A stretch of DNA of 64,000 nucleotides, from the NCBI GenBank assembly GCA_965208675.1, contig OZ242351.1, positions 3,872,001 to 3,936,000 of the forward strand, written 5' to 3'. The notes beneath the pieces are model-generated. The model searched no databases, was not told the origin of the DNA, and saw nothing but the letters and a program-made list of their open reading frames with translations. The position numbers and the translations under genes are program-made. Of the stretch, positions 1-64,000 are shown in pieces (within the stretch, counting starts at the first letter, position 1; each line of letters opens with the position of its first letter). Source of the DNA: Candidatus Poribacteria bacterium (lineage in GTDB: Bacteria > Poribacteria > WGA-4E > PCPOR2b).

Positions 1-975
1 GATAGCATTTAAAGCGGCGCCTTTGCGTAGATTGTCAGCGACAACCCACAGATTGAGTCCGTTTTCGATCGAGGTATCCTCACGAATTCGCCCGACGTAA
101 ACGGCGTCTTCTCCGGCAGCATCTACTGGAAGCGGATATTCTCGATTTAGCGGTTCATCAACAAGGGTCACGCCCGGCGCCCCGGCAAGAATTTCTCTCG
201 CTTCGTCCGCCTCGAGTTTACGGTCGGTCTCAATGTTAATAGACTCGGCATGCGCGAAAAATACTGGCACACGAACTGTTGTAGCCGATATCCCGATGGA
301 ATCGTCCGCGAGGATTTTCCGGGTTTCATTGGCTATCTTTATCTCTTCTTCACTGTCACCGCTGTCGGAAAATGGCCAATCGAACGCGACATTGAATGCC
401 ATCTGGTGCGGGAATAGTTCTTGTTTGATTGGACGCCCTTCCAGTGCGGACACTGTTTGGTCAATGAGTTCTACGATGGCAGCGCCGCTTTTGCCCGAAA
501 CGCTTTGATACGTGGAGACAACGATGCGGTTAATCCCAACCGCATCGTAAATTGGCTTAAGTGCGACAACCATCTGCATGGTTGAGCAATTTGGGTTGGC
601 GATAATCCCCTTATGTTTGATTGCCGCGTGCATGTTCACCTCAGAAACAATAAGCGGAGTATCAGGATCCATTCGAAACGCGCTCGTATTGTCAATAACG
701 AGGCAACCCTTTTCTACCGCAGTGGGAATAAATTCACGGCTGACCGATGCCCCTGCGGAGGCAAACACCAAGTCTATGCCGTCAAATGAATTATGCGTCA
801 ACTCTTCGGCCACAATCGGTTCATCTTTGAATGTCAGAATCTCGCCTGCCGATCGATGAGAAGACAGCGGTTTAAGAGAGGCAACGGGAAATGCCCGCTC
901 TTCCAGTATGCTCATTATGGTATTACCGACAGCGCCAGTCGCGCCGACAATAGCCACACGGTAACTTGTGCTCAT
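1..975 (-). CDS. asd: aspartate-semialdehyde dehydrogenase (3' end runs off window)
   Basis: Manual translation from ATG at 975: MSTSYRVAIVGATGAVG..., catalytic IANPNCST, and C-terminal LWVVADNLRKGAALNAI at the window edge. Confidence 0.95.
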   Translation of the reverse strand, partial: MSTSYRVAIVGATGAVGNTIMSILEERAFPVASLKPLSSHRSAGEILTFKDEPIVAEELTHNSFDGIDLVFASAGASVSREFIPTAVEKGCLVIDNTSAFRMDPDTPLIVSEVNMHAAIKHKGIIANPNCSTMQMVVALKPIYDAVGINRIVVSTYQSVSGKSGAAIVELIDQTVSALEGRPIKQELFPHQMAFNVAFDWPFSDSGDSEEEIKIANETRKILADDSIGISATTVRVPVFFAHAESINIETDRKLEADEAREILAGAPGVTLVDEPLNREYPLPVDAAGEDAVYVGRIREDTSIENGLNLWVVADNLRKGAALNAI

Positions 976-1345
976 ATCAAGATTATACCTCTAGAAAAAT
1001 GTTAACGGAAATTTTTAATCAATGGGAATATTCTACCACACATGGAGCGGAATTCGCAAGTTGAGCCAGATTTTTTCGAAATCACCCGTGTCTTTTCGGG
1101 CAGTAATACAACGCCAGCAGTGAAATCGAACAACAAAAGCTGAGAAATGGAGAGCATGTGGAAAGTTAAGATTGCGGGAATTCTCAATGATGGATAGGAT
1201 CCAGTCTCGCCGTCGTAATCAACGCTTACGCATAACCATACGAAATCATTCCGTATGCAAGCTAATTTCACCAACCTCGGGTTGTAATTTCTAGTCCGGC
1301 TTCCTAGACCGAAATCGTAGTGAGGCGGCATAAAGGAGTAACCAA

Positions 1346-2407
1346 ATGAAGCGCACGATTTTCGAAGATTTATATTGTTGGTCAATGTTCAGCGAGATGC
1401 GCCAGGTCGACTTTAATGGACACCTGTGGGTGCAGTCTGAAGGAAATATCCTCATAGATCCGGTGCCGATGATTGACTCAGACCACGAACAAATGAATAA
1501 ACTCGGCGGCGCGGCATGGATAATCATTACGAATCGAGATCACGAGCGGGAGGCAGCGGTATTCAAGAATCGCACAGGTGCGAAAATTGTCGTGCATGAA
1601 GCTGATGCCGATGCACTGTCCGTTAAAGCCGACCGGCTAATTGCCGATGGTGAGGAGGTTGTCCCTGGATTGCGGGCAATCCATTTGCCGTTCGGAAAAA
1701 GCCCCGGTGAAATCGCGCTTCACTTTCCGGAGAAACGGGCAATCCTAGCCGGAGACATCATCGTTGGTGATCCGGTTGGGCATCTGTCACTGTTGACCGA
1801 TGAGAAGTTGGAGAGTCCTTCCAAGGCGGCGCTGGCACTCCGGAAAATCTTAGCGTTATCGTTCGATGCGATGCTTGTCGGAGACGGCCACTCAGTGCTT
1901 CAAAATGCTCGCCAGCGCTTGGTAGAATGCCTCCAGCGCCGTACAGATATTTACATCAACCGAATTAACATTGACGAGATTGAATGGGTGAAGCGGAATG
2001 CGCCAACGCCTTACGATTTTGAGGAGAAGGACATCGATCCGCTAATTGGGGGGAAACATCTAGGGTATCGGTTAATCCGATTGCGGCCGAACAACGCGAG
2101 TTACCCAATGCACCTACATCATTTTGGAGAAGAGATGTTCCATGTGATTGAAGGCTCTTGTACCCTAAAAACGCCGCGTGGCGACCTGACCGTAACGGCG
2201 GGTGATTTCATCGCCTTCCCGCCCGGCGCATCAGGCGCCCATAAATTCATAAATGCGGGAGACGCGCCGTGTACGTTACTTGCGGCTGGCATGTCAATCG
2301 AACATGATATCAGCGAATATCCGGATTCCAACAAAGTTTTCCCTTATGTAACACAACGCATTTACCGAAAGGATGAGTGTGTGGACTACTGGGATGGCGA
2401 AGTGTAG
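1346..2407 (+). CDS. MBL-fold hydrolase-like domain fused to a C-terminal cupin domain
   Basis: LIDP...ITNRDHER...AGD...GDGH (degenerate MBL motifs), then PMHLHHFGEEMFHVIEG...AHKFIN cupin; AAGGAG RBS. Confidence 0.8.
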   Translation: MKRTIFEDLYCWSMFSEMRQVDFNGHLWVQSEGNILIDPVPMIDSDHEQMNKLGGAAWIIITNRDHEREAAVFKNRTGAKIVVHEADADALSVKADRLIADGEEVVPGLRAIHLPFGKSPGEIALHFPEKRAILAGDIIVGDPVGHLSLLTDEKLESPSKAALALRKILALSFDAMLVGDGHSVLQNARQRLVECLQRRTDIYINRINIDEIEWVKRNAPTPYDFEEKDIDPLIGGKHLGYRLIRLRPNNASYPMHLHHFGEEMFHVIEGSCTLKTPRGDLTVTAGDFIAFPPGASGAHKFINAGDAPCTLLAAGMSIEHDISEYPDSNKVFPYVTQRIYRKDECVDYWDGEV

Positions 2408-2469
2408 TTATCAAGGTTGCACTGCGGAAGGGTACGATGCCCCTTTCAAATCCTGCATTTAGCACCATA

Positions 2470-4206
2470 TTATTGGATTATATGCACACGGTTATTCCCG
2501 CGGGTCGTTTCGTCCGACATCACGATTGGTGTTTCAATAAGGGCAATGTATTGCCCATCCGCGCTGATGTCGATAGTGTCGTAAGGAAGTAGTCCTTCTA
2601 CACGGTAAGTGTAGAGGTATTTGGCTAGCCCTCCCCCAGTAGCATTGAGGTCAAAGAGGGAAACCCCATGGAGTTGTTCTTCGCCGTTTCGGCTCGCTTT
2701 GGAGATGCTGACGGCGGCGTAGCGGTTCCTGGCGTCAAGGCGTAAGCCTTGCGGCATGTTTTGCAATGCCCACCGCCACGCTTTCTCCCCCGTCCATTTG
2801 TAAGCGAACAACGTCAGCCCATTTGGGTGGGCGGCAGGCGGCTGCTGTGCGCCCTTCTGCAAGTGATACGGGATATAAGTGTCGCCTGTTACGAAGAGTG
2901 CGAACGAATTGGTTGCTGCAATTGTGCCCGAGGTCGCGGTGATTGGGATATCGCTGACTTCAAGCGGCGTCGTGAGTTCGGCTTGCCATAGCGGATCGAC
3001 TTTTTCATGCGCGGCATTCACCGCATCGAAGATAAACGCTCTCCCGTCTTCCGTCGTAACGTTAATAAATTTTCCGTCCGGCGAAACGCCGACGCCTCGC
3101 CAGAACTTCACTGCTTCAAAGTGTGGTTTGAGCGGTTCAAAGGCGTATTCCCACCGTTTTGCTCCCGATACACCATCAATTACGCATAACGTTCCCGGTT
3201 GAAATTGTGGGGACGCACCGCTGCTGATTGTATCGTACACAAGCGCGATGCTTTTTCCATCCCGGGAATAGTCAAACCATCTGATTATCATCGGCAGCGG
3301 TTGGCGGCTCGGCCATTTCCATTTCAGTTTGCCGGTTTCTCCATCGAATCGGTACAGTTGGGATTTTTTCAATGCGGCTCCGTCTTGAGTCCACGAATGT
3401 ACGCCGGCGGCGAGCAAATCCCCATTCCCTGTGGCGGCGATGCGGTAAGGGCCCGGATACTGTACCCATGCGTACACGTCGTTCGGACGGTATGGCGTGG
3501 AAGTATCAATGTCATCCGCCATGCGGTATTTCCACAGCAGGGCAGGTTTTTTGCCGGACAGTTCATAAGCAAAGACGAATCCGTCTGCGGACTGCTCGCC
3601 GATGAATAGCCGCCTACCATCAGGACTAAACGCCGCGTGCTTCGTGTAGCTTTCTGAAATTCGTGTTTTCCAAATCTTCTCGCCTGTGAGCGGATTGATG
3701 AGTGCCAAGTGACCAGCATCCGTGGCAATTGCTAATTTTTCGCCGTCCGGGGAAAAGGCAACGGTCGTCGCCTTCGCCGGCCTCTGCAAATTCTCAAATA
3801 GTGATAGCAAATCGTCCAGTTCAATCGTGCGAATAGGATATGCGCTCGGCTTGCGAGGCGCGGTCACACTCGCATCAAATCTGCAGCCATCCCCCCATAG
3901 TACATTTATGCGGTAAGTCTTATGCGGCTCCCACGCGAATTGTATCAGAAAGCGTTTGTCATCAAATGCCTCCACCCTTTGCATGAGCGAATGTCTGTTT
4001 TCAATACGCTCCGCTGCTGACGCTGCCCTCACTTCAATAAGAGACAACTCGTTAATTGAAACACTCTCTTCTAATTCAACAGCCATACCAAACCGTGTAA
4101 AAACAACGTTTCCCTCGATTGTTTTCGCGCTCTGTACTGCACCTATTGACGTGAATAGAAACATCAACGAGGCAAAACATATACGCCGCCGCAGTTGCAT
4201 GTTCAT
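2470..4206 (-). CDS. secreted WD40/PQQ-like beta-propeller protein, second gene of the B12-riboswitch operon
   Basis: Repeated FSPDG/VSPDG/ISADG blades, GxxxWK/WE PQQ-type repeats, signal peptide; GGAGGTG RBS supports a start at 4206. Confidence 0.8.
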   Translation of the reverse strand: MNMQLRRRICFASLMFLFTSIGAVQSAKTIEGNVVFTRFGMAVELEESVSINELSLIEVRAASAAERIENRHSLMQRVEAFDDKRFLIQFAWEPHKTYRINVLWGDGCRFDASVTAPRKPSAYPIRTIELDDLLSLFENLQRPAKATTVAFSPDGEKLAIATDAGHLALINPLTGEKIWKTRISESYTKHAAFSPDGRRLFIGEQSADGFVFAYELSGKKPALLWKYRMADDIDTSTPYRPNDVYAWVQYPGPYRIAATGNGDLLAAGVHSWTQDGAALKKSQLYRFDGETGKLKWKWPSRQPLPMIIRWFDYSRDGKSIALVYDTISSGASPQFQPGTLCVIDGVSGAKRWEYAFEPLKPHFEAVKFWRGVGVSPDGKFINVTTEDGRAFIFDAVNAAHEKVDPLWQAELTTPLEVSDIPITATSGTIAATNSFALFVTGDTYIPYHLQKGAQQPPAAHPNGLTLFAYKWTGEKAWRWALQNMPQGLRLDARNRYAAVSISKASRNGEEQLHGVSLFDLNATGGGLAKYLYTYRVEGLLPYDTIDISADGQYIALIETPIVMSDETTRGNNRVHIIQ

Positions 4207-4225
4207 TAAACACCTCCGTGGAAAA

Positions 4226-4559
4226 GTAGTAGGCATACTCCGTATGCCGTCATCCGTGTCCCGATGCCGTCACCGGATTTCAATGTTATATGTGGAATTT
4301 ACGGCACACGGAGTGTGCCTACGACCATGCATCACCCGAAAAGTAGCAGGCATACTCCGTATGCCGTCATTCGTGTCCCGCTGCGTGCATTGGGATTCAA
4401 CGCAATATGTGGAATTTACGGCACACCGCGTGCGCCTACGACTATGCATCACCCGAAAAGTAGCAGGCATACTCCGTATGCCGTTACCCATGTCCCGCTA
4501 CTGGCGTCGGGACCCAATGCAATATGTGGAATATACGGCACACGGAGTGTGCCTACTAC
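4226..4559. repeat. three tandem 117-bp units of a palindromic REP/BIME-like element
   Basis: Units start at 4226, 4343 and 4460; each is bounded by GTAG(T/C)AGGCATACTCCGTATGCCGT ... ACGGCACACGGAGTGTGCCTAC inverted arms. Confidence 0.9.
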
Positions 4560-4596
4560 TTTGCCTTGAGCGTTAAACTGCGTAAGTCCTAACTTG

Positions 4597-6585
4597 TTAA
4601 ACCACAACCCGCCGCAGCCCTCGGCTCAACCGCCTTCCCAAAAGCACGCCGATAAATGTATAAGCAAATCCGCTAACGACAATCATCGTGAGGATATACC
4701 AATCTGCGTAGAAAAGGCGATGAAGTGTCATGCTCAGTTGAAAATCGGTGTATACACCGAGAGCATCGCAGATGCCGAATACAAATGCCAATACCAGGAC
4801 ATTCTTGCCTCTCTGCGAAATTAAAAATCCGAATTCGAGCAACAGCACAATCGTACCCGTGTAGAGCAGCGTAATCGGGGTGAGTAACCCAAGCGTGACG
4901 CCGCCCAACAGCACGCGAACCGCCGATACTAAGGTAATCACTCCTGATTTGGGGATGAGCATCAACAGAGATGTGAGCAAGGTGTAATACAATATTTCGT
5001 TAATTAACCCGTTAATGAGGAATGAAATTGGTCCCAGTAAAGCGGCGGTCAGATTGGCGAGTAGCGTCACCGGTACGCTAACCGCGATGAAAATGGTTGT
5101 TCCAAACAGGGTAATCAAGATGAGCTGTCTCGTCGAGAATCGCTTGAAAAACCCCCGGTGAAAGCGCAGCAGGAAAAACAGTCCAAGTCCGGTTGCGCCA
5201 AGTGCAACGCCGGTAACCATTAGAGCGTGCAGATTAGGCGTTTCGATGAGCAGCGGCCGTTTAGCACGCAGAACAGTTTTGTCGCTGCCCCAGATTTTGA
5301 TTTCGATGTCGCGGTCGTAACGCCCTGTGTGGGCAAAATCTGCGCCTTTCGCACGGGCGGAATCGGGATTGAAGTAGATTGGGAGCGGCACAGCGGTTGT
5401 AACCCCGCCTGCCAAGCTGGCGAACGCAACACTGCGATTCGTGCCGGCGTTGACGGCGTCGGGCGGTGCAAGAAAGGCAACAGGTTCTCCGCCTTTCGCG
5501 TCGAGATTTATTGCGCCGACAATAACGTGTATGATGTCCTGACTGTGGTTGCGGAGAGACACAGTTTGGTACGCAATGGGTTGAAAATAGTCCACAGCAT
5601 GAGCCTTTGCCCCGAACCATCCGCCTGCCTTGCCCAACAGCGGACGATGGTAGTAGATTGCATCTGGACGACGGCGTGAATCGACAACCCCTGTTGCGTC
5701 AGTGGGCATCGTAATGGCTTCAATCGAGAGTTGTGCGGCAATCTCGTCCACGGTTGCTGAACGCAGCGGCAGCGCCGCAGACCGGTTCCATTGCGTGCCG
5801 GATTCATCCTCAAAGAAGACCTTCGCGGCAATCTGCGCTGAATCGGGCAATTTTTCATTCGGAATTTTTAGTTCGAATTGGCTGTGCCAAATCTCCGCTT
5901 CAACTGTAAAATTCCCTCTCGCAGCAAATGCAGTTGCCTCTTCTCGTTCCAACTCATGACCGAGGAGGTTGGATGAGTTTCCGACACGGGGTTCGCTATG
6001 CCAAATTGATTGGGTTTGCAACACCTGGATGACTGAAGGGATGTAAAGCACAACCTTAAACCTAACGGGCGCTTCCAATCCGTTCCGCACCAAAACCGTC
6101 GCTGTCATTTCACTGCCGCCTAAGACCAACGATTTGGCGCTCCGTTGTTTCGGATCTGCTAGGGCATTCCGGGGGGATGGCGAACTCGGCTTGACCGTCC
6201 CGTATGGAATCGCAATCTCAATCGATCCGCGCGGATTGTTTGCGGGCGCCTCGGCGCTTATGGCTGCCGATTCGCCCGTGTCGTAGGTAATCTCAAATCG
6301 ATACCTTTCCCCTGCGTCCCAACGAAAATACAGCGGCTCTGTGCTGCGCGGATACCCGCCGAGATTGAGTTGAGCAACGACTTCTCCTTCCGAACCAAAT
6401 GCTCGGATGTATTTGACCGACTCTTGACGATTGGCATCAAAGTGGATTATTGCGCCCATCGGAATAAAGGCGGCACTCCATGAAGGTGGAGGTTGTTCGT
6501 TCTGCTCGGAACAGCCGCAATACGTAGCACACAATGGAATAAAGAGTGCTAGAATATGTAACGTAAACCTGTTTCCGTGTTTCAT
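4597..6585 (-). CDS. putative lipoprotein with a large soluble region and a C-terminal multi-TM domain (ECF S-component-like), B12-regulated
   Basis: N-terminal hydrophobic stretch ending YCGC; about 6-7 hydrophobic helices after residue ~450; first gene after the cobalamin riboswitch. Confidence 0.65.
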   Translation of the reverse strand: MKHGNRFTLHILALFIPLCATYCGCSEQNEQPPPSWSAAFIPMGAIIHFDANRQESVKYIRAFGSEGEVVAQLNLGGYPRSTEPLYFRWDAGERYRFEITYDTGESAAISAEAPANNPRGSIEIAIPYGTVKPSSPSPRNALADPKQRSAKSLVLGGSEMTATVLVRNGLEAPVRFKVVLYIPSVIQVLQTQSIWHSEPRVGNSSNLLGHELEREEATAFAARGNFTVEAEIWHSQFELKIPNEKLPDSAQIAAKVFFEDESGTQWNRSAALPLRSATVDEIAAQLSIEAITMPTDATGVVDSRRRPDAIYYHRPLLGKAGGWFGAKAHAVDYFQPIAYQTVSLRNHSQDIIHVIVGAINLDAKGGEPVAFLAPPDAVNAGTNRSVAFASLAGGVTTAVPLPIYFNPDSARAKGADFAHTGRYDRDIEIKIWGSDKTVLRAKRPLLIETPNLHALMVTGVALGATGLGLFFLLRFHRGFFKRFSTRQLILITLFGTTIFIAVSVPVTLLANLTAALLGPISFLINGLINEILYYTLLTSLLMLIPKSGVITLVSAVRVLLGGVTLGLLTPITLLYTGTIVLLLEFGFLISQRGKNVLVLAFVFGICDALGVYTDFQLSMTLHRLFYADWYILTMIVVSGFAYTFIGVLLGRRLSRGLRRVVV

Positions 6586-6586
6586 C

Positions 6587-6828
6587 TTAAGAACCTATTT
6601 GAAAATTCATTTTATACAGCCCCAAAGGACGGCAGGTTTATAGTACCCCACTATCCTCCGTAGGCGGGGCATCTTGCCCCGCCCAATGCTGGAGTAAGGT
6701 ATTTGCTGGAATCAAGCGACCGAATTGCGAAGGCGATTGTAAATCCCGCGCTATAGAAATTCCACCGGTTATAGCAACTCAAAAGCCCAAGAATGGCTTT
6801 GTCACCTATTATTCAAACATGCTCTAAG
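6587..6828. mobile_element. possible MITE-like insert with an internal REP hairpin
   Basis: Imperfect terminal inverted repeats (AAGAACCTATTTGAAAATT / ATTATTCAAACATGCTCTA); internal GTAGGCGGGGCATCTTGCCCCGCC palindrome near 6660. Confidence 0.4.
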
Positions 6829-6840
6829 CATCGCCGTCTA

Positions 6841-6880
6841 AAAACAAAAAACCCCAGTCTTCATTTAGAAAACCGGGGTA
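6841..6880 (-). terminator. intrinsic terminator / riboswitch expression platform
   Basis: Minus strand ACCCCGGTTTTC-TAAAT-GAAGACTGGGGT followed by a T-rich tract. Confidence 0.75.
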
Positions 6881-6967
6881 CAGTTCGCTATTCCTAAACC
6901 CGCCGTTTCGGTAAAAGGAACGCGTTTTCTGGTTCACAGCCTTCCCGCGAAAACTCTGTGTGAAACG

Positions 6968-7144
6968 CGATTCAGGTAGGTCTCCTGACTGGCGACACTT
7001 CGTGTCCGCCTTCCCATCTCAACGTATCGGGACAGTGGCATTGTAGACACGATTATTCGTCGTTCACAGTGGCGGGGCCGTGGCGGCTTTTCACCGCGCT
7101 TCCCTATTCTCCACAATCGCAATTGATTGCTGGCGCCTGAATCG
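6968..7144 (-). ncRNA. cobalamin (AdoCbl) riboswitch
   Basis: Minus strand: CGATTCAGG...AATAGGGAAGCGCGGTGAAAAGCCGCCACGGCCCCGCCACTGTGA...GCCACTG...GGGAAGG...AGTCAGGAGACCTACCTGAATCG; B12 box and P1 pairing present. Confidence 0.95.
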
Positions 7145-7183
7145 AAAAAAAATTCAGTTTTAAGTTTTTTCTCCGCTGTTCAA

Positions 7184-7212
7184 ATAGTAACAGATTCACG
7201 CGGGCTATTCAA
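7184..7212 (-). promoter_or_regulatory. sigma70-type promoter upstream of the riboswitch
   Basis: TTGAAT-17 bp-TACTAT with extended -10 TG. Confidence 0.6.
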
Positions 7213-7346
7213 GCAGAAATGGAATTGGGTATCTGGAAACTGCGTTTTCGTAATGTTTAGTGTTTCCAATTTCCTGAACTTACCCACAGGTTTTGGGCGG
7301 GAACGCATGAAAATTAAGGGACTTATATACAATAGTATCAATCAAT

Positions 7347-7380
7347 AAAAAAGGACGGGTCACATATAAAAACCCGTCCT
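7347..7380 (-). terminator. intrinsic terminator at the island's left border
   Basis: AGGACGGGT...ACCCGTCCT stem followed by a T-tract on the minus strand. Confidence 0.7.
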
Positions 7381-7460
7381 CAGTTAATCATGCACTCAAT
7401 TATCAAAAAGAACCAAAATGGAATATCATCGTCGTTTCCTTGCGCCGCACTATTCACCAT
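7380..7460 (-). pseudogene. micro-ORF/remnant with an SSB-type acidic tail (DDDIPF)
   Basis: Translates MVNSAAQGNDDDIPFWFFLIIECMIN*. Confidence 0.4.
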
Positions 7461-7507
7461 CACCTTTTTCTAACTATATTAAAGCGGTCCAAAGGATGGG
7501 GGTAAGT

Positions 7508-7621
7508 TCAGCTTAGTTTCATGATACCTTCGCGTTTTATGCCTCCGACGTTTGCGGGTTCTCCGGGGTTAACTCCCTTCTCGCTACCACTCATTAGCTG
7601 AAGGATTTCTGTTCTGTCCAT
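7508..7621 (-). pseudogene. 5' stub of a third GH108 lysozyme copy
   Basis: MDRTEILQLMSGSEKGVNPGEPANVGGIKREGIMKLS* aligns with MDRTKIIQLIIGSEKGINRREPANVGGISCDGVTKQSW; the stop falls at the Trp position. Confidence 0.85.
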
Positions 7622-7669
7622 TAAAGTTCGACGTCATTCGGTGGCGTTCGTCTTTGGTTTCGCAGTTGT

Positions 7670-7710
7670 TTGTTCTGTGCTTGCACCAATTAGGTGCAAG
7701 CACAGAACAA
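7670..7710. repeat. perfect 18-bp inverted repeat with a 5-nt loop
   Basis: TTGTTCTGTGCTTGCACC-AATTA-GGTGCAAGCACAGAACAA. Confidence 0.9.
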
Positions 7711-7748
7711 TATTTAACTTTGGTAAAATTCCCTTGGCACTTTCGTCG

Positions 7749-8588
7749 CTACCGCCAGTCCATTGCTCTTGCGTTTACGCCGAGTTTAATCTGCTCCAAC
7801 GATGGTTCGACATCCGGCAACGCGGTGAATATTCCCCAATGCGAGCCTAGATGTTGCCAGACGGCAATACGCTTGCCATCTGGTGACCATACTGGATACT
7901 TAAAATGGGCGCCTTTACGTATCAACCGTTGAGTATGAAGATTGCGGCTAACAACGTAAACGGTCCAAGCATTTCCGAAATGACGCATGTAGAGGATACT
8001 CCCGCCATCCGGCGACCAATCAGGCGATTCTTCATCGCCGGGAGAATCCGTCCATTGTTTAAGCCCCGATCCGTCAACATTTATTGAGTAAATATTTTTG
8101 CCGGTGTCTTCGTCTGATTTCCCTCTCGAAAACGCAATCGAAAGTCCATCCGGCGACCAACAAGGTTGGTGTCCATTCGTAACAATTTCAGTGAGATTTG
8201 TGCCATCAATATCTATTAATTTGATACTTCCGTTTGAAAACGCGATACGCTTGCCATCAGGCGACCACGCCGGATCCAACCCGCCAACATCAGGACTCGT
8301 CAACAGCCTCGTTATACAGCCGCCTTCACGAGCAACATGAAGCGTAGAAATTCCAGTGTTCAGATACTCGTCTACGTACACAATGCGCTGCCGGTCAGGT
8401 GAGAGATTTGGATCGTGTCCAGAAATGACAAACGTGTCATTAGTCCCGTCTGGATGAATGATATAAATTTCGCCGTCATCTTCATATGCGATGATGCCGT
8501 TATCTTCTGATGTTGACAGTTCGTCATCATCGCTGCAACCGAGACATACTAAACAGCCAATGAGCATTACGAATGTTCGTCTGTACAT
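7749..8588 (-). CDS. TolB-like/PD40 beta-propeller lipoprotein
   Basis: Lipobox CLGC; repeated PxWSPDG blades; AGAAGGGAG RBS. Confidence 0.85.
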   Translation of the reverse strand: MYRRTFVMLIGCLVCLGCSDDDELSTSEDNGIIAYEDDGEIYIIHPDGTNDTFVISGHDPNLSPDRQRIVYVDEYLNTGISTLHVAREGGCITRLLTSPDVGGLDPAWSPDGKRIAFSNGSIKLIDIDGTNLTEIVTNGHQPCWSPDGLSIAFSRGKSDEDTGKNIYSINVDGSGLKQWTDSPGDEESPDWSPDGGSILYMRHFGNAWTVYVVSRNLHTQRLIRKGAHFKYPVWSPDGKRIAVWQHLGSHWGIFTALPDVEPSLEQIKLGVNARAMDWR

Positions 8589-8937
8589 ATCGAACTTTCT
8601 CCCTTCTGGTTTGACGTTAGTTTTGACCCATCAACAAAGGCAAATACGTTTGCATCGCTGGTTACTCGTACATTGCACAAGAATGGGGTCATCATTTACC
8701 AACCCAACTTTTTTGTAATTGCGCGAGTTTCAAATCGCTGTTAATGTAGTTACGCAATTCTGATGCCAAAGGAATTCACAACAGAAAAACAGAAAACGCT
8801 ATTTACACACAGATTCAGTACCGATTTTGTAGCGTAGGATGAGTTTAACTGTCCAAAATCTGAACAATAGCCTCCAATAATTGAACTCCAAATCTCGCAG
8901 AGGAGCTAACAATGGAACAATTCGGTGTTTACGCTCC

Positions 8938-9048
8938 GTGGTGATGTGTACCGTACTAAGCTCTTTTCAGGAGGCACCGGAATTCATCAATTGTGTTTGC
9001 GTAAATGTCTCCATCAACATATCGTTCTTGGTGATTCATTCCATCGTG
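8938..9048 (-). pseudogene. IS1595-family transposase remnant
   Basis: HDGMNHQERYVDGDIYANTIDEFRCLLKRA*YGTHHH matches the IS1595 NTIEGFWxxLKRxxxGxxH motif. Confidence 0.75.
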
Positions 9049-10002
9049 ACCATCGGACACTATTACCCAAATGTAGGGGAATTATGTAGAATTGTACCAC
9101 GTGGTAGGAATTAAGTCAAAGTCTCGAATTTTTTCTTGCGGGGTTTTGATTCTGAACTTACGCCCAATGTTTAGACAGTCATGCTTGTCCATTAAGGTGT
9201 AAGTCCTAAGCTATCCTGCTACGTTTCGACACCTAATATTGTTGGAAATACACCGCCTGAGGTGTGTCGGTGTTGCCATAACAATTCTCCTTAAAATTTA
9301 AGAGTGTCAATCTGAATTACTACATCGTTAGGTCTATCAATAATGTTTCGCCAAACCTTGCAGATTTTTATTCGATTTTGAGATTTCATTACAACAAACA
9401 TGCGTCTGTCTGCGTTCTGTGAATGGACATGATTCTGCATTAGGTAAAGTACAAGTTTATGCAAAATCAGTGTTTACGCTTAACAGTCTAAATACACATA
9501 TGGTCTATGCTGGCTATAATGACAAGCATTCCATGCCCTAATAACTCAATAATCATCGAAATCACCTTTCTTTTTGCTTAGTAGGAACAACAGAAATGAA
9601 AAAAGCCACCACAATGAAGTGATGGCTTGTATTGGATGCGAAAGAGTGCGAAGGCGAAGGCTTTCGCCAAACTCGTGTAACAGGCGAGATGCCTATCACC
9701 TCTTGTGTGTTTCGTTTAGTATAGATGCCGTCAAACTCTCATAAATTTTAGATTTTAAAATGGATTTTGAATTCTCCCCCGTGTTTATATCTAGGTTAAA
9801 ATGATCGACTATGCGCCCCGCATTTATCAAGAAAAAAAGCATGTTATGATTACAAAAGCCACAAACTACTAATCGCGTGTGTTTATCTTGACATCTCGCC
9901 GGTCGTAAGCGATTATTTTTACATAGTTGGAATGACCCCAAAAAACTGGACAGTGAGCTAAGAAGGATTTTATAATAATTAACCGTCCAGAAAGGGGCTA
10001 TC

Positions 10003-10296
10003 ATGCCGAAGACAAGACGTCAATTTACACCCGAATTTAAGCTCGAATGTGTGCTAGATATCATCAGTGGGCGGAAACGCCCAGTCGAAATTTGTAACGA
10101 ATATCAAATCAGCGATACCTTACTGTCCAAATGGCGCCAACACTTCATGGAAAACGCCGCGAATCTCTTTGTGGGTGAACAGAACCACAAGAACGCCTCC
10201 AATGCGCGCATCGCTGAACTGGAGCGTCTCGTCGGGCAATTGACATTGGAGTTGTCTGCCTCAAAAAAAGTATTGAGTTACTTCGACTCTCGATAA
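10003..10296 (+). CDS. IS3 OrfA (HTH)
   Basis: RRQFTPEFKLECV...LSKWR...RIAELERLVGQLTLE; A7G slippery site at 10263-10270. Confidence 0.9.
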   Translation: MPKTRRQFTPEFKLECVLDIISGRKRPVEICNEYQISDTLLSKWRQHFMENAANLFVGEQNHKNASNARIAELERLVGQLTLELSASKKVLSYFDSR

Positions 10297-11135
10297 AGCA
10301 GAAACGGGAATTGGCGAAACGCGGCAGCAAAGCATTTCCCATTAGCCTACTGTGTAATGTGCTCGGCTTGTCTCGAAGCAGTTTCTATTACGATTCCAAA
10401 ACCGAGGGTGATGCTCAGCTTTGCCGGCATATCGAGCAAATACGTTTATCAAATCACCGCTATGGGTATCGCAGAATCACAAATGAACTGCATCGTCAAG
10501 GATTGGTTGTCAACCGAAAACGGGTGCAACGTCTGGTTGGCGCACTAGGGCTTCAGGTACGTCCTAGGCGAAAGCGGGTGATCACCACCAACAGTCAACC
10601 CGGACGATATGCGTATCCGAATTTGCTCAAAGATTTATCAGTCACTTATCCTGACCAGATTTGGTGTGCAGATATCACCTATATTCCACTGGCTAGTGGT
10701 CAAGTGGCTTATCTGGCGTTATTGTTTGATGTTTTTACTCGAACCATAAGAGGCTGGGAGTTGTCGCGAAACATGTCAGTTAACCTGTTGTCTGGGGCTT
10801 TGAGAAAAGCATTAGCAAGACAGCATCGTCCCCAAATCCATCATTCAGACCGAGGTGGACAGTACATTGCTGAGAAGTATTGTCAGCAATTGAGAGCGAT
10901 AGCGTGCCGCATTTCCATGACGGACCGTGGGAAACCGTGGCAGAATCCATACGTTGAGAGTACGATTGGCAGAATCAAAGACGAGTATATCGTTGACTCC
11001 GAGTATCAGAATTTCCGGGATGCATACAACCAACTTAGTCCAGTATTAGATGTCGTGTATAATCAGAAAAGGCCTCATTCAGCGCTAGGCTATCGGACAC
11101 CTGCTGAATTCGAGGCAGCGTATAATGCAAACTAG
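10263..11135 (+). CDS. IS3 OrfB DDE transposase, reached by -1 frameshift
   Basis: The -1 frame is open from the AAAAAAAG site; YGYRRIT, WCADITYI, HHSDRGGQY, ESTIGRIKDE, YNQKRPHSALGYRTPAEFE. Confidence 0.92.
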   Translation, partial: KKSIELLRLSIKQKRELAKRGSKAFPISLLCNVLGLSRSSFYYDSKTEGDAQLCRHIEQIRLSNHRYGYRRITNELHRQGLVVNRKRVQRLVGALGLQVRPRRKRVITTNSQPGRYAYPNLLKDLSVTYPDQIWCADITYIPLASGQVAYLALLFDVFTRTIRGWELSRNMSVNLLSGALRKALARQHRPQIHHSDRGGQYIAEKYCQQLRAIACRISMTDRGKPWQNPYVESTIGRIKDEYIVDSEYQNFRDAYNQLSPVLDVVYNQKRPHSALGYRTPAEFEAAYNAN

Positions 11136-11422
11136 AACACCAATCGATATTTAATCTTGAATTAATAACGCAGCACTAACACAGTTATAGGTTAAGTCCT
11201 AAACTTCAAAATACCTTCTTAACATCCGCAATTTCGTGTCCAAACAATTGGGGTCACTGCCAGTTACAGAATAAGCTTGTTCAGCTAATATGGGATAGCG
11301 CGTTCAGGTGGAACTTATTTGCCCGGTAAGCGGGCAAAGGGTAAATGGGTCGCCTAAAGCCCGCGCGCCTCTTCCCCGCCTGAACGTAATATCCCACCAA
11401 TACAAAGGAAACTAAATGCGAT

Positions 11423-11848
11423 ATGTGGATACCTATACTCAGCCTAATTGTAGTAATAATTGGTTGCTTACTCGGTTTATAATGGGCACAAAACATCGCC
11501 CATGGACTCTACATATTATGTAACGTGGTATTGGTTGTTGCTAGTATTGCCGCCGTTTTCTGGTTGGCGCTGCATTATCCGTCAAGTCCAGAGAAGATAC
11601 TTGAGCTAAATGACTGGCAGTGGGTGTTACCAACACCCACTGCCTCAATCATCTTACGTCACGTGAGAAAGGAGGACTATACGATGATTGATGTACTCAC
11701 ACCGGAGCAAAAACAGCGTATTCTCGCCGCAAGAGAACGCAATCGCTCTGGCGCTGAGAGGCATGTCTTTGAGCTGTACCTCAAATGCCAACAAGTATAT
11801 AGCATTATTATACATTCGGTGGAACGACTCGTGAGACGTGCGTCTTAG
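11423..11848 (+). pseudogene. degraded membrane-protein ORF overlapping a small 54-aa ORF (RBS AAGGAGG, ATG ~11684)
   Basis: MWIPILSLIVVIIGCLLGL*WAQ... has an in-frame stop; internal strong RBS before MIDVLTPEQKQRILAARERNR. Confidence 0.3.
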
Positions 11849-11866
11849 GCGTAATCAGGGGGTGTT

Positions 11867-12154
11867 TCACGCAATGCACCCACTGAGAAACTTATCGAAC
11901 AAGTTTATCCGGTTTCGGCGATTATATTTCAAGCAAGATTCAGCAACATAGAGCGGAGCGTAATTCTCTGAGTAGTGGTGGTGTGTTCCGTTCCACGCAC
12001 GTTTCAGCGGGCTCCAGAACCTATTGATGGTGTTCTTATCGATCTCTTTGTTCTCACTGTCCTCGCTGTCCGCTAGCTTGTGCTCGGCGTGTTTAATTAC
12101 CTGATGCTTCATGATGGACTTGACAGGCAGATAGCCTTTGTATTCGTCCATCAT
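11867..12154 (-). pseudogene. IS1595-family transposase C-terminal fragment
   Basis: DEYKGY...NTINRFWSPLKRAWNGTHHHYS...LYVAESCLKYNRR. Confidence 0.8.
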
Positions 12155-12197
12155 AAGTGTTGGTTCTTTAGGGCGTGCTCCATGAGTTACAATGTCG

Positions 12198-12608
12198 TTA
12201 TGGAGCTGATGGCGGTGTACAGGACGGTGCCCGCTGCCAATCGCCGTTTACTCTGGTTTCGATGAAGCATGTGAAAATGCCGTCGTTAGATTTCCATTCA
12301 ATCTGATGCTTTCGGCCGTGATTGTTGCCTTGAGCATCGGCGCCGTCAACGTAAGCGTAAACAGTCGCGTCTTCGTCTTTAGTTAATTCTACACCGTAAC
12401 TAGAAGTGCTACGAGTTTCAGAAATGGGCGGCCCGGTTTCTGGAATTGACCATGACGGGTTTTCGTTCCAATCCGCGCCGTTGAGTTTTGTCCCGTCGAG
12501 AAATAGTTCTACTCGACCAGATACGAGTCCTGAGCTATTGGCTGAAGCACTCAGCCAGACTTTGTTGCCATTAATTCCAGCGTTGCAATATGCGTTCATT
12601 AATTTCAC
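12198..12608 (-). pseudogene. fragment of a beta-rich hypothetical protein directly downstream of GH108 copy 1
   Basis: 136-aa ORF whose frame continues upstream past an in-frame TAA; no recognisable family. Confidence 0.35.
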
Positions 12609-12751
12609 CTCATGTTAGTGGTTCAGTGTAAATGCGTCTAAATGCGCATTTCCTTTGGGGTAATGCCAACCCATGTTAGCATTATTTGTCCCAAAGCCTT
12701 TATAAAACGCGTTGATAAGCAAAAGACCTGTTGTCGCTTATCACATCTGTT

Positions 12752-13384
12752 CTAATCATTCTGGTCGACATCATCGTCGTGCATCGCCGACGGGGTCGCC
12801 TTCTCAACTTCAAAGTATTCCTCGAGTTGAGCAAGCACATGGTTCGCACGGCGTTTCCATCCGACATGCCATTGTTTGAATTTATCCGGATTGAGGTCTA
12901 CAAGACGTTGATAATGCGCTAGTTTCTCCTCATGGAATCGAGTAATCAACTCATTGTCGATACCCGGGTCGGATTGCAATTCAATTTCAACGGTTTGTCT
13001 CCATGCGGCGACCGCCCCGCTGGTGTTGCGCCCCCATGCACCATCGTCAACGGCGCCCGCCATACGCTGGACAATCTTGACGGCAGCCTTGCCGGCGTTT
13101 ACAACGAAGTCGCTATAGATATATTGAAGAAATTCGGGAAGCTCCCACGTATGATACCTTTCAAGATAATCGACATAAAACGCCTCAACGATGTCTTGTC
13201 GTTTTGCGAGACCTTCCACGGATTCAGGCGCTTCCGGGAAGCGTTCGAGGTTTTTGGGACGCCAGATATCCCAGCTTTGTTTCGTGACGCCGTCGCATGA
13301 TATACCGCCGACGTTCGCAGGTTCTCTGCGGTTGATTCCCTTTTCGCTACCGATGATTAGCTGAATGATTTTTGTTCTGTCCAT
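12752..13384 (-). CDS. glycoside hydrolase family 108 (lysozyme/endolysin-like), copy 1
   Basis: SEKGIN...GGISCDGVT (EGG-type motif variant), DFVVNAG, VDDGAWGRNT, C-terminal KFxxWxxGWxRR peptidoglycan-binding-like motif. Confidence 0.75.
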   Translation of the reverse strand: MDRTKIIQLIIGSEKGINRREPANVGGISCDGVTKQSWDIWRPKNLERFPEAPESVEGLAKRQDIVEAFYVDYLERYHTWELPEFLQYIYSDFVVNAGKAAVKIVQRMAGAVDDGAWGRNTSGAVAAWRQTVEIELQSDPGIDNELITRFHEEKLAHYQRLVDLNPDKFKQWHVGWKRRANHVLAQLEEYFEVEKATPSAMHDDDVDQND

Positions 13385-14252
13385 TTAATTTTAACCTCAT
13401 TCCGTTAGTTTTTGCACGAGCGACTTCAACCTTTTTCGACCACGGGCTAGTCGATTGTTCACGACTGCCTCTCCGAGCCCCAACTCTTGAGCTATCTCCT
13501 TATGGCTCATACCGCTCAAGCGCAGTAGTAATGGCTGTTGTTGTGAGTCAGGAAGTTGTTCGATAGCCCTTGCAAGCCTGTCCCGCATGTCGACGAGTTC
13601 CTGTCGCTGTTCATCGCGCCGATGTGCAAACACTGCGGCGACATTCGATACCTCCGTTTCATTGGCGTCGCGAGAGAGTGAAAGGCACTCAATTAGTTTT
13701 TGGCGTTCTCGGTACTTTCTTGCTATGAGTTGAGATGCTATGCGGAACATCCAGTTTGGGAACTTTTGTGGATTCTTAAGTTCTTGCAGATTTTGCGAGA
13801 CCTCAATAAAGGTCTCTTGAACAATGTCTTGTGCATCTTCTTGAAAGCGAACGACAGTAAGGGCGATTCGTACCGACTATAGAGCAAGGAGAAAGCGTCC
13901 TTGTCACCCTTCAAAGCCTGACGAACCAATTCGGCGTCGCTCGATTTTTCGCCAACTCGCATCCCACTCCCCAGATCTGCAAAAAGTGATTGGGGTGTTT
14001 ACAACTTACCATTGTAAACATGTATGACTATATGGCTAAAATCTATCACTAAAAATGAAATTTTTTTTTCAAGGATATCGACTTGTAGGGCAATTTATGG
14101 TATGATTTTGATCACGGAAAGAGCGTTGGACGTGCACAATCCGCTTTTGCGTGGATGTGCTCGAAGCGGTTATGAAGACGCAAACTTGAGGCAATGAACC
14201 TGCGAGGTTGGGAAGTGGGGGTTGCGAATTGCCAAGCTGTGGTTTTTTGTGA
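12753..14252. repeat. ~1.5-kb direct repeat, copy 1 (partner 22700..24214)
   Basis: GH108 gene, ECF sigma and upstream leader align colinearly with the second copy. Confidence 0.95.
13397..13962 (-). pseudogene. ECF sigma factor pseudogene (copy of 23344..23925)
   Basis: 566 vs 582 nt: a 16-bp deletion between GCATCTTC/GCATTTTC micro-repeats near 13840 causes a frameshift. Confidence 0.9.
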
Positions 14253-14269
14253 GGGGGGGTTAATTCACC

Positions 14270-15092
14270 AGGTTATGTTGACATTTCAACGTAGCCAGAT
14301 AAGCGTGGAGACGAAACTCAGAAATCCAAAATAACGGGCAGCTAGTTTCTCGAAACGAGAAAAGATACGACGGTACCATTTTATTTTGTTGATGAAACAT
14401 TCGACTAGATGTCTCTCTTTGTATAAATGGGGGTCGTATTTTCTTTGAGCACCACGATTCCGTCGAGGCGGTATCACCGGAATGGCACCATTGGCTTCAA
14501 TAACGTTGATAAATTCAACTGAGTCATATCCTTTGCCTCCAATTACATGCTGGCTGTTATATCCAACTATCAACGATTCGGCTTCAGCTATGTCGTGTCT
14601 CTGACCGGTGGTTAGCTGGAGTCTAAGCGGATTACCTAGTGCGTCAACTGTGATGTGAATCTTGGTGCTGAAGCCGCCGCGAGAACGTCCTAGTGCTTGG
14701 TTTTCGGCACCCCCGTTTTTTTTGAGGCGCCAGCCGCGCATGGGTGAGCCCGGCAAATGGTCGAGTCAATAATAATTGACTCCATATCTGGGTCGGAGGC
14801 AAAGTGGCGGTGCATATGTTCGAAGATTCCTATGTCACACCAGTTACTAAACCGCTTGTAGACGGAGCTCCAATTGCCATAGGCAGTTGGTAATAATCTC
14901 CATTGCACCCCGCTACGAGCCACCCACAAGACGGCTTCAACGAATCGTCGGGTGCCGGCTTCGTTGCGGACATAGATGTTGCAACAACCTAGAAGAAACT
15001 GGTATATCTTTCTCCATTAGTCATCAGGTAAGGTTATAGCCATCATGCTTAACATTATGCCACAACCTTATAAACAAATGTCAACAGAACCT
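14270..15092 (-). mobile_element. IS5-family insertion sequence with a nonsense mutation in orfA
   Basis: IRs AGGTTATGTTGACATTT / AAATGTCAACAGAACCT; orfA from ATG 15046 MMAITLPDD*WRKI...; A8 frameshift site near 14720; orfB 14286..14756 GRSRGGFSTKIH, GKGYDS, YKERHLVECFINKIK. Confidence 0.9.
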
Positions 15093-15304
15093 AATAGTCA
15101 GATGCTATTGGGATTCGGGCCATTTTCAATGCAATCCGTGATAATCGTGAAGCTATTCTCGGCAATCGCAAAGCAATTCGTGCGAAGCGCATAGCGATTG
15201 ATGAAATCAACAGCAAATTCGATCGGGTTCTCGATCATCTAGAAATTGGGACGTAAATCCTACCGCCACTTGTTATCATAGGAGAGGGTAACAGGCTTGA
15301 CAGA

Positions 15305-16113
15305 ATGGCAAGGTATATCTTTGGAGGAATGCTAATAATGTTGATACTGTTTGGCATTGCGTTAGGTATTATGATTGGGTTGTTTGGCTCTTTTGTCCCC
15401 ACGGCACATGCAGTGATGATTCTGATTCGGTTGTCGGCCTATGGCTTTTGGACGAAGGTAAAGGCTTTAGAACGTATGAGCATACCGGCAACTTTAAGCA
15501 TGCATGGATTCTTGGTGAACCCGGACATCGTGCCGAATGGGTGCCCGGCAAGTTTGGCACATGCTTAGATTTTTTGGGCAATCCCGGCGTTTCGATTGGT
15601 GATTCCGGCGAGCATACTCCGAATGAGGAAATAACGATAACAGCATGGTCGAAAATACTGGATGCCACGCGTGTAGGTTCATCTTGATGGTATCACCTCA
15701 ATCCAAATACGGTAGATGCATTTGCCGGCGCACAGATGCGCACCGAGAACAATAAAAAGAAGATACAGTGGGCATTCGGGTCGCCGGTTATACGCTTGAT
15801 AGTGGATTGGACGCCAGTTGAAGACGTATGGCAACATTGGGCTTTCACGCATAGCGTGCGCGACAACCGAATGGCGATATATCAGGACGGCAAACTATTT
15901 GCCGAGATGGCCGATTCCAGCGCACTCAACTCCACACAAGGATGGGGCAGGATCGGGCCTATATCAGGCCTCATTGATGATGTCGGTGTGTTCAACCGCG
16001 CACTAACCCAAGCAGAAATCCAATTTATCATGAGACATGGGTTCGCATCAGCGTTAGCCGTTCAGCGGGTGGGTAGGGTTGCCAGCACCTAGGGCGAGAT
16101 TAAGACCAAATTA
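15305..16113 (+). pseudogene. secreted LamG-like jellyroll protein with a Poribacteria-type C-terminal motif, pseudogene
   Basis: Signal peptide, frameshift near 15414, VVGLWLLDEGKG, WVPGKFG, WQHWAFT, GLIDDVGVFNRALTQAEI, ALAVQRVGRVAST*GEIK; two internal stops. Confidence 0.85.
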
Positions 16114-16119
16114 ACGTCC

Positions 16120-16856
16120 AAAACCGCACAATGTTCACGCGCGACAACCTCGAAGTCCTCCTTGGTATTGACAACGCCTGCATAGACCGAATCTATCTCG
16201 ACCAGCTGTTCAATTCCAAGCACAACTAGGCTGGACCGCCTGGTTTTAAAGTTGCCGGGGCAGCGTTTAAAGACGGGAGGACACTCACTGACATTGACGT
16301 TGAATGGATGGCTTGATAGCAGATGAACCTGCCTGCGCTAAGCAGGCTGCGCGACTCCGTGCCGTCTGATTCGGAAAAAGCGTATGTCGTGTATATGTCG
16401 GTCCGTTTGCTCTAGATGCGCCGGTTACTTAAGCCGACAGGCAGTATTTATCTACACGGCGATCCGACAATGGATCACTGGTTTAAAATCACGCTCGACG
16501 CCATTTTTTAGGAGAACAGGGTTCCTGAACAAACTCATTTGGCATAATTTCAAACCAGGTGCGAGTAAAACAAACGACCCACGAAATTATGGTTCGTTGT
16601 TGTTCTTCACAAAACAGGATATATTTACGTTTAACATTGACGCAACACTATTTGAATATGATAACATATCAATTTGAGATTTGATCGCGTAGATGAAAAT
16701 GGACGGCGATATAAAGTCCATTACAACTCGGATGGTACAACTAGCAAATCCTATATGAAAGCGGCGGGCAAACCCGACAATGTTCTCAAAATCCCATTTA
16801 TACAGGGCACCGCTAAGGAATGTGTCGGTTCTCCTACCCAGTACCGGAAAGCGTAA
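16120..16856 (+). pseudogene. site-specific DNA (N6-adenine/N4-cytosine) methyltransferase, heavily decayed
   Basis: DNLEVL...IDRIYLDQLFNSKHN* (DLIYLDPPFNS-like), VYMSVRLL*MRRLLKPTGSIYLHGDP, ...KECVGSPTQ (ERxGYPTQKP-like); many stops. Confidence 0.8.
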
Positions 16857-16958
16857 AGTAAAAAACGTCAATTACTCTTCCTTTAGTAATAAAGCAAAGG
16901 AAGAAACCAAACCAAATCCAGCGAAATTTCACGTATTGTGAAAACCATTCCGAATGTT

Positions 16959-17303
16959 TCATTTCAGTAGCATGACAATAACCGCAACAACCGCTGCGAT
17001 ACCGCCAAGTCCACCTACGCCCGTGAATAACCAAGTCAACAGCGAAAGTTGCCCGTCGCGCCTATTGCCATCCGCCTCCAATACCTTCACGCGTGTTTCC
17101 TGGTCAACAGTAGATTCCTGCATCGCTTTCAAGAGCGTTTCAACTTTGGCGCCCTGCGCTTCCGATGCTTTAAGTCGAGCGTCATGTTCGCCAATCGTTG
17201 CACACTGTTTCTCAAGCCGTTCATGATGGTGATCCATGCGAACTTCCATCCTTGAAACAACATCAAGAATTCTATCCAGCTTTGCCTCGACGGTGTCAGC
17301 CAC
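16959..17303 (-). CDS. phage-like coiled-coil protein with a C-terminal TM helix (XhlA/holin-accessory-like)
   Basis: Heptad pattern ...HDARLKASE...ETRVKVLE followed by LLTWLFTGVGGLGGIAAVVAVIVMLLK. Confidence 0.55.
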   Translation of the reverse strand: MADTVEAKLDRILDVVSRMEVRMDHHHERLEKQCATIGEHDARLKASEAQGAKVETLLKAMQESTVDQETRVKVLEADGNRRDGQLSLLTWLFTGVGGLGGIAAVVAVIVMLLK

Positions 17304-17501
17304 CTACGGTACCCCCGCACCCGGTATCATATAACGAATTGGAGATATTGTCTGGCGCGTGCACGGTCAGAGTAAGTCGCCAATTCTCGTCACCGCACAT
17401 GTCACACACCGTGCCTTAATAAACGGCACAATAAACAGACAACTTTCCCCACGTCTTTGGTTTCTTAATCGCAAATGCAATTTAAATCGGGTTCAGCTCT
17501 T

Positions 17502-17593
17502 GTAGAGTGGGTTTGGCCGACGGCGAAACCCAAGGCTTTTGAAACCACCAGACGACGGAAAAGCGTTGGGGCACGGTGTTTAACCCAACCTAC
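17502..17593. repeat. REP-like element (GTAG...CTAC)
   Basis: GTAGAGTGGGTTT...AAACCCAA and TTGGGG...AACCCAACCTAC arms. Confidence 0.6.
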
Positions 17594-17600
17594 GAAAACT

Positions 17601-17762
17601 GAAAATAGTCCACAGGATGAGTCTTTGCTCCCGACCATCTATCTATCTTTCCCAACAGTGGACGTGGGTAGTAGAATACATGTCGACGATGACGTGAATC
17701 ATCTACCCTTGTTGCGTTAGTGGGCATCGTAATGTCTTCATTTGAGAGTTTTGTGTGCAATC
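17601..17762 (-). pseudogene. diverged copy of an internal segment (5583..5743) of the B12-regulated membrane protein gene
   Basis: GAAAATAGTCCACAG...CCCAACAG...GGTAGTAGA...GTGAATC...TGTTGCGT.AGTGGGCATCGTAATG.CTTCA.. is colinear with 5583..5743 in the same orientation. Confidence 0.85.
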
Positions 17763-17872
17763 ACCGGTTACCTTGGGCACATCAGCCAAATCATATTTTT
17801 CAGACGGCTTAACCGCCGCCCGGGAATCACGCACACCGCATCAAGAATGTTCATAGTGTATTTAGGGGCAAT

Positions 17873-18485
17873 CTAATACGTGTACAGTAAAGCCCACTTA
17901 TCTTCGCATGATAGAGTTTCTTTGTCGTGCTCGTTTTCAGCAGACCCCGCGCGCATTGTGTAATGCGCCCATTCCGAACAATTGCCATGCCCTTGGTTGG
18001 GGTCGTCGGGATCATACTCGACATGATCCAAGCCGGCGCCATGCCCCATTTCATGCATAAGCACATTCAAAAGGCAAACCTCAGTACTACTCGTAGAGCC
18101 GTGCAAATCCCAATCATAATACTTATTTAGCATTATATCGATTTCAGTCAAATAATTTCCACTCCGCCACCGGCGGGTGTGAGCTAAATCAGCCTCATCT
18201 TCGGGTTGGCCTAGTCAGGTCCAGCCGACAACGTTTTTGCCATCCTGGACGTTTGGCACATGTGTCGTGGTATGTGCCTTGAACTCATAATAGAAACTGG
18301 ATGTATCACCGTCGTGTTCAACATTTGACCATCTACTAGCTGCCGTGTTGACATCATTTGTAAAACGGAACTATCCTTAGTTGTACCTCTTCGCAGGTAA
18401 GTGTGTCATGGCAATGCGGATAAACGGTAATGGCTATGCCGATAGCCAGCCCCAATACGACAACTGCCGTCACTAATCTCTTCAT
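17873..18485 (-). pseudogene. matrixin-like metzincin, cassette 3 (pseudogene)
   Basis: ATG overlaps the partner stop (ATGA); MKRLVTAVVVLGLAIGIAITVYPHCHDTLTCEE, deletion/frameshift near 18370, DGKNVVGWT* stop, then HEMGHGAGLDH, YTM, LSCEDKWAL. Confidence 0.85.
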
Positions 18486-19186
18486 TTGCCGCTCCTTTTA
18501 ACTTGTTTTGCGCTGTTGATTAAGCGCGTGGATAGCGCATCAGAAACCACCCCGCTCGTTCCGTTCGCCTCTAGTTTTATGTCATTTTCCAGCCTGCGTG
18601 CAGCGTCGGGGTTTTTTATAAACGCTTTAGCCAGATTACTTGCCAAATCCAAAGACATCTTCATAGGCTTCGCCCTGTTGTTTTTGGCATATCTAAATTT
18701 GACATAATCGTCTTTCACAAGCCGCTTGCCGTAGCGCTGCTTGTAAAGGCGCCGTCCGCCATAAGCGTAAGTCGTATTATACTTGTCGTCCTCCCCTTTT
18801 TTCAAAAACAACATCGCTTTTTCACCGACAGTGAATTTTATGCCGGGCGAGGTTTCTTGCGTAAGCACCTCACCTGCGCTCGGCACATACGCAGTGCCGT
18901 CTTCGTGCATAAATTTGATATGCGTATCGCCTAAATTGGCTTCGCCCTTAATAAGCGTTTCAATGCGAAATGTAATATCCGTACAAATCGAATCAGTGCC
19001 GCTCTCAGTCACATCCTCCCGCCAAACACCCGTTAGCAATTCAACTGTACCAATTGCGACTATATCGCAATTCTCGATGGAGTTCAACAAGCCGTAAGAC
19101 GGAATGTCTCGCCTTATGGCGGGCGTTCCCGCCTCGCACATACTCGCGCACAAAAGCGCAATCAACGCCACAAATACATATTTCAT
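18482..19186 (-). CDS. secreted TIMP/NTR-like OB-fold candidate, cassette 3 partner
   Basis: Signal MKYVFVALIALLCA; DIVAIGTV...TDITFRIETLIKG...FTVGEKAMLFL; paralog of 19958 and 21435. Confidence 0.7.
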   Translation of the reverse strand: MKYVFVALIALLCASMCEAGTPAIRRDIPSYGLLNSIENCDIVAIGTVELLTGVWREDVTESGTDSICTDITFRIETLIKGEANLGDTHIKFMHEDGTAYVPSAGEVLTQETSPGIKFTVGEKAMLFLKKGEDDKYNTTYAYGGRRLYKQRYGKRLVKDDYVKFRYAKNNRAKPMKMSLDLASNLAKAFIKNPDAARRLENDIKLEANGTSGVVSDALSTRLINSAKQVKRSGK

Positions 19187-19257
19187 TTGAATTTCTCCGT
19201 TTGTTAGAGTTCATGAAGCTGCCCGAAGGCAGCCCGTCCTCGGTTTGCTAACCGCCG

Positions 19258-19956
19258 TTATTGATAACCATATTTGTGGTGCAAAGCGAATTTATCTTCG
19301 CATTCCAAACTTTCATAAGCGTGATTCTGGTAGCAATAGCCATACATCGTATATGGGCGATACTCAGAACACGAATCATACACGTCCCACATTCCCGCGA
19401 AATGCCCAAATTCGTGAACCAGAACATTGCGCATACAATAATAGCTGCCCGTCAGCGGCTCGCTATGCACTTTCCACGATTTATAATAATTAAGCGCAAT
19501 ATCGCATTCCCGAATGTTATTTGTGCCTGACCACACCCACCTATAGTATATGCCGTAAGTGGGGGAATTTTCACCCAAACCGCGCCACCCAACAACGTTC
19601 TCACCATCCATTGTCGGCTGAGTTCCGGGCCCGCCCGGCTTCTTAGTCGTCGTTCCGTCGTAAGTCGGTCTAAATGCTATTGTTCCGCCTTGATAAGACA
19701 CATCGTACCACTTTTTCGCCGCCTCTTTAGCATCGTTCAACATATTTGGCTGACCTGAATAAGTTGGATTAACTTTAAAGTCGATCTCGTGGTTGGCGCC
19801 GCCAATGCTCCATTTACGGTTCTTCCCCTGGCCGCCTTCACAAACATCTCGCACTACTTGTTCACATGGAAGCGTGTTATGGCAGTGCGAATATACCAAG
19901 ATGGAAATGCCGAACACCATCATAACTGCGATTATGATTGCAACTGTTTTTTTCAT
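19258..19956 (-). CDS. secreted matrixin-like (M10-type) zinc metalloprotease, cassette 2
   Basis: Signal MKKTVAII...VYS|HCH; DGENVVGW; HEFGHFAGMWD; Met-turn YTM; LECEDKFAL; GGAGG RBS inside the upstream gene. Confidence 0.85.
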   Translation of the reverse strand: MKKTVAIIIAVMMVFGISILVYSHCHNTLPCEQVVRDVCEGGQGKNRKWSIGGANHEIDFKVNPTYSGQPNMLNDAKEAAKKWYDVSYQGGTIAFRPTYDGTTTKKPGGPGTQPTMDGENVVGWRGLGENSPTYGIYYRWVWSGTNNIRECDIALNYYKSWKVHSEPLTGSYYCMRNVLVHEFGHFAGMWDVYDSCSEYRPYTMYGYCYQNHAYESLECEDKFALHHKYGYQ

Positions 19957-19957
19957 T

Positions 19958-20677
19958 CTAGTCGTCCTCCGCATTTTGAATTATTGTTCTTGCACTGGAT
20001 TTCAACTGTGTAACCAGTGTGCTTGACAGTTCAATCTTAGGAGATGTCGCCCCGCGCGCCAACGCCTTGATTTGATTTTCTAATGGGACTACGGCATCTT
20101 TATTGGCCACGGCCGCCTTAGCCAACTCAACTGTTAAATCTAAAGGCATTTCAACAGGAACAACACTATCACTATCCCGCTTGTAAGCAAAATTTGTTTT
20201 CTCGTCGCTAACAGCCCGCTTGCCATACTTATAAAGTATAACGTGGAGTCGGTCGTAAAGATAGTTAGTATAGTAATCGTCTTCGGCTATACTCGTTGTC
20301 ATGAACAACATAACCTTTTCGCCGACTTCAAATGAAGGCTCACTAGATACGTCCAGCGTCAGCACTTCATTTTCCGATGGTATGAAGGCTGTTCCGCCTT
20401 GTATCATAAATTTGACGTATCGTGACCCCGTATTGGGCGTGCCTTTAATAAGCGTGTCAACCCTTACGAGGACATCTGTAGTTAACATAGACCCGCCATC
20501 GTACACAATGTTGTCGCGCGCATGATAACTCAGCAGTTGCACTGTCCCAACAAAAACAACCTCGCTCTTGTCGATACATTTGAGCAGGCTATAATCATCC
20601 AAGTCCGGCTGTTCTGTCGCACCATACGCCATTACCGCACACAAAACCACCAGCAACGCCACAAATACATACTTCAT
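19958..20677 (-). CDS. secreted TIMP/NTR-like OB-fold candidate, cassette 2 partner
   Basis: MKYVFVALLVVLCA; SEVVFVGTV...TDVLVRVDTLIKG...IQGGTA...PSFEVGEKVMLFM. Confidence 0.7.
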   Translation of the reverse strand: MKYVFVALLVVLCAVMAYGATEQPDLDDYSLLKCIDKSEVVFVGTVQLLSYHARDNIVYDGGSMLTTDVLVRVDTLIKGTPNTGSRYVKFMIQGGTAFIPSENEVLTLDVSSEPSFEVGEKVMLFMTTSIAEDDYYTNYLYDRLHVILYKYGKRAVSDEKTNFAYKRDSDSVVPVEMPLDLTVELAKAAVANKDAVVPLENQIKALARGATSPKIELSSTLVTQLKSSARTIIQNAEDD

Positions 20678-20722
20678 TTGAAACCTCCCTTTGTTTGAGT
20701 CAAAAGAATTGTTTCCCTAAAA

Positions 20723-21433
20723 TTATGGTACTCGGTATTTTTGATCTAGCGCATACTTATCTTCGCAACGCAAATCTTCTCTAAAGTGTTCGCCGCCTGC
20801 TGTAATGCCATTCATTGTGTAATACTGGTAATCCTCACACCATCGTGACTGATCAGGCCAGCCTGCATTGTAGTAAACATCCATTAGACCCGCCATGTGA
20901 CCGAACTCATGTGCCAGAACGTCCCTAAGGCAAAAATAGCCAGGATTTGCCGCCCTATTTGCATGACTGGTGAAATCTTTATAATAGTTCAATCCTATAT
21001 CTACTTCTACTATCCTGTTCCCGACAGCCCATATCCCCGCACTAGCGACCTTTCCTTGTCGACCGCCTAATTTACTCGACCACCCAACGATATTCTTATC
21101 ATCACTAGAAAAAATATCATCTTCGGAAATGTCAGTCCGGCCAGCATAGGTATACTGAAATGCAATCGTGCGATTCTGAAAGGATATTTTAGACCACGCT
21201 TTAGCCGCTTTCTTGGTATCCGTTAACAACCCTGGCTCACCATCCCTATCGCTATTTACCCGATACTCAACCTCATATATATCATCGTCATTGATAATCG
21301 CAGGATCCCATACCTTGTTACCTCGAACTGTCATCGGATTTTCATAAGAGGCATCATTATGGCAGTGAGAATAAGCCATAACAGGCAAAAACAACACAAC
21401 AAACAGGCTAATTACAAAAGCACTAATACGCAT
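20723..21433 (-). CDS. secreted matrixin-like (M10-type) zinc metalloprotease, cassette 1
   Basis: Signal ...MAYS|HCH; DDKNIVGW; VEVDIGLN; HEFGHMAGLMD; YTM; LRCEDKYAL. Confidence 0.85.
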   Translation of the reverse strand: MRISAFVISLFVVLFLPVMAYSHCHNDASYENPMTVRGNKVWDPAIINDDDIYEVEYRVNSDRDGEPGLLTDTKKAAKAWSKISFQNRTIAFQYTYAGRTDISEDDIFSSDDKNIVGWSSKLGGRQGKVASAGIWAVGNRIVEVDIGLNYYKDFTSHANRAANPGYFCLRDVLAHEFGHMAGLMDVYYNAGWPDQSRWCEDYQYYTMNGITAGGEHFREDLRCEDKYALDQKYRVP

Positions 21434-21434
21434 A

Positions 21435-22142
21435 CTATTTTTCCTCCTTTTTAAGTATTTTGTCTGCTTTCCTCTTCAATTCAGTCGCAGACGCAGATGG
21501 CAGTACGATAGAATGCTCTGTTCTACTAGACCTGCCGACAAGTCCCTTGATCTCGTTTTCAATTGCCTTTGACGCATTATTGTCCGTAAGGTAAGACTGG
21601 ATCAATACTTTTGTCAAATCTAGCGGAATAATTGTCCGCTTTGCCTTCGATTCGGATTCATATAGAAATTGCACCTTATTATTCTGAATTGGCCTTTTCC
21701 CAAAAACCTCCATGTGAACGCAAAGCCGTCCGTGCGGCCAATCCTGATAGTCTACAGAATCGCCGACTCGCAAAAACAACAACACGCTCTCACCAATGTC
21801 AAATTCTACATTTGGCAACATCGTAAGCGACCTGACCTGTTCATGTTTTGGTATGTACGCAGTCCCACCCCTAATAGCAAATTTAACGTGGTTGGTGCCG
21901 ACATTCGGCTTGCCTTTTATAAGCTGATCGATTCTAACAAGAACATCTGTCAATATCGTACCATTGCCCACCTCTTCCGTGTAATAAGCGTTCATTAACT
22001 CGATAGTGCCAACAACTATGATGTCACTCTTGTCCGTCATATCTAACACGCCATGCCAGCCAATTTCTTCAGATGTCATCCCAGCTCCCTCAATAATACC
22101 AGCACACAGCAAAACCACCAACACCACAAAAACATACTTCAT
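21435..22142 (-). CDS. secreted TIMP/NTR-like OB-fold candidate, cassette 1 partner
   Basis: Likely start is ATG 22142 (GGGAGGG RBS), MKYVFVVLVVLLCA; SDIIVVGTI...TDVLVRIDQLIKG...IRGGTA...EFDIGESVLLFL. Confidence 0.7.
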   Translation of the reverse strand: MKYVFVVLVVLLCAGIIEGAGMTSEEIGWHGVLDMTDKSDIIVVGTIELMNAYYTEEVGNGTILTDVLVRIDQLIKGKPNVGTNHVKFAIRGGTAYIPKHEQVRSLTMLPNVEFDIGESVLLFLRVGDSVDYQDWPHGRLCVHMEVFGKRPIQNNKVQFLYESESKAKRTIIPLDLTKVLIQSYLTDNNASKAIENEIKGLVGRSSRTEHSIVLPSASATELKRKADKILKKEEK

Positions 22143-22187
22143 TTGAACCCTCCCTTGTGTTCGAGTCAAAAGAATTGTTTCCCAATA

Positions 22188-22196
22188 ATTATACCA
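22188..22196 (-). promoter_or_regulatory. extended -10 promoter heading the cassette array
   Basis: TGGTATAAT about 45 bp upstream of ATG 22142. Confidence 0.55.
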
Positions 22197-22665
22197 AAAT
22201 TGCAGTACCAGCGACGCCGAAATCGCGCCGGCACGACCTAAGATTTTAACTACCGTTAGTTTTTTTACGGCCACCAGATATTTTGCAATTATAGCATTAT
22301 TCGCAATCGGTAAGGAGTACGACGGTTGCCAAGTTCGGCGACCGCGCTTACCCATCACTTTCACACAGTGTAGTTGATTGCGGGGTTGCAAATCCCCAAC
22401 TAACGTAAGTTTAATCGCACTTACCATTTTCAAGCTTGCACCTATAACCATTTTCCAGTGAATTGATTTGATTTCCTCCAACCATGAATACGTCGCAGAA
22501 ATCAGAATATTCAAGTTAACCGCGACTAGGTTATATTTGCGACGGATTAATTTCCATTCGTCAATTCATTCAATCACCCACCTTTCTTTTAATGCTTGCG
22601 TTAAGTCTTTTACAGGTCATTGCGATGGCATAAACGGCATTTCAATAGTCTGTATTAACTGCTGG

Positions 22666-23331
22666 TTATATACGGCTCGATGCCGTGTGGTCATCGTTGT
22701 AATCATTCTGGTCGACATCATCGTCGTGCATCGCCGACGGGGTCGCCGCCTCAACTTCAAAGTATTCCTCGAGTTGAGCAAGCACATGGTTCGCCCGGCG
22801 TTTCCAACCAGCATGCCATTGTTTGAATTTATCTGGATTGAGGTCTACAAGACGTTGATAATGGGCTAGTTTCTCCTCATGGAATCGAGTAATCAACTCA
22901 TTGTCGATACCCGGGTCGGATTGCAAATCAATTTCAACGGTTTGTCTCCATGCGGCGACCGCACGGCTAGTGTTGCGCCCCCATGCACCGTCGTCAACCG
23001 TTCCCGCCATACGCTGAATAATCTTGACGGCAGCCTTGCCGGCATTTACAACGAAATCGCTATAGATATATGGAAGAAATTCGGGGAGTTCCCATGTATG
23101 ATACCGTTCAAGATAATCGACATAAAACGCCTCAACGATGTCTTGCCGTTTTAGGAGGCCTTCGACGGTCTCAGGCGCTTCGGGGAATCTGCCGAGGTTT
23201 TTGGGACGCCAGATCTCCCAGCTCTGTTTCGTGATACCGTCGCATGATATGCCGCCGACGTTCGCAGGTTCTCTGCGGTTAATTCCCTTCTCGCTACCGA
23301 TGATTAGCTGAATGATTTGTGTTCTGTCCAT
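22666..23331 (-). CDS. glycoside hydrolase family 108 (lysozyme/endolysin-like), copy 2
   Basis: Near-identical to 12752..13384; RBS GAGGT overlaps the sigma stop codon. Confidence 0.75.
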   Translation of the reverse strand: MDRTQIIQLIIGSEKGINRREPANVGGISCDGITKQSWEIWRPKNLGRFPEAPETVEGLLKRQDIVEAFYVDYLERYHTWELPEFLPYIYSDFVVNAGKAAVKIIQRMAGTVDDGAWGRNTSRAVAAWRQTVEIDLQSDPGIDNELITRFHEEKLAHYQRLVDLNPDKFKQWHAGWKRRANHVLAQLEEYFEVEAATPSAMHDDDVDQNDYNDDHTASSRI

Positions 23332-23343
23332 TTTACTTTAACC

Positions 23344-23925
23344 TCATTCCGTTAGTTTTTGCACGAGCGACTTCAACCTTTTTCGACCGCGGGCCAGTCG
23401 ATTGTTCACGACTGCCTCGCTGAGCCCCAACTCTTGAGCTATCTCCTTATGGCTCATACCGCTCAATCGTAGTAGTAATGGCTGCCGTTCTGAGTCGGGA
23501 AGTTGTTCGATTGCCCTTGCAAGCCTGTCTCGCATGTCGACGAGTTCTTGCTGTTGTTCATCGCGCCGATGCGCAAGCACTGCGGCGACATTCGATACCT
23601 CCGCTTCATTGGCGCCGCTAGAGAGTGAAAGGCACTCAATTAGTTTTTGGCGTTCTCGGTACTTTCTTGCTATGAGTTGAGATGCTATGCGGAACATCCA
23701 GTTTGGGAACTTTTGTGGATCCTTAAGTTCTTGAAGATTTTGCCAGATTGCAACAAAGGTCTCTTGGACAATGTCTTTAGCATCTTCATGGTTGCGCATT
23801 TTCTTGAAAGCGAACGCGTGTAGGGACGTTTCGTGCCGACTACAGAGCACGGAGAAAACGTTCTTGTCGCCCTCCAAAATCTGACGAACCAATTCGGCGT
23901 CGCTCGATTTTTCGCCAACTCGCAT
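23344..23925 (-). CDS. ECF sigma factor (sigma-70 regions 2 and 4)
   Basis: DAKDIVQETF...FPNWMFRIA...AIEQLPDSER...GMSHKEIAQELG...RLARGRKRLK. Confidence 0.9.
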   Translation of the reverse strand: MRVGEKSSDAELVRQILEGDKNVFSVLCSRHETSLHAFAFKKMRNHEDAKDIVQETFVAIWQNLQELKDPQKFPNWMFRIASQLIARKYRERQKLIECLSLSSGANEAEVSNVAAVLAHRRDEQQQELVDMRDRLARAIEQLPDSERQPLLLRLSGMSHKEIAQELGLSEAVVNNRLARGRKRLKSLVQKLTE

Positions 23926-23957
23926 CCCACTCCCCAGATCTGCAAAAGTGATTGGGG

Positions 23958-23982
23958 TGTTTACAACTTACCATTGTAAACA
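23958..23982. promoter_or_regulatory. 9-7-9 palindrome (also at 13996..14020)
   Basis: TGTTTACAA-CTTACCA-TTGTAAACA between the divergent sigma genes. Confidence 0.55.
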
Positions 23983-24039
23983 TGTATGACTATATGGCTA
24001 AAATCTATCACTAAAAATGAAATTTTTTTTTCAAGGATA

Positions 24040-24068
24040 TCGACTTGTAGGGCAATTTATGGTATGAT
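24040..24068 (+). promoter_or_regulatory. sigma70-type promoter
   Basis: TCGACT-17 bp-TATGAT with extended TG. Confidence 0.5.
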
Positions 24069-24370
24069 TTTGATCACGGAAAGAGCGTTGGGGGGACTCA
24101 ATCTAGTTTTTACGCGGATTCCCTCGAACCGGTAGGAAGACGGAAACTTGAGGCAGCGAACCTGCGAGGTTGGAAAGTGTGGGTTGAGAATTGCGAAGTT
24201 GTGGTTTTTTGTGAAGAGATTGCTCGGTTGTATCCACTAAAATTTGAGTGATAGTTTGTTGAAGTTCTGATGTTGCTTTTTTACGGTCTTCTCCAAGTAT
24301 TGATAAATTGCAAATAGGGAAAGGGCCGTACTGATAGTTTTCATTCAACAAGCCTATTTTTGAAGCGGGC

Positions 24371-24937
24371 GTGCCGATGATCCCTGATGAAGTCTATGTG
24401 CAAAAAACTATCGAAGGGGATGTGGAATCATTTAATGAGCTTGTGCAGCGTCATCATACCAGAATCTACGGGTTAGCTTACCGCATGCTGTCCAATCCTG
24501 AAGATGCGGCGGACGCAACACAAGAGGCGTTTTTGGAAGCGTATAAATCGATAAAATCGTTCCAATTCCAATCAAAGTTTTCGACGTGGTTGTACCGAGT
24601 CGCTATCAATACGTGCCAACAATACATCCGCAAATCCGATTCTCGGGCGCGTACGCTCTCGGCATACACAAAAAGCGTTGCAGAAAACGACGCGCAATAT
24701 GACAGTGATTGTCCGGATCGGATTTTGGTGAAATCGGAGAGCGATCGGATGGTACAGGAGGCAATCAGCCAGTTGCCGCCTAAACAGCGGATAGTTGTTA
24801 GTCTATTTTACATGCAGCATCTCAAATATCATGAGATTGCCGAAGTGCTAGATTGTCCGGAAGGGACAGTGGCATCGCGATTAAATACGGCGATAAAGAC
24901 CCTCAAGTCAAAACTGCAAAACCCGCACCATCTATAA
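24371..24937 (+). CDS. ECF sigma factor (RpoE/SigW-like)
   Basis: DAADATQEAF...SKFSTWLYRVAIN...QLPPKQR...YHEIAEVLDCPEGTVASRL. Confidence 0.92.
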   Translation: MPMIPDEVYVQKTIEGDVESFNELVQRHHTRIYGLAYRMLSNPEDAADATQEAFLEAYKSIKSFQFQSKFSTWLYRVAINTCQQYIRKSDSRARTLSAYTKSVAENDAQYDSDCPDRILVKSESDRMVQEAISQLPPKQRIVVSLFYMQHLKYHEIAEVLDCPEGTVASRLNTAIKTLKSKLQNPHHL

Positions 24938-24961
24938 TCTTTACGAAACGAGAGGACGGCT

Positions 24962-25489
24962 ATGGATCTCGACTGCAAACGCGTTATTGAAAACCTGAGT
25001 CTACATTCGAATCCGGACCTTTCTCACGAAGAGAGAGCTGAGTTCAAAAAACATCTCGTTCAATGCCAAACCTGTCAGAAGGAATATGAAGAGATGTTGC
25101 ATACGGCGGCAGTTCTTGAAAGCCTTCCGGCTCTCGCTCCGCCGCCGGATCTCCTTGGGCGGACTCAAGAACGGATTACCCAGGAACACCGGCGGAATCA
25201 ATTGGCATTCTTCGCCAACCCGTTCGCCGGTATCCTCAGGTTACTGAAGTTGGATCCTCATCCGACTTTTGTCAACTGCACAGCCGTGCTCTTCTACCTG
25301 ATGCTCACAGTTTTTCTGGCGAAATTGACCTTTTTTGACACAACAGAGCCGACGCCGGTGAGCACACCCAATAGGTCTTTGCACCCTGATGCACAGATTG
25401 TGGGTGTGCCGTTAGGTTCGATAAAGGCAACCGTACAGCGCATTGGGACTGAAGAAGAGTCCAAGGAGGGTTCAACCAAACTTGAATAG
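24962..25489 (+). CDS. zinc-finger (HxxxCxxC) membrane-anchored anti-sigma factor
   Basis: HLVQCQTC motif, single TM helix, directly after the ECF sigma. Confidence 0.88.
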   Translation: MDLDCKRVIENLSLHSNPDLSHEERAEFKKHLVQCQTCQKEYEEMLHTAAVLESLPALAPPPDLLGRTQERITQEHRRNQLAFFANPFAGILRLLKLDPHPTFVNCTAVLFYLMLTVFLAKLTFFDTTEPTPVSTPNRSLHPDAQIVGVPLGSIKATVQRIGTEEESKEGSTKLE

Positions 25490-25562
25490 ATAACTGGGTA
25501 TTCGCGTTATTGAATCAACACATTTACAAATTGACGTCGAACATTAGCTATAGCATTTTTGT

Positions 25563-25596
25563 AAAAAAGGCACGGGTTGTGCAACCCGTGCCTTTT
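25563..25596. terminator. bidirectional intrinsic terminator
   Basis: AAAAAAGGCACGGGTTG-TG-CAACCCGTGCCTTTT. Confidence 0.85.
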
Positions 25597-25784
25597 ATTA
25601 TGTCTGTTCATTGTGTATTTTCACCGGGTACCGCTTTTGGGTTGACCAATTCATCTGTGAAGCAGTATAATTCCGCCAAAACCCCTGGTTGTTTGAGACC
25701 GCGAATCCGAAAGGGCAACCGCGAGGGTTGCCCATTCAACAATTATGTTGCGTTCGATTCTCACGTTTGTACGGTGTTTCGGCA

Positions 25785-26609
25785 ATGAATCTCCAACCCA
25801 CGGATTTTATCCTAGAAATTGGGAGCGGACACAATCCGAAAATTCGATCTGATGTGTTATGCGACAAATTCATTGATGATGACACCCAGCGGGGAGGGAA
25901 GATTGTCGCTGATCGTCCGGTGGTTGAAGCCGATGGACAGTATCTACCATTTGCCGACGCATCATTTGACTATGTTATTTGTTCGCACGTGTTAGAGCAT
26001 GTTGAAAATCCTGACTTACTTATTTCTGAACTAATGCGAGTCGCCTCGCGGGGCTACATAGAGACACCGTCCGAGATTGCCGAGCGGCTTTACGGTTGGG
26101 AATATCATAACTGGGTTATCAATTTAATCGACGGTCAGTTAATCATTCAAAAAAATCTGGCCAAAAATCCGTTCGGTCAGCTTTTCCACACGCTTGCGGC
26201 TCACGATAGAAATTTCGCCAAATTTCACATCGCTCACCATGAAATCTTTCTCGTGAAGTATGAATGGGCGGGCAAAATCGACTATAAAATTCTCCCGCCG
26301 GACACATCGCCGCTAGATTTAGATTCGATCGAGACGATTGATACCATGCTAAATCGGGCTAATCGCGTCCCGCTTTGGCAAAGGTGGTTGCGAGTTGCGA
26401 AAGGTTCCATTCCAAAACGGGTTGTGTTTAGGACAAAGACTTTTTTAGCCAAGCGGCGCAAATCCCCGAAGAAAACGCTGGAAGAGATTGTCGTGTGTCC
26501 GGTTTGTAAAGGATCGGTAGCGTGGGAGACTCATCAAATCTGCTGCGGACACTGTGATATCAACTATCCCATTGTTCAAAGAATTGCTCGGCTGCGGCCT
26601 CCGGCGTAG
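25785..26609 (+). CDS. class I SAM methyltransferase with a C-terminal Trm112-like Zn domain
   Basis: LEIGSG, LPFADASFDYVICSHVLEH; VCPVCKG...CCGHCDINYPI. Confidence 0.8.
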   Translation: MNLQPTDFILEIGSGHNPKIRSDVLCDKFIDDDTQRGGKIVADRPVVEADGQYLPFADASFDYVICSHVLEHVENPDLLISELMRVASRGYIETPSEIAERLYGWEYHNWVINLIDGQLIIQKNLAKNPFGQLFHTLAAHDRNFAKFHIAHHEIFLVKYEWAGKIDYKILPPDTSPLDLDSIETIDTMLNRANRVPLWQRWLRVAKGSIPKRVVFRTKTFLAKRRKSPKKTLEEIVVCPVCKGSVAWETHQICCGHCDINYPIVQRIARLRPPA

Positions 26610-26761
26610 TGGAATTAAAGAAACCGAGTTTTGAAGAAAACACTCGGTTTAAAGCGCCACGGTCTATGCCGCTGCGAGGCAAGGACATAACGTTAGCGAG
26701 TATCTACATTCTACATGACCATAAAAAAACGGAGAAAACTGACCAAAAGCTGGAATAAGGA

Positions 26762-27745
26762 GTGCTCAAACCAATGGAAGGCCTTCAAGATACATTCAAT
26801 GATTCGGAAGAACGCAACGTCATCATTATCGGCGGCGGTACGGCTGGATTTGCCGCTGGCGTTTACACCTCGCGGGCAATGCTTGAACCGCTGCTCATTA
26901 CTGGCGATGCGCTCGGCGGACAACTCTCGTTGACGTTAGACCTGGAAAACTATCCAGGCTTCTTCGGCACGGAAGCCGTGGAATTCATCCAAGGGATGCA
27001 GAAACAAGCCGAACGCTTTGGTACGGAAGTGCGGTTCGACACCGTGACAGCGGTCGATTTCAATCGCCATCCGTTCTATGTGAAGACGTATGAAAAGGAG
27101 TATCATGCCAAGGCGGTCATCATCTGCACCGGCGCCTCGCCGCGAACACTGAATATCTCCGGTGAAGCAGAATACGGCGGGCGCGGAGTTTCGTACTGCG
27201 CAACTTGTGACGGATTTTTCTTCCAGGACCAGCGTCTGATTGTTGTCGGCGGGGGCGATGCGGCGCTTGAGGAGGGGCTGTTTTTGACAAAGTATGCCTC
27301 GGAGGTTTATGTAGTTCACCGCCGCGATCAACTCCGTGCAAGCCAAATCATGCAGGCACGCGCCTTCAAGAACGATAAGATGAAATTCATTTGGGACACG
27401 GTCGTTGAAGAGATTCAGGGCGATAGCAGGAAGGTTACAGGGGCGCTGCTCAGAAACGTAAAGACCGATGAAAAACAGGTGTTTCCTATTGATGGTGTGT
27501 TTATCTTCATCGGGCATATCCCGAATACAGACTTGTTCAAAGGTATTATTGACATGGACGACCAAGAATACGTCGTCGTCGATAACCTCCAGCAGACCAA
27601 TATCGAAGGCGTTTTTGCAGCAGGTGACGTGCACGATCACGTCTTCCGTCAGGCGATTACTGCCGCCGGAACGGGGGCAGCCGCAGCAATCTCGGCAGAG
27701 AAATTTATCGCTGCGTTGGAAAACCGCACCTACCCCGGGCAGTAG
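26762..27745 (+). CDS. trxB: thioredoxin-disulfide reductase
   Basis: GGGTAG, GVSYCATCDG, VGGGDAALEE, VHRRD, GVFAAGDV. Confidence 0.95.
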   Translation: MLKPMEGLQDTFNDSEERNVIIIGGGTAGFAAGVYTSRAMLEPLLITGDALGGQLSLTLDLENYPGFFGTEAVEFIQGMQKQAERFGTEVRFDTVTAVDFNRHPFYVKTYEKEYHAKAVIICTGASPRTLNISGEAEYGGRGVSYCATCDGFFFQDQRLIVVGGGDAALEEGLFLTKYASEVYVVHRRDQLRASQIMQARAFKNDKMKFIWDTVVEEIQGDSRKVTGALLRNVKTDEKQVFPIDGVFIFIGHIPNTDLFKGIIDMDDQEYVVVDNLQQTNIEGVFAAGDVHDHVFRQAITAAGTGAAAAISAEKFIAALENRTYPGQ

Positions 27746-27787
27746 GAGCAGCGAGCGCCATTAGGTTCCGTCGGATATTCTCTCGGT

Positions 27788-29155
27788 ATGTCAATCATCC
27801 GGTACGCCAAAAACACCTTCTCAAAATCGGCGTGGTGTGCATATAACGCCTACCGCCAAGGCGCGCATTTCCGGCGAAAACTCACCGAAACAGAAAGGCG
27901 GTTGAACGGCAGCCGCGAGGAAATCCTTCAATTTCAGTGGAAGCGCGTGATTAGGATGCTCAAGCACGCGTATGAAACGACGACGTATTACCGCGAGCTA
28001 TTTGACTCGCTGAGAATCAGGCCTGAAGCCATTCAACGTCCATCAGATTACTTACAGATTCCGACGCTGGAGAAATCAACAGTTCGGGTGCGGTTAGGCG
28101 AGCTTGTCTCCAACACATACCCAAAAAGTCAGCTAAAGCGGAACGCCACAGGCGGATCATCGGGCACTCCGCTAGTCTTCTATCAGGACAACGGATATTG
28201 GAACAGGCGTAATCTGAGCGTATACTACTTTGACCGGTGGGCAGGTTGGGATTTCGGAGAGCGGCAACTGATTATTTGGGGGTTTCCGGCGAATCACTCA
28301 AAAGCGGGCAGGGCGAAAGAACAACTGAACAGCTACTGGAGAAATCACTGGCGGTTCAATGGGTTTAACACGTCCGAAGCGAAGATGGTGAATCTCTCCA
28401 AGGAGATGGAGCGGTGGCGTCCTCAAACAATTCTCGCCTACGCGTCGTCGCTCTATCAATTAGCGCAATGCCTTCATTGTAACGGTCTCATACCCGACTG
28501 GGGGATTAAAGGCATCATCTCCTCCGCGGAGATGTTGTACCCGCACTACCGTGAACTCGCCGAACAGGTTTTCCAAACGCCGGTTCATAACCGCTACGGG
28601 AGCCGGGAAACTGGCCTCATCGCTATGGAGTGCAGCGCTGGGCGGATGCATATCAACTGTAATGACATTTACCTAGAAATCGATAGCGATGAACCGTATA
28701 CGAAACCCGGCGAAATCATCATCACCCACCTGAACAATTTCGGCATGCCGTTTGTACGCTACCGAATTGGCGATGTCGGTGTACTTTCCAACGAGGTTTG
28801 CCCGTGTGGAAATCGCACCCCAATTTTGGGGGATTTATTGGGGCGGACGACGGCAACCTTCCGCAGCAAAGACGGGCGGTGGATACACGGCGGGTACTTT
28901 ACCCGACAGTTTTATGGAATAAAGACGGTCAGTCAGTTTCAATTGATCCAAGAGAGTTACGATTTGTGCAAGCTGAAACTTGTCGTAGACGACGCATTTA
29001 CGGATGACACGCTCGGATGGATCGTTCGCAAAATCAAAGACGCGCTTGGAGCGGATGTGCACATCGAAACCGATTTTGTCGAGAGTATCCCTAAACCGCC
29101 ATCCGGGAAAATGGCGTATACCATATCCAAGGTGACGGGTGACGAGCGCCGATGA
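27788..29155 (+). CDS. phenylacetate-CoA ligase / CapK-like adenylate-forming enzyme
   Basis: ATGGSSGTPL, YGSRETG, MPFVRYRIGD, CPCG...GR. Confidence 0.85.
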   Translation: MSIIRYAKNTFSKSAWCAYNAYRQGAHFRRKLTETERRLNGSREEILQFQWKRVIRMLKHAYETTTYYRELFDSLRIRPEAIQRPSDYLQIPTLEKSTVRVRLGELVSNTYPKSQLKRNATGGSSGTPLVFYQDNGYWNRRNLSVYYFDRWAGWDFGERQLIIWGFPANHSKAGRAKEQLNSYWRNHWRFNGFNTSEAKMVNLSKEMERWRPQTILAYASSLYQLAQCLHCNGLIPDWGIKGIISSAEMLYPHYRELAEQVFQTPVHNRYGSRETGLIAMECSAGRMHINCNDIYLEIDSDEPYTKPGEIIITHLNNFGMPFVRYRIGDVGVLSNEVCPCGNRTPILGDLLGRTTATFRSKDGRWIHGGYFTRQFYGIKTVSQFQLIQESYDLCKLKLVVDDAFTDDTLGWIVRKIKDALGADVHIETDFVESIPKPPSGKMAYTISKVTGDERR

Positions 29156-29251
29156 TTGCCGTTTATCACGCTCGCCAATAAGATCAGGCATTTGATGCAA
29201 TCCGCGGAACGCCTCGTATCGTTATTCTCTGCCCGGTGACGCTAACGCATA

Positions 29252-29370
29252 CTATAGTCATTGCAATAAAAATTATACATTTACTCATTGGATTGTGGGA
29301 GAGGCTTCCTAGCCTCGATTATCAATCAGCCAATCCCGCCTTGTGTAAAAATGAACCTGAATGACTATAG
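29252..29370. mobile_element. MITE-like element
   Basis: Terminal IR CTATAGTCATT...AATGACTATAG with an internal REP-like half site; lies between convergent genes. Confidence 0.6.
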
Positions 29371-29407
29371 CGTTCGGTCAGATGGCGATGCGTAGAGCCG
29401 AAGCATC

Positions 29408-30181
29408 TTATTTCGTATTCGGTAGTAATTCAGTATTGCCCTGTTTTTTGACCGATTGGTTTGGGTGAGGGGACGGTTTTTGTCCGACAAAATACACCGC
29501 TGACGCCAGAATATGCGAATGTTTATTGTGCATCAATAGATAGTCCAACCACACCAACGGGAACGTCAACCAGCCCACAATCAGGGAAATCAGTTTCGCC
29601 GCCAACAGATTGCCAAAGGATAAGGCGAGGCCCACATATTCTCTAAAAATCCAGTGCAGCGACGCGGTTGGTCCCGCACAGTCGCCACCTTCAATCTTCG
29701 TGAATGCCCGAAACAGATAGTCAAAACCGGGAACAGTAAATCGCTGGTAATCGTGCGGCGAAGCGTGAAATGCTTGCAAAAACGGTACGCCGGCGCACAC
29801 ATAGCCGCCGTCTTTGAGCGTCCGATGGATTTCGGCGGCAACCTGTATGGGCTCCCGAACATGCTCTAGTACCGCTTCGGTGATTACCGCGTCGAAGACC
29901 TGATTCTTGAACGGCAAGAAATGTCCGTCTGCCAAAATATCAACATGAGGGGTTGCTTCGATTTCAAGATTGATTACGTTGGGCGCACGCCGATCCATTC
30001 CCGAACCGAGATCGAGGATTTTTGCCTCGGGTCCGACCAGGCGGATAATCCGTTTCACGGCTTTTTCCCAACGCGGCGCGGGATACGGACATCCCATGAA
30101 AAGCGATAGAAGGCGGGATTGACGTAACCGGCGTTTGATTTGGGCGATGCGGTCTGATGGAGGGGGTTTTTGGGGCGACAT
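29408..30181 (-). CDS. class I SAM-dependent methyltransferase
   Basis: ILDLGSG, ADGHFLPF...FDAV...AVLEHV, PHDYQRFT. Confidence 0.88.
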   Translation of the reverse strand: MSPQKPPPSDRIAQIKRRLRQSRLLSLFMGCPYPAPRWEKAVKRIIRLVGPEAKILDLGSGMDRRAPNVINLEIEATPHVDILADGHFLPFKNQVFDAVITEAVLEHVREPIQVAAEIHRTLKDGGYVCAGVPFLQAFHASPHDYQRFTVPGFDYLFRAFTKIEGGDCAGPTASLHWIFREYVGLALSFGNLLAAKLISLIVGWLTFPLVWLDYLLMHNKHSHILASAVYFVGQKPSPHPNQSVKKQGNTELLPNTK

Positions 30182-30441
30182 AAAAGACTAGGATTGCCAG
30201 CAGAGCGATGCGTGCGGTATTCTGAGAATTCCGATTTAGTATATTACACCTTCCTAGCCCTGTCAAGCCGATCCCTGACAAGTGGTGCGTTATGGACGTG
30301 CGCCGAATTCCACAGGATTGACTTTTTAACGATAAATCAGGTATAATTATCGTCGCCGCGGCATGATTCGTTATGTAACCGGGCGTCTTCAAATGAGGGA
30401 GATTCAGGATTAACACGTCATAAAACTGGGAGGGAAATACA

Positions 30442-31095
30442 ATGAAAATAGTTTGGACTTTAACAGTAGTAACACTTCTGATTACGGTTGCGGGTGCGTT
30501 TGCGATACAATCAACAACCGTGCGGGGCGATTACCTGGAAGCGCGTTCCGTTAGTGTCTATGTGGGCGCGTGTCACGCACAGTCCGAGCTGGTCGAAGGC
30601 GGGAGAGAGGCAACGCTCGTTTGGAACATTCACCAAGGGGAGTGGAACGGTGTCTCACTCGATAATTTAACCGTTGTCACGGTTGTAACTGCAAAGAAAA
30701 ACCTCGAAATGGATTCCGAGAGCCGACGAAGTGTACTATATCTCGACACGGAGACCACGATAGAACAACGCGCCGCGTTGGTTAATCTGATAACCACCAA
30801 ACGCAGTGCGGTTGTAGGAGAAATCGCCAGCACGAAAATTGAACCCATCGAGTTCACCAAACAGGATATGGAATATGAACTTCGAGTTGGCGAAGTGTTG
30901 TCCCTATCCGCGTTGCGCAATCCTTGCGAATATTGCACCCAGCCGCATGAGGTCTGGTACAAGCCCCTGGAAACAATTGACGCCGCCGTTGTCGGGAAAT
31001 CCAATATCTACCGGTATAAGGACACAGTTCTGGCTGTAACGTGGAATCGCAGCGAACCGTCGAACAACATTTTCGTCGGGAGATTCGTTATGTAA
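30442..31095 (+). CDS. secreted DUF1326-like protein
   Basis: Signal peptide; GDYLEARS.SVY.GAC..SE...GREA...W.I..G.W.GV.L. Confidence 0.65.
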   Translation: MKIVWTLTVVTLLITVAGAFAIQSTTVRGDYLEARSVSVYVGACHAQSELVEGGREATLVWNIHQGEWNGVSLDNLTVVTVVTAKKNLEMDSESRRSVLYLDTETTIEQRAALVNLITTKRSAVVGEIASTKIEPIEFTKQDMEYELRVGEVLSLSALRNPCEYCTQPHEVWYKPLETIDAAVVGKSNIYRYKDTVLAVTWNRSEPSNNIFVGRFVM

Positions 31096-31176
31096 ACTGT
31101 GCCTCCGCCACCATGGAAAAACTTTGTGGGTAAGTTCAACTGGGAGTACCGACGTTCAAGAGGAGAATAGATTGTT

Positions 31177-32337
31177 ATGAGTTCTTGGAGACGCAAATTA
31201 CGAATGGGTATGATAGGCGGGGGCCAGGGCGCCTTTATCGGTGGGGTGCACCGTATCGCAGCCGCGCTCGATCAACAGATCGAACTTGTCGCCGGCTGTT
31301 TCTCACGGGATACTGAAAACACCCGGATTACCGGCGAACAACTTCACCTCTCCGCGGCGCGTTGCTATGCGACCTATGAAGACATGGCGGCGGCTGAAGC
31401 CAATCTTCCCGAAGATGAGCGAATTGACTTCGTCAGCATCGTGACGCCCAATGTCTCTCACTTCCCTATCGCAAAGACATTCCTAGATGCGGGGTTTCAC
31501 ATCATCTGCGATAAGCCGATGACCTACACGCTCGATGAAGCGAAGTCGCTCGCCGATTTTGTGGAGAAGTCGGGACTTGTCTTTGCGGTCACTTACAACT
31601 ATACGGGCCACCCGCTGATAAGACACGCCCGCCATCTATTCCGTTCCGGCGGAATGGGCGTAGTCCGCAAGGTTGTTGTCGAATACTTCCAAGATTTTCT
31701 CATGGTACCGCACGAGAAACTTGGCCAGAAACAGGCTGCCTGGCGGGTTGACCCTGCACAGTCCGGTATCGGCGGCACTATGGGTGATATTGGCACGCAC
31801 TCTGTGAATTTGGTTGAATATGTTACCGGCGATTCGATAACTGCACTGTGTGCCGACAAAAGCACGTTTCTTCCAGATCGGACGCTTGATGAAGATGTAA
31901 ACGCGCTGCTCCGTTTCAAAGGCGGGGGAAAGGGCGTATTGACTGTTAGCCAAGTCGCTACCGGGGAAGAGAATGGGCTGATTCTTCGCGTCTATGCATC
32001 CGAGGGCGCTGTCAAGTGGGCTCATGAGAATCCGAATTATCTTGAACTCTATCGTTACGGTGAACCGAGACAGACGCTGGGGCGCGGCCAAGGCTATCTT
32101 TCTGAATCCGCAGCCGCGTGCACGCGCATCCCGCCCGGGCACCCGGAAGGATATCTGGAAGGATTCGCTACAATTTACGTTGGCGTTGTTGAGGCAATCC
32201 AACGGTACATTGATGGCAATCCCATGAAGACTGAAGAGTATAATTTCCCGACCGTTTATGACGGTTTACGCGGCATGGAGTTTATCTATAAGACCGTGGA
32301 GTCTTGCAACAACGGCTCGACTTGGGTGAACCTGTAA
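31177..32337 (+). CDS. Gfo/Idh/MocA family oxidoreductase
   Basis: GMIGGGQGAFIGGVHR, ICDKP, GDIGTH, PPGHPEGYLEGFA. Confidence 0.92.
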   Translation: MSSWRRKLRMGMIGGGQGAFIGGVHRIAAALDQQIELVAGCFSRDTENTRITGEQLHLSAARCYATYEDMAAAEANLPEDERIDFVSIVTPNVSHFPIAKTFLDAGFHIICDKPMTYTLDEAKSLADFVEKSGLVFAVTYNYTGHPLIRHARHLFRSGGMGVVRKVVVEYFQDFLMVPHEKLGQKQAAWRVDPAQSGIGGTMGDIGTHSVNLVEYVTGDSITALCADKSTFLPDRTLDEDVNALLRFKGGGKGVLTVSQVATGEENGLILRVYASEGAVKWAHENPNYLELYRYGEPRQTLGRGQGYLSESAAACTRIPPGHPEGYLEGFATIYVGVVEAIQRYIDGNPMKTEEYNFPTVYDGLRGMEFIYKTVESCNNGSTWVNL

Positions 32338-32401
32338 ACGCCGGTAATTATTTACAAAAGCGCGGTGCAAGGAACAACGGGGTAACAACACGAAACTGGA
32401 A

Positions 32402-33244
32402 TTGTTGGACATGAATGATAATGCAATTTCTCAACATAGCCTTGATGGATTGGTCGCGGTAGTTACCGGCGCTGCGCAAGGGTTGGGGTTGAAAATCGCC
32501 AACCAGCTCGCGCGCCACGGCGCGGCGGTGATTATGGCGGACCTGCAATTAGAAAAGGCGCGAGCAACTGCAGGCGAGTTGCGAGAGATTGGCTTAACTG
32601 TACAGGCAGCATATCTGGACATTACTGACAGCAGCGGTGTGACCACTTTCTTTGAGCAAACGGCTGGCGAATACGGGCGACTGGACATTTTGGTCAATAA
32701 TGCCGGTATTGGCCAGAATGTGACTCCCATTGTCGAACTGGGCGATGAGGAGTGGGAACGGGTGTTGACCGTCACCTTAACTGGTACCTTTTACTGCTGC
32801 CGCGCGGCAGGCGCAATCATGGAGCGTCAGGAGTCGGGGAGTATTGTCAATATCGCGTCAGTCAACGGTCAAAATCCAGCCGCGCTAGTTGGGGCGTATA
32901 ACGCGGCAAAGGCAGGCGTGATTAGTTTGACGCGTACACTGGCTCTGGAGCTAGCAGCTTACGGCGTACGTGTGAACTCGGTGAGTCCGGGGCCCGTATA
33001 CACCGAGTTTAACCGAAAGGGTATGGCGCAGCGCTGCCAAACCTTGAACATCACCGAAGATGAGATGATTGAACGCGTACGCAACGCCATTCCGTTAGGG
33101 AGGTGGGGCGAACCGGTTGACATTGCACAAGGCGTCGTGTTCCTTTGTAGTCCGGCAGCTTCGTGGATTACAGGTGAGGTTTTGAGGGTTGGCGGGGGAT
33201 TGGAAGGTGTGTCAGCTACACCGCCGAAGCGCCCTAAACATTGA
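32402..33244 (+). CDS. short-chain dehydrogenase/reductase
   Basis: TGAAQGLG, LVNNAG, YNAAK. Confidence 0.92.
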   Translation: MLDMNDNAISQHSLDGLVAVVTGAAQGLGLKIANQLARHGAAVIMADLQLEKARATAGELREIGLTVQAAYLDITDSSGVTTFFEQTAGEYGRLDILVNNAGIGQNVTPIVELGDEEWERVLTVTLTGTFYCCRAAGAIMERQESGSIVNIASVNGQNPAALVGAYNAAKAGVISLTRTLALELAAYGVRVNSVSPGPVYTEFNRKGMAQRCQTLNITEDEMIERVRNAIPLGRWGEPVDIAQGVVFLCSPAASWITGEVLRVGGGLEGVSATPPKRPKH

Positions 33245-33371
33245 GCCGTTCATTGCATTATTGATGCAAAAGGGCTTCAATCCGCCGAAAAATGCTAGTT
33301 CTCAATCTATACCGGTTTGGGATTGAATTGCCCTAACTCAATGCCCTAATGTTCAAGGGCGATGTATGAAT

Positions 33372-35252
33372 TTATTGTATATGTAGTATAACGAGAGTGT
33401 TATCCGCAGCATTAACTGGGTTGTTATTGTTAAGCGACATTGGCAAATACGACCTTTCCAACCAACCGAGCAGAATAGTCCCCTCCTCTTGCACGAGATA
33501 GCGCAGTAAGCCCTCGCCCGCAAGAATTCTCGCAAATTCTTCCCGCCGCGTTCCAATCAACTCTTGAGGGAATGTCCACTTCTCCGAATTTTCCTTTATT
33601 TCGATAGGCGTATTTGGCAGAACTGATCCAAGGTAAGTGTATCTGCCTTTATCAATAAGCCACGCGTTTTGAAGCACATCAGGCAAATTTTGCTGAACGT
33701 AACTAGGGTTTAGCTGGACGCGGGAAGAAGGGACATTTACGAACGACTCTGCAAGATAAGTCTGTGTCATCCACGCATCTACAGTTGTGTCGTGTAGTTG
33801 AAAACCTTCTCTAGCCTCAATTAGTTGTAATGGAGGCGCAGCGGTTGGCGTTAGGGGCCTTATCAAAGTCTCCACTCCAAACATTATTGGCGTTTTTAAA
33901 TTGGTAGAGGCGATCATGCCGATGTAGCTTTGCAAGTGTGCACGTTCCCTTTCGGCATAAACGGATAATATCGAAAAGCTATTTAGGGATACCCAGCCGG
34001 GCGCGGCGTTGCGCGGGAAAATTACGGCGCACGAGAAAAACACCGGCAGCACTAAACCGCCAATCCAATACAACTTTGGTTTATTTTGACGGCGTCCCGT
34101 AAACCATAATAATCCGCCGAGACTCATCAGATAAACAGTTAAGAATCCAGCTAACAAAAGGATTAAAGGTGAGCGCGTCGAAGGACGGTTTATGAGTAAA
34201 GCCTGGATTTTTTGGTTGTGCCTGCGATACGTGCCATAGCGCGCTTCCTCACTGTGGCGCGGGGATCTGCCCGCTTCCCTGAATAGCCATTCCCAATAAT
34301 TTTCCGCGCCGGGCGAATCAGAAAAAGGGGGCGCCGTGTAATCAAAAGCGAGGCTTATGACGCTCCCGCTGCCCAAATGTTTTTTTGCAACATAAATTTG
34401 CTGTTCGTTCCCGATAAGGACATTTCCGCCGGATCGAGGTTTGAAATCAATGAGATCGAAAGCGGAATTCTTTGACGTGAAACCGAATTTCCGCATTGAT
34501 TCAGGAAGTTTTTTCCTCGTTTGGAGTGTAGCAAGCTTTACAGGCATGAATGGTTCAATAAATCCTCCTCGGAGTGCATGGAAATTACTCCCGCCCGCTG
34601 TAAGTAGCGTGCCTCCCCGCTGAATCCAATCGAGTATGGCGGTCTGTTGAGGCGCAGAAATATTGCGTTCGGATAACGTAATGCCGCGAAGAATGAAGAG
34701 ATCAACAGAATCGTACCCTTTCCAATGTGTCGGCAGATACTTTGGGTTGCCAACATAGGCGACGAAAATATTCCCTTCCACCATATCAGCAATCTGATTT
34801 CCATCCCAGCGGCTCAACAAATCGCGGCTCGGCGTCAGTGCAAGCGCTATGAGGTCTGTCGTTTGGTTTGGAGGCGCAGTGGAGATTTCTTGGGATGTTC
34901 TAATGCGTCCGTTCTGGTCAATCAATTTTAGTATTAGATTGGTGGAAATTCCGGGCAGGAAGATGTAGAGTCTTTTAAGTTGACGATCGGTTCGAGTTAG
35001 GCTAAGCGGCGTGGAATACGATTGAATCAACTTCCCCGAAACGGCGTTGTGGATATCGGCAGAGATTTCACCGCTAAAGGCTTCGTTTTGACTCGTGACA
35101 GTTACTTGCAGCGGCGACCATCGATCCCGCTTGTGGGTACCGTTTAACCCGAGTTCGACGGATTCAATTTCAATTGCGGCGCAGGCTGCAGAAACGGACA
35201 CAATGAGGAGAAATGGAATCAGGTATAAGCGAGAAAGATATAGAATGGACAC
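33372..35252 (-). CDS. exported membrane protein with a GATase-like domain (hypothetical)
   Basis: Signal peptide; LPTHWKGYDSVD...AILDWIQRGGTLL..GG; two internal TM helices. Confidence 0.6.
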   Translation of the reverse strand: MSILYLSRLYLIPFLLIVSVSAACAAIEIESVELGLNGTHKRDRWSPLQVTVTSQNEAFSGEISADIHNAVSGKLIQSYSTPLSLTRTDRQLKRLYIFLPGISTNLILKLIDQNGRIRTSQEISTAPPNQTTDLIALALTPSRDLLSRWDGNQIADMVEGNIFVAYVGNPKYLPTHWKGYDSVDLFILRGITLSERNISAPQQTAILDWIQRGGTLLTAGGSNFHALRGGFIEPFMPVKLATLQTRKKLPESMRKFGFTSKNSAFDLIDFKPRSGGNVLIGNEQQIYVAKKHLGSGSVISLAFDYTAPPFSDSPGAENYWEWLFREAGRSPRHSEEARYGTYRRHNQKIQALLINRPSTRSPLILLLAGFLTVYLMSLGGLLWFTGRRQNKPKLYWIGGLVLPVFFSCAVIFPRNAAPGWVSLNSFSILSVYAERERAHLQSYIGMIASTNLKTPIMFGVETLIRPLTPTAAPPLQLIEAREGFQLHDTTVDAWMTQTYLAESFVNVPSSRVQLNPSYVQQNLPDVLQNAWLIDKGRYTYLGSVLPNTPIEIKENSEKWTFPQELIGTRREEFARILAGEGLLRYLVQEEGTILLGWLERSYLPMSLNNNNPVNAADNTLVILHIQ

Positions 35253-35934
35253 CAGCAGTTTTTCTTTCTATTGACATGTGGGGAATTTGCTACACGTCGA
35301 TTAGTGTGCCTCTTGAGCTGATTGCCGCCGGTTGAATGGCAAGATTTACATCATCGAATATCTTATCATAGATATCCCTGTATTTCATCCGAATTGTGGG
35401 TGCGTTCAATGGAATCCCGTTGCAATTCAAGTAAGCGCAGGGGTATTAAAATCCGCGGATGGTCCGAGACATCGGCCGCGCCGTCTTCTGTCCAATTTAT
35501 CTGGCCGCCCCAATGCGCAATTACAGCGATCAACCACTGCTCTGGATTGGGTTTATCTCATAATTGATCCTTGCACAACAAGGCAGTATGTGATATTATT
35601 TTGCGGATCTTTTTTAAGAGGAAGGGGCTTTCGACGAAACACATTGTTTGTTTTGGAGAAGCTGTGGTAAGTGTTGCAGAATTACAACACATATGGTGTC
35701 GAAAGAATCTCAGCGGCGAATACGTTCCAAATCCCAATCGCAGCTATAACTTGGCGAAGGTAGAAACGCAGAAACGGTGTACACATCAAGTCTCTTCTCA
35801 ATTGTTCACCTTCGTTTCCCACGGAATATATTTGAATCTGGAATGTCCTTTAGCCGATGGCATGAAGCTTGCGTCAGCACGGAGTTATAACAATTAATGT
35901 CGTAAAACTCAATTCGCTTAAAGGAGAATAACCT

Positions 35935-36753
35935 ATGTTGACGCAAGCACACCGAATCTTGATACCAGTTTTTCTGTTGTCTACGTTTCTGATGAATATC
36001 GGATGCGGATCTTCAGACGATTCTATTGAGCCAGATACCGAACCCCCCGCTATTCCACGAGGTGTGGAAAGTACTACTGGGAATGGCAAGGTGGAAATTG
36101 AATGGTTCCCCAACGGTGAAATCGATCTCGCCGAGTATAAAGTGTGGCGGAGCCGCGATAATGAGACTTTCAACTTGCTGGATAGGGTTTCAGCAGATGA
36201 ATTTCGATACGTCGATTGGGATGTTCAAAACGGTGTCACCTATTTCTACGCTGTTTCTGCCTTGGATTTCGAAGGCAATGAAAGCGAGTTAAGCCCAGAA
36301 AATATCTCTGATACACCGCGTCCATCGGGTAAAAATGTCACATTAAATGATTTTACACTACATCCAAATCGGAGCGGTTTTGATTTTTCTCAACCTGAGA
36401 ATGGCGCGATTCCGTGGGATTTGCCCATGACGGATGTCTATTTCGGACCGACTGAAGTCTATTCCGAATTTGACGTCTCGTTCACTGTGCCCTATCTCTA
36501 TTCTGATAATTTTACTGAGATGCAAGACATGGGTTACCACGAAAGATCCGACGAAGTTAATGTCTCACCGTTTTTAGGCTTCACAACCGAATTTGTCGAG
36601 TTGATTGAAGGTCACGTTTATGTCTTTTATACGCCCGACGGAAACTACGCTAAGATTCATGTTGTCGCAATTTCAGATAATTCGGTAACTTTTGATTGGG
36701 CATACCAGATTGATCCGGATAACCCGGAACTTGCCCCGCCTTTATATCATTAA
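35935..36753 (+). CDS. lipoprotein with an FN3 domain
   Basis: Lipobox NIGC; PPAIP.G...W...DL..Y.V.R...Y.D..VQNG.TY.YAVSA.D..GNES. Confidence 0.75.
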   Translation: MLTQAHRILIPVFLLSTFLMNIGCGSSDDSIEPDTEPPAIPRGVESTTGNGKVEIEWFPNGEIDLAEYKVWRSRDNETFNLLDRVSADEFRYVDWDVQNGVTYFYAVSALDFEGNESELSPENISDTPRPSGKNVTLNDFTLHPNRSGFDFSQPENGAIPWDLPMTDVYFGPTEVYSEFDVSFTVPYLYSDNFTEMQDMGYHERSDEVNVSPFLGFTTEFVELIEGHVYVFYTPDGNYAKIHVVAISDNSVTFDWAYQIDPDNPELAPPLYH

Positions 36754-36972
36754 CTGATAATGGCTAAACTTGCGAGAATTCGGACAGATCTACGGCACAA
36801 TAGAACAGAGTGAATGACCGCAAAGAAAACGTGTGGATTATGTCGTACGCGTTGACATCTTTGGAATAACTACGCAGAACAACAGACGAAGAATTCCAGC
36901 GCAGGGGCAACAAAACTATATTGAGGGATCGATTCCCCGCCTTTGGAACATCCTGCCTTTTAGGAGATTTAG

Positions 36973-37737
36973 TTGATGCACCGAGTGAAAAACCTAATTT
37001 CTGTGTGGGTTTTTATGTGTCTGAATCTGTCCCTGATGGCCTTGCCCACCCATTCGTTGATTAATGCCGCAAAACTTGACCACTGTCCATTCACAGTTGG
37101 CGAGATTCTCACCTACAATGTCAAAATTGCGGGATTGACCGCTGGAAAACAGGTGACCCAAGTTACAGATAAAACAGTGTTGAATGGGCGCCAAGTTTAC
37201 CGACTCGTTTCAGAATCTCAGACGGATAGTGTATTTGGAAAACTGTATCACTTTCGGGATCGGCAGGAGAGCTACGTTACAACCGATCAACTACACCCGC
37301 TGCGGCATGTGAAAGACCTTGAGGACCGAAAATACCGAGCACGTGTCGAAATTGATTTTGACATTGAGAGAGGGGTTGCCCAGTATACCAAAAATGAAAA
37401 TGGTAAAGTTTTAGAAGTGCCTATTGGTGTACAGGATGAATTATCAATGGTTTACTTCCTGAGATCAAAGGAGTTAATCGTTGGTCAGACCTACGATATT
37501 CCGGTACTGGTTAAGGATAAAACCCAGGATGTCACAGTCAATGTCTATCGGCGCGAAATGATGAAGACGGAAGCGCTGGGGCGTGTAGAGACGTTAGCGA
37601 TACGTACCTCACACGGCTATTTGATATGGCTCACGAATGACGATCGCCGTATTCCCGTTCGGATCGAAGCAGCAACTCGAATTGGTAAGCTAATTGGTAC
37701 GATTGAAAAGATTGATTCAAGCAAAAACATGAAGTAA
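36973..37737 (+). CDS. DUF3108-family outer-membrane-associated protein
   Basis: PF.VGE.LTY.V, DELSM.Y.LR, IWLTNDDRRIPVRIEA. Confidence 0.75.
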   Translation: MMHRVKNLISVWVFMCLNLSLMALPTHSLINAAKLDHCPFTVGEILTYNVKIAGLTAGKQVTQVTDKTVLNGRQVYRLVSESQTDSVFGKLYHFRDRQESYVTTDQLHPLRHVKDLEDRKYRARVEIDFDIERGVAQYTKNENGKVLEVPIGVQDELSMVYFLRSKELIVGQTYDIPVLVKDKTQDVTVNVYRREMMKTEALGRVETLAIRTSHGYLIWLTNDDRRIPVRIEAATRIGKLIGTIEKIDSSKNMK

Positions 37738-37788
37738 TTCGCATTCGCCACTCTTGATCTGGTGGATTCCTGAGATTCGTAATACATT

Positions 37789-40700
37789 ATGAAAGATTTC
37801 TTTCGCCGGACGGATAGCTATCAATCCCTCGTTGAAATTCTATCTAAACTCCAAAAAACTTCCACGCATCGAACTGACCCGCTTACCCAGCCAGAACAAT
37901 ACTCCGTGCTAAATGATGGGATAATTAGCACCAGCAATTCGGACAATTCCGCATCGGACGTTCCATGGTTGTGGGGGTTGCATGGCGCATCGGTCGCCCA
38001 CTTATTGAGTACACTTTCATCAGATTTCTCCGATTCGTCTTTCCTTGTTATTCTCCCCTCACATCATGAGGCTGAAAAGGTTGTGCAGGACCTCCCTACC
38101 TACGGCTTTGACCAGGCATTGTTTTTCCCGGAGTGGCAGAACATTTTCTATGAAGGCGTTTCCCCGACCAAGAAGATTGTTGCGGAGCGAATGACCTGTT
38201 TGCGCCAATTGCTGGAGGGGAATCGCGCGACAATTGTCACATCAATCAAAGCGTTACTGCACCGAATTGCTCCCAAATCGGTTTTATCCGCATTTTTCGA
38301 AACATTGCAAGTTGGTGACGAAATCGCACCCGACGATATTGTCGCATTCCTACTACGCGGCGGCTACCAAAGAGTTGACCTCGTGGAGGCAAAAGGAGAA
38401 TTTGCGCGCCGCGGTGATATTTTGGATGTTTATCCGTTAATTGCCGATAACCCCGTCAGAGTTGATTTTTGGGGCGATAATATTGATGCTATTCGCACGT
38501 TCGACCTCTCCTCACAGCGTTCTATAGCGAATCTGCGGCAGGTGTCCTTAAGTCCTATGCGGGAGGTCTTCTTGACGCCCGATGCGCTTACCCAGTGGAA
38601 AGCACGGGTAGAGGGGTTTATTGAATCAAATCCCTCCCCGGAATATAGAAACGTGATTCATGAGATTACACAACGCTTCGAGGGCGGAACAGATTTGGAC
38701 GGTATTGAATCTCTTCTTCCAATGTTATACGCCAATCCTGGCCTTCTTACCGATTATCTCTCCGCGTCGACAACGGTTTTACTCGTCGAACCAGCATGGG
38801 CGATGAGAGAGGGAAAGCGAACTATTGAGGAAGCGGACGCACTCTACGCCAGAAAACTGGAACAAAATCAATTCATGGTTCCATCAAACGAGACATTCGC
38901 ACCCGTTGAATCGGTAATCCCCGTTTTACAGCGGTATCCCGCGCTTCACATATCCTTGACGCAACCTGAACCTGCAACGGGAGAGCGGATTGCCGAAATT
39001 GACTTTGGTATGCGTCCGCCGGGCGTGCATCGCGGGAACCTTCAGATCGTCATGGACCAGATAAAGGGATGGACGGATGAAGGCTATCTTGTAAACATCT
39101 TCAGTGATAATTCGGCGGGCACCAAACGATTGAATGAGATTCTTGCAGACCGAAGCATGCTCACCGCGCAAACTGCTGTAATAATCGGCAGCATCAGCCA
39201 GGGATATCTCAATAAAGAACATAAGTTTGTTGTTATTTCTGAAGATGAGGTGTTTGGCCGCGAGTATCGCCGGCGCCGCCGCACTGGCTTCAAAGAAGGC
39301 GCACCGATTCTGAATTTGATCGATCTCAAAGAAGGGGACTATGTTGTACATGTATCACATGGAATCGCTGTCTATACAGGGATTCGCCGTCTGGATATTG
39401 ACGGCAAGCCTCAAGATTTTTTGGTTCTGAACTACGCGGGAGGAGACATACTTTACGTTCCCACTCACCAGATTGATTTCGTACAAAAGTATGTCGGAGG
39501 AGATAACGAGGGAAAAGGCCCCCGATTGGACAAACTTGGTGGTACCTCGTGGCAGCGGGTTAAATCCAAGGTGAAAGCGTCCATAGAAGAAATGGCGGAG
39601 GAACTTCTTGAGCTCTACGCAATTCGAGAAGCGCAAAAGGGATTTGTTTTTTCGCCGGACACATCGTGGCAGCGTGAATTTGAAGCGATGTTTCCTTATG
39701 AAGAGACGCCCGATCAACTACAAGCAGTTGATGAAGTCAAAGAGGATATGGAGCGGGTACGCCCCATGGATCGGTTAATCTGCGGAGATGTGGGATACGG
39801 AAAAACAGAAGTTGCGCTTCGATCGGTGTTTAAGGCGGTGATGGATGGCAAACAGGCCGCTGTTCTTGTGCCGACGACAGTTCTCGCACTGCAACATTTT
39901 AACACGTTTAAAAATCGATTCGAACACTTCCCTGTCAGTGTAGAGATGCTGACACGCTTCCGAGCAACTAATGAAGCGAAATTAGTAAAAGCGGGTTTAG
40001 AAAAAGGTGCCGTAGACATTGTCATCGGTACCCATAGTCTGTTGTCGGATAGCCTCAAGTTCCACGATTTAGGTCTGTTAGTAATTGATGAAGAGCATCG
40101 CTTCGGGGTAAAACATAAAGAGAAAATTAAGCAGATTAAGCAAGTGGTTGATGTCATCACCTTGACAGCAACGCCGATTCCGCGTACACTACACATGTCC
40201 CTAATCGGAATCCGCGACTTTAGTGTGATTAACACACCCCCTGAAAACCGTCTGCCAATTGAAACCTACGTGATGGAATATAACCCCGATGTGGCGAAAG
40301 ACGCAATTTTGCGTGAGATGGAGCGGGGTGGTCAGGTCTATTTTGTCCACAATCGTGTGCAGAGTATCGCCAGTATTGCTGCGTCAGTTCAAAGACTCGT
40401 ACCGCAAGCCCGGGTGAGCATCGCACATGGACAGATGGCCGAACGTCAACTAGAAAAAGTCATGATAGACTTTATTAACCACGAATCCGACGTTTTGGTG
40501 TGCACCATGATTATCGAATCAGGGCTAGACATACCTAACGTCAACACAATTCTGATTAACCGTGCGGACGCGCTCGGATTGGCGCAACTTTATCAATTGC
40601 GCGGGCGCGTTGGACGCGCTCAGTATCAGGCATACGGTTACCTTTTCTATCCGCAGGGGCGTGCGATTACTGAAAATGCACAGAAACGGCTTCGAGTTAT

Positions 40701-41322
40701 TGAGGAGTTTACTGATCTTGGGTCAGGGTTCAAAATTGCGCTTAGAGACCTCGAAATCCGTGGAACCGGCAACATCCTTGGTCCCCAACAACACGGCCAT
40801 ATCGCTGTGGTGGGTTATGATATGTATTGTCGGTTGCTTGAAGAAACCGTACGCAAACTTAAGGGCGAAAAGATTGAAGAATCAGTCGAAACGCGAATTA
40901 GCTTGCCAGTGGAAGCATATTTGCCTGACGAGTACGTGCCCGACAGTCGCCAGAAGGTTTCGCTCTATAAGAAAATTGCCGCATTGAAGACGGAAGCGGA
41001 TCGGAAAAGTCTTTCAGAAGAAATCATCGATCGATATGGCAAAATCCCCGAACCTGTCGAGATGTTGCTTGAAATTGCCGAGCTTAAACAGCTTTGTCAA
41101 TCATGCGGCGTTGAAGGGATTGTTGCGGGGGGCGATAATGTAAAGATTTCGTTGGCTGAAGCGAAGTCGAATGTTGACCCTAGTAGGTTTGTTCAGGTAA
41201 TTCAAGGCGATAGACGGCTCTCACTTTCACCGCCTGGCCGCCTGATGGTCAATACAAAAGGGTTGGTTGGAAAATCCCTCTTACTCACTCTCAAGCGAAT
41301 CCTCTTCAGAGCGTTTAGTTGA
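37789..41322 (+). CDS. mfd: transcription-repair coupling factor
   Basis: UvrB-like N-terminus, CarD/RID domain, GDVGYGKTE, DEEHRFG, QLRGRVGR, TRCF domain. Confidence 0.97.
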   Translation: MKDFFRRTDSYQSLVEILSKLQKTSTHRTDPLTQPEQYSVLNDGIISTSNSDNSASDVPWLWGLHGASVAHLLSTLSSDFSDSSFLVILPSHHEAEKVVQDLPTYGFDQALFFPEWQNIFYEGVSPTKKIVAERMTCLRQLLEGNRATIVTSIKALLHRIAPKSVLSAFFETLQVGDEIAPDDIVAFLLRGGYQRVDLVEAKGEFARRGDILDVYPLIADNPVRVDFWGDNIDAIRTFDLSSQRSIANLRQVSLSPMREVFLTPDALTQWKARVEGFIESNPSPEYRNVIHEITQRFEGGTDLDGIESLLPMLYANPGLLTDYLSASTTVLLVEPAWAMREGKRTIEEADALYARKLEQNQFMVPSNETFAPVESVIPVLQRYPALHISLTQPEPATGERIAEIDFGMRPPGVHRGNLQIVMDQIKGWTDEGYLVNIFSDNSAGTKRLNEILADRSMLTAQTAVIIGSISQGYLNKEHKFVVISEDEVFGREYRRRRRTGFKEGAPILNLIDLKEGDYVVHVSHGIAVYTGIRRLDIDGKPQDFLVLNYAGGDILYVPTHQIDFVQKYVGGDNEGKGPRLDKLGGTSWQRVKSKVKASIEEMAEELLELYAIREAQKGFVFSPDTSWQREFEAMFPYEETPDQLQAVDEVKEDMERVRPMDRLICGDVGYGKTEVALRSVFKAVMDGKQAAVLVPTTVLALQHFNTFKNRFEHFPVSVEMLTRFRATNEAKLVKAGLEKGAVDIVIGTHSLLSDSLKFHDLGLLVIDEEHRFGVKHKEKIKQIKQVVDVITLTATPIPRTLHMSLIGIRDFSVINTPPENRLPIETYVMEYNPDVAKDAILREMERGGQVYFVHNRVQSIASIAASVQRLVPQARVSIAHGQMAERQLEKVMIDFINHESDVLVCTMIIESGLDIPNVNTILINRADALGLAQLYQLRGRVGRAQYQAYGYLFYPQGRAITENAQKRLRVIEEFTDLGSGFKIALRDLEIRGTGNILGPQQHGHIAVVGYDMYCRLLEETVRKLKGEKIEESVETRISLPVEAYLPDEYVPDSRQKVSLYKKIAALKTEADRKSLSEEIIDRYGKIPEPVEMLLEIAELKQLCQSCGVEGIVAGGDNVKISLAEAKSNVDPSRFVQVIQGDRRLSLSPPGRLMVNTKGLVGKSLLLTLKRILFRAFS

Positions 41323-41649
41323 TATTGGAAACAGCCGCTAAAAGCCGTCAACACAGTCCTGTCGCAAGAACTGCTGGATAAAACAGCCTGCCCCATCACC
41401 ATCAATAGAATCAAGAGCCACACGGCTTATGGTTCCGCAGCGCGATAGATACTCAGCAGTGAGCACGTTTGTGTTGAGTCGGCATGCCGTTTTTTTATGT
41501 TTTAAGGCAGATATACATTTTTGCCTAGTTTCTAGTTCCATCAATGAATGGGACGATGAAGTTCGTGGCAGGTCTTTAGTATTTACGAGTTTACCTAACA
41601 CCAAGTACACAACACTTAGCATATACAATATAGAAAGGAGTGGCACACA

Positions 41650-42651
41650 ATGAAGTATACCTTGAGTGTGTTAGCTGTGACTGTAGCAATATGTTTTACC
41701 GCTTGGCGGGTTGTTCAATCGCAAGATTTGGATTCATCTACAGAATCTGTAGATGAAAGTCAAATAACAGTAGCGGAATACAACTGGGACGGTTCTGCGA
41801 AGCAGATTTCACTCGCCGATCTGAAGGCGGCGATTGATAAGTTGCCGCCCCACCGCCAAGAGAAATACGACGATAGAACTAGTAAGGCGGAGTATTTGAA
41901 CGAATTGATTGCAGAAAAACTGAAACTCCTCGCCGCCATTGAAAGGGAATTTGACAAAGACGAGGAATTCCTAAAAAAGGCAGAGGACTATAAACACCAG
42001 CTTATGGTTGAGCGGCTAACCGAAAATGAAGTCGATAATAAAATCTCCTATACTGAGGAAGACATCAAGCAATACTACGAGACGAATAAAAGCGAATATA
42101 TTGAAGAACCTGAGGTTCAAGCAACTTGTATTGCCTTGCTGGATGAGGACCGCGCGCAGGAAGTATTGGAGGAGATTAAGGGTGGTAAAGACATCGTCGC
42201 AGCGGCGAAGGAGCTCTGGGAAGTTGGTGAATTAGAAGGGCCCGGAGTCAACGAAGAAGAACCCGGACGTACTCGCTTTTTCTCGCGAGATGAGGCCAAT
42301 GAATGGAAAGAGTTAATCGATACCCTCTTTGAAATGGAAATTGGTGAAATGACTCAAGAGGTCTTTGAAACTGACATCCGTGATAAAACTCACTTCATGA
42401 TTTTCAGTAAAAGGGACCACAGGCCTGAACGCCAAAAAGAGTTAGATGAAGTCAGAAATCGCGTTGAACGACAAGTAGAGCGTGGAAAGAAACGCCAACG
42501 AATCACAGAATGGGTTAAAGCGTTTACAACCGAAGGCAAACTCAAGACTTTTCCGGAACGTATTCCCGAGCCTCAACCGGATGAAGAAAGTGAAGAGGAA
42601 ACCTCGCCGGCGCCGGAAGAAGCTGCGGAAGAAAAATCTGAGGATATGTAA
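41650..42651 (+). CDS. exported PrsA/SurA-like parvulin-domain chaperone
   Basis: Signal peptide, SurA-like helical N-domain, QYYETNK..Y..PEVQATCI; paralog of 42741. Confidence 0.8.
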   Translation: MKYTLSVLAVTVAICFTAWRVVQSQDLDSSTESVDESQITVAEYNWDGSAKQISLADLKAAIDKLPPHRQEKYDDRTSKAEYLNELIAEKLKLLAAIEREFDKDEEFLKKAEDYKHQLMVERLTENEVDNKISYTEEDIKQYYETNKSEYIEEPEVQATCIALLDEDRAQEVLEEIKGGKDIVAAAKELWEVGELEGPGVNEEEPGRTRFFSRDEANEWKELIDTLFEMEIGEMTQEVFETDIRDKTHFMIFSKRDHRPERQKELDEVRNRVERQVERGKKRQRITEWVKAFTTEGKLKTFPERIPEPQPDEESEEETSPAPEEAAEEKSEDM

Positions 42652-42740
42652 ATCCTAAGAACAAAATTCGTCGCCATAAGCGGGTTTGTTCATTATGGGC
42701 GGCGAAAGCCAACAAAAAGTATGATTATGGAGGAATTATT

Positions 42741-43748
42741 GTGAAGAAACTGGGAAGTATTTGTTGCATTTTGCTTAGCGGGTTTGTACTCAACATCGTG
42801 TTCATCGGCTGCGGCGGAAAAGCAACCGGTGCTGACGGTACAGTGATTGCAGAATTTGAATGGGATGGCAAACATCATATTACCCTTGAAGAGATGATGG
42901 CGGAGATTGACGAACTCCCGGACTACAAAAAACGGCAGTACAAAGAGAAGCAGGAGCTCGAAGAATATATGACCCTCATGGCAGAGAGTCGGTTGATACT
43001 CTGTCTCGCAAAAGATCAAAATCTCGATGAAGATGCGGAGATTCTGGAAAAAGTCCACGATTATCTGCATGAATTGATGGTTGATAAGCTTACCGAACTC
43101 GAAGTTGACCAACAGCTAACAACAACTGAAGAGGACTTTAGGCTTTACTTTGAAGAGAATAAAGACAGATTTGTCGAACCTGAACAGGTACGGGGGATTG
43201 CCATAGCAGTTGCAAACAAAGCCCGCGCCGAGGAAGTGCTTCAGCAGATAAAAGACGGCAAAGATATCGTTGAAGTTTCTAAAGAACTAATAGACAGGGG
43301 CGAAATGGAAGGCCCAGGTTCAAACCCGGCGGACCCCGGCGCAACGGGATTCTTTTCGCGCCACTCTTATCCCGAAGAGGCGCAGCCTTTTGTTAAGGTG
43401 GCGTTCGATCTGGAGGTCGGCCAAACAAGCGATGAGATTATTGTTATCGAATTTGGGCGGCCGTATTACATGATTTTCCGCAAAGATGAACATAAACAAG
43501 AACGCCAACAAGAACTTGAGGAAGAATATGTGCGCCGCAACGTGGAAAGAGCTGTCGAACGCGACAAACGTAAACAACTGATGCAAGCATGGATAGAGCG
43601 GCTCCGCGAACGTGCGAAGGTTAAGACGTACATCGATCGAATTCCGGAGGCACCAAAGGAAGACGATGCCGACACGGAAACTGAAGCTGCTGAGGATGAT
43701 TCTTCTTCCGCCCACGATTCCATGGAAAGTAAGTCTGAGGAACAGTAA
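42741..43748 (+). CDS. lipoprotein PrsA/SurA-like parvulin-domain chaperone
   Basis: Lipobox FIGC; YFEENKDRFVEPEQVRGIAI...AFDLEVGQTS...LRERAKV. Confidence 0.8.
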   Translation: MKKLGSICCILLSGFVLNIVFIGCGGKATGADGTVIAEFEWDGKHHITLEEMMAEIDELPDYKKRQYKEKQELEEYMTLMAESRLILCLAKDQNLDEDAEILEKVHDYLHELMVDKLTELEVDQQLTTTEEDFRLYFEENKDRFVEPEQVRGIAIAVANKARAEEVLQQIKDGKDIVEVSKELIDRGEMEGPGSNPADPGATGFFSRHSYPEEAQPFVKVAFDLEVGQTSDEIIVIEFGRPYYMIFRKDEHKQERQQELEEEYVRRNVERAVERDKRKQLMQAWIERLRERAKVKTYIDRIPEAPKEDDADTETEAAEDDSSSAHDSMESKSEEQ

Positions 43749-43843
43749 TGTGAGTCGGGTATTTGGCTTTAGGTGAGATCGAAACCTTTAGCGCCTATGC
43801 CCAACTCAAATTGCCAATTAGATTTTACGGAGGTACATCCTAT

Positions 43844-45160
43844 ATGCGCACTGCGAACTTGATTCGCCAAGCTCTCCTTATATTGTTTTATGTGGCAGTC
43901 GGGAACAACTCTCTGTTTGCGCGGACATTTGATGAAATTATCGCTTATGTCAACGACTCCGTAATAACCAAATGGGAACTCGAAAACGTCGTGAAACAAC
44001 GCGCAATGGAACTACAGACCGCACATCAATTCAGTCCACGCGAAGCTATGGAAAGAGCGGAACAAGAACGCCAAGAGCTGCTTGACCGTCTGATTCGCCA
44101 AATGCTCCTCGTAGAAACTGCATTGAGCTTGAAAATTGAGGTGACGGATGAGGAAGTGGAACAATACATCCAAAACTTTAAGAAAAATGCAAAAATTGAA
44201 ACAGAAGAGGAGTTCATAGAACAGCTGAAAAGAGAGGGATATACCCTGAGTGCCTTTCGAGAGCAAGCGAAGCGGAACCTAATGGCGGAGCGGCTTTTAA
44301 TGCAGCGTGTACTGCCAAAACTCCAGGTCAGAGATGCGGATGTCATGAAGTTTTTTGAAGAAAACCGGCAGCAATTTACAACGAAAACTGACGAGGTGCA
44401 TTTGAAACACATCTTCATCGCTTTCAAGGCTAGCGACGCCAAGCGGCAAGCCGCGCTTAAAGAGATGGACTCCATTCTTAACGAAATTGAAATGGGCAAG
44501 TCATTTGCCGAACTTGCCCGACGCTATACGGAGGATGAACAGGGTCAGGAGCGAGCTTCATCGAAAGTTGGCGAATTGATTCAGTGGCCGATAGCAGAGA
44601 TTTCGAATCTCTCCCAGCCATTCCGAATTGCACTTTCTTCACTAAACGCCGGCGATCTTAGCGATCCTATTGAAGGGAATGATGGAATTTATCTCTTCAA
44701 TATTGAAAGTAAGACTAACCAAACGATTTCGTTCCGTTATCTTGTAATCCATCTAAAACCAGGTGAAGAAGCTATTGAAAAAGCAAATGAACGCGCCAAT
44801 CTTGTTCTACAAGAATTACGTCAGGGCGCGGATTTCAAGACGCTCGTTAATCAATATACGGACGATTTGGAAACGAAATCAGATGGCGGCAATCTTGGTG
44901 TGCGTTCACTCAACGATTTGAATCCCAATACGCGGAAGGTCATTGAGGCACTTGCAGTTGGAGAATATAGCGCACCGCTCAAAACCGCCCATGGACTACA
45001 CATCTTCACGGTTGATTCTCGAACTGCTGTCGAACTTACTGAAGCGGAAAAAGAACAAATCCGTCTCGTGTTGCGTGAGCAAAAATTTCAAGAGGGTTGG
45101 CAGGCTTACACGGATACAATTTTGAAGGGTGCATACGTAAAAATCAATCCGATTAAATGA
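43844..45160 (+). CDS. surA: SurA-like chaperone with two parvulin domains
   Basis: DEIIAYVNDSVIT, LLDRLIRQML, VHLKHIFI, SDGGNLG, PLKTAHGLHIF; GGAGG RBS. Confidence 0.8.
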   Translation: MRTANLIRQALLILFYVAVGNNSLFARTFDEIIAYVNDSVITKWELENVVKQRAMELQTAHQFSPREAMERAEQERQELLDRLIRQMLLVETALSLKIEVTDEEVEQYIQNFKKNAKIETEEEFIEQLKREGYTLSAFREQAKRNLMAERLLMQRVLPKLQVRDADVMKFFEENRQQFTTKTDEVHLKHIFIAFKASDAKRQAALKEMDSILNEIEMGKSFAELARRYTEDEQGQERASSKVGELIQWPIAEISNLSQPFRIALSSLNAGDLSDPIEGNDGIYLFNIESKTNQTISFRYLVIHLKPGEEAIEKANERANLVLQELRQGADFKTLVNQYTDDLETKSDGGNLGVRSLNDLNPNTRKVIEALAVGEYSAPLKTAHGLHIFTVDSRTAVELTEAEKEQIRLVLREQKFQEGWQAYTDTILKGAYVKINPIK

Positions 45161-45176
45161 AGAGAGAAGACACAGA

Positions 45177-48100
45177 ATGGAAGGGAGGGAAAGAAAGAGA
45201 CCCAAAACTGGAAGACTAAATAGCCAAGACGCAAATTGGATTTCACTTCCTAAATCTCCCGCTTTGCTGTATTCTCATTACGTTTTGTGCGTTACTGGCT
45301 ATGCATTACGTTTTACATCTCACGCATTATCAATTACTTTTCTCGCCTGTTTCTCGCTTGCATCTGTTTGTTCCTTGGCCGCCCAAGATAATCTCCCACC
45401 TGCCGCTGGCGGCGTTGATACCGCAACGGATGCAAAGAATCAATCCGAACCTTCTCCCGATATCCAAGAAACTTCCCTAGAAAAAGAGAAAAAGCGCAAG
45501 TCCCAACTGGATCCTGATAATACTACCCCTGAAGAAGGTAAAGTCATTGGTGATGGCGATGAGATTTTCGTCCAGGAGAATATTGTCCAGATTCACGGAA
45601 ATGGGCTAATCAAATTTGAGGACGTCGTGCTTCACGCAGACCATATTTGGGCGGATTTTGACGAAAATATTATGCGTGCGGCTGGCAACGTGCGTCTCAT
45701 TGTTGAAAATGAGGAAACGCATGCGAACGAATTAGTTTACAACCTTGACAACAAAAAAGGAGTTGTGCGGGAAGGATTTACATACAGCGATCCCTGGTAT
45801 TACCGTGGTACAGAAATCTTCAAGGTCGAAGCGGATGAATCCTACATCCGCGGCGGTTCACTCACGACCTGTTCCCTCAAACACCCTCATTTCTACTTTA
45901 GCGCCTCTAAAATCATCGTCAAAATTAACAAAGAATTAATAGCGAAAAACATTGTGCTGAAGGTGGGCGGCATCCCGCTCTTTTATTTCCCGGTCTACCG
46001 CCGTGATTTGCGCGAGGATAAAGTCGCTAAGGTGATTGTAAAACTTGGAACTGATAGCTATCAGGGGCCGTTTGTCAGCATCATTTTGCCCCTCGCGCGC
46101 CGGCAGCGGTATGATGGCGCGCTGCTGTTCGATCAGAGTGCACGCCGAGGCGGCGGTAGGGGATTCGAGGGAAAATATCGTGTCAATGACGTCAAATTTC
46201 AAGAGATTCTTGTCCCCATTCCCGATGATGCAACACCAACTGAACGCGCGAATCTTGAAGAAAAAGCCGAAGAGTTATCAGATCGATTGGAAGGCAAATA
46301 TGACAATTTTAAGATGCGCCAGATATTCTTGGAATACAAGATTAGCGACGACGACGTCGCACGGGCACATGAGGAAGCAAACGAAATCTACACACAACTC
46401 CAGGCGGAAGACGGCGATTTTGCCGAGATAGCTCAAAGCAGTTCTGACCATCAAGATACCCGTTATCAAGGCGGAAACATGGGTTTTCTGGTGCACGGAG
46501 AGCGGGACGAGGACGGCGAACTTAGGCTCAATCCAATTTTGGAAAACGCTGCTTTCCAGCTGCAACCCGGGGACATTAGCCCGATTTTGCAGACCGAAAC
46601 AGGGTTTCACATTTTAAAAGTAGAACGTGTCATTGAGGTGTACGGTGAACGGGAGATTCAGGTGCGTCGAATTGACATTGTGGTCGAACCAAGTGACGAA
46701 ACTCGAGAATCTATTCAAGCGACTGCGGATGAAATTCAGGAACGTGCAAGTGCTGGCGAGACGTTCGATCAGTTAGCTTCGGAATACGAAGAAGCAGAAG
46801 CAGCCAGAGTTAATCAAGGCGCGTGGATGCCATTAATTGAAATGGACAATCGTTGGCGGTATTCGGTGCGTCGGATGGAACACCCTGGTGAAATCACACC
46901 GCCAGTAAAAACCAACCTCGGGGTTTATATCTTCCAATTAATTGAAAAGCAGCCGACGCCTAGTTTTGAAGAGATTGCTAGCCAATTTGAAGCAGAATGG
47001 GCTGCTCTGCAAGCGGAAAAAGAGGTAATAGAAACCCGGGAAGACCCAGAGGAACAAGATGGGGCAGAACCAGAGGAGAACGGCGAACCTCAATCGGATA
47101 GCACACATGACGCAATACAGTATACGGAATCTGATAACACAGTAGATTCGACGGAAGCAGAAAACTTGGAAGAGGAAAACGGAGAAGAGGAAGCAAAAGT
47201 CTACGAGAAGTACGGCTTTCGTGGCAAGTGGGAAATGCCGCGGAATGTCGCTTCACAAACCCAACGGCTATATCGGGGCGAATCGAGCCGCGTTATCAAA
47301 ACAAAAAAAGGGTACCGCCTCGTCAAAGTTGATAGGAAACGCACTTTCAGGGGCGATTTGCTATTTCTCGCCGAAGACCAATATTCGTCTAATCGCAAAA
47401 AACCCTTCAGAACCGGACAAAAGTGGACCATGCGGTGGGGGCATAACCATGTCATTTATACCCCTTGGGATAGCCGAGCCAAAGGGCGGCGGCCTGTGAG
47501 TTGGGTGAGTCGCGTGCTATGGGGCGCGCGAACTTACAAAGAAGGATTAGGAGAGAACGAATCGACCATTGACTCCTTTTCTGTGGTGACATGGGGTTCC
47601 GCTTTGTCTGCTGTAGATAATAAAGATTATGACGAGGACGGCAATTTGACATTTTCACGGGAGACCATCGGGGAGTTCTTGGGGCGTTTACAGGTGAATC
47701 ACACCTTAGATCTCACAGGAGAAGGGACAACAACCCTGCAAAAACTGCCTGCATTCACAGTCTCACTGTCGCGAATGCGCTTCAATCGGTTGCCGTTGTT
47801 CAAATCGCTCAATTCTGGTCTAACCTGGATTGCTGATAAATTGCGCACTGACCGTCCAATCCTTTCAATGGTCTCTTTTCCTACGCTTGAAAACACCAGC
47901 TTTGATTTCGACACCGCCTTGGGCAACTTCTACCGGGAACGATATAGGGATGAGGAAGATGTGTTCTTGCAGACGATGGATCTCGGCTTTGATTTGCGGA
48001 AACAATCGACATCACAAATTATGCCTAACCGTGAGTTATTGCTCGATGTAACGCTGCAAAGCAACATGATTTGGCACTCCAAAGACCGAGCTGGCAACCA

Positions 48101-49004
48101 AAATATCTTGCGTGGTGTTTACAGCACACGAGCCACCGCGAGCAATACGCTCTTTCGAATCTATGACATCGGCTTTATTCCTGGCGTACGCCGCATGCGG
48201 CATCAAATTGATTCGAGTCTCAAATTAAATTATCAACCGCCTGTTGAAAGGGAGGAAGATGACCTTTACCCGTTTGGCCCCAGTACTCACTTCTTTGAAA
48301 GAAAGAGTCTTGCCTATGTTTTCCGTACGAGCATTGAAGTGAAGACGCGCCGCAGCAAATCTGCGCTCCGACTTCTGGACTTCACAACTCGACTAAGAGC
48401 AGACTTTTCCGAACGCGCCAAGGAGAGAAATCGAGAATTCGACCTGATTGAAAGCGATTTAAGGATTACTCCGCTGGCGAGCCGTAAGATGACAATTACA
48501 ATGCGCACAACCCACAATCCTAATGAATCAGAGATTGGCGGGGAACGATTCAAAATGGTCGGTTTTCGAACAAATCTCAGATACCGGCGAACAACGTGGC
48601 ATTTTTCATTGGGGAGTTCGTTCAATAAGAGGACAACACGTGCCAGACGGGATTACACGGCGAGTTGGAGTTACCGGCCAAATAGGCTCGTGGAGTTTGA
48701 CTTCAACCTAATTTATGATTGGATTGAACAACAGTTCTATTCGCAAAGTATCGCGGTTCGGCGGAATCTCCATGACTGGAATCTGACCATACGGTGGAAT
48801 CGCCGCGGCATCAGGCGCGGTACAGATTCTGACAATGTCCGTCAAGATTTCATCTTTCAGATTAACCTAATCGAAGAATCTGCGGCTTCGGTTGGACTTG
48901 GGTATGATGCGACAACGGACACGTGGGGCTTCCGAAGTCTGCCCGCAGGCGTGCCCTATAATGCCTTTAGCGCTGGAACGACGCTTGGACGTTCTTATTT
49001 TTAA
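45177..49004 (+). CDS. lptD: LPS-assembly protein LptD with inserted parvulin (PPIase) domains
   Basis: OstA-like beta-taco (LHADHI..D...AAGNVRL), TTCSLKHPHF, LKVGGIPLFYFP; parvulin motifs at ~46190-47340; barrel C-terminus ...RRNLHDWNL... Confidence 0.8.
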   Translation: MEGRERKRPKTGRLNSQDANWISLPKSPALLYSHYVLCVTGYALRFTSHALSITFLACFSLASVCSLAAQDNLPPAAGGVDTATDAKNQSEPSPDIQETSLEKEKKRKSQLDPDNTTPEEGKVIGDGDEIFVQENIVQIHGNGLIKFEDVVLHADHIWADFDENIMRAAGNVRLIVENEETHANELVYNLDNKKGVVREGFTYSDPWYYRGTEIFKVEADESYIRGGSLTTCSLKHPHFYFSASKIIVKINKELIAKNIVLKVGGIPLFYFPVYRRDLREDKVAKVIVKLGTDSYQGPFVSIILPLARRQRYDGALLFDQSARRGGGRGFEGKYRVNDVKFQEILVPIPDDATPTERANLEEKAEELSDRLEGKYDNFKMRQIFLEYKISDDDVARAHEEANEIYTQLQAEDGDFAEIAQSSSDHQDTRYQGGNMGFLVHGERDEDGELRLNPILENAAFQLQPGDISPILQTETGFHILKVERVIEVYGEREIQVRRIDIVVEPSDETRESIQATADEIQERASAGETFDQLASEYEEAEAARVNQGAWMPLIEMDNRWRYSVRRMEHPGEITPPVKTNLGVYIFQLIEKQPTPSFEEIASQFEAEWAALQAEKEVIETREDPEEQDGAEPEENGEPQSDSTHDAIQYTESDNTVDSTEAENLEEENGEEEAKVYEKYGFRGKWEMPRNVASQTQRLYRGESSRVIKTKKGYRLVKVDRKRTFRGDLLFLAEDQYSSNRKKPFRTGQKWTMRWGHNHVIYTPWDSRAKGRRPVSWVSRVLWGARTYKEGLGENESTIDSFSVVTWGSALSAVDNKDYDEDGNLTFSRETIGEFLGRLQVNHTLDLTGEGTTTLQKLPAFTVSLSRMRFNRLPLFKSLNSGLTWIADKLRTDRPILSMVSFPTLENTSFDFDTALGNFYRERYRDEEDVFLQTMDLGFDLRKQSTSQIMPNRELLLDVTLQSNMIWHSKDRAGNQNILRGVYSTRATASNTLFRIYDIGFIPGVRRMRHQIDSSLKLNYQPPVEREEDDLYPFGPSTHFFERKSLAYVFRTSIEVKTRRSKSALRLLDFTTRLRADFSERAKERNREFDLIESDLRITPLASRKMTITMRTTHNPNESEIGGERFKMVGFRTNLRYRRTTWHFSLGSSFNKRTTRARRDYTASWSYRPNRLVEFDFNLIYDWIEQQFYSQSIAVRRNLHDWNLTIRWNRRGIRRGTDSDNVRQDFIFQINLIEESAASVGLGYDATTDTWGFRSLPAGVPYNAFSAGTTLGRSYF

Positions 49005-49210
49005 GGGCAAAGAACCTCAACAATTTCTTCTTACCCTCTATTCCATGTGCTTACTCACGTCCCATAATTTACCATACTAGTCTTTATTGTTTGAATTTTC
49101 AAATCAGTCAAGGCTACTTGTTGTTACCCTAGAACTTGTGATATAATCCCACCCGGTAAAACCAAGCTACCGTATTCAAGTCAGATTCATGTAGTGAGGA
49201 GAAATCAACG

Positions 49211-49834
49211 ATGATTAATACACTCGTATTTGCCGGCGGGTCTTTGCATGACTGGCAAGGTTGTAGTGAAGCAATCATTGAAATTTTATCCCGGTGTGAT
49301 GAATTTAAAATCACCAAAATCGAAGAGGATCTTGATGCCCTCACCGCTCCTCGGTTGGCCCCTTACGACCTCATCGTTTTCTATTATACTCTTGGCGAAA
49401 TGTCGGACGCCCAGAAAAACGGGTTGTTAAACCACATTGCTTCGGGAAAAGGCTTCGCGGGTGTGCATTGTGCCGCCGATTCGTTCAGAGAGTGCCCGGA
49501 GTATCGGGCGATGATTGGAGGGCATTTCGTCACGCATCCCCGTTACCGGGAGTACCAGGTGAACGTCTCAGATACTACGCACCCGATTACATCGGGCATT
49601 GAAGAATTCATGGTTACGGATGAGCAGTATATTTTAGACTACGATTCACGCGTTAATGTACTCGCCGCGGGGTTGAGTAAGGGCGGCACGATGCCTGTCG
49701 TTTGGACCAAAATCTGGGGGGAAGGACGTGTCTTCTATCTTGCTCTGGGGCATGACGCTAAAGCCTGTGGTCAAGAGATATTCGGAACGCTTCTACTGCG
49801 CGGCGCGCTCTGGGCAGCCGCACGGAGCGAATAA
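49211..49834 (+). CDS. ThuA-like domain protein
   Basis: GKGFAGVHCAADSF, GGHFVTHP, DEQY, WGEGRVFYLALGHD. Confidence 0.88.
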   Translation: MINTLVFAGGSLHDWQGCSEAIIEILSRCDEFKITKIEEDLDALTAPRLAPYDLIVFYYTLGEMSDAQKNGLLNHIASGKGFAGVHCAADSFRECPEYRAMIGGHFVTHPRYREYQVNVSDTTHPITSGIEEFMVTDEQYILDYDSRVNVLAAGLSKGGTMPVVWTKIWGEGRVFYLALGHDAKACGQEIFGTLLLRGALWAAARSE

Positions 49835-50464
49835 ATGAAAAAGCAGATTACCGATATCCAGATTGATGCAAAAAAACCTGACCGATGCACGCTGTTTCTC
49901 GATCGTCGTCAGTTTGGAGTCGTCGATTCAAGTTTAATTACAGCACTCGGTTTGCGAATAGGCCTGGAAATTGAGGCGCAAGTGCTTCAAAAATTAATTG
50001 AAGCGGCTGGAGTCACAGAAACCAAGAACTTCATTCTTGATCTCCTGCGAAACCAATCCTATAGCAAACAACAGTTAATTGATTTGCTCGGGCGAAGGGA
50101 ATGCAGCGAAAGAACTATTGATACCGCCCTGGCGGAACTGGAGGAGCTGGGCGTCGTTAAGGGCGAGAACTATGCACGGAGCTGGGTTAATCGTCGTCTG
50201 CGCTTTAAGCCGCGCGGCAAAAGGGTACTGAAGCGCGAATTGGTAAGCAAGGGGATTGACCAAACTACCGCTGACTGTGTCCTTGACACGATAGATGATA
50301 AGGACGAATCTGGGATGGCGTTAAAAGCCGCACGAAAGCAGGCGGTGCATTACAAGTCCCTTTTACCGCATGTAGCCAAACGACGCATGCACGATTTTCT
50401 ACTAAGGCGTGGATTTGACGTTGATACAATTCAGCGAGTTATCAATCAAGTGTTAAAAAACTAG
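49835..50464 (+). CDS. recX: recombination regulator RecX
   Basis: YARSWV..R...KPRGKRVLKRELVSKGI...FLLRRGF. Confidence 0.85.
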   Translation: MKKQITDIQIDAKKPDRCTLFLDRRQFGVVDSSLITALGLRIGLEIEAQVLQKLIEAAGVTETKNFILDLLRNQSYSKQQLIDLLGRRECSERTIDTALAELEELGVVKGENYARSWVNRRLRFKPRGKRVLKRELVSKGIDQTTADCVLDTIDDKDESGMALKAARKQAVHYKSLLPHVAKRRMHDFLLRRGFDVDTIQRVINQVLKN

Positions 50465-50583
50465 TATTGGACACGTAGCATAGAACCGACGCCTGTAATG
50501 CCGACTCATCCTTACATAGTCCGCTCCGACACTCGAGCGGCATCGGAGTGAGATTTTCCGGCTACTGAATATCCCGAAACCGC

Positions 50584-52218
50584 TTAAAACATAGAAAAAT
50601 CTATCTCTTTGGCGGTTATGAATTCCAGCAAGGCTGGAACACCTTCCTTAGTTTTCTGAATTCCTCGTTTGATCGCGGGGACGATTTCATCAGGTGTAGT
50701 TACCCGTTCCCCATAACCGCCGAAGCACCTCGCCATATCTGCATAATGACCGGAAATATCCGTGCTGCGGAATTTCTCCGTAGAAACCGGCATCACCGGC
50801 AATTCAATCGCCATTGAGAAGTTATTGAACAGCAGCGAAAGGATGGGAATCTGCTCCCTCACTGCGGTTTCGAAGTCCATCCCTGTAAAACCGATGGCAG
50901 CATCGCCCCAGACGTTGATGCACAGTTTGTCTGGGCTGGCTAGCTTGGCACCCATTGCTAGTCCGAGGCCGTAACCCAATTGCGTGGTTTTGCCCCAGCC
51001 GATGTAGGAAAGCGGCGTGACCGATTTCCAGAAGGGGGAAAGCTGATCACGGGGGCTTCCCGCGTCGTGTGTGATAATGGTATTTGCCGCATCTACGGTG
51101 TGCATCAAGTCCCAGATTACTCGATAAGGAGAAAGTGGAATTTCGTTAGCGGTAAGCTTGTGTTTCCATTGCGCAAGCCATTCTGCTTTGATGGCATTTA
51201 TCTGCTGCGCTACTCGATTGAAATGGCCGCGGGGCTTACCGCCCAAGCGCTCATGGATTTCGGCAACCAATGCTTCCAGAACCAGACGGGCGTCCCCCAC
51301 TAAAGCGTGTTTCACAGCCAGATCTTTGTTGATGTCCGCAGGGTCCAGCGTTGCGTGAATAATGGCTTTGTCCGTCGGTATGCGCACACCATAACTCGTG
51401 GCGGCGAAGCTGCATCCGATACCGAAAATTACATCGGCGTTATGCAAAAAGTCATGCACGGTTTTTGGGATAGAACGCCCGCCAGAACCTAGTGATAGAG
51501 GATGAGATTCTGGGAAGGCGCTCTTGCCGGCAAGGCTGGTGGTCACCGGCGCTTCCAAGATTTCCGATAATGCTCGTAAGGCCTCCCATCCTTTAGCGTA
51601 ATGGACGCCTTGCCCTGCGTAGATTACCGGATGATTCGCATCCAGCAATGCGCTGGCTACGTCACGTATCATATGCGGGTCTGGGCCAGAACGCAAATTT
51701 GGTGTAGGAAAATATTGTAAGGGGCCAGAGAGCCCTTCCTGAAACACATCGCTGGGAATTTCTACCACCGCTGGACGAGGACGCCCATTTCGCACCTGGG
51801 TAAAGGCTCGCCGCAATGCTTCCGGTACGGCCTGAGGCAGAGTAACCTGTTCGCAGGTTTTGGTAATGTGGTGGTAATTGATGAAGGAGTTAAAGTTGGG
51901 TGGTGTGTTAGTCAGGGAACGCGAGTAGCCCATCGGTATGACGACGATTGGGACGGAATCCCCATACGCCTGGGCAATTCCGCCAAAAGCATTCTCCGAT
52001 CCTGGCCCGCTTTGCATGCAAAATACGCCAATCTGTTCACCGGAGGTTACCCGGCTGAAGCCATCAGCCATGTGCAGACCAACCCGTTCTTGGCGTACAA
52101 TGATCGGGCGGATTCCTAACTTCGCCGCGGCTTCAATAATTGGGTTGACCGGGTAGGCAAATAGATACTTCACACCTTCCCGCTTTAGAATTTCAGCAAT
52201 AGCATCAGCTACGTTCAT
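50584..52218 (-). CDS. thiamine-diphosphate-dependent enzyme (acetolactate synthase-like)
   Basis: RQERVGLHMADG, QSGPG, WGDAAIG...FNN TPP motif. Confidence 0.9.
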   Translation of the reverse strand: MNVADAIAEILKREGVKYLFAYPVNPIIEAAAKLGIRPIIVRQERVGLHMADGFSRVTSGEQIGVFCMQSGPGSENAFGGIAQAYGDSVPIVVIPMGYSRSLTNTPPNFNSFINYHHITKTCEQVTLPQAVPEALRRAFTQVRNGRPRPAVVEIPSDVFQEGLSGPLQYFPTPNLRSGPDPHMIRDVASALLDANHPVIYAGQGVHYAKGWEALRALSEILEAPVTTSLAGKSAFPESHPLSLGSGGRSIPKTVHDFLHNADVIFGIGCSFAATSYGVRIPTDKAIIHATLDPADINKDLAVKHALVGDARLVLEALVAEIHERLGGKPRGHFNRVAQQINAIKAEWLAQWKHKLTANEIPLSPYRVIWDLMHTVDAANTIITHDAGSPRDQLSPFWKSVTPLSYIGWGKTTQLGYGLGLAMGAKLASPDKLCINVWGDAAIGFTGMDFETAVREQIPILSLLFNNFSMAIELPVMPVSTEKFRSTDISGHYADMARCFGGYGERVTTPDEIVPAIKRGIQKTKEGVPALLEFITAKEIDFSMF

Positions 52219-52315
52219 GCCGTTTCTCCCATTTTGGGAAATGAACCACCCTTCATACGAATTTTGGCATTTTCTAGAGTTTCAAATCCGCAACGTTCAA
52301 ATATACTAACAAAGT

Positions 52316-53152
52316 TCATTGGCTGACGAAGAAAGGGTTATGTTTTTTTTCTTCTCCAACTGTTGTTGGAGGGCCGTGACCGGGGAAGAGTTTCACATCA
52401 TCGGGAAGCGAGAGAAGATGGTTCTGAACGCTTGAAAGTTCTTGCCGGTACGAAATATTCGGACCTCCCACCGAACCCGCAAAAATTGCGTCGCCGACAA
52501 TCGCCGTGGAGCGTGTGTAAAAACTGCAGCCGCCGGGCGTGTGTCCGGGGGTGTCAAGTGTTTCCACCGTTAGATTGCCAACGCTTACTACATCGCCATG
52601 CTTCAGCAATCTCAGTTGTTGGCTGCTTTGAGGTATCGGCTCATTCGCGTGGATATAAGTTGGGCAACCCGTTGCGTTTTCAATTGACGGCAACCCGTCC
52701 GCGTGATCGCTGTGCGCGTGCGTCAACAAGATTACTGTCGCGGTAACTCCAATGTCCTGAATTTTTTGGAGGATGACATCCGGATGCGCAGCCGTATCGA
52801 TTATTGCTGCGTCATTAGTTGCGTTGCAAACCAAAATATAAGCGTTTACCGGATAACCGCCAACATTTGCGCTGACGGTGACCACTTCCAAAGCATCGTC
52901 ATATCCCGGTTGAACAGGTTCTGGTACCCAGCGTTCCATCGCAATGTCAACCAATTTTGCGCCGTCCAGGTTTAGCGCTCGGGCGATTTTGTGAGTTTGA
53001 TTTTCTGTTGGCTTTAGGGTGTAGTCTTCCATCTGTGACAATTGTGCCTCGGTGAGATCGGTTGCGTCGGCGATTTGAGCGGTGCTTAAACCTAGGCCTC
53101 GCCTCGCTTTGCCGATGATATCTCCAAATTCATCTTCAAGTGCATAAGCCAT
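52316..53152 (-). CDS. XRE-HTH plus MBL-fold metallo-hydrolase
   Basis: Start ATG 53152 after AAGGAGGAG; LEDEFGDIIGKARRGLG HTH; THAHSDH, TPGHT, GDAIF, PGHG. Confidence 0.88.
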   Translation of the reverse strand: MAYALEDEFGDIIGKARRGLGLSTAQIADATDLTEAQLSQMEDYTLKPTENQTHKIARALNLDGAKLVDIAMERWVPEPVQPGYDDALEVVTVSANVGGYPVNAYILVCNATNDAAIIDTAAHPDVILQKIQDIGVTATVILLTHAHSDHADGLPSIENATGCPTYIHANEPIPQSSQQLRLLKHGDVVSVGNLTVETLDTPGHTPGGCSFYTRSTAIVGDAIFAGSVGGPNISYRQELSSVQNHLLSLPDDVKLFPGHGPPTTVGEEKKHNPFFVSQ

Positions 53153-53315
53153 AATGTGTTCTCCTCCTTCGTTGAAAATTTGGAAAAGTAGTGTAACACG
53201 AAACGATACGATGAACAACTTCAAAATGCCGCTTTCCGGGATAACAACAAGCCGTGCTTTCCAAACCGGTGGAAATGTCCCTTCCTACACATCGCTATGC
53301 CCATTGCAAATCTGC

Positions 53316-53344
53316 TTGACACGCAAAATACCGACAGTTAAAAT
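53316..53344 (+). promoter_or_regulatory. sigma70 promoter
   Basis: TTGACA-17 bp-TAAAAT. Confidence 0.7.
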
Positions 53345-53407
53345 ATATCGGCTTGCCGGAGTTTTGCAAGATTCACGGCAGAGGCAGTGCACGGAGGAAT
53401 TTAGCGT

Positions 53408-53782
53408 ATGCCGACATACGAATACAAATGTTTTGATTGCGGCTCACGATTTGAGCGTTTTCAAAGCATGACCGAAGAAGCAATTCAAGATTGCCCGGAG
53501 TGCGAAGGCAAAGTCAAACGGTTGATTGGCGCAGGAGCAGGATTGATTTTTAAGGGATCGGGGTTCTACTCGACGGATTACCGGGATGGAAGCTACAAGG
53601 AGGCCGAAAAGAAAGATCGGGATGCTTCATCGAGCGGCAGTGGCGACAGTAAGAGCAACGATACTAAGAAAAGTGATAGTAAGAGCAGCGAAACGAAAAG
53701 CAGTGACACCAAGAACGCCGATACAAAAAGCAGCGACACTAAAAGTCCTGACACCGCTAAAACAGCTTCAGACGAGGCTTGA
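53408..53782 (+). CDS. FmdB-family zinc-ribbon protein with a low-complexity tail
   Basis: MPTYEYKC..CG..FE...CPEC...FKGSGFYSTDY; (K)SSDTK-type pentapeptide repeats. Confidence 0.9.
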   Translation: MPTYEYKCFDCGSRFERFQSMTEEAIQDCPECEGKVKRLIGAGAGLIFKGSGFYSTDYRDGSYKEAEKKDRDASSSGSGDSKSNDTKKSDSKSSETKSSDTKNADTKSSDTKSPDTAKTASDEA

Positions 53783-53904
53783 AACTGTAAAAATAATACC
53801 CGTCCGAAAAAGTCTGACAGCTACCAGAATCCTGAGATATTCTTCTGGTTCAAAACTAGGTTATCCATTGATTTACCGTTCTTTTGAAGGTCAAGAGGTA
53901 AGGC

Positions 53905-54840
53905 ATGCATCAACCTCAAACTGTTGAAGAGAACACACACGACCACGGCCATCAACATTATCTTCAGCGTAAATTCCGATTCGCGCTGATGTTCACGGGT
54001 GTTGTGTTTCTCGTGGAAGTGGTTGGCGGGATTCTGTCGAACAGCCTAGCGTTATTGAGCGATGCGGCGCATGTGTTTTCAGATGTGCTCGCATTGTCAA
54101 TAAGCTGGCTGGCAATCTATCTGTCAACACGTCCCGCAACGCACTCTCGGACTTATGGGTTCCACCGAACAGAAGTCTTCGCTGCATTCATCAATGGGAT
54201 TTCGCTGTTTGTAATTTCAGGATGGATCATTTATGAAGCCGTACAGCGATTTAAACAACCGGAGCCTGTTGAAAGTCTGGCGATGCTTGTGGTTGCATGT
54301 ATTGGCTTTACCGCCAATGTGCTCATCGTATGGCTCTTCCACGGGGAAGGGCGTAGAAACCTAAATGTACGGAGTGCCATGCTGCATGTCATCGGAGATA
54401 CACTCTCCTCTTTCGCAGTAATCGCTGGCGGAACGCTCATGTACTGGACGAACTGGTACGTGGTCGATCCAATACTGAGTTGTATCATAGCTCTAGTTAT
54501 TCTTATTGGAGCTTGGCGGGTCGCAAAAGAATCCACTCACATTCTTTTGGAGGCATCGCCGAAACACGCGGACGCCCAAACCGTAGCCAAGCATATCTGC
54601 GGTATCTATCCGATAAAAGATGTACACGATATGCACATCTGGTCTTTGTGTTCCAACTATTATGCACTCAGCGCGCACGTCGTTATTGAGGATCACACAG
54701 AAGAATCCGCAAATGAGCTCCGGCAGCAAATCAACCGTGAACTCGAAACTCAATTTGGTATCTTCCATACGACCATTCAGATTGAGCGCATCGCCTGCGC
54801 ACAGCAAGGGAATCTCCTATGTAATTTGTCCCATCACTGA
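53905..54840 (+). CDS. czcD: cation diffusion facilitator (CzcD/ZitB-like)
   Basis: SLALLSDAAH, TYGFHRTE, NLNVRSAMLHVIGD, VHDMHIW, HTTIQIE. Confidence 0.9.
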   Translation: MHQPQTVEENTHDHGHQHYLQRKFRFALMFTGVVFLVEVVGGILSNSLALLSDAAHVFSDVLALSISWLAIYLSTRPATHSRTYGFHRTEVFAAFINGISLFVISGWIIYEAVQRFKQPEPVESLAMLVVACIGFTANVLIVWLFHGEGRRNLNVRSAMLHVIGDTLSSFAVIAGGTLMYWTNWYVVDPILSCIIALVILIGAWRVAKESTHILLEASPKHADAQTVAKHICGIYPIKDVHDMHIWSLCSNYYALSAHVVIEDHTEESANELRQQINRELETQFGIFHTTIQIERIACAQQGNLLCNLSHH

Positions 54841-54950
54841 TGGACAAATGGGAGAAAAGGATTCCCAACTACCTAGTCCGGCATCGTGCAATTAACATAT
54901 CTTCCCAAGATTGCCCCGGAATTTGAACGGTTCAGTGCCAAGGAGAATCA

Positions 54951-56549
54951 GTGCCGCCAAAGAAATCCAAAATCACCGGCTACGCGTCCCGCGAAGCTAC
55001 CTTGACGTTCGCCGACCGGATGCGAACACGATATCCATCTTTCGATAAAAGTGCTTACCGTTCCCTCGCTGGTACCGATCTAATTGCGTCTAAGGTCGGC
55101 TACGGTTGCTACCGCGTTCACAATCAATCTAAAGAACATGCAGCGACGCTCGTGAAAGCGATCGAAGCAGGTTGTAACCTGATTGATACGTCGAGTAACT
55201 ACACTGACGGCGGCAGCGAAACATTGATTGGAAATGTTATCCACGACCTTATCGCGGCTGAAAAAATACGGCGCGAGGAAATCATTGTCGTTTCCAAGGT
55301 CGGTTATATGCAGGGGAAAAATTTGGATGAAGCCATGCAGCGCGAGCGTACGGGACAACCTTACCCAGATGTTGTCAAGTATATGGAAGGCTGCTGGCAC
55401 TGTATCCACCCGGATTTCTTGATAGATCAGTGGAATCATAGCGCCAAGCGGTTAGGGCTTGAATCAATTGATGTTTATCTCCTGCATAACCCGGAGTATT
55501 TTCTATCGGACGCCCAAAAACGCAGCAGGAATCGCGCCGACTTCAACGATAGCCAAGAGGCGTATTACGATCGCGTTTACCGTGCCTTCGTGCAGATGGA
55601 GCAGCTCGCGCTCGACGGTAAAATTCGCTGCTACGGGATTTCGTCGAACACCTTTCCATCGCCGAAAACGGATTTTGAGCATACCTCGCTCGACCGTGTC
55701 TATGAGGCTGCTTGCAAAGCGGGTGCAACCGTGCATGGAAATAGCCGGGCAAATCATTTCAAAGTGATTCAACTCCCGTATAACCTTTTCGAACACGGAG
55801 CGTTGACGGCGGTAAACAATGAGATTGACCGAAAAGATGTCTCGGTGCTTGAAAGGGCGAAGTCTCTCGGGATTGGCGTCCTCGTGAATCGTCCGCTCAA
55901 CGCAATTGTGAATAACCGCATGACCCGTTTGGCGCAATACGCTTACGATCCAAACCTCGATCATCCCAAAGAGATTTCCAACGCAGAACACCGGTTCAGT
56001 CAAATCGAAACAAGGCTTGAAGATGTGTTAAAAAGTTGGGGAATTTTCGATTCGGTGCGTAATCAAGTAAATGTCAACCTTTTTTATGACGTTGCGCAGC
56101 AGCTTCCCAAATTTCTTCCGCATATCCAAAACCGGGATCATTGGGAACAGGTCTTATACGGAAATCTCATCCCCGAGATTAATGCATACTTACAAAAGAC
56201 CGCCCAAAATTGTTCGGCTGAAGCACAGTCCGAGTGGGAGATTTTGCTGCAACAGTACGTAGAGACACTCAACGCGCTATTCGCGATTCTGACGGACATC
56301 TTTAATCGCGGGGAGGCAGGAAAGGTTGAACCCATTCAGCACGCGGTGGATAGACATCTCTCAGATGAGGAGAAAATGCTCACACTTTCTCAAAAGGCAT
56401 TGAACTTTGTGACTTCATCGCCGGGCGTCTCTGTTGTGTTGAACGGCATGAAACGAGAAGAATACGTGCACGACGCAATGGGGATTATGACCGCACCTGA
56501 TTTTAAGCAGCCGCTCGCATTGATTGAAAGTGTGGCGCGTGCGGTGTGA
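54951..56549 (+). CDS. aldo/keto reductase with a helical insertion
   Basis: GCNLIDTSSNYTDGGSE, VVSKVGY, IDVYLLHNPE, GKIRCYGISSN, IQLPYNL. Confidence 0.88.
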   Translation: MPPKKSKITGYASREATLTFADRMRTRYPSFDKSAYRSLAGTDLIASKVGYGCYRVHNQSKEHAATLVKAIEAGCNLIDTSSNYTDGGSETLIGNVIHDLIAAEKIRREEIIVVSKVGYMQGKNLDEAMQRERTGQPYPDVVKYMEGCWHCIHPDFLIDQWNHSAKRLGLESIDVYLLHNPEYFLSDAQKRSRNRADFNDSQEAYYDRVYRAFVQMEQLALDGKIRCYGISSNTFPSPKTDFEHTSLDRVYEAACKAGATVHGNSRANHFKVIQLPYNLFEHGALTAVNNEIDRKDVSVLERAKSLGIGVLVNRPLNAIVNNRMTRLAQYAYDPNLDHPKEISNAEHRFSQIETRLEDVLKSWGIFDSVRNQVNVNLFYDVAQQLPKFLPHIQNRDHWEQVLYGNLIPEINAYLQKTAQNCSAEAQSEWEILLQQYVETLNALFAILTDIFNRGEAGKVEPIQHAVDRHLSDEEKMLTLSQKALNFVTSSPGVSVVLNGMKREEYVHDAMGIMTAPDFKQPLALIESVARAV

Positions 56550-56589
56550 AATTCCTTCCCTATCGTTAGATTCGCCGCGCCAGCAAGGC

Positions 56590-57372
56590 TCACAGGACTC
56601 CCCGCGAATCCTTTTTTGCAATGAGTCGGTTCAAAATCCAGAATAACACGGCGGACAGTACGGTGTAACATCCTATCATCCAGACCCAAATCGGTGCGAT
56701 TCCCATTGAAGTGTGCGTTTCAGATTTTACAACCGCAATTAGGACACACAGGGGGCTTAACAACTTCAGTGCCTCCTCAAAGCGCGGAGCCGTAATTGGC
56801 ATCTGCGATACAATCAACGGCACAAAGATAATCGATAACACCACGGCGTAACTGCGAGAAATTGCGGTCATGGCGGTGCCGAACAGGGTAAAAAAAACGC
56901 CGTTCAAGAAGAACAAGGTAATTGCAGCCGTAAACACAAGAGCGCATTGCAGTAGTTGCCAAAGCCCCAATCCGCCTGTGTAAACCGAAAGCCAAAATAG
57001 CGGGATGGTGAGCCAGACGATCCACAGCGTTCCGAGAATTGCCCCAATTAACTTCCCCAGCAGAATCCGCCATGTGCGCAGCGGCGTGATTTTGAGCAGG
57101 TCCCAGTTGGAGGATAACCGTTCGGATTGAAACGTCTCTATGGCTAGAAGCGGAACCGCAAGAGCAATGATGGTGAGGAAGAAGACAGGTACAGATATTG
57201 CATATACACTTTCACCCATGCGAGTCTGGGGCTGAGTTTGGCTTGCCGCGAATAGCTCGAATGCCGCTGCAAATAGCGTAAGCGCAAGCACGCATAAGAT
57301 GACGAACTGAATGCGGCGAAATTTGGGCTGATGGAAATAAAAACGCAACTCCTTAAGAATGAGTGCAATCAT
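56590..57372 (-). CDS. ABC-2-type permease-like membrane protein
   Basis: ILKELR, ER...WDLLKITPL...ILLGKL, about 6 TM helices; start uncertain (57372 or 57411). Confidence 0.75.
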   Translation of the reverse strand: MIALILKELRFYFHQPKFRRIQFVILCVLALTLFAAAFELFAASQTQPQTRMGESVYAISVPVFFLTIIALAVPLLAIETFQSERLSSNWDLLKITPLRTWRILLGKLIGAILGTLWIVWLTIPLFWLSVYTGGLGLWQLLQCALVFTAAITLFFLNGVFFTLFGTAMTAISRSYAVVLSIIFVPLIVSQMPITAPRFEEALKLLSPLCVLIAVVKSETHTSMGIAPIWVWMIGCYTVLSAVLFWILNRLIAKKDSRGVL

Positions 57373-57684
57373 TGTATGGGTTCTCTCGGTAACACTTAAT
57401 ATCTTCAGCATTATAACATATCCCCCTTCAAACACCGCATAAACTTTTTCTGATTGCCGGTCGTCAAGAAGAATAGTTTTCGAGGTAATTTGAAGCGTAG
57501 ATTGCAGCTGTACCCAAACAAGAATCATCGCCGTTTTGCATTGCTAAACTTAGATTTGCCCTTTAGGGTTAGCATCGAAAATGCTTGTACACGGAAGCGG
57601 AAATATGCTAATCTATCGCTGTTATCATTTATTACAGATACGTCCTACAACAACTAATGTGGATTTTTTGATAGGAGAACAAAA

Positions 57685-58653
57685 ATGCAGAAGAACTTCT
57701 TAAGGACTTCGTTGATTGCCACTACAATCGGATTGTTAATCACTGTTTTGTTGATTAACAACCTTCATGCCGAATACAACGGGGAATGTTGGGTGGTCAG
57801 TAATGGTGATACCGTTCGCAAACTCTATCCAGATGGAAAAGCAGACCAAAGAGAAATTCCCAATCTTACTCAGGCGCAAACTGCGGAGGTAAATCCCAGA
57901 GATGGTACTGTGTGGATTGCAGTATCGGCTGCGAATACGGTCTACAAGTTTAACCCTACCAGCGGCGAGTTCATTCCAATACCGAACATCAAACGGCCGC
58001 ATTCCGTATCAATTAACCCAGTCGATGGCACGGTATGGATTGGCGGGCTTGACGTGGTCGTCAAGGTGTCCTCGGCTGGTCAGGTCCTCGCCACCATCCC
58101 CGGCGTGTACGAACCGGAAGTTGCTGTCAATCTGACCGATGGGAGTTGCTGGGTAACCGACTCCAGAGGGAAAGTCGCTCGTTATGATTCCAGCGGGGCG
58201 CTTGTGGTAACCTCTCCGGCGAAACTCACGGAACCCAAATACGTTACTGTTAATTCGAAAACGGGCGATGCGTGGGTGGCGGATATGCAGGCGAACATTC
58301 TTGTTAAACTAGACGCGAATGGCCGCGAACTTGTGCGGCTTACAGATATCCCTTTGCCGACTTCACCGCAGGTTAATTCCCAAGATGGCAGCCTTTGGGT
58401 TGTCGCCGATTCCTCCTCGCTGATTAAGCTCTCCGCCAACGGCCAGAGGATTAAGGAAATCCAAAACGTTGGGCTGGCAATCCTGGCAATTAGTCTTGAT
58501 CCGAAAGACGGCAGTCTTTGGATTGCGGATCAGCTTGGATCGACCTTTCAAGGCGAAGTCAGTAAATACTCGGCGGACGGACGGAAGTTGTTTGGAACCA
58601 GCGAAATTCAAATGCCATCCTACGTTTCCGTGGGTTATTGGGCAGGTGAATAA
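57685..58653 (+). CDS. secreted NHL/Vgb-like beta-propeller
   Basis: Seven VNPxDGxxWV-type repeats; signal peptide. Confidence 0.8.
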   Translation: MQKNFLRTSLIATTIGLLITVLLINNLHAEYNGECWVVSNGDTVRKLYPDGKADQREIPNLTQAQTAEVNPRDGTVWIAVSAANTVYKFNPTSGEFIPIPNIKRPHSVSINPVDGTVWIGGLDVVVKVSSAGQVLATIPGVYEPEVAVNLTDGSCWVTDSRGKVARYDSSGALVVTSPAKLTEPKYVTVNSKTGDAWVADMQANILVKLDANGRELVRLTDIPLPTSPQVNSQDGSLWVVADSSSLIKLSANGQRIKEIQNVGLAILAISLDPKDGSLWIADQLGSTFQGEVSKYSADGRKLFGTSEIQMPSYVSVGYWAGE

Positions 58654-58904
58654 GGCATAAATCAATTTCGTTCTGCAGATAATAACGCCGCAGAGCGACG
58701 AAGAGTCCATATTTCAGTTATTGAACCGGTGAAATAGGTTCGTGACCCGCCATGTTTGCGCTGCTTTAGGATAAATCCTCCCAATATACTATTTGAGTTG
58801 CACTCCAAGTGTGTAGATAACGAGTTCAAACCTGTACAGAAAGCCCGCATGGATTTTCTACATCAATTCTCACGTGGTCGTTTTACACCTTTTACCGGCT
58901 AGAT

Positions 58905-61424
58905 TTGAGGGCTATTGTGTGTAAAGTATTTTCCTGTTTTCTCTCCTTTACGCTCTTTCTCTTTGCTGTTGGTGCCCTAGCACAGCCAGCAGCGCTGCCA
59001 GATTTTTCGGTGGATGCGGCGAGTATCACATTTTCCAATCCGTCGCCGCTCGAAGGCGAGGAGATAACAATCCGCGTCACGGTAAAGAACATCGGAGAGG
59101 CAGCGTCAACGCGCAATGAAGACCTGGTGGTAAATCTTTATGAAGGCAATCCCAATGTGGACAATCCGGCGAATAAGCCCCTTCGTATTTTATGCAGAGA
59201 TGCAATCTTTGGGCTAGCTCCCGGCAAATCTGACAGCGTGAAGACACAATGGCGGCCTCCGCCTGGTACGGTTGAGGTTTATGCTGTCGTTAACCCACCC
59301 GGAGATGACAAAGAAATTAGAGAGGTTAACCGGGAGAACAACACCGCCAACACTTCTATAACCGGAACGCCGCGCGCATTCCCTAAAGCAACACCGGCAC
59401 AGATTCAAACCGCAATTCAAAAAGGTGCGGAATGGGTCAAAGCCCAACAAGGAAAGCACAGCCGAACTTGTGTGCAATGTGGAACTGAGAATCAGCTAAT
59501 CTCTATCTGTATTATCTGCGGTGCAAACCTGAAAGGTCTGCCCGAAAATCTTCTGGATGGTCCTGCATGGGATTTTGGAGAAGACAGTCGGCAAGAAACT
59601 GCAATTGCATTGCTTACGCTGCTTTCGGCGGGTGTCCCCATCTCCGATCCTGTGGTACAAGAAGGGTTGGAATTTTTAACGCATCAGGATATGAACAATT
59701 TGCAAGTTTATCAACTAGCAATCATTCTGCCAGCGCTTGTCGCGGCGAACGATTCGAAATACCGTCAGCGCGCCCAGGTTGCGGTAAGTCAGCTTGTCAG
59801 AAACCAATTGCCGGTTAAAGGTGATGAATTCAGAGACCCAAGAGACGATGGCGGTTGGGGATATGGGACTACTGCGGATGGAGCGCATATGCACATGGTG
59901 ATTTATGCACTCTACGCTGCAAAACAGTGGGGTCTTGACATCCCGAAGGATACATGGGCGCGCGCCGAAAAGTGGATTCGACGCAATCAGATGGAAAGCG
60001 GCGGCTGGGTCTACAATCTCGTTGATGGCGGATCGCCTTGGGCGGAGGGAGTCTACGGCAGTATGACTGGAACAGGGCTGTGGGCGCTTCGTGCTTGCGG
60101 CGTCCCTGCGGAAGACCCGCAAATCCGGAAGGGGCAGGCGTGGGTTAAGGAGAATTGGTCGCTGACTCGAAACCCCGGATCGATTTCATGGCATTATTAC
60201 TATCTTGTCTCGCTGCAGCGATTCTGCGACATCCCTCCCAAGTTGGAGTCGCTTGCCGGGCATGATTGGTACCAGGAAATATCGAACATGCTCGTCGCCG
60301 AGCAGCAACCTGATGGGCGCTGGATTGACCACGAAGACTATTTCCCAACGACCTGTTTCGCGTTGATGTTTCTAACGCGCGCCCTACCGCGCCCTACCTC
60401 GCCTGACATCGGCGCTGTTCATAGGAGCCTTCGCTTCTCTCCGCCTGCACCGCGTGTTGGCGAACCGGTCCGAATTAGCGTAACCCTGACAAATACGGGA
60501 ATTCAGCTTGAAGAATCTATCGTGAAGGTCAATTTCTACGATGGAAATCCGGAACGGGATGGCAAAAAATTTGCCGATCAGGAGGTCATCTTTCATAGAA
60601 ATCTCGACGAAACCACCACCACGGTTAACTGGGTGCCTACGGAGGAGGGAAGCCGTGAAATCTACGTTCTTGTTGATCCGGATAAACGGATTGACGATTT
60701 AGATCGCGAGAATAATACCGTGTCCCAGGCATTGGATATTCGCCCCCAGTCCGCTGCTGCCATTGATATGACGCCAGTCCCTCAGGAGATTAGCGATGGC
60801 GTCCACCGTATGGGAGACGTTACGGTTGATTTCAACAAACGCGAAGTCTCCGTGCCGGGGGAAATTAATATCATTAGCGGAGATACCATCCTCGAATTTT
60901 TTGCCGTTGGCAAATTTGGCAAGACACATGAAAGTCTAATTATGGTCCACGCCGAACCCATACATATTCAACTTGCACTCGTACAACTAGGCATGTCTCC
61001 GGAGATGGACCTCACAATCGAAGGCGATCCCCGCCAACCTCAGGGTGATTCAGCCGAGGTTTGGGTAGAATGGGAGCGGGGAACCGAAGTTTTGCGCCAA
61101 CGCGCTGAAAAATTGGTGTGGAACGCCATGAACGCACATCCGATGCAGCAGACCCATTGGGTATTCACTGGTGCACGCATCGAAAATAATCAATTCACCG
61201 CGCAGAAATACCACAATATTATTGCGGTGTACCGCGACCCGGATTCAATCTTTAATCACCCCCTGCCCGGCGGCAAGGATGATCGAACCTATCGCGTCAA
61301 TACGGATGCCGTGCCGTCAAAGGGTACGCCTGTGAAGGTCATCATTCGCCCAGTTTCTGGCGAGGCTAGTGAAATAAAGTCAATGAATCGGCTTAAGGGT
61401 AGCTTAATTGAGGGGTGGTCATGA
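58905..61424 (+). CDS. secreted multidomain protein: CARDB - prenyltransferase/squalene-cyclase-like barrel - CARDB - YdjY-like
   Basis: PDFSV...VKNIG...E.N.ENN (CARDB, twice); DGGWGY, QMESGGWVY, QQPDGRW QW-type repeats; GKTHESL...WVFTG. Confidence 0.7.
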   Translation: MRAIVCKVFSCFLSFTLFLFAVGALAQPAALPDFSVDAASITFSNPSPLEGEEITIRVTVKNIGEAASTRNEDLVVNLYEGNPNVDNPANKPLRILCRDAIFGLAPGKSDSVKTQWRPPPGTVEVYAVVNPPGDDKEIREVNRENNTANTSITGTPRAFPKATPAQIQTAIQKGAEWVKAQQGKHSRTCVQCGTENQLISICIICGANLKGLPENLLDGPAWDFGEDSRQETAIALLTLLSAGVPISDPVVQEGLEFLTHQDMNNLQVYQLAIILPALVAANDSKYRQRAQVAVSQLVRNQLPVKGDEFRDPRDDGGWGYGTTADGAHMHMVIYALYAAKQWGLDIPKDTWARAEKWIRRNQMESGGWVYNLVDGGSPWAEGVYGSMTGTGLWALRACGVPAEDPQIRKGQAWVKENWSLTRNPGSISWHYYYLVSLQRFCDIPPKLESLAGHDWYQEISNMLVAEQQPDGRWIDHEDYFPTTCFALMFLTRALPRPTSPDIGAVHRSLRFSPPAPRVGEPVRISVTLTNTGIQLEESIVKVNFYDGNPERDGKKFADQEVIFHRNLDETTTTVNWVPTEEGSREIYVLVDPDKRIDDLDRENNTVSQALDIRPQSAAAIDMTPVPQEISDGVHRMGDVTVDFNKREVSVPGEINIISGDTILEFFAVGKFGKTHESLIMVHAEPIHIQLALVQLGMSPEMDLTIEGDPRQPQGDSAEVWVEWERGTEVLRQRAEKLVWNAMNAHPMQQTHWVFTGARIENNQFTAQKYHNIIAVYRDPDSIFNHPLPGGKDDRTYRVNTDAVPSKGTPVKVIIRPVSGEASEIKSMNRLKGSLIEGWS

Positions 61425-61463
61425 TTTTCACCGGGCATCGGGGAAGGATAATCGTAACAACAA

Positions 61464-62840
61464 ATGAACTTTATTGAGAAACTAAGAGATGTCCAAATTC
61501 TGGTTATGGACGTTGACGGGGTGTTGACAGACGGAAAACTCTACTATTCAGATTCGCGTGAGGAGATAAAGGCTTACAACGTTCGTGACGGACAGGGACT
61601 GAAGCTCATCAAAAGTCTTGGCATTAAGCTGGCTGTCATCTCAGGGCGAACAGGCGAGGCTGTTTGGAGGCGTGTGGAGGAACTGCATGTGGACGAGATT
61701 CGTCTGGGCGTGGGCGACAAACTTCCCGTTCTGCAGGACATTTTGCGTAGGCATAACATACCGTCGGACGAGGCGCTTTACATCGGAGACGATCTCGGCG
61801 ATATCGGCGTTTTGAACTTCGTTGGGTTGCCCGTTGCGGTCGCTGACGCCCACGATACCGCGAAGCGCAGCGCCGATTACGTAACGCGCAACATCGGTGG
61901 AGGCGGCGCCGTAAGAGAGATATGCGACATGATAATTTCTCAGAAAGAAGAACGCCCACAGAGTCCAGATGCTGTCGTGAAGCCAATGGACAACCGCCAA
62001 GACTGTTACCCCAATACAAATGTCGTTGCGATAAACGGTGTTCAGATTGGCGGAGGGCGCCCAATTGCGGTTATTGCGGGCCCCTGCGTTATTGAGAGCC
62101 GGGATCACTCGCTCAAGATGGCTGAAGCAATTAAAGGCATTTCGGAAAAATTGGGTGTCCCGTTTGTCTTCAAATCCTCGTATGACAAGGCGAACCGGTC
62201 CGCCATAAGCTCCTATCGAGGTCCCGGGCGTGAGAAGGGGCTTTCCATCTTAGCGGAGGTCCAAAAAGAGGTTGGCGTGCCGGTGCTTTCAGATGTACAC
62301 TGCGTCAACCAGGTTCAGCCCGCTTCGTCCGTGCTTGACGCGATTCAAATCCCCGCATTCCTGTGTAGACAAACAGATCTGCTCGTTTCGGCTGGAAGCA
62401 GCGGGAAACCAATCAACGTAAAGAAGGCGCAGTTCATGTCGCCGCAGGACATGAGCAATGTCGTTGACAAGGTAAAATCCACAGGAAACCAAAATATCCT
62501 GCTCACCGAAAGAGGCAGTTGTTTCGGTTACAATAATTTGGTCGTTGATATGAGTTCGATTCCTATCATGCAGTCCTCCGGATGTCCGGTTGTGTTCGAC
62601 GCGACGCACAGCACTCAGTTGCCGGGCGGCTTGGGGATGAGCTCCGGTGGACGAAGAGAGTTCGCGGCACATTTAGCGCGCGCAGCTACTGCAGTCGGGA
62701 TAGACGCACTGTTCATGGAGGTGCACGACCGTCCCGATGAGGCGCTTTGCGACGGGCAAAACATGATAAATCTGGAAATATTGGAATCTATACTGACGGC
62801 CGTTGTTCAGATAGACAAGATTGCGAAGCATATTCAATGA
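61464..62840 (+). CDS. kdsA: fused KDO-8-phosphate phosphatase (KdsC) / KDO-8-phosphate synthase (KdsA)
   Basis: N-terminal MDVDGVLTDG...YIGDDLGD...GGGAVRE; C-terminal IAGPCVIES, SYDKANRS, QIPAFLCRQTDL, FDATHS. Confidence 0.92.
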   Translation: MNFIEKLRDVQILVMDVDGVLTDGKLYYSDSREEIKAYNVRDGQGLKLIKSLGIKLAVISGRTGEAVWRRVEELHVDEIRLGVGDKLPVLQDILRRHNIPSDEALYIGDDLGDIGVLNFVGLPVAVADAHDTAKRSADYVTRNIGGGGAVREICDMIISQKEERPQSPDAVVKPMDNRQDCYPNTNVVAINGVQIGGGRPIAVIAGPCVIESRDHSLKMAEAIKGISEKLGVPFVFKSSYDKANRSAISSYRGPGREKGLSILAEVQKEVGVPVLSDVHCVNQVQPASSVLDAIQIPAFLCRQTDLLVSAGSSGKPINVKKAQFMSPQDMSNVVDKVKSTGNQNILLTERGSCFGYNNLVVDMSSIPIMQSSGCPVVFDATHSTQLPGGLGMSSGGRREFAAHLARAATAVGIDALFMEVHDRPDEALCDGQNMINLEILESILTAVVQIDKIAKHIQ

Positions 62841-63046
62841 CTGCCGGTGTTCGGTTCAGCGTTGCCTGTCGATGCTGAGCAGCTTAGTCGGACAGGTCCT
62901 GCCATCTTCTTCAATTCAGACGTAGTTGCCAATGGAGTCCTAAGTGTACGGCATTGCAGCAGTCGAACACAGATGTATCTACCTTATTCACGCATTTCAA
63001 TGGTTTCATTCTTGGAGGACAGAAAATCCACTCCCGGGTACATGCT

Positions 63047-64000
63047 ATGGAACGGCGATTAAATCCTAAAGCCCATGAAATCGTCATACTCGCTGAAGGT
63101 TCATTCGGCATTCTGGAATCAAAAGCAGCCGCCGTTTTGGTGCGATACCTGAGGGATAACGTCGTCGCCGTTATTGACAGCACGAAGGCGGGAAAAGATG
63201 CCGGTGAAATCGTAGGTGTTGGAACCGGAATCCCTATCGTCGGCTGCCTTTCAGAGGCAATGGAACTACATCCGTCAATGTTGGCAGTCGGAATCGCCCC
63301 GCCCGGAGGTGAGTTGCCTCCGAAATGGAAATCCATGCTGCGTGAAGCAATCGAATCTGGATTGCACATTATGAGTGGGCTTCATTGGTTTCTGAGCGTC
63401 GATCCGGAACTAGCAGAACTGGCAGACCGCCGTAACGTTATTCTATGGGATGTGCGCAAACCTCCGGGAAATCTCCCGATTGCAACCTGCAAAGCAGCCG
63501 ATGTCGATGCAACCGTTGTTTTAACCGTCGGATCAGATTGCCGCGTTGGAAAAATGGTTGTCGGAATCGAGCTTGCGAATGCGGCAAGAAGCCGCGGTTT
63601 GAATGCTGCATTTTGTCCGACCGGACAAAATGGAATGATGGTCTCCGGATGGGGAATCGCCGTTGACGCAGTGGTGTCTGACTTTACCGCAGGCGCGGTG
63701 GAGCAAATCGTTATTGAAGGCGCCCAAAATCACGACCTCCTCATTGTCGAGGGGCAGGGATCGCTAGTTCATCCGGGCTACTCCGGTGTCACGTTGAGCC
63801 TGTTGCACGGTTCTATGCCTGACGCGATGATTTTTTGCCACCAGCCCTCTCGAAAAAGTGTCGCACGTTACCCAATCCCTTTGCTGTCATTGGGAGAGAT
63901 GATTGCACAGTACGAAATTCTTGCCAATCCCATCAAACCCGCCAATGTCATTGGAATCGCTCTCAACTGTTTTGACCTCACCGAAAAACAAGCCCGTGAA
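63047..64000 (+). CDS. DUF1611-family P-loop protein (DgcN-like), runs off window
   Basis: Manual translation: IVILAEG...VVAVIDS...GIAPPGG.LP...SGLH...TVGSDCRVGKM...TGQNG...VEGQGSLVHPGYSGV..LLHGS. Confidence 0.88.
   Translation, partial: MERRLNPKAHEIVILAEGSFGILESKAAAVLVRYLRDNVVAVIDSTKAGKDAGEIVGVGTGIPIVGCLSEAMELHPSMLAVGIAPPGGELPPKWKSMLREAIESGLHIMSGLHWFLSVDPELAELADRRNVILWDVRKPPGNLPIATCKAADVDATVVLTVGSDCRVGKMVVGIELANAARSRGLNAAFCPTGQNGMMVSGWGIAVDAVVSDFTAGAVEQIVIEGAQNHDLLIVEGQGSLVHPGYSGVTLSLLHGSMPDAMIFCHQPSRKSVARYPIPLLSLGEMIAQYEILANPIKPANVIGIALNCFDLTEKQARE

Follow-up and report, generated by a model that had tools for sequence, protein, structure and literature searches.

Candidate TIMP-fold inhibitors paired with MMP-like proteases in a cassette array of a sponge-associated Poribacteria bacterium

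Metzincins and the proteins encoded beside them

To our knowledge, TIMPs are held to be the sole endogenous protein inhibitors of MMPs, and a feature of animals. Their hallmark (MEROPS I35) is an N-terminal cysteine, Cys1 of a CxC motif, which sets its free amine and carbonyl on the zinc, and they have conserved disulfides; the NTR/C345C module has six conserved cysteines. Among the enzymes, matrixins proper (M10A) use His as third zinc ligand and are made with a cysteine-switch prodomain, PRCGxPD. In the serralysin-type systems of bacteria (AprA/AprI, Inh), a small beta-barrel inhibitor encoded near the secreted metzincin blocks its cleft and guards the periplasm.

Serralysin-type systems also come up in the work on Mtz–Tim of Listeria monocytogenes (PMC8235301), which describes the pair as a metzincin and a TIMP-like lipoprotein, of phage origin. 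According to the same work, mtz-tim lies downstream of the holin-lysin genes in Listeria phages, Mtz cleaves Tim, the pair sensitizes cells to lysis, and relatives of Tim in Firmicutes have an ordinary (SPI) signal peptide. PMC9890683 describes the potempins of Tannerella forsythia, inhibitors whose ORFs directly precede those of the KLIKK peptidases and are transcribed together with them; each potempin acts specifically on the enzyme to which it is linked genetically and shields the producing cell. Type 10 secretion systems, as outlined in PMC13284979, use a phage-derived holin and a peptidoglycan hydrolase to free Sec-exported periplasmic cargo encoded at the same locus. In the literature searched, the only earlier bacterial TIMP-like case is that of Listeria, which is a Phyre2 prediction.

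The array and its surroundings

The window is a 64,000-nucleotide stretch of a genome from the Candidatus Poribacteria MAG lineage; it was found in sponge-metagenome runs, in keeping with an earlier surmise that the organism is a sponge symbiont. Three two-gene cassettes lie on its minus strand (22142-20723, 20677-19258 and 19186-17873), all six ORFs being present as the original prediction had them. In each, a partner of ~235 aa with a signal peptide comes first and a metzincin of ~236 aa second. Together they make up the whole complement of three partner and three protease copies in the genome (4.89 Mb, one contig searched).

Partner A1 (22142-21435, 235 aa; signal peptide, NTR/TIMP-like OB barrel and C-terminal helices; match to partner profile A2 at E 5e-88) is separated by 1 nt from protease B1 (21433-20723, 236 aa), an MMP-like metzincin that lacks a prodomain and has the motifs HEFGHMAGLMD and YYTM. 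Partner A2 (20677-19958, 239 aa), the protein taken for modeling, overlaps protease B2 (19974-19258, 238 aa; HEFGHFAGMWD and PYTM), but if translation begins instead at an ATG within that frame, at 19956, the protease has 232 aa and the gap is 1 nt, as in cassette 1. Partner A3 (19186-18482, 234 aa) is intact and joined to B3 (18485-17873) by an ATGA overlap, so the tight coupling first described is borne out. The decay of the third protease is equally clear: B3 is a pseudogene that keeps HEMGHGAGLDH and HYTM, but its 43-aa frame closes with an early stop, an in-frame TGA follows DGKNVVGWT, profile positions 42–61 are deleted, and the region matched in a genome profile search contains one TGA, two TAG and one TAA. 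A conserved leader, composed of 5' UTR, AAGGGAGG ribosome-binding site and the first ~14 codons (MKYVFV…), heads all three partner genes (22102-22192, 20637-20726 and 19146-19200; repeat families D4 and D6), with DNA identity of 78–85%. The paralogues diverge as strongly as had been claimed, partners being 33–41% identical pairwise and proteases 36% (E 2e-44); on these sequence comparisons, both sets are true relatives rather than chance similarities.

An ECF-type sigma factor gene (23344-23925, minus strand), in the same position in the related genomes G001 and G002, heads the gene string. It is followed, directly upstream of the array, by a GH108 plus PG_binding_3 endolysin-like muramidase gene without a signal peptide (22666-23331, minus strand; PF05838 E 2e-5, PF09374 E 6e-4, PHROG endolysin E 2.8e-16). 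Downstream comes a single-copy gene (16959-17303, minus strand) for a 114-aa protein, a coiled coil with a membrane helix at its C-terminus, 92–95% identical to those beside the G001 and G002 arrays; it has weak PHROG matches only and no convincing family. A second copy of the module (12752-13998, minus strand), with a GH108 gene of 94% identity and a broken ECF sigma gene between flanking IS genes, recurs at a spacing of ~9.95 kb (repeats D1-D3 and D5). GH108 endolysin-like genes also adjoin the arrays of G001 and G002, and further copies are interspersed in them. This setting, like the hypervariability described below, formed no part of the original prediction. The string of sigma factor, muramidase and tail-anchored protein resembles a phage lysis cassette that has been domesticated. 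Two things recall the published outline of Type 10 systems: the muramidase, which lacks a signal peptide, shares the string with genes for cargo exported by Sec, and the string has a regulator of its own in the ECF sigma factor. Unlike those systems, it has no recognized holin among ORFs of at least 30 aa in 16800-24400.

Judged by the published description, the likeness to Mtz–Tim lies in a secreted bacterial metzincin adjoining a predicted TIMP-like protein, with phage lysin genes and mobile elements beside both. By the same description mtz precedes tim, whereas the partner comes first in Poribacteria; Tim is a lipoprotein cleaved by Mtz, whereas the Poribacteria partners have no lipobox (V-L-L or V-V-L precedes a Cys that is not conserved); the Met-turn is AIML rather than YTM; and Listeria has single pairs where Poribacteria have hypervariable arrays. 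With the potempins, as published, the cassettes have in common that the gene of the putative inhibitor comes first and is coupled to that of the peptidase, and karilysin, a potempin target, is the best structural match of the Poribacteria protease. Potempins differ, however, in being outer-membrane lipoproteins of 98–132 residues with other folds (PotC reaches only Z 5.2 against the partner); their KLIKK targets are made with prodomains as well as type-IX C-terminal domains, and form six pairs of differing catalytic classes instead of paralogous cassettes. In serralysin-type systems, too, the secreted metzincin has a small beta-barrel protein encoded close by, but that inhibitor is an eight-stranded barrel rather than an NTR fold, export is type I, and there are neither arrays nor hypervariability.

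The two proteins and their predicted complex

The zinc motif HExxHxxGxx(H/D) and a following Met-turn, YTM, place the proteases in the metzincin clan. Among 19 members HEFGH is invariant, D197 nearly so, and Y205, T209 and M210 are invariant; the third zinc ligand is Asp in intact copies and His in B3 and one G002 copy. The predicted mature chain begins about one residue before an invariant C-H and is a catalytic domain only, with no prodomain. Foldseek with the B2 model, whose pLDDT is just 76.5, returns karilysin first (2xs4; E 3e-5, TMt 0.65), then MMP-11, -2, -12 and -13, and 36 matches at E≤1e-3, mainly MMPs; the model thus has the MMP catalytic-domain fold, and the resemblance to matrixins noted at the start stands. 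In a PDB profile search MMP-11 is best (E 0.005). The proteases fall short of M10A matrixins proper: Peptidase_M10 (PF00413) scores are 17.1 bits (B1) and 14.2 bits (B2), below the gathering cutoff of 24 bits, the third ligand is Asp, and there is no prodomain. The HExxHxxGxxD motif is common to snapalysins (M7), of which 1c7k and 4hx3 reach only E 0.5; the proteases have no snapalysin match in Pfam.

The AF2 model of partner A2 (pLDDT 89.5, pTM 0.82) is a five-stranded OB barrel with terminal helices, as in the NTR/TIMP fold. When it was searched against 48,161 chains, NTR-module proteins (NtA, TIMPs, PCOLCE, meteorin and complement C3/C4/C5) took 12 of the top 19 rows. The best matches (VIA-align) are agrin NtA (1jb3, Z 8.2, 120/127 residues) and N-TIMP-3 (3cki_B, Z 8.1, 116/121 residues), although a Z of ~8 is no more than the usual best-match level for this search; PCOLCE NTR (1uap, Z 7.3), 1uea_B (Z 6.5) and the C345C domains of C3/C4/C5 (Z 5.6–6.9) follow. 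Alignments to NTR/TIMP modules cover 109–141 residues, nearly the whole module, whereas generic OB folds align over just 57–90. Foldseek lists TIMP-2 in its first row (E 2.9e-3) and has no match at E≤1e-3. In a language-model atlas, the nearest named clusters are TIMP, NtA and NTR (0.83–0.89), which are leads only. The TIMP/NTR-type OB fold first suspected from sequence patterns is what the model displays.

At the level of sequence the likeness ends. Pfam hmmscan at E≤1 finds no family for A1, A2 or A3, and hence neither TIMP (PF00965) nor NTR (PF01759). No cysteine is invariant or near-invariant in 18 aligned family members, and the predicted mature N-termini (ATEQ, AGMT and GTPA) vary across 16 pairs. 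We reject membership of the TIMP family, there being no Cys1, disulfides or Pfam match, and of the NTR/C345C sequence family, there being no Pfam match or conserved cysteine. The original TIMP analogy thus survives as one of fold and fails for the hallmarks of true TIMPs. What the partner has in common with animal TIMPs and NTR modules (PDB 3cki, 1uea, 1br9) is the OB barrel with flanking helices and the company of a metzincin of MMP-like fold; in addition, it has a C-terminal helical part of ~60 residues that TIMPs lack.

Prediction of the cognate A2/B2 complex gave ipSAE values of 0.89, 0.89 and 0.92, against 0.01 for the best control. This score is the model's own confidence; 58 of 80 solved complexes attain the mark set for it, as do 2 of 110 mismatched pairs. 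The partner has a pLDDT of 92 or more in the predicted complex, and 85% or more of the contacts recur from run to run. The partner is predicted to bind its cognate protease over the active site, as had been proposed, through 141–150 contacts that include H187, E188, H191, D197 and strand 143–148. Strand 104–110 of the partner is predicted to run antiparallel to the protease's upper-rim strand 143–148, while its mature N-terminus (residues 20–24) and several loops lie over the zinc site. Animal TIMPs also bind in the cleft with their mature N-terminus, but there the main contact is an N-terminal wedge, and here, in the prediction, it is an internal strand. Because MMP–TIMP complexes have already been solved, the model could owe part of the high score to having met this pair of folds before; the nil sequence similarity and the different main contact in the model speak against this, however. 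The antiparallel pairing predicted in the cleft is substrate-like and would suit a substrate no less than an inhibitor.

Linkage, divergence and decay

The original prediction had the two genes strictly paired, one to one. From the side of the protease this holds well: among 61 related Poribacteria genomes, a partner lies directly upstream (≤300 nt, same strand) of 26 of the 30 strong protease matches (E≤1e-30), and at one of the four unpaired loci an IS transposase occupies its place. From the side of the partner it does not: for 27 of 54 strong matches, the 300 nt downstream are free of any protease. Some partner-like domains, moreover, are fused to LRR repeats, and so the domain is not dedicated to proteases. 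In two proteins (P0157 and P0160; hhalign 97% and 98%) a partner-like domain stands N-terminal to a Peptidase_M10 domain; a weaker case occurs in a Planctomycetales MAG. MAGs of Ignavibacteriota and Eiseniibacteriota have partner-like ORFs immediately ahead of protease-bearing ones. Searched over 1.84 billion representatives, the partner profile has 639 matches (E≤1e-3), and the family has no Pfam or NCBIfam name. Searches of 50,697 phage records with A2 and B2 (tblastn) returned nothing.

Within the genus, cassette proteins reach best cross-genome identities of only 35–53%, against 81–98% for the flanking genes, and in another sponge-metagenome run a 3899-nt contig links both flanks around ~3.0 kb of unlike sequence. 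The two proteins diverge together: their identity matrices correlate in 16 hand-picked intact pairs (r 0.78; 0 of 5000 permutations as high), and in 11 of these the same cassette supplies both the nearest partner and the nearest protease. Columns at the predicted interface vary more than the remaining columns, in which other surface positions and the interior are pooled, both in partners (2.44 versus 1.67 bits, p 3e-8) and in proteases (2.13 versus 1.75 bits, p 0.009). By hand count, 12 broken or truncated proteases lie behind partners, in nine cases behind a full-length partner, whereas strong full-length proteases with no partner immediately before them number only three. To judge from these sequences, partners often outlast their proteases. 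A3 is 93.5% identical to a G002 partner with a dN/dS of 0.21, whereas dead B3 and the G002 remnant are only 74–84% identical in DNA; by that measure A3 is under purifying selection although its cognate protease is dead.

What the cassettes might do

From the computed anatomy, folds, predicted interface, linkage, fusions and evolutionary pattern, we infer inhibition, latency, an export route, activation and a target. On balance the partners are probably cognate latency inhibitors, prodomains in trans, of prodomain-less MMP-like proteases, diversifying as cassettes. Each cassette would act as a two-gene unit yielding partner and protease in fixed ratio, both exported by Sec. The partner, an NTR/TIMP-type OB barrel with a C-terminal helical extension, would then bind its own protease 1:1 across the catalytic cleft, keep it latent and so shield the producer, and activity would begin once the complex was released and the partner lost. 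Such cognate gene pairs would contrast with the few broad-spectrum TIMPs of animals. Cassettes would duplicate as units, diverge fast, chiefly at the contact surface, and be replaced between conserved flanks, protease genes often decaying while partner genes stay. The endolysin-type string may help periplasmic complexes across the wall.

Much of the evolutionary pattern would suit a weapon, too. Were the protease aimed at neighboring bacteria or rival sponge strains and the partner a periplasmic immunity protein, orphans would guard against foreign proteases, and one might expect what is seen: an array hypervariable between conserved flanks, also in the 3899-nt contig, a more variable contact surface, IS elements close by, half of the partners without a protease, 12 broken proteases behind partners against three full-length ones without, and A3 conserved beside dead B3. 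We consider this unlikely, all the same. Effector–immunity loci usually have the effector gene first, and here the order is the opposite; the scanned parts of the window hold no delivery domain and no T6SS, T7SS, CDI or Rhs gene; and a free protease of ~200 aa would have to pass the target's outer membrane. The binding predicted is the same as for latency inhibitors, and the two readings differ solely in the purpose of the protease.

A role in lysis or as a cell-wall accessory seems less probable again. As in Listeria, the protease would process the partner, and the TIMP-like fragment, alone or with the protease, would act on the envelope together with GH108. The position of the genus's arrays directly behind GH108 genes, the interspersed copies in G001 and G002 and the substrate-like register of the predicted strand are in its favor, as is the phage precedent, in which, by the published account, Tim is cleaved and cells are sensitized to lysis (PMC8235301). 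But nine partner–protease loci in five other genera have no GH108 match (blastp E≤1e-5) in ~4 kb flanks, gene order is reversed and the lipobox absent, and so many predicted contacts suggest a stable complex over an enzyme–substrate encounter. Least probable, and very much so, is that the partner acts purely as a chaperone for folding or secretion (an intermolecular foldase), or that the two are neighbors without direct contact. Tight translational coupling and the prodomain position of the partner-like domain in fused relatives would suit a foldase; a dedicated one is disfavored because partners stay under purifying selection once the protease is gone and half of them stand alone, and the predicted complex covers the active site.

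The Poribacteria proteins are a second, seemingly much wider, bacterial TIMP-like family, one tied to MMP-like proteases by gene order, domain fusion and a strong complex prediction. Their cassettes would provide natural sets of cognate and non-cognate protease–inhibitor pairs for studies of specificity, and a possible route to selective metzincin inhibitors. The endolysin-like context hints at muramidase-assisted release beyond the pathogens in which it is known. More tentatively, Poribacteria sponge symbionts may possess a hypervariable, cassette-swapping MMP/TIMP-type system in which every prodomain-less protease has its own NTR-fold inhibitor and a domesticated endolysin module under ECF-sigma control frees the periplasmic complexes; the surfaces of both proteins would co-diversify in an arms race with sponge matrix or immune proteins or with rival strains, and orphan inhibitors would give protection against foreign proteases. 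Were that so, animals could not be credited with inventing the use of the NTR fold against metzincins: bacteria would have come to it as well, or before them. The family also gives a concrete candidate, open to experiment, for the way in which an abundant sponge symbiont, as yet uncultured, deals with the matrix of its host, or with its competitors.

Anatomy of the cassettes

Between positions 22142 and 17873 on the minus strand, open reading frames and their translations bear out the three two-gene units of the original prediction, each a cassette of one partner gene and one protease gene. Partner A1 (22142..21435, 235 aa) is followed by protease B1 (21433..20723, 236 aa), partner A2 (20677..19958, 239 aa) by protease B2 (19974..19258), and partner A3 (19186..18482, 234 aa) by the pseudogene B3, whose start at 18485 overlaps A3 as ATGA. 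If B2 begins at an alternative ATG, at 19956, it follows A2 after a 1-nt gap, matching cassette 1. The partners all begin MKYVFV..., with a hydrophobic N-terminus and a cleavage-like site (A-x-G/A); the signal peptides of B1 and B2 end in ...(A/V)YS, and HCHN follows. The predicted zinc motifs and YTM Met-turns are present, and the third protease is indeed decayed: B3 stops after 43 codons, is missing one stretch, and has an in-frame TGA behind DGKNVVGWT, while a 92-aa remnant retains HEMGHGAGLDH and HYTM. The partners are 33–41% identical to one another, and B1 and B2 36% (E 2e-44). The window is C1:3872001-3936000 of a 4.89-Mb genome in one contig, and the whole genome has three partner copies and three protease copies, all in this array.

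A conserved leader—5' leader, ribosome-binding site and signal-peptide codons—runs through the three partner genes at 78–85% DNA identity, and the 40 nt 5' of A1 and of A2 are 88% identical. Upstream of A3 (19187-19257), a GC-rich hairpin (GGGCTGCC-TTCG-GGCAGC) stands in place of the conserved leader; it may be a terminator or an RNA-processing site between cassettes 2 and 3. A promoter/terminator scan found 22 promoter-like sites (13.5 +/- 3.3 expected) and 4 terminator-like sites (8.0 +/- 2.7 expected), and left the operon limits undefined.

Judged by its model, the protease has an MMP-like fold and belongs to the metzincins. Pfam and NCBIfam give Peptidase_M10 below threshold only (17.1 and 14.2 bits, where the cutoff is 24); the model (pLDDT 76.5) matches karilysin best (E 3e-5, TMt 0.65), then MMP-11, -2, -12 and -13, with serralysins lower. 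HEFGH, Y205, T209 and M210 are invariant in 19 family members, as are a Cys-His pair that opens the mature chain and, towards the C-terminus, a CEDK motif. As third zinc ligand, a few copies have His and most have Asp, the latter as in snapalysins. Unlike matrixins, these proteases fall below the Pfam matrixin cutoff and have no cysteine-switch prodomain, nor any other prodomain. The Cys-His pair, which lies in (H/x)CH(N/D/E) at the mature start (B2 residues 30-33, B1 22-25), might act as a mini cysteine switch or as a zinc-binding tip, or its Cys might form a disulfide with the invariant cysteine of CEDK. Proteases of other genera (L035:5029-6108, L036:5259-6350, L038:4763-5881, P0176 and P0183; 352–373 aa) carry a C-terminal FlgD_ig domain, also matched below threshold by CHU_C and, in L035 and L038, by Por_Secre_tail. 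This domain, absent from the window's own copies, has the look of one for sorting or anchoring.

The partner apparently represents a widespread, unannotated family with a predicted NTR fold. Scans with Pfam, NCBIfam and PHROGs gave no useful match, and a PDB sequence-profile search with the family only irrelevant ones (best E 0.018, a mitoribosomal protein); a viral structure library gave nothing at E<=1e-3, neither A2 nor B2 matched any phage record in tblastn, and a cluster look-up of eight proteins returned no names. An AlphaFold2 model of A2 (18-sequence alignment; pLDDT 89.5, pTM 0.82) opens with the signal peptide and a pair of short helices, continues as a beta barrel (residues 40-178) and closes with three helices at the C-terminus. 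When this model was compared exhaustively with 48,161 PDB chains, NTR modules ranked top: agrin NtA (Z 8.2, 120/127 residues), N-TIMP-3 from its TACE complex (Z 8.1, rmsd 3.3, 116/121 residues), PCOLCE NTR (Z 7.3), the C345C domains of complement C3/C4/C5 (Z 5.6–6.9) and TIMP-1 (Z 6.5). Generic OB folds ranked below, with far shorter alignments (57–90 residues). A best Z of 7–8 is commonly reached in such comparisons, so what carries weight is how coherent the NTR rows are and how much they cover, rather than the score itself. Foldseek placed TIMP-2 first (E 2.9e-3) and returned nothing at E<=1e-3; an independent protein-language-model search, which yields leads only, found TIMP, NtA and NTR to be the nearest named clusters (0.83–0.89). 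The predicted model thus upholds the original likening of the partner to a TIMP/NTR-type OB fold. What it has in common with TIMP is this predicted fold; it departs from the TIMP and NTR families in sequence model, N-terminal cysteine and disulfides, each of which was tested. A lipoprotein reading of the partner was rejected, the signal-peptide Cys being without a lipobox and not conserved.

Pairing and the predicted complex

Among 61 related genomes, 30 have partner matches and 18 have protease matches. Twenty-six of the 30 protease matches at E<=1e-30 have a partner match on the same strand no more than 300 nt upstream, as do 32 of all 47. The four unpaired strong proteases comprise one, in genome G014, with an IS4/5 transposase in the partner's place, one directly behind a GH108 gene, and two with a partner 1.1–1.5 kb upstream. 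The transposase ORF in G014 was tried as a diverged partner and rejected, its hhalign probability being 0.2%. From the other side, a protease match of any strength lies within 300 nt downstream of only 27 of the 54 partner matches at E<=1e-30. The strict one-to-one pairing originally proposed therefore holds for the protease, and fails for the partner.

In two database proteins the two are fused. P0157 has a partner-like barrel (11-157), Peptidase_M10 (280-359, E 3.8e-12) and CWB2 repeats; P0160 combines the barrel (8-158) with a TIG domain and with M10 (496-657, E 2.7e-10). Both barrels come directly after the signal peptide, and match the partner with hhalign probabilities of 97% and 98%. 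A Planctomycetales MAG provides a weaker case (73%). In MAGs of Ignavibacteriota and Eiseniibacteriota the protease domain belongs to a long ORF whose immediate upstream neighbor is a partner-like ORF; in a Myxococcales relative, the N-terminus is not partner-like. By gene and domain order, then, the protease is nearly always accompanied by a partner, in trans or in cis at the position of a prodomain.

Other partner-like domains are fused to leucine-rich repeats; the NTR-like domain thus has uses outside protease pairs, too, and a range that extends beyond proteases. In another Poribacteria genus it forms the N-terminus of long leucine-rich-repeat proteins (P0114, P0123, P0109), and frames of this kind, 750–877 aa, occur in G010, G011, G012, G017, G018, G022, G023 and G028. 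The protease family itself is present in 16 of 176 phylum-sample genomes (E<=1e-10), distributed over three families; f2 is not among these, all 112 of its genomes being without a match.

B2 (residues 30-238) and A2 (20-239) were submitted to complex prediction together with zinc. Three runs gave scores of 0.89, 0.89 and 0.92, while none of three controls exceeded 0.01; the partner's pLDDT never fell below 92, and at least 85% of contacts were common to the runs. In calibration, that mark is reached by 58 of 80 complexes of solved structure and by 2 of 110 mismatched pairs, counts that are only rough here because our own alignments and a riding zinc were used. Part of the score could be memory of the fold pair, since MMP-TIMP complexes have already been solved. 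On the protease, the predicted interface takes in 184, H187, E188 and H191 of the active-site helix, the third ligand D197, and residues 131-150, 199-206 and 212-215; the partner contributes its mature N-terminus (20-24) along with 53-65, 96-112, 130-137 and 170-174. The lowest-error pairs run antiparallel, protease 143-148 against partner 110-106. Residues 140-147 are the fourth strand of the B2 model, directly ahead of the active-site helix, and in metzincins that strand forms the cleft's upper rim. The prediction thus has the partner lying across the catalytic cleft, and the binding implied by the originally suggested cognate inhibitor or chaperone pairing is, as a prediction, supported.

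Diversification and decay

The three closest genomes have arrays at the same place, and in the same order: ECF sigma, GH108, (partner, protease)n, a 114-aa tail-anchored protein and, beyond it, a divergent ECF/anti-sigma pair. Flanking proteins are 81–98% identical between genomes, while the best cross-genome identity is 35–49% for A1, B1, A2 and B2, and 40–53% across 16 intact pairs. The window's stretch is found in sequencing runs labelled sponge metagenome, and no RNA run is among those listed for it. Another sponge-metagenome run yields one contig of 3899 nt that matches the two flanks (17351-17809 and 22220-22568) and has ~3.0 kb of unlike sequence between them, where the window has 4.4 kb. 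At 90% likeness or more, cassette 1 (20692-22113) has zero read cover in four metagenome runs, a gap that in itself proves nothing, and cassettes 2 and 3 have low cover in one of the four. In two runs there are joints at the leader repeats (20684 to 22220/22311), the intervening sequence not being known; they are a weak hint of recombination there.

The 16 intact pairs were picked by hand from nine genomes, leaving out broken cassettes and the low-scoring divergent pairs in G010, G013 (its second pair), G014, G021 and G022. Their partner and protease identity matrices correlate (r 0.78 overall, r 0.58 within the genus; none of 5000 permutations reaches either), and in 11 of the 16 the nearest partner and the nearest protease come from the same other cassette. 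Related sequences share history, and so the correlation indicates descent by cassette, and is not proof of co-adaptation. Predicted-interface columns are more variable than the rest in the partner (2.44 vs 1.67 bits, p 3e-8) and in the protease (2.13 vs 1.75 bits, p 0.009), the rest being all other columns, not surface alone, and interface residues being themselves surface residues.

Proteases decay, and partners stay behind. The 31 protease genes standing behind a partner were classified by hand: 18 have an open, full-length frame, 1 is ambiguous, and 12 are broken, truncated or fragments, 9 of which follow a partner of full length. A3 has a 93.5% identical counterpart in the related genome G002, a partner whose protease is also split, and the C-terminal frames of B3 and the G002 remnant start at the same profile position, 125, which would fit an ancient stop common to both. 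The remnants match in pieces only (74–84% DNA identity), whereas A3 and its orthologue have dN 0.049, dS 0.23 and dN/dS 0.21 over 234 codons. Together these values argue that the partner is kept by selection without its own protease, as would fit an inhibitor useful against other proteases, paralogous or foreign.

Neighborhood and possible roles

Directly upstream of the array, on the same strand, lie an ECF sigma factor gene (23925..23344) and a gene for a GH108 + PG_binding_3 protein (23331..22666) that lacks a signal peptide and hits an endolysin family of PHROG (E 2.8e-16). A second copy (~13998..12752; GH108 94% identical, sigma gene broken) has IS genes on both sides (rve 10311-11135, DDE 14286-14756). 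The two copies (12752-13998 and 22666-24214) are spaced ~9.95 kb apart, with repeats 89–95% identical, and a third GH108 remnant (~7421-7621) has 3 TGA stops; the region looks like a decaying series of ECF-sigma/GH108 modules. GH108 copies are scattered inside the arrays of G001 and G002. Nine pair-bearing loci of five other genera have no GH108 match within the ~4 kb flanks fetched; in two of these genera, g2 and g5, the proteases end instead in a FlgD_ig/Por_Secre_tail-like domain.

Two further neighbors may be mentioned. A 118-aa Laminin_G_3 (concanavalin-like) fragment stands alone between IS and array (15736-16092), with a 48% identical match inside a longer frame (~280 aa) in G001. At L032:6061-7089, in G013, a collagen-triple-helix-repeat protein comes right after one pair, and an IS transposase right before it; the collagen-repeat neighbor may be chance.

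The array's layout resembles that of Type 10 secretion systems, which PMC13284979 describes as phage-derived holin and peptidoglycan-hydrolase pairs encoded alongside their cargo; the hydrolase has no signal sequence and the cargo, typhoid toxin for example, is first exported by Sec. Here, however, no holin was found near the array, and the tail-anchored protein belongs to no convincing family.

We lean toward the view, on balance a probable one, that the partner is a cognate, cleft-blocking latency inhibitor of a prodomain-less, MMP-like protease. It would act as a prodomain supplied in trans, the pairs would co-diversify, and the endolysin-like module of this genus may aid release. Two other views have the predicted binding in common with this one, and differ in purpose. 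The pairs might be effector and immunity proteins for antagonism between bacteria, a view favored by the hypervariability of the array, by orphan and retained partners and by IS elements. Gene order speaks against it, as does the lack of a delivery apparatus, the 20 other window ORFs scanned with Pfam (all outside 1346-6585 and none beyond 49 kb) being housekeeping (Mfd, SurA-like and others), transposase or unassigned, with no secretion system among them, and we consider it unlikely. Listeria phages encode an mtz-tim pair downstream of holin-lysin (PMC8235301), the closest published case. A module of that type, where the partner is processed by its protease and what results works on the wall alongside GH108, is to our minds a slim prospect here. 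Slimmer still is that the partner is a foldase only, or does not interact at all, as selection has kept partners after protease loss, which argues against a mere dedicated foldase.

If the partner does inhibit, as predicted, these pairs, each an inhibitor encoded with its metzincin, may be likened to TIMP/MMP, potempin/KLIKK and AprI/AprA. Literature searches on bacterial TIMP-like or metzincin-inhibitor operons gave, among the matches listed, the Listeria and potempin papers only, to which supplements might add relatives; those on Poribacteria metalloproteases gave nothing relevant. Candidate targets of the protease are sponge matrix, host defence proteins and the bacterial envelope. The array is a real and well-supported finding of a kind already known, a protease with a genetically linked, probable proteinaceous inhibitor. 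Its partner belongs to an unannotated, apparently widespread family of predicted NTR fold, and in these Poribacteria from sponges the cassettes form a hypervariable array with endolysin-like surroundings.

Follow-up and report, generated by a model that had tools for sequence, protein, structure and literature searches.

LptD is essential, folds slowly, is a drug target and is a classic example of a protein that depends on SurA. The active site of parvulin domains includes a conserved pair of histidines. Structures of proteobacterial LptD are available from E. coli, Shigella, Klebsiella, Pseudomonas and Neisseria (4Q35, 9KN3, 5IV9, 8H1R, 7OMM). One study places the chaperone activity of SurA in its N/C core and describes the SurA parvulins as largely dispensable in E. 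coli (PMC3747590), and a recent preprint describes LptY as binding and stabilising the periplasmic jellyroll of LptD near the inter-domain disulfides (bioRxiv 10.1101/2025.04.10.648201).

We compared these systems with a locus in a window of 64,000 nucleotides from Candidatus Poribacteria (GCA_965208675.1, OZ242351.1:3872001-3936000). The open reading frame at 45177..49004 (+ strand, 1275 aa plus stop, from the ORF listing and translation) encodes the LptD of Poribacteria, the outer-membrane barrel of the LPS translocon. The family alignment matched canonical LptD in hhalign with a probability of 100 % (E 1.3e-44, 652 columns), spanning residues ~115-1240 with a single large gap inside, and with E 1.6e-42 when E. 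coli LptD was added to the profile. The C-terminal part retrieved proteins above the Pfam LptD_2/LptD cut-offs in phmmer, the best 15 Foldseek matches of the AlphaFold model were all full-length LptD (E 1e-20 to 7e-15), and VIA structural comparison placed full-length LptD chains first (Z 17.3-20.5, 585-641 residues aligned). The window protein itself stays below the curated Pfam (PF04453, PF19838, PF03968) and NCBIfam LptD cut-offs, which are an operational and not a biological criterion: its top Pfam LptD score is 10.7 bits for LptD_2 (cut-off 22.5), and the NCBIfam LptD equivalogs reach 20-22 bits (cut-offs 683-944) with a weak match to residues 126-340 (E 3.9e-5). The deep-branching relative G003 clears the LptD_2 cut-off with 35.9 bits. 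No second LptD-like locus was found in the 4.89-Mb single-contig complete genome, so that this is the sole LptD-like gene next to an LPS synthesis and export set of LpxC, LptF/G, an LptA-like gene and LptE, and its predicted role would be to insert LPS, jointly with LptE, into the outer leaflet.

The protein starts with a probable signal peptide, read from the sequence as a hydrophobic stretch ending in AAQ (residues ~47-69, 45315..45383), where the family consensus retains L..L.LP...L.AQ; the true start may lie downstream of the called ATG. It is followed by an N-terminal β-jellyroll or 'β-taco' of 12 strands (residues ~121-280, 45537..46016; strands E23-177 in model numbering), which is placed by the AlphaFold model, VIA, NCBIfam and hhalign and matches LptA (2r1a_H, VIA Z 13.0, rmsd 1.9, 112 aligned, model 19-131). 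Barrel strands β1-β4 (residues 287-338, 46035..46190; model strands 187-193, 197-208, 212-221 and 225-247) precede the insert, and β5-β26 (residues 720-1231, 47334..48869; 22 model strands, phmmer and a VIA anchor) follow it, with a helix in the β10-β11 periplasmic turn (residues 873-889, 47793..47843; model helix 773-789). A tail past β26 ending in SYF (residues 1232-1275, 48870..49001) has low model confidence, and its median identity of 0.78 is the highest of all regions. The model as a whole has a pLDDT of 78.7, with 12 jellyroll strands and 4 + 22 = 26 barrel strands.

The insert of 381 aa (residues 339-719) stands in place of the tight β4-β5 turn (T2), beginning after KYRVND (residue 338, nt 46190) and giving way to barrel sequence at FRGDLLF (about residue 724, nt 47340). 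It consists of one parvulin (Pv1) split by two complete parvulins (Pv2 and Pv3) and an acidic disordered loop. The N piece of Pv1, with β1 and helix 1 (residues 339-376, 46191..46304), is followed by Pv2 (residues 377-490, 46305..46646), Pv3 (residues 491-593, 46647..46955), a long middle helix of the outer parvulin (residues 594-621, 46956..47039; model helix 497-521), the acidic loop (residues 622-672, 47040..47192; pLDDT 24-34) and the C piece of Pv1 with β2, helix 4 and β3-β4 (residues 673-719, 47193..47333; model strand 612-636).

Pfam Rotamase matched three stretches with a total of 121.3 bits (cut-off 21.7): a complete domain at 375-490 (E 8e-19), a second complete one at 491-593 (E 4e-11; Rotamase_3 gives E 4.4e-11 for Pv3) and a partial one at ~662-719 covering profile positions 37-96 only. 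Scored singly, Pv2 reached 68.9 bits, Pv3 40-44 bits and the C piece of Pv1 21.8 bits. The N piece (338-376) aligned without gaps to positions 3-41 of E. coli SurA P1 (z 6.2), and the C piece (686-722) to positions 68-104 of SurA P1 (z 3.5) and to positions 83-110 of its own Pv2 (z 7.7), while the alignment of the middle helix to parvulin positions 42-56 was weak and not significant. A local parvulin HMM recovered the two full domains and the C piece (HMM 37-104) in 12/12 family representatives and the N piece (HMM 2-36) in 11/12, each of the latter weakly (i-E 1.7e-5 to 3); in the window protein the N piece is again weak (2-35) and the C piece gives i-E 8e-5 (59-103). In the AlphaFold model the N piece is a strand plus helix 254-272, the order of secondary structure is consistent with nested parvulins, and Pv2 superposes on SurA P1 (1m5y_B, VIA Z 13.2, rmsd 1.8 A, 96 aligned). 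Since the same layout is present in more than 100 relatives, it is far beyond chance.

The earlier note had read this gene as an OstA-like N-domain and an LptD barrel interrupted by some 380 residues (~46190-47340) of three nested parvulins, and had called for an AlphaFold model with a 26-strand barrel. That barrel was obtained; the first part is borne out by hhalign, Foldseek, VIA and the jellyroll plus 26 strands, the limits of the insert agree with nt 46190 and 47340, and on the nesting Pfam, the local HMM, the alignments and the AlphaFold strand order all concur.

According to the AlphaFold model, barrel strand 4 runs unbroken into the strand that opens the outer parvulin, whose last strand in turn leads into barrel strand 5 (joining strands 225-247 and 612-636, continuous by DSSP, pLDDT 82-94), so that barrel strands 4 and 5 are predicted to extend into the two central strands of this domain. 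The parvulin domains are connected by links of 2-5 residues, and short links together with unbroken strands point to a compact body mounted rigidly on the periplasmic rim, which in the model would adjoin the jellyroll and be separated from the lateral gate by four strands. Both this rigidity and the membrane side are based on homology, strand counting and DSSP, and not on geometry or PAE.

The barrel part was found in 174/176 genomes of the phylum Poribacteria, mostly in frames of 1230-1450 aa, nearly all of which are long enough for the insert; deep branches carry it too, and among 80 related loci no insert-free LptD copy was found. The number of parvulins differs among lineages, with a fourth parvulin in the deep-branching G001 and G003 at the β10-β11 turn, where the window protein has its helix. 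The surA gene (43763..45160, + strand, 465 aa, SurA_N plus two parvulins by Pfam and NCBIfam; SurA_N, SurA_N_2 and SurA_N_3 in Pfam) ends 16 nt upstream of the LptD gene, and is directly upstream on the same strand in 78/80 related loci; the adjacency of surA and lptD in E. coli was confirmed, and recurs here. Between mfd and surA are two tandem single-parvulin (Rotamase_2) genes (41650..43748, + strand, Pfam), each found in 75/80 related loci, which gives a conserved row of four parvulin genes: two Rotamase_2, surA and LptD. Free Skp is encoded in the genome as well as free SurA.

The columns of the parvulin active site were defined on an alignment with E. coli SurA P1/P2 and counted over 100 insert-bearing sequences. 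The histidine pair is absent from Pv1 (E343 and R714, each in 95/100) and Pv3 (R498 in 97/100, Y584 in 86/100), and half absent from Pv2, where the first position is Q382 in 84/100 and the second is kept (H478 in 93/100). The replacing residues are themselves conserved at 84-97 %. Of these three parvulin folds two are therefore not expected to be isomerases, whereas some isomerase activity of Pv2 is possible, as it retains most parvulin motifs (S423 in 100/100, GG-MG with G433/G436, and H478). Median identity within the family is 0.55-0.66 for the parvulin domains, 0.59 for the barrel and 0.18 for the acidic loop, which is missing in some relatives (e.g. P0122, G011 and G013). Position 1200, the barrel-side cysteine, is C in only 4/100 family members versus 7/7 canonical LptD, while C232 is retained in 96/100, which suggests that the disulfide tie between jellyroll and barrel is lost in most family members. 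The module does not appear to be a simple replacement for this disulfide, as the four deep-branching sequences that keep the barrel cysteine carry the module too.

The best explanation as a whole, to which we give slightly better than even chances, is that the module would be a non-enzymatic, parvulin-type binding platform acting in cis on the translocon; on the cis-acting, non-enzymatic role taken by itself we are evenly balanced, and within that role an assembly aid and a permanent buttress are roughly equally probable. A role that is not mainly enzymatic is suggested by the other conserved residues at five of the six catalytic-histidine positions. Against the platform speak the missing SurA core, the fact that E. 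coli can largely do without the parvulins of its SurA, and the motifs kept in Pv2.

The alternative that survives best, unlikely as we judge it, is that the module works in trans, as an outer-membrane-anchored foldase or chaperone: a SurA/PpiD-like station kept permanently near the translocon to receive other outer membrane proteins or LptE, perhaps with genuine prolyl-isomerase activity in Pv2. The motifs kept in Pv2, the resemblance of the two inner domains to SurA P1-P2 in sequence and fold, and the position of the gene within the row of four parvulin genes would all fit such a station. It agrees less well with the glutamine at the first histidine position of Pv2 and the loss of both histidines from Pv1 and Pv3, with short links that make the mount in the model look rigid and not like a flexible tether, and with the presence of free SurA and Skp. 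The SurA core domain is also missing: no SurA_N was found in the insert, which when searched alone gave only Rotamase families at E <= 10. Because of this missing core, the mostly substituted histidines and the SurA and Skp still encoded, the 'tethered chaperone' of the earlier note stays a plausible inference.

Should the insert instead be tolerated baggage, an old insertion in a permissive turn and devoid of a specific role, then the freely drifting acidic loop and the lineage-specific number of parvulins would be as expected. The folded domains are however as conserved as the barrel, the histidine replacements are conserved as well, nearly all of the frames across the phylum are long, and an insert-free copy was seen in 0/80 loci, which together make this reading quite improbable.

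The insert site is the periplasmic turn β4-β5, as given by homology to E. coli LptD, structural anchors and the strand count of the model, and we consider the architecture and the periplasmic side together to be highly probable. The E. coli LptD sequence was retrieved and indexed for residue mapping, with the published numbering of P231 in β1, P246 in β2, C724/C725 in the β24-25 periplasmic turn, extracellular loop 3 spanning Y291-W311 and loop 4 beginning at D330. The flanks of the insert are colinear with E. coli LptD (P272~P214, P305~P246, W750~W311), which pairs P305 with a residue within β2 and W750 with the end of extracellular loop 3. The VIA anchors are model residue 183 before the insert (Shigella/E. 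coli residue 225, 9rpt_A) and model residue 625 after it (E. coli residue 285, 9p1u_F), with 60 residues between them in E. coli LptD versus 442 in Poribacteria LptD. Pairwise alignments of the flanks are weak (z 4.6 and 2.6) and the profile alignment of strands 1-5 is locally ambiguous; the alternative register requires a 28-residue gap and likewise leaves an even strand number ahead of the insert. The periplasmic turn proposed in the earlier note is where the E. coli mapping, the VIA anchors and the model strand count converge. Parvulins displayed on the cell surface in an extracellular loop are disfavoured by the same mapping and strand count, and very improbable: the strand that holds P231 corresponds to model 187-193, so that four strands come before the insert, the loop after the next strand is extracellular loop 3, and the 26-strand closure of the model holds only with four strands before the insert.

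An artefact of assembly or gene calling, or a large barrel other than LptD, for which the missed Pfam cut-offs might speak, is scarcely credible, as contigs from 4/4 runs of four studies (one contig of 40 kb) span both insert junctions with zero joints or indels, refuting a chimera, the same open frame recurs in single-contig genomes, and LptD is matched strongly by both profile and fold, with G003 above the LptD_2 cut-off.

If the module is a cis-acting binding platform, it would fold first in the periplasm, and the folded module would then hold or orient the still unfolded barrel segments on either side of it while this very large barrel is assembled with the help of BAM, and would stay on afterwards next to the jellyroll as a fixed support. 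A bolder version, which we rate as doubtful, makes the parvulin body an intramolecular chaperone that also serves as a lock, with a single origin at the base of the Poribacteria: after nucleating in the periplasm, it would steer the N-terminal barrel strands and the jellyroll into position at BAM and from then on clamp the jellyroll to the barrel. If so, a Dsb-dependent disulfide lock and the enterobacterial accessory lipoproteins would be unnecessary, LptD quality control would be protein-only, and some lineages would have extended the chaperone-lock with a fourth parvulin in turn T5.

No paper describing a parvulin-inserted LptD was found in our literature search, and across hundreds of Poribacteria genomes the gene is named 'peptidylprolyl isomerase', 'PpiC domain-containing protein' or 'hypothetical protein', so automated surveys would score the phylum as lacking LptD. 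The locus presents a phylum-wide covalent fusion of parvulins into LptD at a defined periplasmic turn, with selection on the fused parvulins as strong as on the barrel, and amounts to a natural experiment linking parvulin domains with translocon assembly or stability. It also suggests that a large β-barrel tolerates a folded insertion of 380 residues which continues its wall strands, something useful in barrel engineering.

With the LptD of Proteobacteria the Poribacteria protein shares the jellyroll, the 26-strand barrel and colinear strands, as well as the FYxP motif, the β2 proline and the RW...H motif past extracellular loop 3 as anchors; in both, lptD is a single copy in a genome with LptE, LptF/G, an LptA-like gene and LpxC, and has surA as a neighbour. 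They differ in the β4-β5 turn, six residues in Proteobacteria versus 381 residues of nested parvulins, in the barrel-side cysteine (missing in 96/100), in the added conserved C-terminal tail of 40 residues and in the curated HMM cut-offs, which the window protein misses, and their identity is about 12 % in structural alignments. The closest barrel relatives outside the family, in a search of 1.84 billion representatives, are insert-free LptDs of uncultured phyla such as candidate division TA06 (P0147, P0148 and P0139; E 1e-9 to 9e-4), which have 669-792 aa, no rotamase domain, a short β4-β5 turn and both cysteines, and unlike the window protein clear the Pfam LptD_2/LptD cut-offs.

The top non-LptD structural matches to the insert were a Bacteroides PPIase (8hm3_B, VIA Z 16.4, 241 aligned; 8hm4_B, Z 15.6, rmsd 4.9). 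8HM3/8HM4 and the PrsA/PpiD-type foldases have parvulins embedded in larger chaperone proteins, but these are soluble or lipid-anchored with helical chaperone domains, and none is within a β-barrel. The enterobacterial accessory lipoproteins LptY/YedD and LptM offer a possible functional analogy only, as the module is predicted to hang from the periplasmic rim beside the jellyroll; their folds (a lipocalin and a small lipopeptide) are unrelated to parvulins, and they are separate genes confined to Enterobacterales. In SurA of E. coli (1M5Y) two parvulins are in tandem, and the family profile matches SurA 130-368 (E 3.6e-13), with the N piece of Pv1 aligning best with SurA P1. At only 28 % identity (E 2e-4), however, the module is no recent copy of the neighbouring SurA. 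Its likeness to SurA is limited to the two parvulin satellites: whereas SurA has an N/C core and parvulins in series, the module has nested parvulins and no core, and is anchored to the membrane through the barrel.

The open reading frame at 45177-49004 (+) encodes 1275 residues without a break in base composition, and by homology, fold and genomic setting its product is a member of LptD. It misses the curated LptD HMM cut-offs, the one measure of membership by which it falls short, and this explains the database names of the gene. Pfam recognised only Rotamase, in three stretches lying within residues ~374 to ~720, and gave no LptD or OstA match at useful E-values for the whole protein or its two flanks. 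NCBIfam gave two LptD equivalogs as weak matches to residues 126-340, with E-values of 3.9e-5 and 1.5e-4 and scores far short of the cut-offs, and the family alignment, used as a profile against PDB sequences, matched parvulins, SurA and PrsA only. The identification thus rests on profile-profile, transitive and fold evidence. Only 30 proteins at E <= 1e-3 came out of a phmmer search in which the C-terminal 555 residues were compared with 1.84 billion representatives. Ten of them were scanned with Pfam: five were long proteins with Rotamase domains only, and five (669-1051 aa) had no Rotamase and scored above the cut-offs for LptD_2 and LptD, three of them also for LptD_N. The Rotamase-free matches included one named LptD by its source and a cluster from candidate division TA06. 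A profile of 29 insert-bearing relatives aligned with one of 10 canonical LptD proteins over 652 columns (probability 100 %, E 1.3e-44), covering both flanks and leaving the insert as a single gap. With an AlphaFold2 model of residues 101-1275 (107 aligned sequences, mean pLDDT 78.7, pTM 0.62), the first 15 Foldseek matches were full-length LptD structures (E 1.2e-20 to 6.7e-15), and VIA-align gave Z 17.3-20.5 over 585-641 residues against full-length LptD chains, and Z 13.0 (rmsd 1.9 A, 112 residues) for the jellyroll, the N-terminal periplasmic domain, against LptA. From the profile match and the two structural comparisons it is clear that the C-terminal part is an LptD barrel, as the earlier note had proposed.

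The host genome, a single 4.89-Mb contig (96.4 % complete), has no other locus that matches the PF04453 or the PF19838 profile better than this frame, and it encodes LptE (39.3 bits), LpxC (289.5 bits), LptF and LptG (283.7 and 252.7 bits) as well as Skp. A 305-aa frame with two OstA/LptD_N repeats outside the window (C1:57826-58413) is likely LptA. Upstream of lptD on the same strand lie mfd (37789-41322, +), two paralogous tandem single-parvulin genes with Rotamase_2 (41650-42651 and 42741-43748, +) and a full surA with SurA_N and two parvulins (43763-45160, +), which ends 16 nt ahead of the lptD frame; mfd is itself preceded by a 272-aa frame without a Pfam match and a gene for a DUF3108 protein (35935-36753 and 36973-37737). 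Together with the lptD insert, the two single-parvulin genes and surA form four consecutive parvulin-bearing genes, a row kept in 75-78 of 80 related loci. In these loci surA is upstream of lptD in 78, the remaining two beginning at contig ends, each single-parvulin gene occurs in 75, mfd is found in 73, and genes downstream of lptD are common to only three. The called ATG of lptD leaves about 46 residues before an apparent signal peptide (45177-45314), and the true start may lie further downstream; alignments of relatives to the protein often begin at residues 20-50.

The insert (residues 339-719) consists of two complete parvulins, Pv2 (377-490) and Pv3 (491-593), both recognised as Rotamase by Pfam and both nested within a third, split parvulin, Pv1. 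The N piece of Pv1 (339-376, beta1 and helix 1) could be aligned without gaps to positions 3-41 of E. coli SurA P1 (z 6.2); after Pv3 follow its long helix (594-621, from the model), an acidic loop (622-672, window 47040-47192, pLDDT 24-34) and a C piece with the remainder of the fold (673-719), which matched positions 37-96 of the Rotamase profile, 68-104 of E. coli SurA P1 (z 3.5) and 83-110 of Pv2 of the same protein (z 7.7). In 12 representatives spanning the phylum, a local parvulin HMM found two full domains and the C piece (HMM 37-104) in all 12 and the N piece (HMM 2-36) in 11, with weak individual N-piece matches. The three nested parvulins that had been read from the sequence are therefore borne out by Pfam, the SurA alignments and the local HMM; a SurA_N-like region was not found in the Pfam scan of the insert. 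The model joins barrel strand 4 (325-347) without interruption to Pv1 beta1, and the final Pv1 strand to barrel strand 5 (712-736), both at pLDDT 82-94; the links among the three parvulins are 2-5 residues long. The acidic loop varies greatly in length and sequence among relatives: it is missing from some lineages (P0122, G011 and G013 among them) and much longer elsewhere, in whole proteins of 1370-1450 aa; where it is absent, the C piece directly follows Pv3.

A pair of histidines is the mark of active parvulins. Their columns were fixed by alignment with E. coli SurA P1 and P2, which both have His there, and were counted in 100 insert-bearing sequences. Pv1 has E343 (95/100) and R714 (95/100) at these positions, Pv3 has R498 (97/100) and Y584 (86/100), and Pv2 has Q382 (84/100) and H478 (93/100), with S423 (100/100), G433 (99/100) and G436 (100/100) also conserved. 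The domains thus belong to the parvulin fold family, two of the three are without the histidine pair, and the residues that stand in its place are themselves conserved. We favour, with middling confidence, a parvulin platform that works in cis and is not an enzyme. The best of the alternatives, that the module is a membrane-anchored foldase acting in trans, would draw on the conserved residues of Pv2, including H478, and has to accommodate the substitutions in Pv1 and Pv3; we regard it as unlikely.

With regard to its range, a word-indexed search scored 8000 candidates and yielded 369 relatives; the 120 of these that were listed are 53-97 % identical to the window protein, 119 of them are 1143-1370 aa long, and precomputed domains include Rotamase in all 120 and LptD_2 in one. 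The few of these 120 that have a name go under hypothetical protein, peptidylprolyl isomerase or parvulin-like isomerase, from Candidatus Poribacteria. Of 176 genomes from the phylum, 174 contain the barrel part (133/133 high-quality genomes, 30/31 genera), mostly in open frames of 1230-1450 aa, and the two genomes without a match are fragmented assemblies. In each of four deep-branching genomes that were examined the frame is 1221-1319 aa long and includes 2-4 Rotamase stretches, and one of the four is above the LptD_2 cut-off. A scan of one genome per species gave 155 loci, of which 80 were kept (76 titled Poribacteria, four 'uncultured bacterium'). In the ESM Atlas the Poribacteria family forms two clusters automatically named 'PpiC domain-containing protein', and the next matches are LptD clusters of many other phyla (score 0.82), none with Rotamase. 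Median identity to the window protein reached 0.74 in strands 1-4 and 0.72 in the jellyroll, was 0.59 in the barrel and 0.55-0.66 across the parvulin parts, and fell to 0.18 in the acidic loop. These alignment-based values were preferred to tblastn, in which the insert matched only 36 of 80 related loci with low best-HSP identities, an artefact of split HSPs. That the insert is tolerated baggage is quite improbable: the acidic loop does vary freely, and the parvulin parts are conserved about as well as the barrel. A recent copy of a gene from the same genome was also considered and ruled out, the best paralogue being the adjacent SurA (28 % identity, E 2e-4).

No part of the protein is better conserved than the C-terminal tail (residues 1232-1275, 48870-49001; median identity 0.78), which extends about 40 residues past strand 26, ends in SYF and has low model confidence; in canonical LptD relatives the tail is shorter and unrelated. 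A fourth parvulin occurs in T5, the beta10-beta11 periplasmic turn, of deep-branching LptD proteins (L014 of G001, residues ~792-922, and also G003, P0129 and P0163), its pieces permuted with HMM positions 21-105 first and 3-38 second; at this site the window protein has only a 17-residue helix (873-889, 47793-47843).

The side of the membrane was read from the E. coli K-12 lptD sequence, indexed for residue numbering, in which P231 lies in the SGFLIP motif, P246 in FYLPYYW, Y291 and W311 flank a long acidic loop, and C724/C725 are in SSCCY. Two sources place P231 in beta1 and P246 in beta2 (PMC6164715; bioRxiv 10.1101/2025.04.10.648201), and the latter puts C724/C725 in the beta24-beta25 periplasmic turn; extracellular loops 3, 4 and 5 are Tyr291-Trp311, Lys333-Thr356 and Phe377-Ser389 (bioRxiv 10.1101/2025.07.07.663478), and D330 is the start of loop 4, past strand 7 (PMC6887485). 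Apart from the insert, the flanks are colinear with E. coli LptD without an indel of more than two residues, in pairwise alignments that are weak (z 4.6 and 2.6). Residues 258-272 aligned to E. coli 200-214 (z 4.6); from this anchor P305 is 33 residues away and E. coli P246 32, and from these prolines it is 33 residues to the insert and 34 to the E. coli SQAGAG turn. Residues 727-764 aligned ungapped to 288-325, with W750 at W311. The loop after the insert (737-744) corresponds to extracellular loop 3, and an HDW turn stands at the place of the E. coli CC turn. The anchors obtained independently by VIA structure alignment, which pairs residue 183 of the model with residue 225 of Shigella LptD (9rpt_A) and residue 625 with E. 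coli residue 285 (9p1u_F), are 60 residues apart in E. coli vs 442 in the window protein, which together with the colinear flanks means that the insert replaces T2, the beta4-beta5 turn. The model has four strands before the insert and 22 after it, the 26-strand barrel that the earlier note had expected. By homology mapping, structure-alignment anchors and the predicted strand count the insert is periplasmic, and the turn proposed in that note holds. A profile alignment that included E. coli smeared strands 1-5 over the insert in another local register, and its local columns were not used; in this register, too, the strands ahead of the insert are even in number. Display of the module on the cell surface is very improbable: a placement in an extracellular loop after strand 3 depends on an E. 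coli numbering shifted by 15 residues, and is overturned by the real sequence and the published topology.

Twenty runs from ten studies each contained half or more of the words sampled from 45900-47700. Four runs from four studies were compared, and all four cover 45900-47700 without a joint, indel or loose end, their contigs bridging both insert junctions and one contig of 40,238 nt spanning the whole stretch. An assembly chimera is thereby refuted, and with the LptD matches of both flanks an artefact or a non-LptD barrel is hardly credible.

Of 100 family members, 96 retain the jellyroll cysteine C232 (45870-45872), which corresponds to E. coli C173. At the barrel position equivalent to C725, D1200 (48774-48776), 91 have D or N and only four a cysteine, vs 7/7 canonical relatives. 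With the barrel partner lost, the inter-domain disulfide is gone, and a lone conserved jellyroll cysteine remains. The four members with the barrel cysteine are probably deep branches that also carry the module, which suggests that the module came first.

Any account of the module starts from its established architecture, periplasmic position, histidine loss and strong conservation, and from the rigid mount read from the secondary structure of the predicted model. The module is compact and anchored at the rim, at a distance of four strands from the lateral gate, a position that places it beside the jellyroll. A predicted-complex run of the jellyroll (115-300) with the module (339-725) scored 0.00 and gave no verdict. 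As a non-enzymatic platform in cis, the module may aid barrel assembly and afterwards support the jellyroll, two halves of the role that are about equally likely.

The protein is a real, phylum-wide and unannotated LptD variant whose periplasmic turn T2 carries a module of three nested parvulins, and a search of the literature outside subscription journals and supplementary files turned up no paper on an LptD-parvulin fusion. Among known systems, PMC3747590 describes E. coli LptD as the most SurA-dependent substrate, and SurA as a protein with its chaperone activity in the core and with only P2 enzymatically active. The module resembles SurA in its parvulin satellites, tandem parvulins being the only SurA-like trait, whereas the SurA core is absent. 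In Enterobacterales it is a separate lipoprotein, LptY, that stabilises the jellyroll near the disulfides of LptD (bioRxiv 10.1101/2025.04.10.648201).
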